A stretch of 59,567 nt of DNA, filler included, from Sluysia triapertura (Eukaryota), in assembly GCA_046118255.1 (NCBI GenBank). It is 4 parts of 4 records of this genome, joined end to end, with 100 filler letters (N's around TTAATTAATTAA, not from the genome) between each part and the next. Parts side by side here need not be neighbours in the genome. Positions count along the whole stretch, not along the records: positions 17,188 to 33,435 come from JBJNIA010207812.1; 3 more parts are not named here. One strand, written 5' to 3'. Below are positions 1-59,567 of the stretch, in pieces. Numbering within the stretch: the stretch's first letter is position 1; every line of letters starts with the position of its first letter. The notes under the pieces are model-generated. The model was not told where the DNA came from, did no database searches, and was given only the letters and a program-made list of their open reading frames with translations. The position numbers and the translations under genes are program-made.

Positions 1-1299
1 TGTGAATTAATTATTGTGAGATGTAGTTTGGTGAAGTGTTAAGATTGTATTTTATTGTTTTATGAAATGATTTGAATAATGTTTTATGTTTGAAGGGTGT
101 GATGAGAAATATTATTTTATGTGGTGAATTTTTATTTTATTATTGAGTTAAGGGGTTGGCCACTACAATAAATAAAAATTTTTAAAAAATAAACAAATTA
201 ATTCTCGTGAATAATAGTTTTGATACAAAAGCTTATAATAAAACGTATTTATCTGACCGTGACAAAAGTTCTACGATAATTTTTAGTGTTAATAGAAAAC
301 CATCATTTTATAGAGAAGCCGTTTGTTCTGGTATTTTTCTCTTTTTGTTTCTAACTTCTTTTATTTATACTACAGCTTCTTTAATCTCTATTTTATTATT
401 CTTAATACAATAAATTACATGTTAATTTCAGTCATAAAAATAAGATTTTCATTTGAAGATAAATTTAAACTTTAATAAACTTAAAGTTAATTTTGTAATA
501 ATTTAAAAAGTACAATTAAATTAAAATTACATTATTCATTTACATAATACATAAACACCAGCATACCTAACAATCTTAAAATTCATTGGATTGTGTTGTT
601 ATGTTTCACGTTCACTGAAATTATTAATAAACGATTTAAATATGATTAATATGATCTACATTTTTATTGTTATGAAATATGGAAGATAAAATAAAATATC
701 AACAATAAATTGTAAACATTATTTTGTTATTTTTGCATCCAATACTATTTTAATAACCATAAATTTAATTTTGTTATTTACATTTTATTGTTATCGTCGT
801 TTGCCAATTATAATATGAACATCAATTGTATTATACAATTTAAAAATTTAAGTGTTCAAGACACGCCTTTTGAAAATGGTTTATGAAATTCTCAGTATTT
901 CGTTAAAAATTATTTTTAATAATTCAATTAGGTTATAGTTTAAAGGTCTTAAAACAATTCATTTGACCTTTAGTATTATTTTATGAATATTCTACTGCGA
1001 TTATTAAAATACCAAAAATAACTTACTAAAGTTAAAACTAAAATATTTTAACATGTTCGCTACCGGAGCTTGAGAAGAAAATCTTGTATCGTAGCCCATG
1101 GAAATTTTTCTTATGAAATGGACTCTAAATGACATTGGATTTTTTAACTGCGAAACAATAGTGCAACACCTTATCGAAAACTTATAAGGTAAGCACGCCA
1201 CACAACTGATACGTCGCATACTTGTGACGCTGGTAGCGATCGTGTTAATAATTGTAAATTATTTCAACTGTTTAAAATCTTGTGGGAGAGCCTACTATA

Positions 1300-1892
1300 A
1301 GTTTTAAGCCCCTCACTATTGGTGAACCTAGAGTCAAGATAATTTGCTAGATAGTGCAATTTGTAATAAAACGCCAGCACTACTTTGAAATTAGCCATTC
1401 CTATTCCATTGCTTATATTTTGAATAAAAATCCTAAATTTCCTACAATAATTGATTACACGACTGTGTATATTATCAAAATTCATTATAAATGTAACCAA
1501 AACAAATTTCGGCAATCGTGAATCAATGAAAATTTGATCTTTATAAAATCCAGTTATCCTTTTGGTTTGCTGTACATTACCGATTTTATTTGATAAATAG
1601 GATAAATTGTATTTGATTTTTGTAAACCTAATTGATATCCAACAGACTAATGATTCAGCGTTCATATATTTTGTTTCTGACAAAATTTAAAAACAACTTT
1701 AAAACCACCAATCCCAGTATCTGATGCAAGACAATAATTCGAGTTAGTTCTTTGTAATTTCAAGTACATATTTGCACCTATAATCATGTATTTTGTTTGG
1801 TTCAAAGTCCAGCAATAATGAACAACGCATTGCAAATATTTTGGATTTTTCAATCCATTTTGTTCTGTGACTTTTACGTTAATCGTATCCAT
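1300..1892 (-). pseudogene. Polinton/adintovirus major capsid protein fragment, decayed
   Basis: NQTKYMIIGANMYLKLQRTNSNYCL...FKV and DQIFIDSRLPKFVLVTF resemble the recalled Polinton MCP segments QxKxLLNGVDxxIxLxRxxxxFCL and DNxFxGxLPKRxxIGF; adjacent to the integrase. Confidence 0.65.
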
Positions 1893-2199
1893 TTACAGCT
1901 TCAGTATAACGGTTCTAAATTAGAATAATTTCTAATATTGCTTTTTGCATATGATGCCAATTTTCATCTTCAATTTGAGTTCTATTAAACTATAAAATCA
2001 CATATTTCCACAATGTACGAAACATCTTTTTTATCAGATAAATTTTACCATCTGATTTTGTAGTGTCAACTCAACAAATAATAATACTTAATTAAGATCC
2101 GTTTTTGATGCTTATAATTAAATTCTACATCTCCATCATTATTAATTATTATATTGTAAGATAAATTGCTTTAACAGCTGTATTTTGTATAACAACTTA

Positions 2200-2598
2200 A
2201 GGAGGATGACGTTTCAAAAATACATAGGTTTGTTATTTTTAATTTATGTCGATACTACATCATTCACATCTTTAGTACTTTTTGATTTAACTGGTACTGC
2301 TCTTGAAAATCTTGAAAACATATCAACGCAATTTAAAATGTGACTGTAACCATTATTAATTTTTGAATAAGGAAGTATTACTATTAAATCAGCTTGTCAT
2401 AATTAATTTTGTTCTCCACTTTTATATTTGCGTGTTGAAAATCTTCATCTCATTGGTTTGTTAAGTGAATATGCTATTTCGTCGTCTTCTCCTTCGCCTT
2501 TTTTGCTAACCTTTTTACTCCTGTGAAACCAACTGGATCTTTTGGAGCGAACCATATTTCCATTGATAATCTTTTCGTCTACTTTTTTCATCCTCCAT
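2200..2598 (-). pseudogene. Polinton/Maverick-type retroviral-like (rve) integrase, decayed
   Basis: Translation across stops and shifts: EIWFAPKDPVGFTGVKRL...AYSLNKPMR*RFSTRKY...L*QADLIVILPYSKINNGYSHILNCVDMFSRFSRAVPVKSK. This matches the Polinton integrase signature YTLHKP..R..F...WQADL..Y.K.N.GY..IL..ID.FS..A.A.P.K.K. Confidence 0.85.
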
Positions 2599-2933
2599 TA
2601 GAACATTCTGATTTTATACCGAAATTTATATATTATGTGTAGTAGACAATCTTGAATCCATACTTACCATTAATATTTAAATATTTTTTTTATCCCAATC
2701 AACGATTTATTATTCCACAAGCGGATGCATCAACAAAACCACCATTTTGTTTGTAAATTACTTGTCTTTTAGAATTTATACTTTTTTGCATTTTTTAAAT
2801 CCGTAAGTCATTTTTTTATAATCCAATAATATTTTTTTATTTTTATATTCATTAATATTTATTTTACCAACAGTTATTTTAATATATATCAACTAAATTG
2901 CAAATAAAAGAAATGATTTTAAAATAATAAATC

Positions 2934-3339
2934 TGTTGGGGTAAAAAGGCCTAAAGTGTCATGTAGTATAATTGAATATACTAAAAATAAAATTGTTAGG
3001 CGGGGCTGATAGATCAGTGGTAGAGCATCGAACTTCGTAGCTAGAGGTCCTGAGTTCGATCCCCGGTCAGCCCATTTTACGAAGTCCAACATTTGGTGAG
3101 TCCACATATCGAATATCATTCTGATATTGGAATTAAATAATTTATAAGATGTTTGAGGACAAGCATAATTGAGTTGGTTGAGATATGTTGGGGTAAAAAG
3201 GCCTAAAGTGCCATTTGGTAAAATTGATTATAAAAAATAAAATTGTTAGTGGGGCTGATAGCTCATTGGTAGAGCATCGACTGTGCAGACAAAGGTCCCG
3301 GATTCGATCCCCGATCAGTCCATTTTATGAAGTCTAACA
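2934..3339 (+). mobile_element. Putative two-LTR miniature retrotransposon (TRIM) with tRNA-like sequence inside each LTR
   Basis: Direct repeats 2934-3091 and 3186-3339, each TGTTGGGG...AACA. PBS-like TGGTGAGTCCAC starts 2 nt after LTR1 (3094). The internal region is 94 bp, with a weak G-rich tract before LTR2. Outer flanks AATC/AGTC fit a 4-bp TSD with one mismatch. Confidence 0.7.
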
Positions 3340-4985
3340 AGTCTATGAGATTCTTGTTTTTTCAATAATGCATTAAAGCATGGTAAACTACGTTCATATT
3401 TCATCTGTTTATTTTGTTAAAACTACAACTTTTTAAAATTAATTAATATCTTATTAATAAGTGATACCTTTGGTTAAAAATATCACGACGGCATGCTTAT
3501 GTAAAGTCTAAAAACAAATATTGAAAATCATTTATTAAAAATAATTTGTTAAGTGGTTATGCTTATCGTGATAAATAATCGATTGCAGTTTAATCTCTCG
3601 GATTTTTAAATATTATTAAATAATGTAATACCAAAAAATGATTAATAATCATAATGGTTGCTGCAACACTATTCGTTATGTCTATCTTCTGACGATGTCA
3701 ATGATAATTTTTACATCATGCTGCACCATTTTAATTGCACCAAAAACGCCGTCACACCACCTCAAATTTAAGAATATTCTACGAGAAATCATTCGTCATT
3801 ATTATATAGCAGTGGAAAGTGGCAAACTTGCAATCTACTTTAGTGGTTTGTATTTGTACGCATATTAGACGCTTATATGACACAAACATAAACACATACG
3901 AAAAGTCTTATACCTGAAATATTTGACCTCAAATAGCCATGAAAATGATATTTATGCAATAGTGCGAAGTAACGACATCAATATGATTGGTATTGCAACG
4001 TAATATTAATTGCAAAGTTAATTATTGTTGTAATGAACCCTAAGTTATTCCACAGAATTCGAATATGCACCAAATCAAGATTCAAAGATCGTTTTAGTTA
4101 AAACTCATAACAGTATGAACAAAGCCTTTCTTTTTTTACGAATTGTCTATAGCTGTTGAATTCCACATGATAATCTATCATCACATAAATAATAGAATTG
4201 TAACTCCTACAATTTGTCAAAGGACTGATAAGCCCAAAACCAAAATAATAGAATTTTATTTGTTCAAATATGGATTTTACGTCAGATAGAAATATACGAT
4301 ACGAACGATTTCTGGATAAACAACAGAATTTACGATTTGAGGGATCCTGTTATAGATAAACTTAAGTTTGAGGATAGCGTTACTGTTACATTGGTTCCAC
4401 TCCTTAGTAATAACAGCAGCACTTTAAATAAAACAACTATTAACAATAACCATAATATAAAACAACCATAAAAATGTTTGTTAAAATTTAGTAATATAAA
4501 TCTACGAATTTAATCCTCATTTTTTTCATTTCAATTGCGACCAATGTTGCGGTCCAAGTTCTTAACTTTTACTTATTTCTTAGTCATGTGTAATATTTTG
4601 CCCTAATGCGTAAGATAAGAAAGGATAAATCAGTCCATTATCTGACCACATCTGATGGATGTTCCCAATCATTTTGAGTCATAAGGTTGTGATGATAAAG
4701 CTCGTAGTTATTTTCGTAGTAAACATAGTAATATTTAGTTTATGTAAATATTTAATTTTTAAAATTAATTTTAGTTATTACCCTATTATATATCTTTGTG
4801 TCTTTTTCAAATATACGGTTCAGTGTGTGCTCGATTGGACGACGTTCTATAAAAAGTATTATTTCATAGCTACTTATACACATCATTTCATTATATATGT
4901 TTCCATTTTCTATTCGAGAAAATATTGTTTTATTTAAAATAATTTAAATAAAGTTTTGACTTAGAAAAATGAACTGTGATATCAC

Positions 4986-5147
4986 TGTTGGGTGCAGGCT
5001 TAAAGTACCATAGAATAATGATTGTATAATTGACTATAATAAAACAAAATTGTTAGACGAGGCTGAAAGCTCAGTAGTCATAGCACAAATCTGAAGCGAG
5101 AGGTGCTTGGTTCAATTCCCATTCAGTCCATTTTATGAAGTCTAGCA
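4986..5147 (+). mobile_element. Diverged solo copy of the tRNA-containing LTR family
   Basis: TGTTGGGTG...TGTTAGACGAGGCTGA...TCAGTCCATTTTATGAAGTCTAGCA; no TSD recognisable. Confidence 0.75.
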
Positions 5148-5539
5148 TAATTGAGCAAACTAGTGATACTGGAGAATCCATTTTAATTTATGAGATACAT
5201 AAATTATAGCCTTGTAAAAGTAAGATTTAATTTAATATCAGGATTTGTATATCAAGATAATAATGAATTTCCAGTGGAAGAAGTAAATAGATGACAAATA
5301 AACAAGGAATACACAGATTCTGTACAGTGGAAAATTTTAATTCAAATGGTTTTAATAGTCAACAAAGAAGAAGATGGATTAATATTTATATCGAAAGAAT
5401 TAATAATCCGTCGTGGTAAAGAAATTACCGAAACAAATTACAAATTACAAATATGTTTATTTCTCTGACCAAGAGATATTAGAGGCCAAAAAAGGAATGG
5501 ATACAAAAATGGATAATTTCAATAATAAAATAGATTACT

Positions 5540-5862
5540 ATTACCATTACTTCACTATATCTAGCTATTTTAGAGGATAAAATATCAAAATCATGCTGTT
5601 CATTAGCATCTTGGTATAAGTCATCAGTGGCGATAACAACATGTTTTGTTAGTCTGCTTGACCAATTTTCGTCAAAACCAATAATTACTTTAATCTTTTA
5701 ATTTACAAAATTCTGTTATTCTGCTTCCACAGACCCACCTTAAACCAATATATTTTATTAAAACTATTTTAAATTTACTGCTTTGCAGTAATTTTCATGA
5801 AAATGTGTTTTCCATCACCGCTTGAGCATATAATTTTACGTTGTTTTATTATTTAAATCCAT
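5540..5862 (-). pseudogene. Polinton-type packaging ATPase fragment, decayed
   Basis: Degenerate Walker A (IICSSGDGK near the ATG at 5862), Walker B-like HVVIATDDLYQD and downstream LSSKIARYSEVMVIVI, similar to the RHxNxxVI motif of A32-like ATPases. Confidence 0.55.
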
Positions 5863-6249
5863 TTTCAACTTAACTTATAACAATAAGTTTATAATAAATC
5901 AAAAGAAACACATTCTTAAAATACATTAATTAATTAATAACACTTTTAAAATTTTTCTAGTAATTCTTTGAGCAATTTCGTCATCATAAAGTTAATTCAG
6001 GAGCATTTTATGGACCTATTCTATACACGATTAAATAAAAATCTTATGTTCATTTATACTAATTGGATTCAAGTCCTTTGAAGGATGATAGATACAATTT
6101 TATATGGTATGACACTCCAATTTATATTCATTTTTATCCAAAATTGTAGTATAAATACCGTTAGATAAGTAATAAGTATGGAAAACGTTGAAATGCATGA
6201 AATATCAATACAAAATATGGGACAGGATTCAGTAAAATATTATTAGAAT

Positions 6250-6810
6250 AAGAATGATGAAGGTGAAAACATATACAGTCATTTTGAGAATTAAAGAATA
6301 CTTCGAAGTTTCAAAGACCCATGTTAGATGTTGAGACACCTGACGAAGATTGAGATTATTATGAAAACGTTTCAAAATATTAAACGTTTGAGCCTACAAA
6401 CCTTGAGATTATTTAAGGTCTTTTAAACGTTTAGGGATCTGTTAGACTTCATAAAATGGACTGATCGGTGGTCGAACCCGGGACCTCTCGCTCCGCAGTT
6501 CGATTATCTACCCGCTGAGCTAACAATTTTAGATTATTAAAATCAATTATACTAAATGGCACTTTAGACCTCTATCCCAAAAGATCTTTGAGACCTTGAT
6601 AACCTTGTAAAGCGTTTGAAATATTTAAAATAATAGTTAACATGGAGAAATATAAAAAGGAATCAGAGTGATGAAGGGCAAAGCGTTCATAATCTCCTGA
6701 GAATCACAAAGTACCAAACAACTTTATAACTTTGTGAAAACCTTTAAGCATAAAATAAGATAATGGCTAAAAGTAGTTTACTTAATTAAAATTTTCATAA
6801 TTTTAATTAA
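6250..6810 (+). repeat. Dispersed repeat family R3, copy 1 (interrupted by a tRNA-LTR)
   Basis: GATGAAGGTGAAAACATATACAGTCATTTTGAGAATTAAAGAATACTT matches in reverse TATTATTCAATTCTCAAAATGACTATAGATGTTTTGATCTTCATC at about 41610-41655. Confidence 0.6.
6440..6582 (-). mobile_element. Solo copy of the tRNA-containing LTR family with perfect 4-bp TSD (GATC)
   Basis: Reverse complement of the family consensus, with GATC at 6436-6439 and 6583-6586; nested in another repeat. Confidence 0.8.
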
Positions 6811-9281
6811 GGAAAAATACGTTTTTATGAATAAAGTTTGAATGCAAAATGTTATGGCAAAGTTGTGACTTTTATGTGATGGTTTAAATAAGATATTTCG
6901 ACGAATATACATTTTGACGATTGCATGCAACGAAAGCTGTAGTATTGAGAAAAGTCAAATTTTAATTAACTCTTAATTTTTTATGTTTAGAATGATGAAA
7001 ACATAGTTTGATTAATAACAATAACTGAATAACAAAATTAAATTAGTCTGAAATCTCTATATATTTTTAATAATGACAAATTATCACAATAATATAAATC
7101 AATTAATAAAATGTAACATAACTAAAAAAATGTTTGTACCCGTATAAATATAACAAAACAAATATAACAGGCGTGGATTAACTAACCAGAATCACGCAAC
7201 AAAATATGAAAAATTACTAAACATGAAGCTTTTATCATAATGTTTGCCATGACCCCGTTGAAGCAGAATTGATTTAACAAGCAAAGTTGTACTTTAATAA
7301 TATACTCTGCAATTTATGAGTGTATTTTAGTAAAAATGTGATCGCTGGAAATGCAACGTAATTATGTTGTGTAATTATTTTGTGTTATTATTTTGAGTCG
7401 GTTATAACCCAACCAATTTTAACAATTAAATTTCAATTATAATTTCCGCCAAATTTCTGTTGACTTCCAATTTATTATCTTCCATCAATTATCAAAATAT
7501 AATGAGATTTGTGGCAAACAGTTCTTGTATATAATTAGCATAATAAAATCGAAATTTAATAAGATTATCATAGTAGTGTTTACTTTTTAAATAAAATATT
7601 AACTTAAATTAACATAAAATCATTTAAATAAAAAACTTCTTTTCCATAATAAATAAATAGTTGTGATAGATAAATTGTTAAATTAGTAAGCAGTGAAACC
7701 CAAAGTTATAATATTTGATCAGCATTATGAAGAGATCCTTTGTCAAAAAATGTATATAAAATAAATTAGATTCTATTATATAAATCAGTAGAATCTTAAT
7801 TCACTCGAGAAACGAAGTTTAAAGTCACCATAATTGATTAGCAATAGGTTTAGACCCTCCATTAAAATGTCCAGCAATTAAATATCAGTATACATATCCA
7901 TTTAATATGACGAATTTAAAAGTTAAAAGTTAAGCTATTAAAATTTAACTTTACACGTTAAAATTGCTCACTTACAGTTACAGGTATACCAACTATGCGT
8001 TGTAAACCTTTTACTATAATGGCACAATGCTAAAATTACAAATGAAATTATAAATATCGAACAAATTTTTATAATCTAATAAGATATCAATCGATTAGAT
8101 TTTCTGAATACTCTGTTCGAATTGAATTTTCGTGTGCGTGAACAAAAACTTTTAACTTAATGTTTATCTTTATATTACTCTGTGGCAAATTTACGTTGTA
8201 CTACTAACAAGCAAATTTTTCAGGGTCTTTTTTATATCTATTTTATAATTGTCATTTAATAACTTAATATAATTGAATGTAAATATATTCATTATTATTA
8301 TTACTTTTGCAAGATGTTTTTCTTTTTCTTTAACCTAAACAAAATATCTTTAACTTGAAAAATATCTAAGGATCAGTTCGCCTAATAAACACGATTTACG
8401 TTTATTTCTACGTGTTATTAGGGTTTCTAGAATCAGTAAAAGCATTTTAATAAGCAGAATACCTTGACAGTATATGTTTCAATGCTATTTTACATGAGCA
8501 AAATATTAATATTAATGAGACTATCTAACTCTTGCTTATTCGGTGATGCAATGTTCAATAAACAATTTAAGTTTATAGTATGTTAATGGTTTTCCAAAAC
8601 TATTAAAACGTAAATTAATAATTATGTGCGATTAATTATAAATACTTAAGCAATACTTAGTTAATAATTGTTAGAGCTAAAATTTATTAAATCGATTAAA
8701 AATACTAAAAGTAAAATGAACAAATAAATCATTTACAAAACATGCAACTAAATCATTAAGACTAATCAAATTGCTTACAAAATTACAACAATTTAACAGA
8801 TAAAATGTAACATGATATTAAGAGAGACTTATTATTTTATGACTATAAGATTATTTTGAGCTAGCTTTTAAGAATTTAACTTCTCTATTTAAAAGAGAAA
8901 CTTGATGAAACTTACAATAATAAATTTACACAAAGCAAAAATAATTGTTGAGTATTACAGGATCAATACAATTATTTTTCTTCTTGATTAGTGTTTACTG
9001 TTATTAAAATCTAATTTCTTCTAAAAATTTGTACTGTCAAAATGAGAAAAAGTTTACTTGTATATATATATTTCATAACATAAAGCCACAACACAAAAAT
9101 TGATTCAATTAAACAAAATCAAAAACTTTTGTAATTTATTAAATTCATTATTGAAATTCATAATTAAAATTATTAAATTTTTTAATAATTAAACATTCTT
9201 AAATAATTTATAATAAAAATTAAATATTTACAATTAATTTTTTAATTTCAATAATTATCAAAAAATTATTTTAATTACAAA

Positions 9282-9317
<36 letters not shown>

Positions 9318-11769
9318 ATGCATTTATTACTTTAAACTTTCACAATTTTTTTAAATTAATTTAAGCATTCTTTTATTTTCCTTCTAATTTTATTAATTTT
9401 AACTTCTTTAAAAAGTAACTTTCAATCACATTTTAAGCCTGCGTGTGAAAATATCATGCAAATCGTCTCTGAATTTATCATAGTAAAACAAAGAATGGAT
9501 GATTTATGACACACTCTTTGGCCAACTCAGGTTTATTACTTCGTCAGGATTCAGTAGCTAAAAATAGAATAATAATAATAACAATCATGAAAATATAAAA
9601 ATAATATTAAGAAATCATAACAATAATAATGTTAATGTGGCAAACAACACTTTATATATTGTATAGACAAATACTTTATTGTGCAGACATTTAATATTGA
9701 TTCAATTATTGATTATTTTATTATTAGTAAAAACATTTTTGAAATTAATATTATTATTATTGAATTATTGAAAAACATTTTATTGAAACATTTTTGGAAA
9801 ATTTATCAAATATAAGTTATTTTATAAATTAAAAAATTATTAAATAAATTATTATTAACATTCTATTATAAAAAAATTGAAATTAATTATTAAACTAGCG
9901 AAATATTGAATTATTAGAATACTAAATTGATTTATTTAAATTATTAAAATATTAAATTATTTTGTTTATAGTATCAAGGTTAAGTTGAATTTTAATATAA
10001 AAACCCCAAACTTTTTAATTCCAAAATTTTTCACACAATTTAAAAATCTTTGTCGGAGGCTTATGTTTGAGAAAAATTTATCACTGGAAAAACCAAAACA
10101 TTATCCAATGCTTCGTTAGTCTTATTCATATAAGTATCACGCAATTATTTATTATTGCAGAGTAAGATTTACTTAAACTCTTGATAAAAATTTTGGTTAA
10201 CATTTAATTTGTTTACGAAGAAAAATAATTTTAAATTCTTATTCATATAAGATTATCAGTTAAATATAATCCTTTCTAAATTATTACTATTAATATTATT
10301 TATTATTAAAAGTTTACTATCTGTACTTTTAAAATCTTTTAAACTATATTAATATATTGTTTTGTTTATTATATTTTATTTAAATTTAAAAATAATTGAG
10401 TCACTAGGTTCATTTTAAAGAACTTAAGAAAAATCGTCATAAAAATCTTTTTGTTAATAGTTAATAATTAGAGACCAAAAGAAAAATCTAATCAATTTGT
10501 TAAAAATTGCATTTAAATAGCGAATCTGTGTAATCTAATACACATTTTAAAAATTAACCAATTTGATTTTTCCAGGTTCTATTTAATAAAGAACATAAGC
10601 AATATAACCATAATAAAGGTAAATTTAAATTTTACCTTATCATTAAACCAAACTTCTTAAGGTTCTTTTAATAAAGAACATAATGTTGTGTCTTTTATAC
10701 CTTTTTATTTTACAAATTATCAATTTAAAATTCAATAATTAAACAAATTCAGAATCTCGATATATTACTGATTGAATTTCGACAGCAATTTCCGTCTGTG
10801 TTCAAATTCAATCTCATTTTAATTATCTAAAGATAATAGGATTTGTGGTAAACAATCCTCTTATTTTCTTAATATTTAATATTAAAATTTAAAATCATTG
10901 TTATATTTCTATTATACTAATAACATAATTTGTCAACTTAATTTGAAGATAAAATTTATGAAATAATAAATCTATTTCTCACAGGGGTCTTCTGCATTCT
11001 GTAAAGTAAACTTATAATATGTTAAACTTTTCTTTTGATTATTATTACTATTACTTGTTATAATATGTGAATACTCTTTGCTAATTATCTTATGCTGTGC
11101 TGAAATTATTTTATTTTATTACTTTATAAAGCTTTTTGTATATTTTAGGTGAATTCTCCATGATACTGGACTTATTCACTAAAGGACCAGCACATAGATT
11201 TTTGCAGCGTCAAAAAGAGTATGAAGATAGTCAGTAGCAAGATGTATGCCTTTTCTAATTTATTTAGTTTACTAAATTTTTGTTAAATATTTATGCCAAA
11301 TATCCTAATTAAGTACAAACAATGAAAACAAGTAAATTTCTTAATATAATTATTAAATAAAGCAAAATATCGATAGTATAATCAACTATAATAAAATCAA
11401 CAAGTCTTCTAATTTAATCGTAAAAATATAATGACGTTAACAAGGAATTCAACAAGGTGCATTATTATTTAAATTGATAATTGTTGGGGTTTATTATTAT
11501 TGAAAATTAACTTTTGAATTAAATTTAGTTTGTGCTTCTTAAAAAAACTTATTAGCTTTATCAAATTCTTATTTTTTAAATTTATACGGTATTGAAAACT
11601 TTGACAGACATAACTAATAATAAAGAAGTTAAAAATACGCGAAGATTTATTTAAAACATATTTAATATTTATTATTTTAATCCCGTAGATGCCTTTTAGT
11701 AGTTCACACGTTTCGCCATCTAAATAAAAATCAAAGATTATAATATCATTGGTAAAAGGATAAAAATTA

Positions 11770-12875
11770 TTTACTTCACGTTCATGTTATTGGTAATCCA
11801 AGACTTTCGAGGATATTTTCAAGTTTGGAGAAGTGATCAGCATATGTGTAACTTCAGTATTAAGAGTTGTTAATTGTCATATTGGCAATAGATCCCAGAA
11901 TTCATGCAAATACCGCTTTGGTCACTGTTGAATGGGCAGAACGCCGTTTTGATAAGTTGACTCGAATTTGGTTCGCTTATAGTATTTGTACATTTTCTGA
12001 CCGCAAGCTTCTTGGAAATTACTATAATGTAAACTGCTAGCACAATATTTTCTTTACTTTCTAATATATCATAATTTTGTGAAATTGTTTGATAATCATT
12101 TGCATCGCTTAGTACTTTATATTCTAAATATAATCGTTTATATTCATCATAATCTTCACTAGAACTGAGAATGGCATTTGCATGTTTTGAGAAAGAATGT
12201 CACCATCATTAATAATTACAATAGATTCCAAATTCATTGATTCATCATCAATATTAAGATCTTCGAACAAATTAATAGAGATATTGTTCAAGTATACATT
12301 GTGGTCAATTAAATTATTTGATACTATATCTAAGTCCGATAATTTTAACGCATCTGAATTAACCCATGTATTTAGTAAAGGTGATATTATATCTAGATGG
12401 AAATGTAAATATTTAATCAACTTTAACAGTACACAAAATGTTTCAACCATTTCAAGATCTCTTAGAAATAAATTCTTAGAAAAAAGTGATTTAGAAATGT
12501 CGTATCAGATTTTACTGTTTCAATATAACGATTTAATGTTAATTCATTGATAGAATACAGAATCCAAATTTTACTGTAACCAATATTTGTAACAGGGTTA
12601 CTATCATCATGTAGGTATTCACAAAATTCTTTCGAAATTATCTCTTTTATAACTGTCCAAAATTCGTGATCAAAAACCATCTTTGGTATATTAAACTTTC
12701 GGAAAATAATAGATGTACATCTAAGTTGCTGATGAAGGAATATTGCTTCTTTGGCAAAACAGAAATTAAATGAATAAATAAAATCTGAATTTTCTTGGTT
12801 TCTACCTTCTTTATACGTTAATATAGCTTGTGCAGATCTATTCAAGTATTCTATAATTGACTTCTTTTCATTCAT
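11770..12875 (-). pseudogene. RUN-domain protein (PLEKHM1-like N-terminus), frameshifted: pseudogene or homopolymer assembly errors
   Basis: ORFs 12462-12875 and 12124-12450 join if one T is added to the run at 12480-12485, giving ...EAIFLH...FW...TNIGYSKIWILYSINE..LNRYI...FLRDLE...LHFHLDIISPLLNTW...LKLSDL, which matches the RUN domain pattern of PLEKHM1. A second 1-nt shift near 12186-12189 appears to restore a continuing frame (SSSEDYDEYKRLYLEYK...). Confidence 0.7.
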
Positions 12876-13294
12876 TTAATTTAACGTTTAATATTTACTT
12901 TTTAGATTATAAACAAAATGTTGAAACTGTCTTTTTTATTTACTACTAGAATAATTTATTGTTAATTTTGAGAAAACTATCATTACATAAATATGATAAA
13001 TAAAATAATAATACATAAAATAATAAATTTTGTGTGCAACAATTACTACATAAATTTGAGTTATATAATAAATTTTGTGACAATGTACACTGTGACAACT
13101 TTGATTGGCTGTCCAACCAAAAATATAAAAGTAATGAGCAAAATCATTCTGGTTGGACAAGCACTAGTAACATTAAAGAAAATGACTGACAGATGAGCCA
13201 CCATCAATGTTGATGAGAATTTATACACAGTGATAAGCAATGTCAACACTGATGATGGTAATTACTGATTTGAATAAAAATTAATGAATAAATA

Positions 13295-13570
13295 AAATGA
13301 TAATAATAATAATGATAATAATAACAACAATGTTATTACCATTATTAAAGCATAAATTCTTGTAAAAAATTATACATGATCTTTCTTCTAATTCTTTACT
13401 TTCTAAACATATTAAAAGTTAAAGATAAAGAAAATTAAAAATGATAATAATAATAACAACAACGTTATCGTCATTATTATTATTATAAATACATAAAGTC
13501 CTTAAATTCTTTAAAACATGATCTTTCCTTGTACTCTTTAATATTTCTTAAATATTTAAATTGTTAAAAT
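13295..13570. repeat. Diverged tandem duplication (2 copies of about 135-140 bp)
   Basis: AAAATGATAATAATAATAA...ACATGATCTTTC... occurs twice. Confidence 0.7.
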
Positions 13571-13594
13571 AGACGAGCCTTAAAGAAGTGAATT

Positions 13595-14282
13595 TGTGAT
13601 GTTACAGCTTAATGTTACGTGTTTTGGATAAGGTTTTAAGATGTAATAGTGACGCTACTGTTATAAGATAATTCGTAAAGCGTTTTAGTGTAATTTTACA
13701 TGCTATTTACCAATTTTAAGTAAAGATAAGTTTAGGTGTTAAATATTTTAAAATAATATAAATTTTTTATGTGGATATTAAAATACACCTTGATGTTTTG
13801 GATGAAATAATGTTTTTAGCTGAAGATGAGCTTGCGTACTGATTTAAATATTTTGGAATAGCATGAATGTTAAAAATGAATGATAAATATATGTTGGAGT
13901 TGTGAATGAAAATAATGTTTATCTGTTTGGAGATGTGACTTAAAATGCATTGAACAAAAGTGTAGTTTAGTGTATGAAAAGGAGATCAATTATGGCCTAT
14001 GATTTGGTACATTGTAAGAAGTAATTGTGTGATGTGGGAAAAAGATATGATTTTAGCTATGTTTGTATTGAACTGTGAATTTAAAAATGTGAGTTGTAGA
14101 TTTTAAGGGTGAGTGTTATATTGAAACATATGATTTTGATTATATTGAGATAGAATTATGTAAAAAATGTTATAAATGAATTTTTAAATAATATATTGTA
14201 TATTATGAAAGTGTTATGTGGTATTGTAATGTTTAAAAAAATTTTAATAAAATTTGTTAAAAGTAATATGTTAACCACTAAA
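13595..14282. repeat. TG-skewed, C-poor solo-LTR-like repeat (related ends at 1-167, about 40540-40821 and about 58380-58668)
   Basis: Strong G/T strand skew ending in a shared motif: GTTGGCCACTACA (155-167), GTTAACCACTAAA (14270-14282), GTTGGCCACCATA (40810-40822), GCTAGCCACCACA (58656-58668). Confidence 0.4.
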
Positions 14283-16455
14283 ATCACAACGAAAAAATCA
14301 AATGTAAAATTATAATAATTTTATAATAATAATATTAGGGTTATTAATTATTATTATTATTTTTTCTAATAATAATTTATTTTCATTCAATATATATTAG
14401 CAAAATTATTTACTAACAGAATTATATCATTTTATTTAAAATTATATTATTGAAAATAATTCTTTAATGAACTAACAGATTTAAATTGTTTAATAAATTG
14501 ATTCCAAATAAATCGTTCTTTCAAAACCACAATTTTATTAAAATTCTATATCAGTGTAACAGTGTAAAGTTCGAAATTTGTGTGAATCACTATTTATACA
14601 TCTTTACATTTCTATTTTAGCTACATTTTATTTTTATAATTTCAATAATTTTATATTTTCAATAATTAAAACTGTTGGGCAAAGATAGATATAAAGGTTC
14701 AAGATTCAGGATAAAAGAATAAGATAAACATTATTGAGGAATTGAGATAGGGATTATGATGAATTGTAATGATAAGATAAGTATATGAAATACTCGAATC
14801 AACCTTTTATAAGGTTTATTTGTTAAAATATTAAAGTACAATTGTTAATTAACTTAATTAAAAATTATTTAATTTGATAACTCAATAAAAATGTTTGCTC
14901 ATGATATAATGTTGAGTTTTATTATTTGTTCTAGTAATGAAGTGTTACGAAGCACGTCAACGCAGATAACGTAAAATTGGTTATTTTAATTAATTTTGTA
15001 ATTAAAAATTAAAGATTGAGCATTAATAAAGTATATATCAGATAAAAGCTTATAAAGAAACAAGTCAGTATACACTATTGAGATTAACGTGTTACGTCTG
15101 ATATAAAATATTGTTATTAAAAAACGTTTTATACCAGATTATAAATATAGGTAAATTATGATGATGTATTTTTATACCTGTTTGTGTAATTCCAATTGTG
15201 ATATTAAATTGTGATTTGATTATTTTAAAGAGATATCGGCTTGTTCTTCACAAAACGCATTATCTTCAGATAGTTGTCAGGCAATGTAAAGGCATAAAAC
15301 CGACTCTAAGAAAATAGCATGTGTGGTAGACATGCAAAATAATTAAAGTGAATTCCCGACTACCTGACAATTATCTCGATATTATATAAAGAGCTAACTT
15401 TTTACATAAAAACACAACAACAATCCAGAAAAAACGATAACAGTAACAAGTGACAAATTAGTCAAGAACTTCTTGCCATAAGGACTCTGGATTCAGTTGA
15501 GTTGTGCATAACACTAATTGAATCTTTTTCTTCAGCAATAACATTAAGACAAAATAAGTTCACGTGGTTAGTAGAGAGTTAGGAGAGTTAGTTTTGTCTT
15601 TATTATTATTATATATTTTATTTTTCGTAACGACATTTATGTTGTGTAACTCCTGCGATTTTTAAAGAATTAGACAATAACTTATTAAATAATTTGATTT
15701 AAAGAAGTGTTTTAACTATATAAAAAGTTCGATTTATATAATTGTGATATAAAGAAGTTGATTTATAGAATTGTATTTGTAATATAAAGATTTGGTTTTA
15801 TTTGATTTTTAGTTATTAAAGAGGGATATCATTAAACGAAAAAACACAACAAAACAATAATTTAATAATTTTAATAATAATAATAATTTTAATAAAATTT
15901 TCAATAAAATTATAATAATTTAATAATAAACTTAATAATTAAAAGTAAAATTATCCAAAAAAGAAATTATAATAATTTAATAATAAACTTAATAATTTTT
16001 ATTAATTTTTTACATTAAAATATTAAAATATTACATCAGAAAACATTACATAAAATAAAAAACATAAAAATCATTGCAATTTCAACAAGTATTTCAGTAA
16101 TTACAATTAATTTTCTACAATTTCATGTGCAACATTAGAGCAACATACATTCTTAACTTTGTGGATCAGTACAAATACATCAGTAAATTATAAATGCATT
16201 GGTACATGTATTATCCCAAAGCCAAATATACTAGAATTCAGAAAAATTCCTAATTGCGTTCTTTTATGCTTTCGTTGGGAAAAGTCAGGTAGTGAAGGAA
16301 TAGGTTTATTTAATTGATATTTTAGGGTTTCGTAAGGCGTAGTAGATGGTGTAATAGTAAGTTTGAATTCGAAGAAGTTTCTAAAAGATCCTTTAAAGAA
16401 AATATGATTGAAGTTCGACATATTGCACAATTTGGAAACTTATTAGTGTTAATAT

Positions 16456-16596
16456 TGTTTATGTAAAGGCCTAAAATGTCATTTCGTATAATGATTAATT
16501 GACTATAATATTATGAAATTGTTAGATTGGGCTGATAGCTTAGTGGTGAGAACATCGAACTGCACAACTACGAAGCGAGAGGTTCGGGCTTCGATT
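16456..16596 (+). mobile_element. 3'-truncated copy of the tRNA-containing LTR family
   Basis: TGTTTATGTAAAGGCCTAAAATGTC...TGTTAGATTGGGCTGATAGCTTAGTGG...GCGAGAGGTTCGGG. Confidence 0.7.
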
Positions 16597-17087
16597 AAAG
16601 AAACTTACTAAACGCATATGATCGTAATTCTTACCAGAAGGTGAACCTACTACATAATAATCAGATAAACAGTTTATACAAATAGGACAAGATATTTTTA
16701 ATATTTTTAAAATAAGATCCGATTAGTAACATATTAGTTTACATACTTAATGTTGTACTATTTAATTTTAGCAATCTCTAGTGATGTGATAATTACTAAG
16801 CTAGGCTGGGTAATTATCAAATTATTATCCTAATTTGCTAAGAATTATATTTAAAAATGTGTATGTACAAATGCTTTATATTTATGTATATTAAATTAAT
16901 TCATTTAAAAAAATCGCAAAACTTAGTTGCAGGGTGTATAAGTGTCAAGCCCATAATAGGATGTACTGTTGGGATTGCCCAACTTTGGATTAGGAGACGA
17001 GTGGAAGACGTATAGAATTATAAATGAAGGAAAAATTGATGAGAAGTAGCAGATGAAGTATTGTAAACACTGTTGAAATAAGAATCA

Positions 17088-17187
17088 NNNNNNNNNNNNN
17101 NNNNNNNNNNNNNNNNNNNNNNNNNNNNNNNTTAATTAATTAANNNNNNNNNNNNNNNNNNNNNNNNNNNNNNNNNNNNNNNNNNNN
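17088..17187. other. Assembly gap with artificial six-frame stop linker (also 33436-33535 and 44728-44827; plain N gap 39843-39986)
   Basis: 44 N + TTAATTAATTAA + 44 N, identical at three places. Confidence 0.97.
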
Positions 17188-18341
17188 TTATTTACAAAAA
17201 TTTCAATATTATCCTTTACAACTATCCTTTACAACAATATTATCGAACAATATTATTCTTTACATATCTAATAATAATAAATTAAATAATCAAAATAGCA
17301 TTAATAATAATAATTATTATTAATTTTCATGAATCATTAGTTCAAACTTTCATAATTTCAAAAGAGAATATTGGTTACGAAATAAAATTTCATAAAGATC
17401 AAAAAATGTCTAATGATTCATTTCAGCTAAAAAATTATTAATAAAATAAAAAATTTAGTTAAATGTTTTCATGATATCGTAACTGAAACGTGTGTAAAGT
17501 TATTATATGAACAATTTGTACAATTTATGAACTCGTGGATGAACTTGTTTTTGTTTTCTTCTAGGGGATATATCTCGACCCCTTTAATACAAAACTTATA
17601 ATGTTGTACCATTGCTTAAATAAAATTAAATGTAATGATAATTGCAAAAATTAAAATTAAGTTTCAAAGTATGGAATGGAAGTTGAAATAAACTCTGCGA
17701 TCCTTATCATGGATTATTCAGATTGAAATAAATCTGAACCAAAGTAGGAAAATTCAATACATCTTAATTAAATTCATAACTAATAATAACTCTTATAACT
17801 ATCTTAAAAAGCATTGCAGAGATTATGCAAAAGTCTAAGATCAAACGTGGTCAAAGTTGAAAAAGTAATGCTAAATACGTTTAATAAAGAAATTTGAAAG
17901 AGATTCTATTAACAAAATGCTGAATTTTAAATTACATAGAGAAGAAAATTAGTTAGAAATTGCTTCATAAGTAACAATCATATAAGTTTATGTTCAAAAT
18001 TTTTAAACAATACAATTGAGGCACATTCAAATTTAATAATATTCATTGAATTTATATCAAACATAATTTCAAAAGGTACTCACTTATTACGTACTATTTT
18101 TATATCATGGATTTTGCAGTCAAATCAAGAAAATAATGCATTGTCTAAAGACATTTATTTTAATATTGACATTATCAATTTTATATACTTCAATTAATTA
18201 ATAATTATCTATTTCTTTGGTGTATATGACTTACATTTTATAATACATGACAATATTTCATTTATTAGACGAATTTTTAATAAATTATTTAATTGCAAAA
18301 TTGTAGTGATAAAAATTAATGATAAATATGTTAATATTCAG

Positions 18342-21300
18342 TTTGTACAACATCAATTTCTACGGCAATCAATTATGAAGCAATAGCACCAAATAATGTA
18401 TTGAATTTTGTAGTCACAGTTTACGACAGTCCTACAAACACTGCTAATAAAAAATCGACAACTCTATCTTATACAGTAACGGTTAGTATAGTAAACAATA
18501 TTTTTCTAATACTACTACAAGATGAGTTCTTTTAAACCTTCCAATACAAATTAAGGAAATTGATCGAATAAAATAAATTTGGAAACATAAATTGAAATTA
18601 TTTGATATACACTATTGTAGTATCTTTTACCACAGCGTGTCTATATTCTTTGATCTTTTAATCAAATTAAACCTTTTTTTATCAGAGTATTATAAAATAT
18701 TGTGTTTATTTTTTCAAGTAATATATAATCCTTTCAATTCATGCAAGGTATTAATGTCTTTTAAGGAATTATAATATTGAATAATTTCAGTCATTTTAGA
18801 GTGAGAAAGAAGCGTATTGTCATTCATAGAACTAATGAATGTTGTCGTTTTTATTTTTCAGAAAGATATTAGTTTTGCTGCAAAACTTTTAATAATTTAT
18901 TTGATTCATTTGTATATATTTGCTTCTTTTTCCAGATTATTAATTGGGAATTCACCAAAAATGGCAAAAACAACCACTAAGTTAAGCCGAAAATATTCTG
19001 GAAATTATTGTCCGAAAATAGGAAAAAAATCCATAAAATTTTAATAATAGTTACAAATTTATATTTATCGTATATGTAGAAATAAAATTTCTGTTAGTCT
19101 TTTTTTAAAATTTTTACAAGAATATCAAACTTAACTTTTTTTAAAATAATTAATGTAAAAGGGCAGAAGATTATTGTTTTAATATCAAATTCATACTTTG
19201 CAAGTTATAGTAACTCACTTTTATATATTGTTTATTGCTTTTGTGCATCATTTTAGTAAACATAATTTATTATTTCAGATAACAGATGTTTTTGATGTGG
19301 CTCCTGTATTTTCAAGTGCTTCATATACTTGTTCTGTTGAAGAACAAACCACAACTGCTTGTACGGTATCAGTATCAGATGTAGAGACTTCGCATGTACC
19401 AGCTGATGCTCTTACGTGTACTTTATCAGGTAAAATTTTAATTATTATTTGCTGAATATTCTATTGTTAACTGATATAATTCAGAGTAATATAGCTATAA
19501 CTGGATACTGTATAACACGAAGTAAACAGATAATTAGCATAACAGATAATACAAATGTCTAAACTTTTATTAAATGTATTTGTTACATGTACCATGCAAT
19601 GTAATAACGAAATTTATTTATATATTGGTTTTAAAATTAATATTAATACTAATTTATTTCTTGACTGGGTACAATAATAAAATGTATTAAGTAGCAAGTA
19701 AGAAATTTAAATTTTGAATTAATATATTGAAGTAATAGGCTCAGCAAGACAAATAATACAAATGTCTACGTTTTCATTAAATGCGAATGTATTTGTTTCT
19801 AATACCACGCAAAATAGCAATGTAATAACGAACTTTAAGAATTTATCTATATATTGGTATTAAAATTAATATTAATACTAATTTATTTCTTTAGTGCGTA
19901 CAATAATAAAATGTTTAAAAATGTATTAAGTAGCAAGTAAGAAAATTAAATTTTGAATTAATATATTGAAGTAATAGGCTTATTTATTTTCTAGGGGCCA
20001 AATTTTATTGTATACAATTACCATTTTACTAAAATCAGTGGTACCTAGTAGAGGTTTCTATAATAAACAATTTCACGTTTTTTATTATAATTTTTATGTA
20101 AGAAATCATACATCCCATTTTAGACATTTAAATATATTTAATAGTACAATTTAAATATACAAATATTTAATTTGATTAATAATAATAATACAGGGCCTAA
20201 TGTAGCTCTTTTTGAGATTTCATCTCCAAATTGTGAAGTTAAACCAAAATTACCTGGAATAGATAGAGATGCTTCTGGAGTAGCGTCAAGTTATCCAGAT
20301 CTGATTATTAAAGTAAGAATTGAATGTTTATTTAATATTTGTCTTGTTTACATAAAATTGTAACATATAAACTGAATTTAAATATTCGAAAATTTTCCTT
20401 CCGTTTCAAATTAAAATTAAACTTTTTCTTGCAATGAAAAAAATAAATATTTTCAGAATAAATTATCTAAAACATTTTGTTTATCTATATGTTTAGATAA
20501 ATGTTACTATTCTTCTGTACATAGTCATCAATAAGAATATTATCAAATTGTATGGAAAAAATTATTAAAAATGAAGTCGCTAAAATAAAAACCATTATTA
20601 TTATATAATTATTTAATTATTTTAAATTGATATAGTGTAAAAATTTTACAATGCACATATTCTTTAAAAATAATTAATGTTAAAATTAAAATTAACTTTT
20701 ACGTATTTTTACTAATTGAAATGGTTTTAAAAAGTATTTAAACGCATAATTTGTTTGAATAATGTGAATAATTATTCAATGGATCAAAAAATATTGACAT
20801 TATTACTGGAATTAATAATTTAGAAAATACTATTAAAAGACAGAAGAAGAATAAATATTTGACAATCAATGAAGAAAGTCATAATTTATAATTTTCATAA
20901 TTCATAATTTATAATTTATAATTTATAAAGTTAATTCTCGGTGATGAATAATTTGTCACATAACATCTTATCTTAAAGAATTCTACCGGTTACCAATAAA
21001 AATCGTGACTGTAATTAAGAAAATAATATTTTAATAATACTATTATAATAATAATTTATTATTATGTTGCATAATTATTATTATGACTTTACATTATAAT
21101 AATATTATTATTTTTTATTTTACATTATTATTATTATTATTGTTCTATTATTATACTATAAGTTTTGCTGTTTGTGAACCCTAATATTACCTTTTAATTT
21201 ATATATAATTGTCATATTAAAATAAGTTTAATGCTTATCAAAAAGATTTTTTGCATAACTTTTTTATTGCCATTTTGTTTCAATATTTATTTCGATATTA

Positions 21301-24300
21301 CTTTTGTAACAATTGTAACGCAATTTCATTATAGTTTTTATTTGTATTATTTTCTTTTAGTGCTTTGAAAAAAATAAAAAAATAAAATAATAAATAAAAT
21401 AAAATTTTAACAATTTTAGGCAACAGATAAAGGTGGTAATACGGCAACTGCATCATTGTCAGTAACAATAACAGATAAGAACGATAATATTCCAGTTTGT
21501 ACTACAACAGCAATAGATATAACAAAAGATGAATCATTTTCAGGTGGATTAGTATCTTTAAGTTGTACAGATAAAGATGCCAGTGTTAATGGACAATTAC
21601 AATGTACTACTTCACCATCAGATAGTAGATTTACTGTAACGTATAATTCTGCTAGTAAGTTAATAATTCGTAAATTAATATTTTTAGTATCTTCGTGTAC
21701 TATTACATTAAATGCAGCAATAGATTATGATGTTTTAACAACTAATCCAATAAAATATGATCTTATTGTTAACGATCTGGCAACTGATACAACACAACGG
21801 AAAACTACCACAGTTTCATTTACATTAACGGTTAGTTAAAAAATTACATTATTAACAATTTGTTTTAATTAAATATAATTTTATTTTACTTTGCCAGCAA
21901 TTATATGAAAGCATGATTAATACTTTTTTGTTCTTATTCTTGTTATTTGGATATTGATATTTTTAATATTTTAAAAAGCTATTTTTATAGGAATTTTATT
22001 TAAATTTATTTTTTTAATCATTTGATAAATTTTAATTAATTATTTTATTATTTCTCACATTATTTAACCCAAGTATTGTTGATTTAGATAACCGATTTAA
22101 ATGATAATGCACCAAACTGTGGCGCTAGTCCCACTTTAACTGCAACTCAACCGGAAACATACACAGGTTTATAAAATAATAAATTAGTGATTAAATAATA
22201 TAACAATAAATTCTATCAGGAATAATATTTACTGCAAGTTGTACTGACGCAGATTCTGGAGTGAATAAACAATTAACATGTTCGAGTAATGATGCTAGAT
22301 TTACAAGTACTTTCAGTACTGGAGGTTAAATATTATTATAATAAAATACATTAATCAAATTGTCAAATAAAATGAATTATTTTTGTTTTAGTGTGCACTA
22401 CAACCTTACCAAGTAGTATCAATTATGAAGGACTGGCAAATAATGTTTTGAATTTTTTAGTAACAGTAACAGATAGCGCTGTTACAGATAAAAAGTCAAC
22501 AACATTGTCATATACAGTAACAGTAAGACTTATTTTATTTAAATATTTACTTTTTGAAACATTTAACTAATTAAATTATGTTTTATTTGATATTAAAATT
22601 AATAGGCTTATTTCAAATGAAACAAAAAGCATCGAATTATTAGATAAAAATAATTAAAACAAATCAAAATCAACTAAATTTTCTTATTTTTAAATTTTAG
22701 CTTCGATTCATTGCAGTGCATGGCTTAAAATGTGCAATAACTACATTAAGCTTATCGTAATAAAATTGTACTACAAATCGATAACACAAAGAGTTGAGTA
22801 TCTCTGAGTAATATTTGTTTCAGTATTTTATTTCGTTGAGTAATAAGTAACATCCGTATTTACGTATTTGTTTCTCTAAAACACAAATTTCACATTCTAA
22901 CAAACATTTTTGATTATTTTGTGCCTTATCTTTCTGTGTGTTTATTTGTTATATCTCAATTTTGCCGTTGATAAAAGGTTTTAATACTAAAAACACCGTT
23001 TTACTATTTTCGAAAATATAAAATTAATTTAATATCGGCGTTACGCCATAACATTTGAAATTGTTATATTTATTAATTGTTTTTATTATTATCATCATCA
23101 CTATTTGAAGGTTGATTCCTAATACAGTCGGACCCCGTATAACGCGATAGAATTGAAATCATTTAAGTCGTATATATAAGTGCTTAAATTATTAAAGGCT
23201 TAAGTATCTTTGAAAAATAAGAAATAGTCTTTTAGATACAACAATTAATAAAGAATACATAGTTAGTAATAAGTTGCATACTTTTTAAATTTAAAAAAGC
23301 TGCTGAAAAATTGTCAGATCATTGAAAGGTTATAAACAGAAATAAAATATTATTGACAAAAAAGGTATTTTGAGTTCTTATTTCATATTAGGTATTATCG
23401 CTATAATATTATTAAATATTTATTTTAGATAACAGATGTATTTGATGTAGCACCTGTATTTACAAGTGCTTCATATTCTTGTTCAATAGCAGAACAAACT
23501 ACAACTGCTTGTACCATGATATCAGTGTCAGATGTAGAGACATCACATGTACCAGCTGATGCTCTTACGTGTACTTTATCAGGTTTGTAAAAAAAACGTT
23601 AAAACTCTGAAAATCTATCAAACCCTTCAGTCATTTAAATTTTTGAGATGATATTTTAAAAATTTTCAATGTTATACAAATAATTGGACTAAAATAGAAA
23701 TGTTATTAATTAGAAAAGTCATTTTGCTCAATTATGTTTCACGTATTTATAATTAAATACTAACATTTGATTCAAGGGTTTAGTTTTCAACAATAAATCC
23801 ATAATAATCTTCATTTTTAATATCAGTTAGAAAAAGCTTTGCTATTTCAGGTAGCAAAATTGGTTTCATTTTCTTCTTTATATGAAACAATGCCAGCTTT
23901 TCTAATTCCAATAATACGCATTATTTATTATTATAAATTTAAATAAATGAGCTCAATTTTTATTGGATCTGTTTTACTTGTTCGGCTGAAATCATTCCTA
24001 ATGTAGATAATCATATTTATTATGAGATTCGGTCAGTAATTATTGAAAACTCTGTTAAAATAAACATTAACTCCGCTTTCAGATGTGATTTGGTTTGAAA
24101 CTAATATTTCTTTTTTTTCTTATCATATGAAGATCATATATTAGTAATATATAAAGATAAATTTCTAGCAGATAAGTTTTAACAATTTAATCTGTAATTT
24201 AAAAATTTTTACTATTTTCTTCAAATTGTAATAAATGCAATTTATTACTTTAAATATTAAAATTTATTTTTTGTTTCGATTTGTAACTCAATTTATTGTA

Positions 24301-27300
24301 GCACTTTAAATGAGTTATTTAACTCGTTATTACATAAACTCGTAATTTAAAATCAAATTCGAATAATGAATGACTATACATATACTTCATTATTAGACGA
24401 TTTTAGTGCATAAAATGTATTTTTATTTATATAATCTTTTATCAATTTAGGACCATCTTCACTTCTTTTCGAAATTTCAACAAATTGTCAAGTTAGACCA
24501 AAAGCACCTGGTATTGATCGAGATGCCACAGGAGTGTCATCAAGTTATCCAGATCTGATTATTAAAGTACGTAATAATTATTTTAAATTACCAAAGATTT
24601 TAAAATATAGTTTTTATGAATAATTGTTTATAATAATCAGGCAACAGACAGTGGAGGTAATACGGCAACTGCATCATTGTCAGTAACAATAACAGATGTA
24701 AATGACAATTTTCCAGCTTGTACTACAACAGCAATAGATATAACAAAAGATGAATCATTTTCAGGTGGATTAGTGTCTTTAGGTTGTACAGATAAAGATG
24801 CTAGTGTTAATGGACAATTACAATGTACTACTTCACCATCAGATAGTAGATTTACTGTAACGTATAATTCTGCTAGTAAGTTAATAATTCGTAAATTAAT
24901 ATTTTTAGTATCTTCGTGTACTATTACATTAAATGCAGCAATAGATTATGATGTTTTAACTCTCAAGTCAATAAAATTTGATCTTATTGTTAACGATCTG
25001 GCAACTGATACAGCTCAACGAAAAACTACCACAGTTTCATTTACATTAACGGTTAGTTAAAATTACATTATTTAACTATTTGTTTTAATTAGAGTTAATT
25101 TTACTTTACTTTTAAAATTCACTGAATTTTACACTGCGACTAATTATGTCACTCTTAATACTTTTCTTTTCTCTTTGACTATGCTCTTTAAGTTATCTTT
25201 GTTTTTGTTTTTGTGGGACGCTTATAGGATTTCTTTATTATATATTTATTTGTTAATTTTTATGCTCTAACAAATTTAGTAAATCTCAATTCTAATTTTT
25301 CAGCTTATTTATCTTTAAATTTTAACATTTATTTAACTTTCTGACACCTTATATTACAATTTAAATAAAATATTAAATTTATTTATATTTTTTGTTTTTA
25401 ATTTTTTAATATTTAATGAATTAAAAGACGATTTAAGACCTGAAAAAGAAACTTGTGTAAAATTCAATGGGCAATTTAATTTAATAAATAAAAAACACAT
25501 AATGTAACAAACATAAATTAAACAATACCAGATTAAAACAATAGTTGTTAAAATATTCGTTATTGTCGTATCAAAATTTCTCTCTATTGATCTTAATCAA
25601 TCTAATTGACTAATGTCTGAAGTTAATATTATTAAATCTGGAATTAACTCCACCAGTATTTCGCTAAAACTTTAAAATTATCATTTGCTTTTACAATTTT
25701 GAAAGCCAAAATTTTAAATGGTGGGTTTTATGTTTAAAGCAAAAAATTAATCACTGAATGAACATCAGGTGTTAAAAATGGCTTTAAATCTCAGCCTAAG
25801 ATTTTTATTACTTCACATTGCTGTATTGATATGGATATTAATTCATCCAAAGTTTTAACGAAACTTTGTAAAGTCATTTTATTATAATGAATTATGAAAT
25901 AAGTACGGTGTTTTATTAACATATTTTTATATAAACTTGTCATAAATTTACTCATAATTTTCTGATCCAATGTACCAAGATTATTAAAGCTGAAATAAAA
26001 ATTTAATAAAAAATTACTGCTTAAATATTTTAAATTAAATGATGTATCCATTAAATCACATTATTCTATTGAAGCGTTATCACTGCAATTCGATGTTTCA
26101 CTAAGATTTTGTGAACATACGGGAGCTAGTCGATTATAAATCACATTTAATTCTGTAATATTATTAGAATGTATCATTAATAAAAATGGAATACTACCAA
26201 TGTCACTTAGACAATTGTCAGTTAAATTAATTTTCATTATTGTTTATCGTACAATAAACTTTCTAATAACGTTCTAATATCTTTTCCATAATGAGATAAT
26301 TCTAATGTTACGGATATATTTATTACATGGAATCACGTTGTATTTTTTAAATTTATTTTTCTATAATACGTTCGATCAGTACTATCATTATCTGGTAATT
26401 TGTTTTCATCAGAAAATGATTGGATTAAAAATTCGGTAATGTTAATGTGCTATTAGATAATATCCAAATAAAACTTTCATTATTCAATCTTTTATCCACT
26501 TATTTATTTTTAATTATTATTTTTATCATAAGACAGATAAGTACAAATACAAACTTTTTACAATTTTAAATATTTCATTTTGTAACTTCACAGCAAAACA
26601 ATAAAATAGAAACAATATTTAGAAGTCTCTTTGTAATACATTTTATTAACGAATAAATAAAATATAACCTGTCGAATTCCAGTTGACATATCAAACAAGC
26701 TATATAAATATACAATTTTAATAATATCGTTAATGAATACAAAATTTTGGCAATAATAAAAATTGAAATTTATAAATATAAAAATCAAAGTTCTCAAAAT
26801 TGATTTCTGATCTGTATCATCTGTACTGAAGCATTCTTTTGATTTTACCATTACACTTAATTCAGAAATTAACTGGGCTTGACCATAAAATTGTTTAAAA
26901 TAATTTAGTTGAGTTTTTTCACATATTTGATTTATTGGAATTCGACCATTTGGACTTGATAATTATTTTCAAACTAGACATTGCAAATTATTCATTTGAA
27001 TGAAATTTACGATGAATTCTTGGAGAATATTATGGAAATGATTTATTTATGATGTTTATGTAAAATTGTAACAAACTAATACAGATTGCGTGCCGTGAAT
27101 AGTTTGTAATTAAATATTTGTGATAAATACGACATAATGTCAACGAGCAAGTTCAACATAAATACATACAAAAGTAAGAGAACAATATCGACATAACAAT
27201 AATGCTAACTATAATTTTAATTAAATATTAAATGAGTATAATAAATTGTCTGATTTTACAGTATATCATATTATAAAAATTGTGTTTGTATTTTATGTAT

Positions 27301-30300
27301 GTTATTTGTCTTTTTAATGTTTTGAGTTAGATTGTGCTGAAGTTTGTTTAGGATTTTATTAATAAGAAAGTGTTTGCTTGTGTTTGTAACTAGAGCGTTT
27401 TAATTTTGATGTACCGTTGCATGTCAGTTTTTTATATTTTAAAAAGTTTTTCTTTTATTAACTTTAACTTTATCGATTTAGATAACCGATTTAAACGATA
27501 ATACACCAAACTGCGGTGCTAGTCCCACTTTAATTGCAACTCAACCAGAAACATACACAGGTTTATAAAATAATGAATTATTGATTAAATTTTATTAGGT
27601 GCTGTATTTAGTGCAAGTTGTACCGATGCAGATTCTGGAGTAAATGCTCAATTAACCTGTTCGAGTAATAATGCAAAATTTACAAGTACTTTTGCTGCTG
27701 GTGGTTAGTAAAATTAAAAAATACTTATAATAAATTATTGTGTATAGTTTGTACCACATCAATTCCAACAGCAATCGATTATGAATCAATCATACTAAAT
27801 AATGTATTGAATTTTGTAGTCACAGTTTACGACAGTCCTACAAATGCAGCTGATAAAAAATCGACAACTCTGTCATACACAGTAACGGTAAGTTTAATTA
27901 AGTTATTTACAATAATCGTTTAATTTCAGATTACAGATGTATTCGATGTAGCACCTGTATTTACAAGTGCTTCATATTCTTGTTCAATAGTAGAACAAAC
28001 TACAACTGCTTGTACGATGATATCAGTATCAGATGTAGAGACATCACATGTACCAGCTGATGCTATTACGTGTACTTTATTAGGTTTGTGATTTATTATA
28101 TTAAACGTAATTAATATAGGTCCAAATGCAAATGCTTTCGATATTGCATCACCAAGCTGTCAAGTTAGTCCTAAAATACCAGGTATAGATCGAGATGCTA
28201 CTGGAGCAATTTCTGCCTATCCTGACCTAATTGTTAAAGTAAGGATATGAACTATTTCACGAAAAAAATATTCATAATCAATAATAATAATTATTATAAT
28301 TATAATTATAATTATAATCGGGTTAAATATACCAGGCTACAGATAAAAATGGTAACACAGCAACGGCCTCATTGTCAGTAACAATAACAGATATTAACGA
28401 CAATGCTCCAGTATGTAGTTCTGCAACAATCGATGTAACAAAAGATGAAACGTTTACCGGAACTTTAGCTACTGTAACATGTTCTGATAAAGATTACGGA
28501 GTTAATTCTAAAATGACATGTAGTACTGGAGATGCGAGATTTACAATTACATTTACAGATTTAAGTAAGTATTATTTAAAATGATTTTTAAAAATTATCT
28601 GAAATTAAAACTTAATACCGTCAAATTTTAAGCACATTTTATAAATTCTTCGTGAAATGCAATTAAGAGTATTCATTATAATCAATGAAAATATGTAATA
28701 TGTAATTCAAACCAGCAGAAAATCAAGTGATAAAACTTTATATTGATTCTGTTCAGTTAAATTTTACTCAACCTTGTGGAGGTCGCTGCTGATCTAAAAA
28801 ATACAAGCAAATTAATTTTTTAATACTCTTGTTTATATTCGACGTATTTGTTGGTTTCAGTGTAACACGTTGGAGACAACTCTAGATCAAGTTATAATAA
28901 TCACAAGCAAACACTAACACAAATCAACACATCTTACATGAAAAAGTTATTAAGTAACGCACAACATATCAAATCACTACACAATACATACAAAACATAA
29001 GCATAGTCCCAATAATATCATAATTGCTCAAATCTCATATACTATTATTGTTGCAAGATTTTGATTGCTGTTCTTTTTTATATATGTATGGGTGTCTCTA
29101 TGTACATATGTGTAAATCTTATTATTGTTACTATTATTTATCACTTCTGTTATTATTGTTTCTCCACTACTAGCACTTATACTATATTATTGTTATATAG
29201 GTATATTATTTCTGAAATGTAAAGAACATTATCTCCTTTTAAATACCATAAAATAAGTACTCAACATAAATCATACTTTATTCTGAATAATTTATTAAAT
29301 ATTTATTAAATTAAATTATATTTCTGAAACAGAAGAACTTTGTCTTTTTAAATATTTCATAATCTTTTAATAATTTAACATATTTTACAGTATATATTTT
29401 ACATTATTAAAAAATAATTAAAAAGTCAATTAGTACTATCTTATAAAAAATACAATACAAAAAAAGATTGATAATATTAATGAAACACTTGAATTTGTTT
29501 CAAAATTATGCTATAAATTAGTAGGTAGTAATTATTCTTATAATCAAGTATGATATTGGTGGTAAATTTTTACATTTTTATGAATCAGTGTCATTTTTGA
29601 ATAAATGTAATCTAGCAGCAAATTCAATAAATATTGTGTTGTGAAGTTATTTGTAATCCATTAGAAAATTATTATAATAATGATGAATGTGAACTCATTG
29701 TAGAAAAAAGGATTCGTTATTGGAGTTCATTGTGTAAATTTAGTCAAGAAATTCATCAGCAAATTAATCACGTGTTCTAAGTTACGTGTGGTTACAAATA
29801 AACTTTTAAAATCTAAACTTAATTGTCGAATGAATCGAAAATATTCATTAGTTATTTTAACTACAATTGCTATTATATGTTATTATGACTGTTCTGTAAC
29901 TAGTGGCGCATTATTAATACTTTTATTAACTCGATTAGTTTTTATGATTGTTTTTTACAATTTCATTTTAACACAAATGCGACTGTAAAATTCAGTGTAT
30001 TTAGATATTTACGTATTTTTTATTCATTATGTATTTTGACATTATTGTATATAAGAATAGTTTTTCTACTTTTTTACTTTCGATTGACGTAGAGCGATAG
30101 TATGTACAAAAAACAACATATTAACTTATAAAGTCAGCGAGTATTTGTTTTACTCTTTGTTTATTTATAAGTTTAATGTTTTACTTGCAGTCGTTAATTA
30201 GAATTTTTGTCGAAGACCACGGAGTTGTATTTGTGTTGTTAATAATAATTTTATATAGTAATCTTAAATCTTTACGTGCTTTATGTTTACGTAATTTTCT

Positions 30301-33174
30301 TGATTGCGATCACAATTATAATGCTAGAAAATGTTTAATCATTTATTGGGCCATTGAATTTTCAGCCAAAGAAAATAACTCCTAGCCATATGGTGAATTA
30401 CGATTAGGTCAATCATCAACAACGGGTGATTAATGATTTCCAATACAATTTGGATAGTTTAAAGAGTGTTGTTTATTGAAACAAACTTTTTGTTTAATAT
30501 AAAATTTCAGTTTTATTTTGTTTATTTAATGGAATCGTTCAAGATTTTGATATTTTGTTGTATACACGGCAAAATGTAAAGAAAAAGATATATAAAATTA
30601 ATGATTTGTTCAATATAATTTTTAATTCAAATAATAAGTACTTAAAATCTATAAAACCCACGACACATGTGTTATGTAACTTGTATATGAAAGATACACT
30701 CGACCTTCGCAGAGTTAATAATAAATATAATGTTAATAATAAATATAATAATAATAAAAAATGTCATTACACAAAATATTTGTAAACTGCAGTTCGATAC
30801 TCTTATGAAATGAAGTAATTAAAATTCTTTGTTGTTAAAAATATTTTAATTATTTTATAAAATTTATTATTTTAAATCTTAATAAATATTTAAAGTTAAT
30901 TCTACGTTTTTACCTTCACATTACTTGTTAACAATAACATCATTCGATATGCCAGATTAGAATGAATCAAAGAAAATTCAAAATTCGATAATATAAAATG
31001 TTAAAGATTATTTCGATGAATTTGTTCATTTTAATTTAAATATTAAATATACTTCTTTATTTAATTTTTCGGTTTGAAATATTAAGTTTAATTCGTTATT
31101 TTGATAATTATTATCAGATTTTACTTTCATCAGTTATTATTTCTTCCAATTAACAATCAATAATAATAAATTCGTAATACACTATGTAGAATTATTTAAT
31201 TCCACTGTTATTGAATTACAATAAGTTATAATAGCACCATTTGTTCAAAAAATGTTTCTGTTGTATCACTAATAATAGTAATTAATGTTATAATTCTAGA
31301 AAGTTCTACTTTTTACAGTATTTTTCGCTGTTGTTTTATTATGGCTGCTAATTTTTTGAAATTCATCCCATCATAATTAATTTCAATAATAGAGTTAAAA
31401 CTATATAAATAATTCTAATATATGTATTTTTGTAATTATTTATTGATTGGTCACATAATTTATTTATTTATGTATTGGTTTGCATTTGTGTCTGCTAGTA
31501 TTCATTTTTTTTCACTTCTATTTTATTAAAATCATATTTTATCTATTTCCAAATTAAGTAATGTGAATTTTGAATACTACAGATAATATTAGAAATTTAA
31601 ATTTAATTAGAGTTTGAATTTGAAATTAAAAATAATGTAATAAAATTAAATATAAAATGATGACTCACTCTATGTATAATTAAAAAATTTTAGCAGCACA
31701 TAAAATGCAATCGATTGAACAAATTAATTAAATAAACGTAAATGTAAGTTATTTTAAAAATTAAAGATTATTATTATCATTATTATTATTATATTTAATT
31801 ATAGCTTCAACTTGCACAATAGCTTTAAATACAGCAATAGATTATGACACCTTAAATCCAAAACAGCCAATTAAATTCGATCTTATAGTTAACGATTTAT
31901 CTACGAATACCGGAGATAGAAAATCCATAACTATTTCTACTACTGTAACTGTAAGTAAACACATAATTTAATAAATGAATTAATATGTAATACCTTTTTC
32001 TATTAGATAACCGATGCAAATGATAATACTCCAAATTGTGGTGCCAGTCCTACGCTTATTGCAACTAAAGCAGAAACATTTACAGGCGTAGTACTTAGTG
32101 CAAGTTGTACCGATGCAGATTCTGGAGTGAATGCTCAATTAACCTGTTCGAGTAATAATGTAAAATTTACAAGTACTTTTGCTGCTGGTGGTTAGTAAAA
32201 TATTTTAATAAAAATTCAAAAATACTCATAATAAATTATTGTGTTTAGTTTGTACCACATCAATTCCAACAGCAATCGATTATGAATCAATCATACCAAA
32301 TAATGTATTGAATTTTGTAGTCACAGTTTACGATAGTCCTACAAATGCTGCTGATAAAAAATCGACAACTCTGTCATACACAGTAACGGTAAGTTTAATT
32401 AAGTTATTTACAATAATCGTTTAATTTCAGATTACAGATGTATTCGATGTAGCACCTGTATTTACAAGTGCTTCATATTCTTGTTCAATAGTAGAACAAA
32501 CTACAACTGCTTGTACGATGATATCAGTATCAGATGTAGAGACATCACATACACCAGCTGACACTATTACGTGTACTTTATCAGGTTATATTTATTGTCA
32601 AATAAATGTGGTTTAATATTTTTTGCACATATTTCTTTTAATATTATTAATATTTAAATTCCAAATTACCGTGAAATTAACTCTATTAACTTTAGTTCCT
32701 ATTCTATTCACTATTCAATTAATTTTTGTTTAATTTCAATATTCTTGCATACATTAAATATTAAAACAAATTATAATTTCTAGTTATCGAGTTAGATTTA
32801 TTTAATTTTATATTGCAAATAAGAATGTCATCAGAAATTACAAAAATATAAACCAAAGTTCTGAAATATGCAAATGAGTAAAATTTATTATTATTTTATT
32901 GCTCTAAAATTTATATTAAAGAATTTTCTAAAATGTGATTTTTATTTCTTCTTTCATTTAAAAAGGAAAATTTTTGGATAATCTGTAATAAGTACGAAAA
33001 TGTTTTTTTATAATAACATTATTTTAAATGTAAAACATATTTATTTTCATTGTAGGACCAAATGTTAATTTATTTGATATTGCTTCTTCAAGCTGCCAAG
33101 TTAGTCCTAAATCACCTGGAATCGACAGAGATACTGCTGGTGTTTTATCTAGTTATCCAGATCTAATTATAAAA
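18342..33174 (+). CDS. Cadherin-repeat protein, partial (about 10 complete Cys-containing cadherin domains in tandem A-B-C modules; N- and C-termini not found)
   Basis: 23 AG..GT exons read by hand, all phase-compatible (3320 nt): 18342-18481, 19279-19429, 20194-20312, 21420-21654, 21688-21830, 22088-22166, 22220-22324, 22392-22522, 23429-23582, 24451-24566, 24641-24875, 24909-25051, 27482-27560, 27599-27703, 27748-27887, 27930-28083, 28120-28238, 28336-28564, 31805-31950, 32007-32190, 32249-32388, 32431-32584, 33056-33174. Cadherin Ca2+ motifs recur: ITDxNDNxP, CTDxD, IDYD/IDYE/IDRD, ATDxGG. Confidence 0.92.
19546..19980. repeat. Intronic tandem duplication (2 copies of about 200-225 bp)
   Basis: ATAATACAAATGTCTA...ATATATTGAAGTAATAGGCT occurs at 19546-19740 and 19753-19980. 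Confidence 0.85.
23125..23148 (+). mobile_element. Tigger/pogo-like terminal sequence (single end)
   Basis: TA followed by CAGTCGGACCCCGTATAACGCG, a typical pogo/Tigger TIR pattern; partner end not found. Confidence 0.45.
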
Positions 33175-33318
33175 GTAAGAAATTAAATTTTATATGAAAT
33201 TTTGATTCTTTGGTGTAATTTGTAAAACTTTGTATCAGGATTTAAGATTTTAATCAATTATACAAAAATTACAAATAATTACAAATAAATTTTATTGAAC
33301 AAAATGTATCATTTAAAT

Positions 33319-33435
33319 CAGTGGTGTCAAAGTGGCGGCCCGTGTATTTACAAACAACACCAGGATAGGTACACGAATATTCATCCGTTATTTTGACGAT
33401 GATCAAGCTGGATTAATTAAATTTTTAATTCATTT
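33319..33435 (+). mobile_element. hAT (Charlie/Buster-like) end running into a gap
   Basis: CAGTGGTGTCAAAGTGGCGGCCCG resembles hAT-Charlie termini. Confidence 0.5.
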
Positions 33436-33817
33436 NNNNNNNNNNNNNNNNNNNNNNNNNNNNNNNNNNNNNNNNNNNNTTAATTAATTAANNNNNNNNN
33501 NNNNNNNNNNNNNNNNNNNNNNNNNNNNNNNNNNNAAATAATGATTTTAGTTAATGATTTTCAAAATAATAATAATTTAATTATGATTTAAATAAAATAA
33601 AATAATAACAACTTGATCAATTTTCCAGAACGACGATATAAGTCTTAAAATATATTCTTTTGAATAAATTTAATAAAATAGATCCTACGTCTTTTCCTAA
33701 TAAAATATATTCTTTTAATTATTTTATTAAAATTACAAATAATTTGATAAATCCTTTCTGAAATAAAATTCTATAGATTTTATAAATTCCAAATGTTGAT
33801 TGAATTATTAAATCTAA

Positions 33818-33887
33818 TTATTGACTTGATTTTAATAATAATTTATTGACTTGATTTTAATAATAATTTATTGACTTGATTTTAATA
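33818..33887. repeat. 25-bp minisatellite, about 2.8 copies
   Basis: Unit TTATTGACTTGATTTTAATAATAAT. Confidence 0.85.
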
Positions 33888-36800
33888 TATATATATATTG
33901 ATTATTTACGTTTAGACCTTGACTTGATATAGACTTGGTATAGACTTTGATACTTTACCTTTACATTTATTTAAATAAGCAGAAGAACTTGCTAAAGATT
34001 TTTAAGGTGTTCAACAGATAGAACAAGAATAAATTCGGGTTCTAGTTCATGTTGAATAACAAAAATAACAAAGTAGAAATTGTAAAAGAAAACAGGGCGA
34101 TTAAAAAATGTGTTACAAATGAAAAATATATGATTTAATCATTTGGCAAAGTTTGCTTATTGTTTATTTCTAAATTAAATAATAAATGATGATTAAGTTT
34201 TCTTATTTATATAAAATAAACAAATTCGATCTCACTATAGTAAATTGTGATACATAAATTTGTTATACGTAAAAAAAGTACCATAAAAGTTAGTTATCAA
34301 CGATTAATTATATAGTTATTAACATTCTTTCAGTTTGATATTGAATATAACTGATAAAGCTACATTAATTTTTCGAGTTACACCCACTCAACAGTACTTT
34401 TAATAAAGCTATTCAATATTTCAATTCTTCGAATACTTCTTATTTCTCGAATTAAAACTTTTTTGTATTATTTTGAATTTAATGCTTTACTCATACAGAA
34501 GAAAATATTTTAAATCGTCGACGTCGAATAATTGTAAAAGTATAAGTAAAATACATTTTGAATACAGTCTTAATCAATCATTTAATATTTCAATGGACGA
34601 TGCTGTGGTTTGTGTAATGTAATTTTTAGTAAATTATTTTTGGAAAATGCATGTTTTTAGGGTCACCCTATAATATATTTTATGATATATTCTCTGTCAA
34701 AAGTTAAATCACTTGAAGATTATGAAATATTTAAGACAAAGACAAAGTTCCAGGAGACAAATAAATTCCAGGAGTGCATGACTTATTCTATATTAAATTA
34801 ATACAATAAATAAATATAATAAATAAATATAATAAATTAATATAATAAATAAATTAATATTCAAAATAAATTAATATAATAATAATATTAAAGTTGAAAA
34901 TAAGTAACGAAAAAAGTTTACAATTGAAAGTTAGGATGATTGTAAATGCAACTGGTATTATTTAAGAAAAGAACTTCAATATTTATATAACTCAGAATTA
35001 ATTTCTGAAATAGTAATATCGATAGTAAGTGATTCTACACCATTTATAATTTTTATTTATTAGGAAATATTTAAATGCTATAAATTGATAGAAAATGATT
35101 GGGATATTACAAAAAGTTTAAAACGAGTTTATTTCAAAAACAAAACAATTCTGACTATTTAATTTTCGATAAATTTACACATTGATTGAATTTCAAAATC
35201 TTTGTTTGAAATATATATATAAAATATATCATATTTACTATAAGTTGTGCATAATTTAATTGTTTGGATTATCCTTTTCAATGAAAAGATAAAAATCTTT
35301 AAATCTCCATATAAATAATAAGATTGTTATTAATGAAAAACTAAAAAAAAGTAAAATTTTGATATTTTAATGAAATTATTATAAATAAAATATTTAAATC
35401 ATTTTTTTTGTATTTTACTGTTTTGTACAATATAATAAACTTACTTTAAATGTTTTATTTAATTGCATTTTTTGATACATAAGCATACATTATTAATTTA
35501 TATATCATAAATCTTTATTTAAATACTCAAATTTTTCATTGGACAATAAAACAAATGTTACATTTAATTTAAACAAATAATTTTTGAGAAATTTTTCAAA
35601 TTATAAATATTAATTATTATTTCTATTATTAGTAGTAATAATAATAATAATAATAACGTATGTTTTTATTATTACAAAACCAACTTTAAATATTATATGA
35701 ATAGTTCCGGAGGCTGTGTTTATTAAACTATGAAGCAGCAACGAAACGATTTGAAATAGAAATTAATAATAATAATGAAATGACGAATTTTATTTGACTA
35801 AAAAGTAAAATTTCCTAAAATATAAGTAAGTTTAAAAAATTAAATATTTGGAATTAGTAGATATTGAAAATAAATAATGACTTTCTAAAAATTTATTAAC
35901 GTAATAATCCATGAAAACTCATGGATTAACTAAACCTTAATTAATTATAATGTTGATGAAAATATTACTCGATGAAGCTTTCTTTATATGGTCTTTTGTT
36001 TCTTATAAAACCATACATATGATATAATCAATCTTTATAGAGTATTCACATTCATTAAAAGCTTACAGATCATGAAAGAACTGTAGATATATTTTCTGGC
36101 TGAAGTTAATTTCTTCATATAGTTCAATTTCACTCAAGAAAATTATTCGAATATAAAAGATTCCTAATTTACTCCATAATTTTAATTATTGTCATGATTA
36201 TTATTACTAATTGTATTATTATGTTTTACTATTACTGTTAAAGTTTGTAATAAATTAATCAATATTTATCCATTATGTATCTGGTCCTATTTAAATGTTA
36301 TGCTGGTTCTCGATTTTGATTTGGGATTTATTTATTTATGAAATAATATATTTGGCGACGAATATTCTATTTGCATTTCTACATCGAGTAATTTCATATA
36401 TATTTATTTGTAATAATAGTATTAATAGTAATAACAATTTAAATTTCAAAACCATTACTTTGAAATACCTAAAACAAGCAGGAATTATCAGATACTGCTT
36501 GAAGACTCTAAAGTGGATGGTACTAGGCAACTTAAGTGTATGAGAATTTCTTCCCATTTAAGTTCTATACATGAAAATCAAAAATTGTCTTTACCATTAA
36601 ATTATCGGGTCAATAAAATCCAAAGGTATTTATGATTATATATTTGATATTATTTGGTGTCGCATTCAATCCTTTTAAGTCGTAGATTGTGATTACTACT
36701 CGGTCATGTGTAACAAGATTCAAGAATCACGAAAAAATCAATTGTCTAGGATAAACACAAAGGCTTACCAATTTTATAAAAATGTTGAGACGTATACTAG

Positions 36801-38229
36801 ACCATTAATTATGGCCAACAACAAAAACAGAAGACAAATGTTAGGAAATAATGATGAAGATGATGTATCTTAGTAATCAAAAGATACCTCAGAGATTCAG
36901 AAGACTATGGGAATTTGGAGGCTTTAAAACTTTTAAGAATTTATAGAAACTTATGAAATTGCAAAATCACAAGTACATAGTATATACTTGTGAAAATATT
37001 GTTGTTAATAATAACGACAAATTTAATATGCTAATAATTAGCAAAAGGTGAATTAAGATGAAAAGACTGAGTTTCGTGAATGCCTTATCATGTAGAATAA
37101 AAAATGGATTAATTAATTAAAATCTTAAATAATTTAATTATGGAAAATATGTTTTATAACATAACGTTTGAATGCGAAGTTCTGTTAAGATCATGACTAT
37201 ACTTGAATTTGTTTTCAGTAGAGATTTATAGAAATATGATTTACCGACTTCACGAAAGAAAACTTTAATATTGAAGTAAAATATTAAATTTCTTATCGTT
37301 TGAATGATGCAACGAGAATAAATCCGAGTGTGCATGAAAAAAATCTGAAATTGAAGTGGAAATTTATATAAAATGTTTTGTTTGAGAATTAGAGCCTTGA
37401 ATTTTTTATCAAAGATTTATTACGAATAACCGAAAAATGATTTAATTTTATAATGTAGAATTAAAAGCATCATTTAGTAATGAAAGTTTTAATTTGAGAA
37501 GTAGTGAAAATATGTAGATTATTAATAAAATTTTATAGTGTTTACATAACCAAGTCTGACAATTATCACAATTTAATAAGTTCAGAGATGTCAGTGGCGG
37601 TTCAATTTTTAATGGAAGATTAGATTATTTGTATAAAGAATGTTAGGTTACAAAACTGAAGGAAGATGAAAACTTGCAAAAGGAGCTATCATCCAATATC
37701 TCTCAAACTCACATTTAGGAATTACTCTTACACAAATTATCAAAACCTCTTTTAAAGATTAAACCCACTAAAACGACTTTGACATTTACATGGTATGACC
37801 TGACAAGCAAAACATAGCAATTCGATTAACAATCAACTCTTATTTTTTCTACTTTAATCGATTTATTTTTTCATGAATCACTTCTTACATTATTATTATT
37901 ATTAATGTTGACATACTTAAAAATAATGAATTTAACTTTAGTTTTAACAGTCTAATTAATTTTCAATACTCACACTCAATTTTATAATAGAAAATGTTTA
38001 AGGTTCTCATTCCCAAAGAAACCATTTCACAAACATTTCAACCTCATTTTCGGATGCTCCTATTTCATATTAAATTCATTATATTTTCATCATTCTAAAT
38101 ATGAAAATTTTAGCATTTTAAATTAAAAATTTGCTCAATATGAAGGTTTTCCTCGGATGAACTCGATGAAACCTTATGTACAGTTACAATTTTAACATAG
38201 CATTCAAAAGTTATTCACACGAAGGTAAC

Positions 38230-38720
38230 TTTTCTTAATTAAGTTAATTAAGATTTTAATTAATTAATTATTTTAACTTATTTTATTCTGAGATTAAAGG
38301 TTTAGTTATGGTTATAAAGTTTTTAAATACTTTATATGCTACTCATGAGGCTCTTACCTTTAAAGTGGTTTTAAAGTGCTTTTACCTTTACCACTCTAAT
38401 TCCGTTTTCTACTTTTTATTTTAATTATTATTGTATCAAATTTATCTTAAATATTATTAACCATGACTTTAATTCTTGAACATTTAAAGGTTTCAAACAT
38501 TTTACAATGTTACTCGAAGGTCTTCAAAAGACTTCCAAAATTTCAAATGATCTCAAGGTTCAGAAGTTCAAAAGTACCTTCATACTTTAAGACATATTTC
38601 TAAACCTTACTTAAGTTTTCATAAGGTACAAAGTTCTTTGGAAATCCAAGGTGTTCTTCAATTTCAAAATTACAAACATTTATATTTATTATGTTTATAT
38701 TTTCATATTTCAGCTATTTA
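38230..38720 (-). repeat. Dispersed repeat family R3, copy 2
   Basis: Shares CTTAATTAAxTTAATTAAGATTTxAATTAATTAA with 41312 and GGAAxTCCAAGGTxTTCTTCAATTT with 56139. Confidence 0.6.
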
Positions 38721-39139
38721 AATCACTTTTCTTATACATTTTAAATTCTCGAACATTTTAATCTATTATCTATACACAATCATAACCGAAAGCTTCGCAT
38801 TTAAAGATAAAACTTATAATGAAGGTGATGTAAAATTACTAGATTACGATGTTTTGAAAATTGAATATAATAATAAAGTGATTGACAATAGATTTTATGG
38901 AGTTGTTGCTAAAATTAATTTAAGACTTTTGTTCATTGTTAGGTCTCATCATTCTATCTATTAGTATTTAGTTTTTCTATTGGCCGTTTTCCATACTAAA
39001 TGTTCTAGTTTAGAATTAGAATATACCAAATCTATATATATTCTTGACGGTACTATATTTATGCTGTTTTAGTGTTTGACATAAATATTAAGAAACACAA
39101 TCTCTAAAATATTTTAAATTATCCATTGTAATTATCAAC

Positions 39140-39700
39140 CAATCGTAAAATTTAAATAAAATTTTGTACCATATGCTAAGTAAAGAAGGTATCGGATAAT
39201 TCCCAGATGGAGGATTTTCAGATTACATTTACCCGCATTACCAAATTTGAAACTAGGAACTTGTGGAAAATAACGAAGAAAGTTGAATTCAGATAGACTT
39301 TCAGAAATTAAAATGTGAACTAAGTAAAGTGAATTAGGAGTGCTATTCTACAAATAAAGATCCTAGAAAATTAGAAATGAATATAAAAATTAGATAATCT
39401 AAAATAAATTTTGTTATTTAGAGTGAAAGATTTTGCGATTGAAAAAATTTTATAACTTCAATTGATATTATACCGTTGGCGTCTTTGTTTTGTGAATCCA
39501 AATATGATAATTGAAATTGTAGCATTATTAATTATTCATGACAGCGAAATGTTATTTCAAATAATCAGTGGAAAATTCCACCCTTATTAGGCATCATGTC
39601 AGAGAGTGATGATGCTTCAGGAATGCTATGACAAATTAATAAAAAGAGTTTTGTTCCAGTGGAATAAAATTGCAAATTTTAATTCATTGATATATTTAGG
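39140..39700 (+). pseudogene. Possible Ty3/gypsy RT-RNase H relic
   Basis: YHMLSKEGI (compare LGHxISxEGI) near 39167 and SDDASGML*Q...PV (compare TDAS..GAVL.Q...PVAF) near 39605, in the expected order; many stops. Confidence 0.35.
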
Positions 39701-40399
39701 ATTGATTAGAAAATATACATTCCTGAAATTCTAATAAAACTAGTATTAGAAGAGGTAAATGAAGATTATACCAGAAACAGTGTCCATGTTTAACATAATT
39801 AAATAAGAAAAATAAATAGTTATCATCATTTTTTATTTTAAANNNNNNNNNNNNNNNNNNNNNNNNNNNNNNNNNNNNNNNNNNNNNNNNNNNNNNNNNN
39901 NNNNNNNNNNNNNNNNNNNNNNNNNNNNNNNNNNNNNNNNNNNNNNNNNNNNNNNNNNNNNNNNNNNNNNNNNNNNNNNNNNNNNNTTACATAAAATATT
40001 AAAAACGGAAATTTTTATTTGCAACATGGAAACAAAATTCATAATTATAATTTTTTTCTCAGCATAAATTTTCTAAACATATTTCTAAAAATTGGTTTTT
40101 TTCTAACTACTAAAATTATTATTATTATTATCATTATATTATTTTATAATAATAATTATTATTATTATTATTTGAATGCATTGTTTAATTTTTAATTAGA
40201 AATTACTTCTTAATTAATAAGATACTTAATTTTTTTAATTTATTTTTAATCAAGATTACATTTTAAAAATTTATAATTAAAATACCAAAGAAACCAAATT
40301 TACGTTTTACAATTAGTTAATAAGTAATGCTTTTTCTTTAAAATATTCTTTTGTAAATATATTGTAAGAAATTGCTTATTATTTTAAATGAAATCACTA

Positions 40400-40467
<68 letters not shown>
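40400..40467. repeat. (AAT)n microsatellite
   Basis: Perfect trinucleotide run. Confidence 0.95.
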
Positions 40468-40469
<2 letters not shown>

Positions 40470-41309
40470 TTGAATGACAAATTAAATCAAACTGAAATGC
40501 ATAAGGTCTTATTTTGTTTGTAGATATTATCTGAAATAATTCTTTTTCTTGTTCTTATGTGTAAAATAAAATGTAGAAGATCCGTGAGAGAGTAAGAACA
40601 AAGTTAAATGTGTTAAAAGAAATTCCATTTAGTTTTGTGTTTTGAAATGTAAATTTAATGATTTTTGATATTATTAATGATTTTAAATGTTATCAAATTG
40701 TGAACTTAACATGTTTTAATTTTAATGAATTTGACGGAATAAAAAGTGAAATGTTATGAAATGTGGTTTTTACTGTGATGTGTTGAATTTAAAATTTTAA
40801 GTGATAAAGTTGGCCACCATAAGTTTAAGTTGCTACTTGACATGGAAATATAGGTTGAAATTTTTGGGGTTCTTAACATGAAGTCTAAATCGATTGCGAT
40901 TATTGTTTTGCAGTTTTTCGGGTATTTCATGGTTATAATAAGTAAAACATTAAATTCGAATATAAATAAAAATATAAAATATTAACTTAAAATGAAAATT
41001 TTATTACATTCTTTATAATACACAAAATACAAAGTGCTATTGTTTCTTATAAATGTAAAGTTTTATGATTATAAGTTGTGTGCAATAAAAATTTATTATT
41101 CTTTTAAATACATAAAATACAAAATTTTATTATCATGATTTTGACATTTATTCGTGATCACCAACTGCAGAAATAGTATAGCTTACAATTTAGTTTCAGG
41201 GAAACATAGCTAAATTAACCAAAAGGGGATAAAAGTGAAATGTTTATAGGGTTTGAAAGAATTATTAAAATCATATTGCGGCAGTGAATGTAAAAGCTCC
41301 CTATACATG

Positions 41310-41680
41310 GTCTTAATTAATTTAATTAAGATTTCAATTAATTAATCAATTTTTAAACTTCATCTCGTTACATACTTAAAGGTTTTGTTAAAGTTTTGAA
41401 GTTGTTTAGTATTTCATAAGGCATTCAGAGATTCCAGATTCTTTCACTTTCACTACTTTTACCCTTTTTTTTACTTCTTTAAGTTAAGTATTCATGTGTT
41501 AAATTTAAAGCTTCAAAGATTCTTAAACGTTAATAAGATTTCAAGATACTCAAGTTTCACAACGTTTTCAAAGATCTTGACAAAACTTGGAGTTTTTGTT
41601 ACTCCAAAGTATTATTCAATTCTCAAAATGACTATAGATGTTTTGATCTTCATCATTCATTCCAACAATGCTTTATTATA
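41310..41680 (-). repeat. Dispersed repeat family R3, copy 3
   Basis: Same palindrome-rich block and terminal block as the other R3 copies. Confidence 0.6.
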
Positions 41681-41788
41681 ATTTGCCTATCATTTTGTAG
41701 CCATTTTTCCAATTCCACATCTTTCGTACTCGTCTTTCATTAACAGCTGGTTTTATTTTTATTAATTATTATCCTCATAATTGTCATC

Positions 41789-41789
<1 letters not shown>

Positions 41790-41850
<61 letters not shown>
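41790..41850. repeat. (TTA)n microsatellite
   Basis: Perfect trinucleotide run. Confidence 0.95.
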
Positions 41851-42367
41851 GCTACATCAATAATTTAATTTTTGAGATAACATTTTTACTTACATCGCCT
41901 TTAGTTTATATAATTTTGATATTGTTTCTCACAAAGTGCATTTATTTGGTATAATTATTATTTATTTCGATAATTGATAAATTGTATTAAGTGTGACAAT
42001 GGATACACAATTGCAGTTAAATCCTTGATTTTCTGAGCTTTGAATTTACAAGTAAAAGATTTAATTTAAATTATTTAAATCATAATATACGCATTTACTT
42101 ACAGATACATTAATATCTAGCATCCTTTATAAATTTATTTTATTACTTTGTTATTTTCATCTTATTAACTTGTAAAATATTTTCAGTAACCTTATGCCAA
42201 CATTTCCTAGAACCATGGGAAATTGCTAGAAATACACGAAATTTTTATTTTTTGACATGAATAGAAAATGCATTGAATCGTGCACACGCTTTTCTTGATT
42301 ATTAGTCCAAAAATTAATAATTTAAAAATGTAATATAATTTAATATAACTAAATTGTTTTCAATTAA

Positions 42368-42533
42368 CACGTTGAATGCCACACTAATTTCATATGGCTT
42401 GTCCGTCTGGCCAAAATGAATTTCCTAGTATGTGTTGCATATTAAATTTAAGCATTAAAAATTTACTCCAATTACGCGTTTCTAATAATCTTGCTATCGC
42501 CGGTCATCGATGACCCCCATGGCATTTAACGTG
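42368..42533. mobile_element. piggyBac-type MITE (166 bp)
   Basis: TTAA on both sides; 14-bp TIR CACGTTGAATGCCA / TGGCATTTAACGTG with one mismatch. Confidence 0.8.
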
Positions 42534-45497
42534 TTAATATACATGTATTTTTTTAATTTATGCCTTTCAAAAAATCATTTTTCAAATATAAGAACTTTAT
42601 GGATCACGGAAAGGTAAGTTATGAGAGCTTTTAACTCAAATCACTCAAATTTAATGCTACTTCTTAAATTAATAGAATTTACAATTTATATGAAACTGCA
42701 ATAAACAAATATAAAGCGAGACAATAAAAATTCAACATAAATGGAAATAACAATGCGAAAGATATATCTAATTATTAGCACACTTTAGTAATTGTAAATT
42801 GAAAAAACCAGCAATACATTCTTCACGCGTAGTTAACTACATTGTACTTTTTAATGAAGCGAACGTGACTTAAAATATGTTTAAATTAAAACCAAATATT
42901 TGAATGTTTTTAAATATAACTGTTACTTATAAGAATGAACTTATGTAAAACTAACGAGAGCCGATTTAAATATACACTTTGGTAATTTTCAATTGTGATT
43001 AATATAGCAAATATAATCACAATTTAAACTGATTCTATTGAAAAATGATTACAATTTCTTGGTAAATGTTGTGTCCCATATAAATGTCTGTTTTCATATG
43101 AAAAGTTTTAAAATTAAATGGATTTAAATATACCTCACCAGGAATTTTTTTATATTTTCAAAATAGAGAAACACACTATATCAAGGTCAAATATGATTGG
43201 CCATAAGGTATAAAATTCCGATTAAAAATTCGTCACACACTTAGACTGTTATTATGACTGATAGACGACACAAAATTAATGAATATCCATAATTGTTCGT
43301 TTCTACAATGACGTAAACCAATTATTCGGCTCTAGAAATTCCTATCCACACCCATATAAGAATATCAAATTATACGATCATCCTAAAACTGCATATTGTG
43401 ATGAAAGTGTTGGAATAATGCCAGCAATAATGCACAAAGACAATAGAAAAAGTATCCTAAGAATTGAAATATTGTCTGCTTTTAGTAAAACTATTACTGT
43501 GCATATATTAAAAAATAATTTAGGGTTGATATTTTACGAATTATCTGAAAAATAATATTAAAAGAATGGATATAGTTCAAATGTAGTACGCAATTATATT
43601 TGATTTCTGACAGACAAACTTGCTTGTTTAGAGAGAACAAAGCTGATGTGTGAAAACAGTTGCAAACGACTGCGTAATCCATCAAAAACCCCGAGCGAAG
43701 TACATTACTCCTGAATTGTTACCACTTTTTAGTTGTTTTCAAATAGAAAATAAAACAATGTGGAAAATTCTGATGCATGTTCTTTGTTGGTTCTTCAATA
43801 TTTGATCATAGATCTTTTTGTCAAAGGTTTTGTAACCGCCGGTATGTCTATACAGGCATACACGGATTAATAACTTTATAATATTTGTGCTTATTGGATA
43901 AAATTCAGAAACACCTGAAAATAAAAATAAATATATTAACTAAATTACAAATTTAATTCGAGTTACCACACCAAAGATTCCGATTCAATAAATTAAAGTT
44001 TGTTACATTTTTCATTAACTGATTTGTGAATGTTTAAGAATAATTTATTAGAGAAAAAGATGTTAAACTTTAGGAAAACAACTTATACTGGTTTATAATT
44101 TACATTTTACATCTTTCAGATAGATCTTTACTTGAAACTTTTTCCAAATAAAAAAATTAATAATCTTACTTTCAAATACATTGAAACTATGTATAATTAA
44201 ATTAAACATAAATCAAACTTTTTTACAATCTTGATTGATATACAAAAGACTTTTAGATCTGTTATTACATTTGAGATGCGAATAAAATTCCAAAATAATC
44301 ATCAGTAACCAAAATTTCCATGTATGAATATTTTTTATCAAAGTTCACAAGTATTTTATTAAACTTGGCGAAAAATAATTGTTAGCTGCTATTATATAAT
44401 GTTTATTTGCTTAGATTTTTACAGTTAAAACAAAAATATTTAATTAACTGATAACTCACTCATATGAAATACTTACTTATTTTTTTATAATATATTTTTT
44501 TTCGAAAACTATTTTCGATTGTGTTTTGTTAACTCTATAAACAATAATGAAAATTTCGAATAAAATATAACACATGATAATATTAGTATTATAATTATTA
44601 AGCTCTAAGGATGGAATAAATTTTGAACAATCAAAATAAATCAACAAGAAGTCATGTCTTTATTAATTCCATTATTTCCAGCATCTTTTCTTCACAGATG
44701 GCATTGGTCCTTTTAGCACTTTTGCATNNNNNNNNNNNNNNNNNNNNNNNNNNNNNNNNNNNNNNNNNNNNTTAATTAATTAANNNNNNNNNNNNNNNNN
44801 NNNNNNNNNNNNNNNNNNNNNNNNNNNTCGTCTTAGTTCTTTAATAATGTTGAACCTATTCTGTCATCCTTAGTTTTGACCCTTACATCTACCATTATTC
44901 TTCACCAATCCCAACAGAACCATGAATACATATTTTCTCACATAATTGCCTTAATTTTTTTGTTTAAGTACTGAAAATGAAAAAATAATGTCTACTGGAC
45001 TTAACCAATTTTCTGAAAGTTTAAAGCACCTTAACTTCAATGTTTATCTTTTTTAGTAATGTTTAATATTAAAATTAAGCATCAGCACTATCATATAATA
45101 AACCTTCTCAAATAAACCTACAGCAAAAAGTAAGTTACACACAATGACAAGAATAAAATAATGTAATGTTAATTATTTAAATTAAGTTTAAAGTTATTGT
45201 AAAATTATTTTATTAGGTTAATTAAAAATTTTTACAACTGATTTTACCTTCATTTTCTATGCTTTTTAAAATGTACTATCGTTAACTGAAGCTGTTGTGG
45301 ATGTGAATTAAGTATGGCTGATATTGCGCTCGTTGGATATTTACCAATTGAAATGATTTGTGCAAATAATAATACAATATTCAAATTATTTGCAACAAAT
45401 TAAAACAAAGAGCATATAAAAATAGTTATAAAATGACAATAATTACATAGCATTTTATTAAAAACGTAAAATCCATAAATTTTTTTGATAAAGGCAG

Positions 45498-48400
45498 TTA
45501 TTTAATGCAGTTTCGAACAAAATCTCTGACTGACCAAATACTGAAGGCACTACTGATTAACGTAATCAAAACTAAACTATTTTTATACCAATTGTTATCA
45601 GACCATACACAAAATTCTCTGACGACCAAACGTGGCCAATGTTTCTGAACTCTTCTTTGAAAGGCACGACTGGAACTGTAACTACCCATAGCTACAAGAA
45701 AATGCTGATATTTTTCATCACGTTCGATGGGTTGCAATTTTCGGACATCTGCATCACCAAATTCGCAAAGTAATTGTTCCAACTAAATACATATAATTAT
45801 TTTAAAACATTTATAAATGTTTTAAGTATATAGAAATAACCAAATTAAAACAGTATCTAAAACAGTATCAATCAAGTATCTAAAATATTAATATCGAAAC
45901 GAAGATAATTGTTATTTAATACATCGCACTTTTATAAAATAAAATTCAATACTCCAAGTTATCGAGATATCGCATTTATTTACTTAATCCGGATGTTTAT
46001 CAGTATCAAAACTGCTTAGATTATTGTGGTGATTTCTTTAGTTTAAGTAAATAATCATAATTTTTGGTTTGTTGTGTGGATTAAAAACAAAATCAAAAGT
46101 TAAGAGAATAAAAGAAATTATAGATTTATTAAATTAAAACAATGTTTAATTTTAATAATGTTCAATAACATAATATAATAATAATTAATACTCATAATTT
46201 GTATAATAAAATAATAACCATTTTAAATTGATATTGCATAGAAATAATATGAAATCAAAATTTATAAACAAAATCATATCATAGCTGATTAAATAAATAA
46301 AATCATTTCAAATTAAGATTAGATATAAATATGAAATTAAAATTTAAAAGCATTATATTCCATCAAAATCATTTTAAATTAAGATTGCATAAAAATTATA
46401 TAAAATCAAAGTTTAAGAATCAATTAAAATTATTTCAAACTGAGAATTCGAATAAAATAATAATTTAGACCAATAAATTAATAATTTTAATGTGTTATTT
46501 ATTAATATGCGATTTGATAAGTAATATGAATAGAATAAAGCTAAGTAATTTTGATTAATGATTTAATTACTACGTATATAACAATATTAAATAAAAATTG
46601 TGTATATAATAAAATTAAAATATGTTCAATAATTGATGAATTATTTTGTGTGCATAGAGGATAGAACAAAATAATATAAATTGTGATTCAAGATCGTGAG
46701 TATTCAGATAACAATTTTGAAGGGTAATTTATTAATTTCTTCTGGTTTATATTATTAAGGTTATAATCTTTTCATTATCCTACTTATTTATGATAAGCGT
46801 AAATATAAATTTCATAATAAACTTGATTATAATTTTTTAATAAAACTTATTGTCTATATAAACTTTGTTTTCGTTCTGAAGAGAAAAACTAAAGGTATTG
46901 GTAAATAAAGTTTAATAAAATAAAATAAAGTTGTAAGATTACTACGAACTAAAGTAAGATTGTTGTGAAATAAAGTTTTTTGCGAAAAGATTCAGTGTTG
47001 AAAGTAAACTAAGTGAAATGATACATTGTCTATTAAGCATTTCCATTTCGAACTGAGACGAGTGTAAGACTCACGACATCAACGATAAATATTTTGAATC
47101 GAGTAAAACTTTTAGAAAAGTTAAGTGAGCTAATATAAGTGCATAATTATTGACACTCGCTAAAAATTTACAATTAAAAAGAACTCAACGTAGAGAACAA
47201 TTTGATGTAGTATTATAAACCACAAACATATAAACCCCATTCATAATTTTTTGATTATTAAAATTTTATCTACTGATAAATGAAAATGGAATTGTAGAGA
47301 ATATCAATTATTAAAAATAAATTTTAGCTACTTATAATTAAATTGGTAGTGAGAAAATAACGGCCTCTATTTGTCGAATTTGGAATAGAAATTTAGTTTA
47401 TAGTAGGAAAATGATTTAGAACCAAAAATTAAGTTATTTTACTTCATTACTATCTCTATATTCAATTATTTTATATTATTAAATACAATTTAAATAGAAG
47501 CATTTTTACTTTAATAAATACAATGAAAATAAAACAGGAAAATTTGGATTTAAATTGACAAAAATATATATAAAGGATGTTAAACAATTAATTATAAACT
47601 AACAAATGGCTGACAAAAATAAACTTCTTCCGTTTCTGAAGTGTCACCTGAATCTACATCGTCAACATCAGCCCCTAAATTATTTTCTTCCAACTTCAGT
47701 TGTAAATTTTCTTCGATATTTAATTTTTCATGCGCAGTTGGTTTCAATTCTGATGAAGGACAACTATCATACACGACCAACCAATTAGGTCTACTTTTAA
47801 ATAATTTATTTCCACAATTTGTTCTAAAACGATCATCTACTCTGTTATCTAATGTAATATGAAATTCTTTTCCGCGAATCATATTTATACAGTTTTTCCA
47901 ACTCTTCAATAATTCCTAAAATTATATATAAATTTGTGAATATAATAAGTCTTTCAAGTTTCAAATGCTTAAGAATATAACATATTAATTACTTTAGTGA
48001 TTTCAAAAAATGAATACTATTTAAAATACATGCTAAAATTATTAAATGCCTATTTATTATAATCTAACTTTCCTAGAAACATTCATACATTGGGTTATTA
48101 AATTTTCAATGTACAAATCCTAAATAATAATAAATGGACTGACCGGGAATCGAACACGGGACCTATCGCTTCACAGCTGTGCAGTTCGATGCTCTGACCA
48201 CTTAGCTGTCAACTCCACCTAACAATTTTGTTTTATTATAGTCAATTATTAACCAACACACTTATAACATTTAAGTAAACAAACTTACATATAACTTTAC
48301 TATACGCTTGAGCTAGCGTTTTTATTATAAAGAACTTTTTTTATCTTTTTAAAATATTTATATGCCAATTTGAATTAACACTATTTTGTGTATACCTATT

Positions 48401-51400
48401 TGTACACGTATATTTGGATCTAGAGCTTAAGGAAAATTTAAATAAATTTAACAATTATTATACGAGAAAAAATGGTTAAACTTAGAAAATATCAAATTAA
48501 AATGTTAAAAAGTATTGTTTGACACCTTGGGTAGAAATAGTGATACTGTTATGTCTTAGAATTACGGGCATTAATAAGTTAATCACCTTAAAATTTTTCA
48601 TATTTGTATATTGAAATTTTTTATTTCCGATATTTATAAAACTAAAACTTTATTGAGATTGTAATATTTTATTGTTATATTATGATTATGAATATTGAGT
48701 TGTCTTAAATATTATGAATATTTAACTTTAAAATACAACAGATAACTCTGTTTTACAACAATTCTGTTAATCAATTCGATTTATGACTAATCTCTTTGAT
48801 GTGGAGCCTCAAATACATATAATCCCAATAAATTTCTAACAAAAATTTCAAAAAGAAAATGTTACTTAATTTATATTGTTCCAGGACATTACCGTAGTTA
48901 TAATACCGAGGTATGTTTTTGATGAGTTTACAGTTTTGTACATGTTGGTAATATTGCACAATAGACATCAGTAGTGTTCAGAAAGTCGCATGAAAGTAGT
49001 GCAAAAATTGTTTCGAAAAAAATCGTATTGAAAGGGTTAATACTGTTAAGACTATATTTATGTATTATGTATAATATTTATGTACATTATATTTAAATAT
49101 GTTATTGTTATTTATGTTATTTTCATCAATCTAACGGTTATCACTTAGAAAGCTATTTTAAAATTAAAATTATTTAGAATTAATGAAATTTAAGAAAATT
49201 GTAAATTATTTAATAAAATTATGAAATTATTAATTAGAATTTTATAATAATAAAAATTTTTATAGGCTATAAATTTTTATCATAAAATTAGGCACAAAAT
49301 TTTATTGCCACGTGTCATAAAACTGGTATAAATAGCAACGGAATAAAGTAAAAAACTAAATAATAAAAAACAATCTAATAATAAAATTAGAGATAATTCA
49401 GGAAAACTTTTTCGACTGATAATCAAATTAATTAACAAGTAGTCAACAGATATAATCCGATATTTTTCATAAATCGATTCGAAGTAACTAGAAACACTTC
49501 AGCAAACTTCTCTGATTGATTCGAAATTACTATAGACAATTCAGCAAACCTTTTGATTGATAATCGTTTGTTATATATTGAAAAAATTACGGTTTAAAAA
49601 CATGAATATATTATAAAAGTTATATTTATGTGTAAAAGTTATTATAACCTTTTAAATCGGTTATTGATTCTATTTCTATTTATCAAATTTAATATAATTT
49701 GACTTAGGATTTAATTAATGAAAACTCCAAATTTTTATTCCGTTATTCTTTTAAATCGAATTTTTATTTAATTTAATATAATTTTAATTTACATTGTTTT
49801 AAAACTGCATCATTTTCGGTGTATAATACCGATTTATAAAATCATCATTTTCTGTTTAAGTAGAATCCCAAGGAAATTTCTATTAATAATCTCGCTATAA
49901 AGGAAAAAATAATAATTCTGTTTTATAAGTTAAGGAACTAAATTTTATTAAACTCGCTGGAGGAACCATAATTTTTGAAGCTTACTCTCATTACATTTTT
50001 TAGTATAACCTTCAAATTTGCATTAACAGAGTAGCACCATAATCTAATCATAGTCAATTGACCTCAATGGAAATAGACTCTTTTAAAATCCTACGGTCTA
50101 GCCATTTCTTGTAAGACTAGGATCATGGGCGAACTCACAACATAAAGCTCATTTATTGATCAGGGTAAGTTAAGTATTTAAGAAAAGCCCGACAATACAC
50201 TAAAGTATATTTATTAACAAAGAATTTTTATCAAATAATCAAAAAACTAAATTAGATACAAGAGATTAATTTAGGTAAGCCAGATGGAAATTTCAAGATT
50301 AATTGTTACTTTTTTGTGTTTATATGTATATGGCGTTTTTAATCAATATTATATCATGACCAATAACTTTTATTAATTTAATTATATAATTATTTTATAA
50401 TTAACTTGACCTTACGGTTAAATTTTAATATATTACCACTTTTCTTTCTATAGTTAATATTATATAAATGATTTTAATACGTGCATCGTCTTCATCTATA
50501 TTAAGTAATTTTTTTCTACAATATTGGATTTGTCATATTTTAATTCATTTATAATTGCATTTACAATCACTTAATAGTTTGTATTCGTTTATTCATTTTT
50601 ATTTTAATAAATTCATAGTTTTTTGTTATTCCAGTACCACCGTCAGATCCGTAACCTTCTGCACTAGCTAATTAAGTATCACTCACTGTTGTTAATTCCT
50701 TTATTTTTGTTACTTTTATTTACTATTTTATTTACTTTTTGACTTCAGGAAGTCTCGATCAAAGTTAGACATACATTGAGATGTTTTAGATATATTTTAT
50801 TTGAAAATTATTGAAATATTTATATACTTTTAGATTATATTATTATAAAATACTAATTCTCACACTAATAATAATAATGGAAACCGTGTGTCATCTGAAT
50901 TAAACCTTTTCTTGTCGCCAACGACGGTAAATATACATTCTGATTCGAAGACATACTTCTTTATGTTCTGAACCAACTAATCGTCTAAGCAACATTTTTG
51001 AAAATTTAAGCAAACAGAACAATTCAAACACAATTTAACACATTCAGATGAAACATCGATTTCTAAACAATTTTTAATTACACTTGAAGGGATCCTAGAA
51101 TTACTTGATATTCGTTGAATTTAACTTTGAGTTATTTTGCTTATTGATTTTATGCAGTCCGGATTTGAAAAATATCATACTTAAAAGATATAAATGTTCT
51201 ATTTCTTGCTACGGCTTTTAAATACTCGAATTTGTCCTTTCTCATTTTCTATCAACTTTTTACCTAAGTACCTGTAAACTAAATTTAAAAAAATATAAAT
51301 TTAGCTGAAAAATAAAATAATTCAAAATTTTAATATTTAGTGATGTTTTTAGATTTCTTGAAGACTTATAATTATCTTATCTAAACATTTATCCTTATAC

Positions 51401-54400
51401 AAAATTAAGTTTGCATTACAGTTGCAAATAATAAGTAAAAAATAGCAGTCATTTACATTTACCATACCATTTTGTCGGGCTTTATATTTATAAAGATTTT
51501 GTAAGATTTGTAGATGTCTTATATTTATCAATAAATTAAATTTTTTAAGTATTTAATACATTTTGTGTATTTAAAATCTCTGTAGAAAAGCACTGCTATC
51601 AAAAACATATTGTTAAAAGATGTATCAACCCATATTTCAAAATTGTAAACATTTTCCCATGAAACTATTTTAACAATATTTTTCACAATTTCTATTGTTG
51701 AAATGCAGGCTTAAAAATGCAATTTAAAAAATTGTATGGTTGTTGAATGTGCTAACCTGTATTCTCAACTGAACAAATGCTACAATTTTTGCTATAAATA
51801 CAATGAAGATCTTAATATAAATATCTTAGGTACGAATAAAAACTTATTGATAAAATGATATTTTACATTTAGGAGTATTATTTGGTGAAACTAGACATGA
51901 CAGTGACAAGATCTAAGTAAAATTCTAGGTGGAAATATATGCGATTTAAAAAAAATTACAAAATGTAACTTAGGTGCAAAATTCAAATATGTTTTTTACA
52001 AATTTTATATTCAGTCAATATTGCCATTACATTTTAAGAATTTGACTATTAATGTTCAGATTCATTCTAGCCTACGCCAACGACAAGTTGGTCGTTTTTG
52101 TCATATAAAATTCTCCTGATGCCAGTTTTGTATAACTAAAGATTTATGTAATGTGTGAATATAACAGATTTCACCAAATATTATCACTGAACATTTTTGA
52201 CATTTGGTGATACTATTTGGGCAATGATATTATTTGGTGATTTTGCTTTTTCAACACGAAATCATCTAAAAATTCTAAATATATCAAAAATAGATTCGTC
52301 ACTGAGTTGTCCCTCTCGGTTTGAAGTAGATCATATCTCTATCTATGTACCAAATACAGATGATATTATTGAGTTTTATAAAGTTCCAACCGACGAATTA
52401 ACCAAAGATTGTGCTGGTGGTCTTGGAATGCCATCAAATTAGAGTTTTGTGAATTATGGCATATTTATGTACTTTGTGTGTTATAAGTTGAGCGGTGTTT
52501 GTGCTTCATTGTTGAGTCCTATTGTATTTAGCATTTGGATTTTTGGTTTCATGTTTTCATCTGTTTACGAATTTCGTGAATGCACTGAATAATGTAACGT
52601 ATGACTTTTAGTTTGTGAAATGGTATTGTTTGATGATTAAGAGTTGTGATTTATTGGTCAAATTTGGAAATTTTCTTATGTGTTATGAATTATGCGGTGT
52701 TTATGTACTATGATTTTATATTATATAGTGACTATTGAAAGCTATAAGACTTTAAGAAATACTCACGAAATGATTATTTCCTATAAGCACGTGGAGATCT
52801 CGCTCCATATCATCTTATGATAACTACATATGTCAAAGTTTGAATTAAAATTGTTGATATACACTGAATCCTGTATGACTCAAAATGTACTTATTCATGC
52901 TAATGAAATCTACATTAATTCTGAAGAGGAATTACGTACAGCATTATGTAATAAAATTTGTACAGTATTAAAAATCTTATTCGTAAATGCAATATTAAGA
53001 TTAACTTTATTTTTGGAAATCCTAAAGTAAAAATCTGCACTAAATTTGTTACACAGAATTATGAGACAACTTAAAATGTGCATTAAAATGATATAATGCC
53101 TTTATTTATAGATTGTATAAATATGCATTTACAAATCATTGCTAGAAACTTCTACTACAATAATTAACAAGTAAACAACCCGAAAAATTATTAGGTTGAA
53201 AAAACTACAAACTATCGATGTTATGGATACGGAATCGGAAGTTTACATGCTGCATTTATGCCTAATAAATGAAATGGGTAAAATTAGTAGACACATTTGT
53301 ATTGGTAGATAGTGATTAAAGTGGTCATTCAAAAACACAAGATCCTAATCTGACATTAGACAATGTCATAAAAATGAATGTGATATTCTCTTTAATTTAT
53401 TTAGAATAAATTAGTTTATCATATTTTTTTCTCTAAAGTCTAATACCAATTTTTTAACAAGTTTAATAAACAAATTTTGTTTAAAGAGAAATTTTGCAAT
53501 CTTATATTTTTATAGATTCTTATTAAAACTAACAGATAGATTTACGCAAACGATCGAAATGCTCTGATGTATAATTAAAAATAAAATACTTACTTCGTAG
53601 GCTTCAAAACATGGCAACGTTATTTGACTAGATTTATTCAACACAATTTCTTTATTTTTATTAAAATCTGAAAGTGAAGTATCATCAATTATATTGTATA
53701 TTTTCCCGCGATATAACATATTAGCAAAATATAATAAACAGCATCCTGTCATGTAAGCATCGTAACCAGCATGGTGCGCAACAAAAGCTTGATGATTGTT
53801 GTTATTATCATTTCCAAAATTTACAACTAAAATTAAACACAATTTAACTGTTTGAAAATTATTTATACATTTAATAAGGCAAACAAGATTAATAAAGAAA
53901 TTAAGGTTAAAAATGACTGAAAATTAATAACTAAATCAACAAATATAGAATTTTATTACTAATTCATTTTATTCTAGTAGCGGTCTATGCGTATTTTACA
54001 TAATTAATGATACTAAGTTATTTCTGAAAATATCCGTTAAAATATTTTTTTAATTTTAAAATACAAAATATATTCTTCGAATTGAACTTGAAAAATAAGT
54101 GCAGTAGGACTTGAGATGGTTTGTTTCAGAAAACAGACTAATAACAGTTACAATTCTGCCAATCAAGAAACTATAAAATATAACCAAAACTATAAACTTA
54201 ATAATTATAAAATATTCTATAAAGTTAGTGGAAACACTAAATAAAATAGAATTTTCAGCGTGCAAATTAATAACTTATTACATGACTTTATAAAATTTTA
54301 CTTTTAATAATGATTTTGTAATTCTTAAATAGATTGTGATTTAATTAAGTGCCGAAAACCTAACCGAGTTGATTATAAATAATAAGTAATAAAATTGTTG

Positions 54401-55684
54401 ACGTAATTTTGAAATTTCAAAAACGAATCAAATAAAAAGTTTTCATTATCAATATGGTCAGCAGAAATAATTTATAACCAAATTTGATTACATAGCTTAA
54501 AATTAACTTACTGGAAGAATTTTCTGTAAGTTCAATTTTTATTCCTAGATCTCGACTAAATTAAAATAAATATAATCATAAAATGTAACCTCGATTGGTT
54601 TATTTTTGTTAATGAATTATAAATAGTTTCCAGACCACCATCAATTTCACCTAATTCTTGAAAAGTCATTCTCATTCGATTAAATATAAACTTAGTATCA
54701 TAAACAGATGGAATTAATTCGTGAAATTCAGTTCTAAAATCATCGTATTCAACAGGAAGATTATCAATAAACTTCTGATATATTGCAATTAAGTCAAACA
54801 AACAATTATGACCAACTATAGGCTAAAAATTAATTAAAACACATTTAAACAATACTTTTTTCATTTGAGTTATCATTTTCCATAATTTACTAACACCTAA
54901 CATTTCAACGCAAAATTTATATTTATCACTTTTAGTGTTAAATTCTTCTTCTAATTGATCAAGCTTGAACCTTGTTTCAGAAGGAACTTTTTCAACAAAA
55001 ATCTAAAAATAATAAATATAAATAAGATGTTACTTTGTTTTTAATTAATTTTGTGCTTATGTTCATGAAATGTGATCGTAAATAACATTGATGAAAATAA
55101 GGATGTAAGCCATTCATTGTATGCAATTCAATAAATTTATTTTCTGTTTCTAAAAAACTTGTCACTTCTGGTCGTTGCTTTTCAAGAAAACGTTTTTGTT
55201 CTTCTGTCATACCACTCATTATTGTAACACTATCTAATTTCTTTTTAAGGTCATTAAACTCTTCTTTATTTAAAAATGTGACACCATTATCGACAATTTC
55301 ATTTAAATTCATTTGGTGACTTCTAAGGAATCTTAAAGCAGCAGCTGAACATATAAAAGAAGAATCAAAAAAATCAGATCCCAACGGATATAAATAGATA
55401 TTGTATATTTTGGCAATAAACTTTGATGAATAATTCATAATTGAACTGTTATTCACTACGCGTTTAAATACAACTATTCCCAACTGAAATGCTGTAAATG
55501 ATTTAACTCCATCACTGATATGCTTATAACGATCATTTATTGTATCAAAAAGTGTATAATTATGCTGATACTGCAACCGAATACCTGAATATTCTAAATC
55601 AAATGCTATAAAATCACATTCTTTAATATCAGAAATAATGCTAGGATATAATTCGTTAAAATTGGATTTATTAACATCAACCAT
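45498..55684 (-). CDS. PNLDC1: PARN-family (CAF1/DEDDh) 3'-5' exoribonuclease, most similar to PNLDC1/Trimmer, about 634 aa
   Basis: ATG at 55684. Exons 55684-55034, 55002-54856, 54822-54590, 54555-54512, 53826-53594, 47915-47604 and 45782-45498 have GT-AG sites and consistent phases. Motifs: FIAFDLEYSG, PIVGHNCLFD, YDTK, HHAGYDAYMTG. PNLDC1-like features: TLFD, NxINxIR, SRPxWLVV, DVRKL and a terminal hydrophobic helix (SLVLITLISSAFSIW). The family call is strong; PNLDC1 versus PARN rests on recalled motifs. Confidence 0.85.
48132..48258 (-). mobile_element. Partial copy of the tRNA-containing LTR family in a PNLDC1 intron
   Basis: AAATGGACTGACCGGGAATCGAAC...CTAACAATTTTG is the reverse complement of the family's tRNA-like cassette. 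Confidence 0.7.
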
Positions 55685-56039
55685 TTTAAAAAAAAATGAA
55701 AAACTAAAAAAAATTATAATAATAAAAAGTTTTCCGAACACAGATTCTGTATAATAATATAAAAGCAATAAGAATCAGTTATGAAAAAATGGTTATAAAC
55801 TACATAGTACTAATAATATTTAAACAATATTGTGGATCTTGAAAATTTTATACAAATATAAAGACTTATTTCATCTAACTTAATCAACTAACTAAATCAG
55901 TTACATAACACACAAAATTGATTTATGATTATTATATTCATCTAGTCTACTCGATCTATTTTTACTTAAATTACTTCTCACATTAAAATAACATTCACCA
56001 TAAATTTTATTTCTCCATATTTTAAAGATTTCAGTTACT

Positions 56040-56215
56040 TTAATGCTATTGAGGTCTCCAAGATTCTTAATAAAGTTTCAGATAATCTCAACGTTCAAAG
56101 GTACCCTTACAAGGATTCAACATCTTATAAAGATCTTTGGAACTCCAAGGTATTCTTCAATTTTCAACATAGCAATTTATGTTTTTATCTTCATGATTCT
56201 ACAGCAGTGTTTATA
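56040..56215 (-). repeat. Dispersed repeat family R3, partial copy 4
   Basis: GATCTTTGGAACTCCAAGGTATTCTTCAATTTTC...ATGTTTTTATCTTCATGATTC. Confidence 0.55.
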
Positions 56216-56324
56216 ATAATCTATCTTTCACTAATCTATTGATCTGCAGTTGGACGATTCAAGCAAATGAATATTTTAGCACTTCTGTTACAAAAATCGA
56301 TTAAGAAAATTTTGTTGTATAAAG

Positions 56325-56399
56325 TGTTTGACTTCATAAAATGGACTGACCTGAAATCGAACCCAGGCATTTCTTGCCTCACAATTGGAAAGTTCGATG
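56325..56399 (-). mobile_element. 3' half of the tRNA-containing LTR family
   Basis: TGTTTGACTTCATAAAATGGACTGACC...TCGAACCCAGG matches the family 3' end in reverse. Confidence 0.7.
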
Positions 56400-57549
56400 A
56401 ATTTAAAACATTTATTTTAAAATTATGATAAGTATTTACACACAGGTATAAATATGAATAATTATTTTATAAATACATATAAGGGATCAGAGTAAATGTA
56501 AATAAGAAAATATAATGTCTACGATGCTTCTATTGTCACTAGTGCTGCCATTTCTGCTGTTGCTTTTGATTGATGTATGTTCAAGATTATTTATTTATAT
56601 GCATTCATCAAGAGCAGCATAGTTAAATTATATAGGAAAGGAAAAATATATAAGGAGTATAAAAACATTCATGGAAATAGGTACATATACACAGAGCAAA
56701 AAGGAAGTCAAAGTATTATTTTATTACAAGTGTACAAACATGAAAGTTATATTTAACAAAAGTTATACAAGCATTCATAAAAAAGGGAGAGAAATATTGG
56801 AATAATTTAACAATTCATTACGTAAAAGGAAAATTGGAAGATTTACAAACATTCATAAAGGAGAAGAGATAATTATGGTTGTCGTATTGTAAAATTCAAA
56901 GGATTTTATTAATGTATTAAAGGGAGAAAAAGAAAGAGATAATATTATTCACCTCAAAAAAGAAAAGTAAAGGTAGAGAAGAAAATAGTTAAGTGGGAAA
57001 TTGAAGAGAATGGTCTTTATAGATATTAAAAAAAGATTCTTGGGCTAGCTTGTTAAACCTAACTTTTTAAGGACAGAATCATTTTCTGGATCCCAAGAAT
57101 CAAGAGCTCTAACTACAAATGTGTCTAGGGAGGCGGAACATTTGAGTTGATCTTGAAGTTTTTGTCTCAGGTCAGAATAGATCGTAATATTAAATGTTGG
57201 GGCCGCTTGAAAGTTTTCATAATCATTAGTAGGGGATATGAAAAACAGTTGGGAAGAATTCGTACCTTGCGCTTGAATGTCAGGTCGCCTATAATCTCCA
57301 ACTAAGGGGGTTTGGGTTTCTTTTTCACCGAGAAGCCCATTTGCTTTAGTTTACTAAGTTTACTACAATTTTATTATGTCTTATAGCATTGACAGTGATG
57401 GTATGTGGGCAAAGAGTTTCTCATTCGAAGATTATGTCGAATTTTTTGGGGACAAAAATTAAATTTCAGAATATTATTCCTGGCTTTAGTCATGAAAATC
57501 TAGCACCTGTTTCTTAATTGCAGGGAAAATGATTTTTCATGAAACATTC

Positions 57550-57708
57550 TGTTGGGGTAAAAGGCCGAAAAAGTGCCAAGTAGTATAATTGAATATGTTA
57601 AAAATGAAATTGTTAGACGGGGCTGATAGCTCAGTGGTAGAGCATTCGCACTGCGCATCGAAGGTCCTTGGTTCGATCCCCGGTCAGTCCATTTTACGAA
57701 GTCTAACA
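57550..57708 (+). mobile_element. Well-preserved solo copy of the tRNA-containing LTR family (tRNA-like part 57620-57691)
   Basis: TGTTGGGG...GTCTAACA; A box TAGCTCAGTGG, B box GGTTCGATCC, acceptor stem GGGCTGA/TCAGTCC, then TTTT; flanks ATTC/ATCC. Confidence 0.8.
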
Positions 57709-59493
57709 ATCCTAATACATTAATAATTAATGCATCTTGTTCTTTTTGTGAACGATCTTCAATCACAATTTTTTTATATTCGTGATAATTTCCTTAATGA
57801 TTTCCAATTTTCGGCATTTTAATTTTTACTTGTTACTAAGTGGGCGATACTGATTTCTAAGCTTTTTAAATATTCAGTAACTTGACTGACCAGTAACTAC
57901 TTTTTCTTATATTTCTTGCATATAAATTCTTAAATATGAATATGTTTTATAATGAACTCGTTCTTCTTCATACATTGATCTAATTCTCCTAATACAGCGA
58001 GGACTTGTTGTTCTTTCTTTCTGAGACATTTTAGTAGTTTTGGCAGTAAAGTATTACACTTAACACATTCATAATCTAGGTCCATTTTACTTTTTGCTTT
58101 TGTTTCTTGCAGTTGATCTTTTAAATGTGCTGTCGTTTAATTTCCACTCTGTATTTCATTTTTTGTTTGCTTAACCTGTTCATTTAAACTAATAAAAGGG
58201 TCAGGTCTTTCTATATAACTGCCTAGCACTTGTCATTGATGAAAATGATCTCTACGAATGGTAGTAACCGCTGCTTTTAACACTGATGTTATTTGAAATT
58301 GACTCTTCCAAAAATTGACAATGATGATGATAGTGTCGCTTTGAAGCGCTCTTTTGCAGAAAAGGGATTATGGATTAATATAACTTGACAGTTTGTTATC
58401 AAATTAATTTAGCAGAGTAGATAATTTTGAATTGGCTTGTTGTTGTTAGAATCCATTGTTTAGAAGGGAATTAAGAGGAGAAGCTAGAAAAATGTAAGTT
58501 AACAGGACAGTTAGATAGAAGGTTAAGGAGAAGTGAGAGTGAGTAAGATGAAAAGTTATAAAAGAAAATTAGGAAAATTGAATATGTTTTATAGAATTTT
58601 CATTTCATTTTTTTTAATTTTTAACATAAATTTACGAATATTGGTTAAAAATTTTGCTAGCCACCACAGGGTAAACCGCCAGACGGTGCTGAACTGGTTT
58701 GCGAGTTCACAACTTCCATACACTCGAGATCTGGCGTTTATTATTTTCCTTAAAACTACAGCAGTTCTATTGTGATGATTATTAAAAAATTGTCATAATT
58801 ATTTGATGTAAGAGAATCAAACACCGTTCATTAAAAATTTACTTCTTTATGATATTTTGCATTCATCGTGCAACATATTCAGAAACAACCTTTTTATGAG
58901 CATGCGTCAGAATTGATAATGCTTCTAGTTTAAAAACAGATTGATCCAAAACAAATTTTTCGCCTCTTATTATTTCCAACACAAGATGATTTAAGATTAT
59001 TGCCGGGCTTGTCAATCTTAACTCCTGTCTCCGGTCTAAGTTTGACCGTTGCATTTTTTGTCACCAGAAATTAGTAAAATTCTTTATTTGTAAGTAACTT
59101 TACATATCTTTTTGGTTCATTCACATGTTTTCATTATTTAATAAGTCTTTTTTATCAGCACTACTAAAGATTTATTATTTAAAAAACTCATCACAATTTT
59201 CAATTTTTGTTTACTTTCACAAATTTGTTTAAAAAAATGTTTACGTTTTAATTAATTCGAAATATTGATCGAATAATAAGCAGTTTAAAAACAAATCTTA
59301 ATTAAATAAAATTGATTTACATTGAACAATGAATTATTAATTTTATAATATTATCATTAAAAAAGGAACATACCATCGGAACCATCAGAACCATCAGAAT
59401 CATCAGAATTTTCATTGATCTCATCTGTTTGTACACTAACAGAACGAAATTTAAGAAAATCGTGATAATTTCTTTTCCTTTTCTTGCTTCGTA

Positions 59494-59494
<1 letters not shown>

Positions 59495-59567
<73 letters not shown>
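59495..59567. repeat. (ATT)n microsatellite running to the window end
   Basis: Perfect trinucleotide run. Confidence 0.95.

Follow-up and report, generated by a model that had tools for sequence, protein, structure and literature searches.

Structure of the element at 2934–3339

The window analysed here, a stretch of 59,567 nucleotides from the assembly of Sluysia triapertura (GCA_046118255.1), contains at 2934–3339 a unit of 406 bp, which the sequence reading and a repeat finder resolve into a 158-bp LTR, a 94-bp interior and a 154-bp LTR with TG..CA ends. The two LTRs start with TGTT, end with AACA and are 84–86% identical on alignment, with a K2P distance of 0.16. A motif starting with TGG lies at 3094, 2 nt past the first LTR, and the outer flanks read AATC (2930–2933) and AGTC (3340–3343). 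We looked for an A-rich or simple-repeat tail at 2934–3339 and for an ORF in the 94-bp interior (3092–3185), and found neither. The Rfam tRNA model matches each LTR once, at 3003–3074 with 35.5 bits and at 3252–3322 with 36.3 bits (gathering score 29); ARAGORN calls the first of these tRNA-like modules (3003–3074) as well, with an aberrant anticodon loop. Both modules begin 70 nt into their own LTR, and TTTT follows directly after each. Beside the start of the second LTR the family conserves a polypurine-tract (PPT)-like form, GAATTGGGTGAGATA; the conserved GGGTGAGATA that abuts the LTR is short and only 8/10 purine. This copy is degraded: its A and B boxes are one base off each, its primer binding site (PBS) agrees at 9/10 positions and its target-site duplication (TSD) at 3/4.

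Much of this architecture had been described in a first-pass annotation made from the sequence. The repeat finder and the alignment recovered its two direct repeats of 158 and 154 bp with TGTT...AACA ends at the same coordinates, and its TGG motif 2 nt after the first LTR, its non-coding interior of 94 bp, its AATC/AGTC flanks and the lack of a tail are all present as described. The difference of about 15% between the LTRs, judged by eye, agrees with the aligned identity, and the PPT is indeed weak. The internal placement of the tRNA-like cassette also stands, whereas its offset, given as about 65 bp, is corrected to 70 nt by the Rfam match.

The features are listed below by position and strand; the last three, all degenerate LTRs, share a 17-kb contig with the element.

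2930–2933, no strand: left TSD, AATC; 3/4 positions agree with the right flank, AGTC
2934–3091, plus strand: 5′ LTR of 158 bp, TGTT...AACA; direct repeat of 3186–3339, with both ends shared by family copies
2934–3002, about 3003–3078 and 3079–3091, plus strand: putative U3, R and U5, respectively, of the 5′ LTR
3003–3074, plus strand: tRNA-like module 1; Rfam RF00005 at 35.5 bits against a cut-off of 29, and ARAGORN
3010–3020, plus strand: box A-like TAGATCAGTGG; differs from the family form by one base
3053–3063, plus strand: box B-like AGTTCGATCCC; differs from the family form by one base
3075–3078, plus strand: TTTT, a Pol III terminator-like run read from the sequence, directly 3′ of tRNA-like module 1
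3092–3185, plus strand: non-coding interior of 94 bp without an ORF; kept in all full-length copies
3094–3125, plus strand: PBS TGGTGAGTCC (3094–3103; 9/10 against the 3′ end of the host tRNA-Trp) and the decayed remnant of a longer tRNA-Trp complement
3171–3185, plus strand: weak stretch GAGTTGGTTGAGATA abutting the 3′ LTR, a putative polypurine tract
3186–3339, plus strand: 3′ LTR of 154 bp; direct repeat of the first LTR, with ends common to family copies
3252–3322, plus strand: tRNA-like module 2; Rfam RF00005 at 36.3 bits against a cut-off of 29
3323–3326, plus strand: TTTT directly 3′ of tRNA-like module 2; proposed transcript end (R/U5 border)
3340–3343, no strand: right TSD, AGTC, from flank comparison
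4986–5147, plus strand: degenerate solo LTR, 72–80% identical to family LTRs and belonging to this family or to a sister of it; no adjoining interior and no clear TSD
6440–6582, minus strand: degenerate solo LTR that has lost part of its tRNA-like 5′ region; flanks GATC/GATC
16465–16595, plus strand: truncated LTR fragment of the same or a sister family

A dispersed family with 4-bp target-site duplications

A search of the 619-Mb assembly with the 406-bp unit returned 6,185 first-look candidates, 40 of which were scored. All 40 scored matches span the query from base 1 (or 14) to base 406 at 84–86% identity, and local BLAST found the LTR-interior-LTR layout in 30/30 fetched loci. With up to 3 mismatches allowed, the assembly contains 1,230 instances of the 22-nt junction made up of the LTR end, TT and the initial 10 nt of the PBS, an undercount given the divergence of ~15%, against 0 for the reversed control pattern. 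The family is dispersed and comprises well over a thousand copies. Statements about the family refer to individual natural copies and to per-column statistics.

Among the 27 copies with both ends aligned, 17 are flanked by a perfect 4-bp TSD, and at least 3/4 positions agree in 24. Shuffled pairs of left and right flanks are identical in only 4% of cases, other offsets yield at most 1/27, and a 5-bp duplication is seen in 1/27. The commonest target is ATAT. Two of the checks proposed in the first-pass annotation concerned the copy number of the interior and the length of the TSD: the 94-bp interior proves to be multi-copy and always lies between two repeats, and the TSD is fixed at 4 bp (perfect in the 17/27 above) in copies that lack tails. 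The family also gives rise to solo LTRs. One of them sits inside a DDE-transposase-like repeat with TTAT/TTAT flanks, and a paralogous copy of that repeat retains the empty site with a single TTAT (L067, G000:C213922, versus L065, G000:C101003).

The two LTRs of an element resemble each other more than they resemble those of other copies. Identity between an element's own 5′ and 3′ LTRs averages 88.7% and reaches 96.9%, compared with 85% between copies; the within-element value is the higher one in 25/30 elements (Wilcoxon p = 1.5e-4), and in 8/30 the closest match of all 30 is the element's own 3′ LTR. No alignment column separates 5′ from 3′ LTRs across the copies. Elements that moved whole, without LTR regeneration, would leave shared differences between 5′ and 3′ LTRs; the absence of such differences, together with the similarity within pairs, indicates that the LTRs are rebuilt in each cycle. 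Both LTRs are thus renewed at every round, as in true LTR retrotransposition. K2P distances of LTR pairs range from 0.03 to 0.26 across copies, so that the window copy, at 0.16, is among the older ones, and it is probably dead.

The tRNA-like module and transcription of the element

tRNA-like modules are a general property of the family: 31 of 40 LTRs from 20 other elements exceed the Rfam tRNA cut-off, with scores of 33.7–52.8 bits, while the top-scoring tRNAs of the assembly mostly reach 60–77 bits. The family form of the A and B boxes is TAGCTCAGTGG ... GGTTCGATCCC. Anticodons assigned by ARAGORN are aberrant or inconsistent among the modules, which implies that no working tRNA is encoded. 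An Rfam E-value scan of the window for 5S rRNA gave no hit, and the LTRs produced only tRNA matches. Within the LTR, the bins holding the D-arm with box A and the T-arm with box B are among the best conserved; conservation is lowest in the anticodon bins and in one U3 bin. Sense-strand T runs of at least four occur only directly after each module (27/30 copies for each), compared with about six A runs of at least four per copy; since only ~1–2 additional T4 runs would be expected by chance, their absence is statistically weak.

Kojima (2024) gave the name Helenus to TRIMs with tRNA-derived sequence in their LTRs (PMC10886601); the first-pass annotation had used this name, for tRNA-bearing TRIMs with 4-bp TSDs in animals, correctly. 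We consider it very likely that 2934–3339 is a copy of a non-autonomous TRIM of the Helenus type, with LTRs that carry a tRNA-derived Pol III promoter cassette; it would be transcribed by Pol III and mobilised with the help of a Ty3/Gypsy element. Judging by the boxes and terminator-like runs, we infer that Pol III transcription proceeds from the LTR cassette. Under the control of the A and B boxes, the transcript would begin at the 5′ boundary of the module in the 5′ LTR, or close to it, read through the first TTTT and end at the TTTT of the 3′ LTR. The R region would then correspond to the tRNA-like module, U3 to the first ~69 nt and U5 to the last 13 nt of the LTR. This model entails read-through of the TTTT in the 5′ LTR, which counts against it.

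The module could instead be a passenger, a captured SINE or tRNA sequence within a true TRIM transcribed by Pol II from U3. In favour of this, the anticodon arm is degenerate and no functional tRNA is encoded, and the first LTR of the window copy contains a TATAAT ~25–30 nt upstream of the module. The scarcity of T runs does not reach significance, and the TTTT of the 5′ LTR would halt much of Pol III transcription ahead of the PBS. The pattern of conservation points the other way: across diverged copies the A- and B-box bins are among the best conserved, but the TATA-like U3 bin is among the least. Moreover, the only T4 runs sit at the expected ends of a Pol III unit in 27/30 copies, the length of the element fits the Pol III range, and the related Cassandra elements have been reported to make Pol III transcripts (PMC10886601). 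We therefore regard the passenger explanation as rather unlikely. Pol III transcription of Helenus elements has likewise been proposed, without experimental proof (PMC10886601).

Primer and origin of the interior

A genome search for a tRNA gene exactly matching the majority PBS, TGGTGAGCCCAC, found none. With one mismatch allowed, the search led to a host tRNA-Trp(CCA) gene with AT-rich flanks (L103, 47–118), which has a typical animal body and an acceptor stem of its own. The best-scoring genomic tRNAs were set aside; most of them are of vertebrate type or bacterial, with encoded CCA. Once CCA is appended to the tRNA-Trp, its 3′ end is the complement of the initial 10 nt of the majority PBS. 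An exact 16-nt complement of tRNA-Trp occurs at 9 sites in the assembly (control 0), and 9/9 of these sit 2 nt after a family LTR. Three TRIM copies (L106–L108) carry a full PBS of 18 nt, which implies that the majority form is a decayed 18-nt tRNA-Trp PBS. By complementarity, the PBS pairs with the 3′ terminus of a tRNA-Trp encoded by the host itself; matching it to host tRNA 3′ ends, as had been proposed at first pass, gives 10 nt in most copies and 18 nt in the best.

The similarity to tRNA-Trp extends beyond the PBS. One copy (L118, G000:C178197:4150–5361) contains in the assembled sequence, at places about 575–615 of L118 and instead of the ordinary PBS, a perfect 39-nt complement to positions 38–76 of tRNA-Trp, which breaks off exactly before G37; the remainder of its interior is that of the family. 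Across 25 ordinary copies, the part of the interior that follows the PBS can still be aligned to the tRNA-Trp complement past nt 18, with a mean score of 8.6 against 2.8 ± 1.3 in shuffles (99th percentile 6.5). Sequence comparison thus suggests that the PBS region began as a read-through of the primer, of which the family interior retains a decayed trace. Metazoan tRNA-Trp carries m1G37 and m1A58. The PBS region of the founder would have been copied from the primer tRNA-Trp during plus-strand strong-stop synthesis that ran on beyond the usual 18 nt, which ends at position 58, as far as the modified G37, where it would have halted; the same read-through into tRNA-Trp would have been repeated later in one copy (L118).

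Two further observations concern this region. Several of the differences between the majority and the well-kept PBS fall at CpG, and the least conserved LTR bins are CpG-rich, which hints at CpG hypermutability of the repeat in this host. In another copy (L117, G000:C41867; PBS at 1038–1053, minus strand), the LTR ends inside the T run after the module and is joined straight to the tRNA-Trp PBS, without the 13-nt U5 and the TT. This junction could be a simple deletion, or it could derive from an RNA that had stopped at the terminator.

A candidate Ty3/Gypsy partner

TSDs of 4 bp indicate a Ty3/Gypsy-type integrase, on established knowledge and on the Helenus data (PMC10886601). Reverse transcriptase and such a 4-bp-staggering integrase would be provided in trans by a Ty3/Gypsy-type element, and tRNA-Trp would prime minus-strand synthesis. 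A single locus (L111, G000:C158735) connects the family with an element of this kind: a family LTR, TT and 16 nt of the PBS run straight into a Gypsy RT, from the KKDG motif onwards, which is followed by RNase H and integrase. The RT family of this locus has 2,966 first-look candidates. The junction between LTR/PBS and RT is unique, and the homology of 39 other RT copies begins exactly at it; the best reading of the locus is that a single deletion or template switch produced it. Its Gypsy family is a candidate helper, on the basis of this one chimeric locus and the 4-bp TSD.

The same locus bears on a possible derivation of the TRIM by internal deletion from an autonomous Ty3/Gypsy element with an identical tRNA-bearing LTR and tRNA-Trp PBS. 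Here the LTR, TT and PBS are joined to Gypsy RT in the same orientation, intact tRNA-Trp PBS sites follow this LTR and no other (9/9), and several LTR-PBS units precede long interiors unlike that of the TRIM (L110, L116). These points are weakened by the single-copy nature of the L111 junction and by the interior of L110, which is an unrelated dispersed repeat. Loci with related pol (C18410, L114 on C103722 and L115 on C61348) were rejected as partner copies, the family LTR being absent from the 2–4 kb of flank fetched for each. In addition, full-length transcription of an element of at least 6 kb is hard to square with LTRs that contain both a promoter and a terminator for Pol III (PMC10886601). 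We hold derivation from such an autonomous element, which would mean that the TRIM is no independent parasite with unrelated LTRs, to be unlikely. Candidate partners located through the Retrotrans_gag domain were also discarded: 30/30 of these loci are GC-rich (45–60%), have neither the LTR nor the PBS and seemingly belong to another organism.

An abundant Ty3/Gypsy-like family in the assembly encodes a Monjiviricetes-type fusion glycoprotein (PF24664) directly upstream of PR-RT-RNaseH-IN; we saw it in G000:C18410:1–8600 (L112, L113), L114 (C103722:1–3900), L111 and L115. In C18410, the part that was read, the first 274 aa, lies in one 1,661-aa open frame together with the RT. Downstream of the integrase, within the pol frame or next to it, there is a second, distinct aspartic-protease domain, and after it comes a signal-peptide-like ORF. 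In the fetched parts of this glycoprotein-pol family we saw no gag domain and no LTR.

These observations can be joined in one tentative reading, in which the interior would be largely primer-copied, the PBS being a read-through fossil that extends to the base after G37 and is still refreshed at transposition (cf. L118), the helper would be the glycoprotein-pol Ty3/Gypsy-like family, and L111 would record a template switch between co-packaged RNAs. We think it doubtful that all of this holds together. If both parts were true, a Pol III-driven TRIM built from two tRNAs would be moved by an env-first endogenous retrovirus, neither of them described in this lineage.

Comparison with Helenus and other elements

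The nearest known system is Helenus, for example Helenus-2_SyJa with its tRNA-Trp PBS or LTR-11_DR with its thousands of copies. Animal Helenus elements have 4-bp TSDs and PBS similarity only to Gypsy elements; they measure 311–1263 bp, reach thousands of copies in zebrafish and include one wasp family with a tRNA-Trp PBS (PMC10886601). The element described here has in common with them short TG..CA LTRs with an internal tRNA-like module bearing A and B boxes, a non-coding interior, a PBS right after the 5′ LTR and the 4-bp TSD; where Helenus has a PPT before the 3′ LTR, it has the weak PPT-like stretch. Its 406 bp fall within the range of 311–1263 bp, the tRNA isotype of the module is degenerate, and the tRNA-like part of the LTR is not complementary to the PBS. 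Unlike the described Helenus elements, in which a PBS of roughly 8–12 nt is highlighted, it has a PBS of up to 18 nt, and of 39 nt in one copy, and about a third of its interior seems to be primer-derived. The element is a new example of a known oddity, Helenus, and not a new kind of element.

Our literature search found no later paper that extends Helenus. Motifs from the LTR ends, the PBS and the interior have no family-level match in DataS1 of the Helenus study (PMC10886601) by motif look-up only: 11/12 short family motifs are absent from it, and the twelfth is the shared tRNA D-arm. This outcome concerns identity with a described family and leaves the assignment to the Helenus kind untouched. 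It is plausible that the family is undescribed, set apart as it is by short motifs and not by alignment. Helenus has been reported from chalcid wasps, bivalves, a brachiopod, nemerteans, fishes and a ctenophore (PMC10886601); the present host does not seem to resemble any of these groups.

The same design, a TRIM whose two LTRs each embed a Pol III promoter cassette ('TRIMp3'), is found in Cassandra of plants, which carries 5S rRNA in its LTRs, and in Ajax of nemerteans, which carries a 5S fragment. The cassette described here differs from theirs in being of the tRNA type, without 5S, and the TSD is 4 bp rather than 5 bp. Ordinary animal TRIMs, such as PbTRIM of ants and the TRIMs of bivalves, have the same size, LTR-PBS-PPT-LTR layout, dependence on autonomous elements and solo LTRs, but lack a small-RNA-derived LTR module and are assumed to be transcribed by Pol II.

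tRNA-derived SINEs (SINE2) are likewise short, occur in high copy number and possess a T-run terminator and a tRNA-like promoter with A and B boxes, whereas their tRNA head at the 5′ end, tail, LINE machinery and variable TSDs are absent here. A LINE-mobilised dimer of a tRNA-derived SINE, or a SINE of this type duplicated in tandem, would account for the TTTT and for tRNA-like modules that contain A and B boxes, in a genome with about 52,000 first-look tRNA-like candidates. It would not be expected to place the module 70 nt inside a repeat with TG..CA ends, to lack a tail, to have fixed 4-bp TSDs, to homogenise its repeats within elements, to carry a PBS that fits the 3′ end of tRNA-Trp with CCA, or to leave solo LTRs with 4-bp TSDs of their own; we judge this origin highly improbable. 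A MITE-like element or DNA transposon that harbours internal direct repeats would also be short, non-coding and high-copy with a short TSD, but the near absence of terminal inverted repeats (none beyond TGTT/AACA), the direct terminal repeats re-homogenised in each copy, the PBS with its CCA complement and the lone repeats with TSDs, as expected from LTR-LTR recombination, leave it practically no probability.

As a Helenus-type TRIM, the family adds an independent high-copy case to the small class of LTR retrotransposons with Pol III promoters (Cassandra, Helenus, Ajax). The putatively primer-derived interior and the 39-nt copy of tRNA-Trp provide direct genomic evidence of the priming tRNA and of the site where reverse transcription stopped, which is rare without experiments. 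There is also a practical consequence: thousands of such LTRs, most of which pass the Rfam threshold, inflate tRNA gene predictions and should be masked before tRNA annotation.

The host and its assembly

The G+C content of the window is 19–29%. An RPB2 exon from an AT-rich contig is only 67–70% identical to every animal compared, and in a quick tree it forms a branch of length 0.81 beside three flatworms with an SH-aLRT support of 98, a position in which long-branch attraction is possible. The host is apparently a fast-evolving animal with very AT-rich DNA, and none of the groups reported to harbour Helenus seems to include it.

The assembly is mixed. Contigs of 45–60% G+C (among L035–L064 and L074–L101) contain Retrotrans_gag domains and vertebrate-type tRNA genes, and some tRNAs of the assembly have an encoded CCA in bacterial style, while the TRIM host itself lies at 25–30% G+C. 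This mixture suggests a parasite or symbiont sample, or contamination. Sub-threshold matches to Rfam C/D-box snoRNA models in the window, at 14549–14630 on the minus strand and at 8089–8161 on the plus strand (28.6 and 27.6 bits), are probably chance matches in AT-rich DNA.

Follow-up and report, generated by a model that had tools for sequence, protein, structure and literature searches.

In this work, we describe an array of cadherin domains from Sluysia triapertura, found in a window of 59,567 nucleotides (the whole stretch of DNA that was analysed). Taking the data as a whole, the best explanation, with a probability of about 0.8, is that the piece at positions 17188-33435 (JBJNIA010207812.1) comes from the interior of a cadherin-superfamily gene of very large size, in an AT-rich eukaryote that is probably an invertebrate animal. 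The repeated unit, made up of cadherin (EC) domain types A, B and C, measures ~324 aa and is arranged head to tail at least 3.4 times. The divergence between copies indicates an old array that would have been partly homogenised.

Exon structure and module architecture

Between positions 18342 and 33174, the plus strand reads as 23 exons, whose borders were read off the sequence and then checked by script. All 23 have an AG acceptor and a GT donor, with 45/45 splice dinucleotides intact, and exon order, strand, phase and frame are consistent over 22/22 junctions. Spliced together, the exons give 3320 nt, or 1106 codons, in one frame free of stops and frameshifts, in agreement with the 23 exons in unbroken frame of the initial annotation, the first and last coordinates of which were exactly matched. 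GC content is 35% in the coding exons and 21% in the introns, which range from 33 nt to >3 kb. The joined spliced model served to check the frame, to compare the array with itself, to compute dN/dS and, by tblastn, to search the piece, and single exons or the in-frame read-through 24641-25051 were the queries of the database searches. Based on frame, splice signals and homology, the 23 exons are predicted to be joined in a single transcript.

The fragment begins with exon C3.0 (18342-18481, 140 nt), the latter half of a type-C domain, with AG/GT borders and in frame, which is 88% identical in nucleotides to C3.2 and C3.3. The exons preceding C3.0 lie beyond the edge of the piece. Module 1 (19279-22522), which carries domains A1, B1 and C1, has seven exons: A1 (19279-19429), A2 (20194-20312), A3B1 (21420-21654), B2 (21688-21830), C1 (22088-22166), C2 (22220-22324) and C3 (22392-22522). 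Module 2 (23429-27887) also has seven, namely A1 (23429-23582), A2 (24451-24566), A3B1 (24641-24875), B2 (24909-25051), C1 (27482-27560), C2 (27599-27703) and C3 (27748-27887). Six exons, delimited by AG/GT borders, frame and exon identities, make up module 3 (27930-32388): A1 (27930-28083), A2 (28120-28238), A3B1 (28336-28564), B2 (31805-31950), a fused C1+C2 exon (32007-32190) and C3 (32249-32388). The lone fused exon has 184 nt, that is, 79+105, one intron having been lost precisely. Module 4 is represented by its start (32431-33174), with A1 (32431-32584) and A2 (33056-33174), and the donor GT at 33175 begins an intron truncated by the end of the piece. When the model was searched against the piece by local tblastn, additional cadherin exons appeared neither in the flanks (17188-18341 and 33175-33435) nor in the two long introns; the gene is therefore cut at both ends by the edges of the piece.

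The same exon sizes recur from module to module (151/154, 116/119, 229/235, 143/146, 79, 105 and 131/140 nt), with the same phases in each copy. A three-domain, eight-exon module had been proposed at first; the three domains stand, and the sizes then listed (154/119/235/143/79/105/140), all of which recur, amount to seven exons rather than eight.

A protein identity matrix gives the domain order C-A-B-C-A-B-C-A-B-C-A, just as annotated earlier, with 56-93% identity between domains of the same type, 24-49% between different types and 69-85% between whole modules. Self-matches fall at offsets of 321-324, 645 and 969 aa, and DNA repeat finders and self-BLAST independently find the same copies, at an irregular spacing of 3.2-5.4 kb. 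The exon model and the matrix both agree with the three-domain higher-order period, on one strand and in one frame, of the initial annotation. Because each domain is closest to others of its type, whatever its position, the matrix shows that the A-B-C triplet already existed before the unit multiplied. Module borders are in phase 0 at both sides, so that any whole module could be dropped in frame, which bears out the earlier description of whole modules as frame-symmetric; several exon groups would also preserve the frame if skipped.

Cadherin identity, calcium linkers and cysteines

When the read-through 24641-25051 was compared with PDB chains by phmmer, it matched CELSR1 (E=3.2e-17), Pcdha7 (1.5e-14) and >60 cadherin chains. 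Protocadherin matches ranged from 1e-14 to 1e-11, with alignments over the DxNDN linker and strands A-C; together with CELSR1, these solved structures confirm the cadherin assignment made at the outset. Every named cluster among the language-model look-alikes carries PF00028, and an exhaustive search of 1.84 billion proteins returned 2319 matches, headed by proteins of animals and of one choanoflagellate that are Fat4-like or cadherin-23-like. The best identities, 30-40%, are spread over many cadherin subfamilies, the fragment consisting of EC exons only. Among the 1.84 billion proteins (representatives), the search found no relative with more than 40% identity, which argues for a lineage-specific array, as previously suggested.

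Other searches were less informative. Pfam PF00028 scored 14-15 bits (14.4-15.4) on the read-through, under the gathering cut-off of 28.8, because introns split every domain, and single exons gave no Pfam match. A word-index protein search with the 137-aa read-through also gave no match, within a length window of ~75-240 aa that leaves out giant cadherins. AlphaFold2, run on a shallow alignment of 13 paralogue rows, yielded an unusable model (mean pLDDT 32), and the piece gave no Rfam or tRNA hits. The calcium-binding motifs (x-E-x, D-x-D, D-R/Y-E and D-x-N-D-N-x-P) lie at their canonical places, and B and C domains have all of them. Judged by motifs and matches, the domains are true cadherin (EC) repeats of the cadherin superfamily, and by analogy with this family the protein may act in adhesion or as a long extracellular tether.

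Two of the three linkers, A-to-B and B-to-C, retain the D-x-N-D-N-x-P motif. In the third, C-to-A, the motif is degenerate in 4/4 copies, both Asn being replaced, so each module of the rod would contain a single calcium-poor joint, which may be flexible. Each domain has four conserved cysteines, which probably form two disulfides, and the positions of all 41 cysteines are conserved. In B and C domains, the third Cys replaces the strand-C Tyr and the fourth precedes the D-Y-E motif; none of the 2991 EC matches has Cys at all three scored positions. N-glycosylation sequons are completely absent from the array. Cadherin structural biologists may take an interest in three details: the four cysteines of each domain, the degenerate calcium linker that occurs once in every module, and the lack of sequons.

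Age, homogenisation and assembly of the array

Copies of the unit have diverged to very uneven degrees. Within one module pair and between neighbouring exons, dS ranges from 0.03 to >1.3 or saturation, and the proportion of synonymous differences in adjacent exons can shift from 1/38 to 17/28 (Fisher 1e-7). Exon identities between copies form a mosaic: outside two young tracts, dS goes from 0.6 to saturation at 66-80% nucleotide identity, B3 is 66-71% identical to B1/B2, and A2, the most divergent exon, reaches only 71-79%. Intron homology is confined to the same two tracts, most introns not being alignable.

Young tract 1 (21418-21892, plus strand) is 93% identical to 24639-25112, with dS of 0.12-0.26. 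It covers exon A3B1, the 33-nt intron, exon B2 and ~60 nt of the following intron, and resumes in C1 (22041-22201 vs 27435-27595). Young tract 2 (27465-28086, plus strand) spans C2, C3 and A1 of the next module; it is 86% identical overall to 31991-32587 (dS 0.03-0.09) and 98% over 27710-28009 vs 32211-32510, introns included.

This mosaic of dS, together with the unalignable introns, points to an array that is old and was later patched through gene conversion or unequal crossing-over. The initial annotation had called the array recent, which holds for the two tracts of ~0.5 kb (dS 0.03-0.26) but not elsewhere, where dS runs from 0.6 to saturation and introns are unrelated. A uniformly recent duplication of whole modules was rejected, being contradicted by the dS range and by introns alignable in two tracts only. 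We suggest that the unit would have multiplied long ago through unequal crossing-over; introns would afterwards have drifted apart in both sequence and length as repeats inserted, and patches of ~0.5 kb, which cross module borders, would since have been copied between neighbouring units by gene conversion or further unequal exchange. Values of dN/dS lie between 0.09 and 0.5 in 29/30 computable pairs and stay below 1 even for old pairs, indicating that the array is still coding. Purifying selection, together with the intact splice sites and the conserved motifs, indicates that every copy is meant for translation, in all likelihood in series within a single long ectodomain.

Two introns are much longer than their counterparts. 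Intron B2.2-C1.2 (25052-27481, plus strand; 2430 nt) has counterparts of 257 nt (module 1) and 56 nt (module 3), and holds antisense LRR-like ORF fragments. A word-index protein search with the antisense intronic ORF gave no match, and Pfam on ORFs of the long introns and flanks returned noise, bar a weak LRR_6 match. Intron A3B1.3-B2.3 (28565-31804, plus strand; 3240 nt), with counterparts of 33 nt in modules 1 and 2, contains high-copy repeats, with a summed contig depth of 2,780-15,980 at 28800-29399 vs ~10-18 for single contigs. By the same measure, a very high-copy repeat without assigned strand occupies the last stretch of the piece on the right (33200-33435), within the intron that follows A2.4, with a summed depth of ~90,000 in 33200-33399 and no Rfam or tRNA match. 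Reading summed contig depths as copy numbers was rejected, as repeats dominate them.

Part of the assembly was reproduced by an independent one, made up of the short Logan contigs of one sequencing run. These reproduce the joins 27400-27637, 28035-28266, 28427-28913 and 32521-33335 with 0-1 differences, the last through an 815-nt contig with zero differences. No Logan contig was found spanning either long intron, because repeats break the contigs, and joins A3B1.3-B2.3 and B2.2-C1.2 rest on the original assembly.

Such repeats are what would favour an assembly artefact, in which paralogues or two haplotypes of a shorter array were chained, or a longer array collapsed: the piece ends in one of them, those of the long introns break independent contigs, and the tract pair that is 98% identical over 300 nt is prone to mis-joining by assemblers. 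Nevertheless, order, strand, phase and frame are perfect over 22 junctions, which would be unlikely for chance chimeras, and the B3 halves on either side of the 3.2-kb intron show equal, old divergence. Outside the young tracts, A2 and B3 are too different for alleles, and intron lengths change from 36 to 471-868 nt between copies; with up to 100-fold differences in intron length and such A2 identities, the copies are not, by this comparison, allelic duplicates. An artefact is therefore quite improbable. The absence of gene start and end from the piece and the invasion of introns by repeats could also fit a decaying, untranscribed remnant, that is, a pseudogenised array, yet we consider this highly improbable given 3320 nt of open frame at 35% GC amid 21%-GC introns, the intact splice dinucleotides, dN/dS well below 1 even in old pairs, and motifs and 41 cysteines conserved by position.

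A different question is how the copies would be used. Modules might be alternative cassettes: through skipping or a mutually exclusive choice, a transcript would carry a single A-B-C unit, or only some of the units, and isoforms would differ in length or specificity. Phase-0 borders would allow it, the RefSeq models of a three-domain array of Nematostella differ by exact 303-aa modules (4407, 4104 and 3801 aa), and A2, the exon differing most between copies, could diversify a surface. However, the introns linking modules 2-3 and 3-4 have only 42 nt, typical of constitutive short-intron splicing, the repeat is a seven-exon unit in series and not a Dscam-like cluster of one exon type, and dN/dS shows no sign of diversifying selection, all of which makes cassettes unlikely. 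Also doubtful, and to be taken as speculation, is a length-variable, concertedly evolving locus, in which module number would vary between individuals and transcripts would skip or choose modules, the four-Cys, sequon-free ECs serving as a lineage-specific, tunable tether or recognition molecule. We therefore keep to the internal fragment of a very large cadherin gene with modules in series.

Comparison with known systems

A windowed self-comparison of 155 fetched cadherin proteins revealed internal repeats with at least 70% identity in 46 and at least 90% in 32. Internally repeated arrays are common in giant invertebrate cadherins and the phenomenon is not new, so the present case is a good annotation and no surprise. 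The rarity of near-alike repeats implied by the initial annotation does not hold for giant invertebrate cadherins, given these 46/155 proteins and a far more regular array in Nematostella; a literature search found no paper on higher-order cadherin repeat arrays. Knowledge of cadherin evolution is unchanged by the array. What it offers is a clean exon-level annotation covering one portion of a giant cadherin, from a genome that is very AT-rich and unannotated, and an illustration of how such genes grow, with an old three-domain unit multiplied and then locally homogenised. Its value is mainly comparative, as another independent case of modular expansion of a cadherin ectodomain.

The closest likeness is found in Nematostella vectensis cadherin-23 isoform X1/protocadherin Fat 4 isoforms X2-X7 (XP_048581438.1 among others; P0156, P0061, P0158; locus L003), which also have a tandem, multi-exon unit of three ECs. 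There the period is 303 aa, each whole module keeps the reading frame, and the annotated isoforms are longer or shorter by exact modules; at least 11 units, 98-100% identical, follow a regular genomic period of ~1.9 kb. The Sluysia array has 69-85% identity, irregular spacing of 3.2-5.4 kb, mostly unrelated introns and patchy youth. With only ~24-30% identity between the two genes, the arrays arose independently. Near-identical internal repeats also occur in Nematostella LOC116612238 (437-aa period), Littorina cadherin-23-like (~333 aa), Protopterus cadherin-23-like (~770 aa) and Physella Fat1-like (101 aa). These four share the recent tandem multiplication of one to seven ECs within one gene, but with other periods, in other lineages and at ≤40% identity, and none is an orthologue of the Sluysia gene.

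Vertebrate and fly Fat, Dachsous, CELSR and cadherin-23 resemble the fragment in their long EC chains and DxNDN linkers and gave the best solved-structure matches; their ECs, compared with the Sluysia EC exons alone, have each diverged from one another and do not show the four-cysteine pattern. The Fat4-like cadherins of invertebrates (Patella, Corticium, Branchiostoma, Haliotis and Mya) have, as here, Cys in place of the Phe of PxF and the Ala of A-x-D-x-D. This pair occurs in the same domain in 199/2991 EC matches, and in up to 18/19 domains in Patella XP_055959112.1; to it, the Sluysia B and C domains add the third Cys (strand-C Tyr) and the fourth (before D-Y-E).

Bacterial cadherin-like adhesins (P0087, and P0104 adjoining PorP/SprF) reach the top per-residue identity (39-40%) and have near-identical tandem domains. 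They are, however, single uninterrupted ORFs in another genomic context, whereas the Sluysia gene has 22 spliceosomal-type introns. In 7D-cadherins, EC1-2 were duplicated to EC3-4 in a single ancient event. Higher-order periodicity from duplicated multi-exon blocks in one gene is also known, with different folds, from the super-repeats of titin and nebulin.

Gene model and the three-domain module

The cadherin gene of Sluysia triapertura studied here carries a genuine array of three-domain units that is specific to its lineage. The array is old and has been homogenised in patches, so that calling it recent would be too simple. The piece that carries it (17188-33435, from JBJNIA010207812.1) is gap-free, has a G+C content of 23%, and shows on its + strand short open stretches with cadherin-like motifs. 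Exon borders were set by reading the sequence and then verified by script, giving a model of 23 exons at 18342-33174 on the + strand, with outer coordinates identical to those of the initial annotation. That annotation had also described 23 exons in an unbroken frame, which is borne out by AG at every acceptor, GT at every donor (mostly GTAAGT or GTTAGT) and a spliced product of 3320 nt, or 1106 stop-free codons. Exons have 35% G+C vs 21% in the introns, which range from 33 to 3240 nt, a class of 33-58 nt being common. When the model was compared with the piece by local tblastn, neither strand yielded further cadherin exons, whether in the flanks (1154 nt upstream, 261 nt downstream) or in the two long introns, and the gene therefore extends past both ends of the piece.

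When translated and divided at the inter-domain motif, the model yields eleven EC domains of types A, B and C, in the order already proposed, C-A-B-C-A-B-C-A-B-C-A. Three full A-B-C units (modules 1-3, at 19279-22522, 23429-27887 and 27930-32388) are followed by the first two exons of a fourth, and the same repeat families were found by DNA repeat finders. The recurring exon sizes and the repeat agree with the module claimed earlier, but the unit comprises seven exons where eight had been counted: A1 (154 nt; 151 in copy 1), A2 (119 nt; 116 in copy 2), A3B1 (235 nt; 229 in copy 3), B2 (143 nt; 146 in copy 3), C1 (79 nt), C2 (105 nt) and C3 (140 nt; 131 in copy 1), a full unit being ~975 nt or ~324 aa. 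The C1 and C2 exons of module 3 are merged in one exon (32007-32190) of 184 nt, that is, 79+105, so the intron between them was precisely lost there. The site of this loss falls at the left edge of the 94-98% identical tract that module 3 shares with module 2. Both module borders are in phase 0, which upholds the frame symmetry previously noted for whole modules; exon phases indicate that skipping A1+A2, A3B1+B2, C1+C2+C3 or C2 alone would also preserve the frame.

Protein identity is 79-86% among A copies and 70-93% among C copies, and reaches 92% between B1 and B2 vs 56% between B3 and either. Between types, A is 24-35% identical to B or C, and B is 40-49% identical to C. Whole modules are 85% (1-2), 77% (2-3) and 69% (1-3) identical.

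Cadherin identity, cysteines and sequons

Because introns split every domain, searches of single exons with the Pfam model PF00028 were silent or gave 14-15 bits (cut-off 28.8). The 33-nt introns in domain B of modules 1 and 2 (21655-21687 and 24876-24908) are identical to each other, in frame and stop-free, and 24641-25051 could therefore be searched as a 137-aa read-through. Against all PDB chains, it matched CELSR1 (E=3.2e-17) and protocadherins (1e-14 to 1e-8), with cadherin-23, protocadherin-15, Fat4, Dachsous (protocadherin-16) and classical cadherins ranking lower; the two best chains align across the D-x-N-D-N-x-P linker and the A-x-D-x-D-x-G-x-N segment. The look-alikes returned by a protein language model were cadherin clusters. 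Structure prediction from a shallow alignment gave a pLDDT of 32. Retention of the 33-nt introns would lengthen a domain B loop by 11 residues; module 3 has a 3240-nt intron at the same position.

Calcium motifs are canonical in domains B and C, as are the A-to-B and B-to-C linkers, but in the C-to-A linker both asparagines are substituted in all four copies. We infer one calcium-poor joint per module at this linker.

Every one of the eleven domains has four cysteines at fixed positions (12 per module, 41 in total). Three of the four in B and C take the place of canonical core residues: the strand-C Tyr, the Phe of PxF and the Ala of A-x-D-x-D. Among 2991 EC matches from the fetched cadherins, 199 have cysteine at both the Phe and the Ala site, and none has it at all three. 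The 199 include 18 of the 19 domains of a Patella Fat4-like protein. The 1106-residue model is also devoid of N-x-S/T sequons, though Ser+Thr make up 29% and Asn 6% of its residues; a shuffled model expects about 18 (P(0) per module ~0.0015), and the median among the fetched cadherins is 11 per 1000 aa.

Assembly and age of the array

A single public run, stored as short contigs, covers the stretch (82% of sampled words) and probably comes from the source sample. In several places its contigs agree with the piece at 0-1 differences, one of these being 32521-33335 over the intron between A1 and A2 of module 4. No contig crosses the repeats at 28800-30000 in the 3240-nt intron. Order, strand and phase are perfect across 22 junctions, which argues against a chimera, and outside the young patches the copies are too divergent to be alleles; an assembly mis-join may still exist at the two long introns. 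The repeats at 28800-30000 are high-copy, with many loose ends and joints and a depth of 2,780-15,980, and the element at the right end of the piece (33200-33435) reaches ~90,000 vs about 10-18 for single contigs, but these depths are sums over contigs and so unusable as copy numbers. No transposon protein domains were found in ORFs of the 3240-nt intron, nor any Rfam or tRNA match to the right-end element, which probably accounts for the assembly break there.

Two other introns hold features of their own. Antisense in the 2430-nt intron, 25794-26237 (- strand) has ORFs of 58 and 86 aa in one frame with a single stop between them. One gives a weak LRR_6 match (E=0.026), and a word search found no relatives of the 86-aa ORF; they may be a decayed leucine-rich-repeat gene fragment. 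The A1-A2 intron of module 1 contains a ~230-nt local tandem duplication (19536-19980; 79% identity overall, sub-blocks 91-98%).

Nucleotide identity between copies is a mosaic, exon by exon. Modules 1 and 2 are 92-94% identical in A3B1, B2 and C1, vs only 66-81% to module 3; modules 2 and 3 are 94-98% identical in C2, C3 and the next A1 (copies 3 and 4), their C2 and C3 being 70-81% identical to those of module 1. Over all pairs, A1 shows 87-97% identity and A2 only 71-79%. Self-BLAST aligned intron sequence only within two young tracts, 21418-21892 vs 24639-25112 (93%) and 27465-28086 vs 31991-32587 (98% over 300 nt, two introns included). Outside them, homologous introns are unrelated and differ enormously in length (e.g. 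33/33/3240, 257/2430/56 and 764/868/36/471 nt).

Within the young tracts dS is 0.03-0.26; in the remaining exons it runs from 0.6 to saturation, and it jumps between adjacent exons. Synonymous differences between copies 3 and 4 number 1 of 38 in A1 vs 17 of 28 in A2 (Fisher 1e-7); at the opposite edge of the same tract, the jump from C1 to C2 of copies 2 and 3 has p=0.005, and at the two borders of the module 1-2 tract the jumps have p=0.01 and 7e-5. In 29 of 30 computable pairs, dN/dS is 0.09-0.5. These patterns suggest an ancient A-B-C triplet, in which B and C, with a common intron position, are sister types, and a multiplication that lies far back in time. Patches disregarding module borders would since have been homogenised by gene conversion or unequal exchange, and all copies are still under purifying selection. 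The recent origin proposed by the initial annotation therefore applies to the patches only.

Relatives and comparable arrays

When 1.84 billion representatives were searched exhaustively with HMMER, 2319 matched at E <= 0.001 (66 at <= 1e-30); the matched proteins are 800-8000 aa long and align in 7-45 stretches each, none above 40% identity. Named matches are Fat4-like or cadherin-23-like, from cnidarians, molluscs, amphioxus, hemichordate, sponge, fishes and flatworm, plus a Monosiga protein. Single-exon searches reached only 35-42 bits, scattered over phyla. The library is therefore without an orthologue, in agreement with the lineage-specific array proposed earlier.

The two highest-identity matches (39-40%) are bacterial cadherin-like adhesins, each one single ORF. 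They are 3215 and 2897 aa long, with 94-101-aa repeats up to 100% identical; the gene of the latter has PorP/SprF as a neighbour and contains CHU_C, a combination suggestive of type IX secretion.

We surveyed internal repeats in 155 proteins from the cadherin searches by comparing 110-aa windows with the rest of the same protein. Off-diagonal matches reached >=50% identity in 65 proteins, >=70% in 46 and >=90% in 32, and multi-domain periods of 303, 320-333, 421-437 and 770 aa were frequent. Summed scores favour repetitive proteins, which skews the sample towards them. Despite this bias, the survey shows that internal cadherin repeat arrays are widespread. The premise that repeats within known cadherins are diverged stands for the classical families, but with 46 of 155 proteins at >=70% the present array is no exception.

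Its closest analogue is the Nematostella gene XP_048581438.1 and its isoforms, in which 79% of all residues are identical at a 303-aa lag and the RefSeq isoforms, at 4407, 4104 and 3801 aa, are distinguished by deletions of exactly 303 aa. At the locus (OW051987.1, 5161467-5226211), where the opposite strand has a separate predicted gene of 765 aa at 55805-59165, there are at least 11 multi-exon three-domain units with a period of ~1.9 kb and 98-100% identity. The three-domain array of S. triapertura is thus one more member of a well-populated class.
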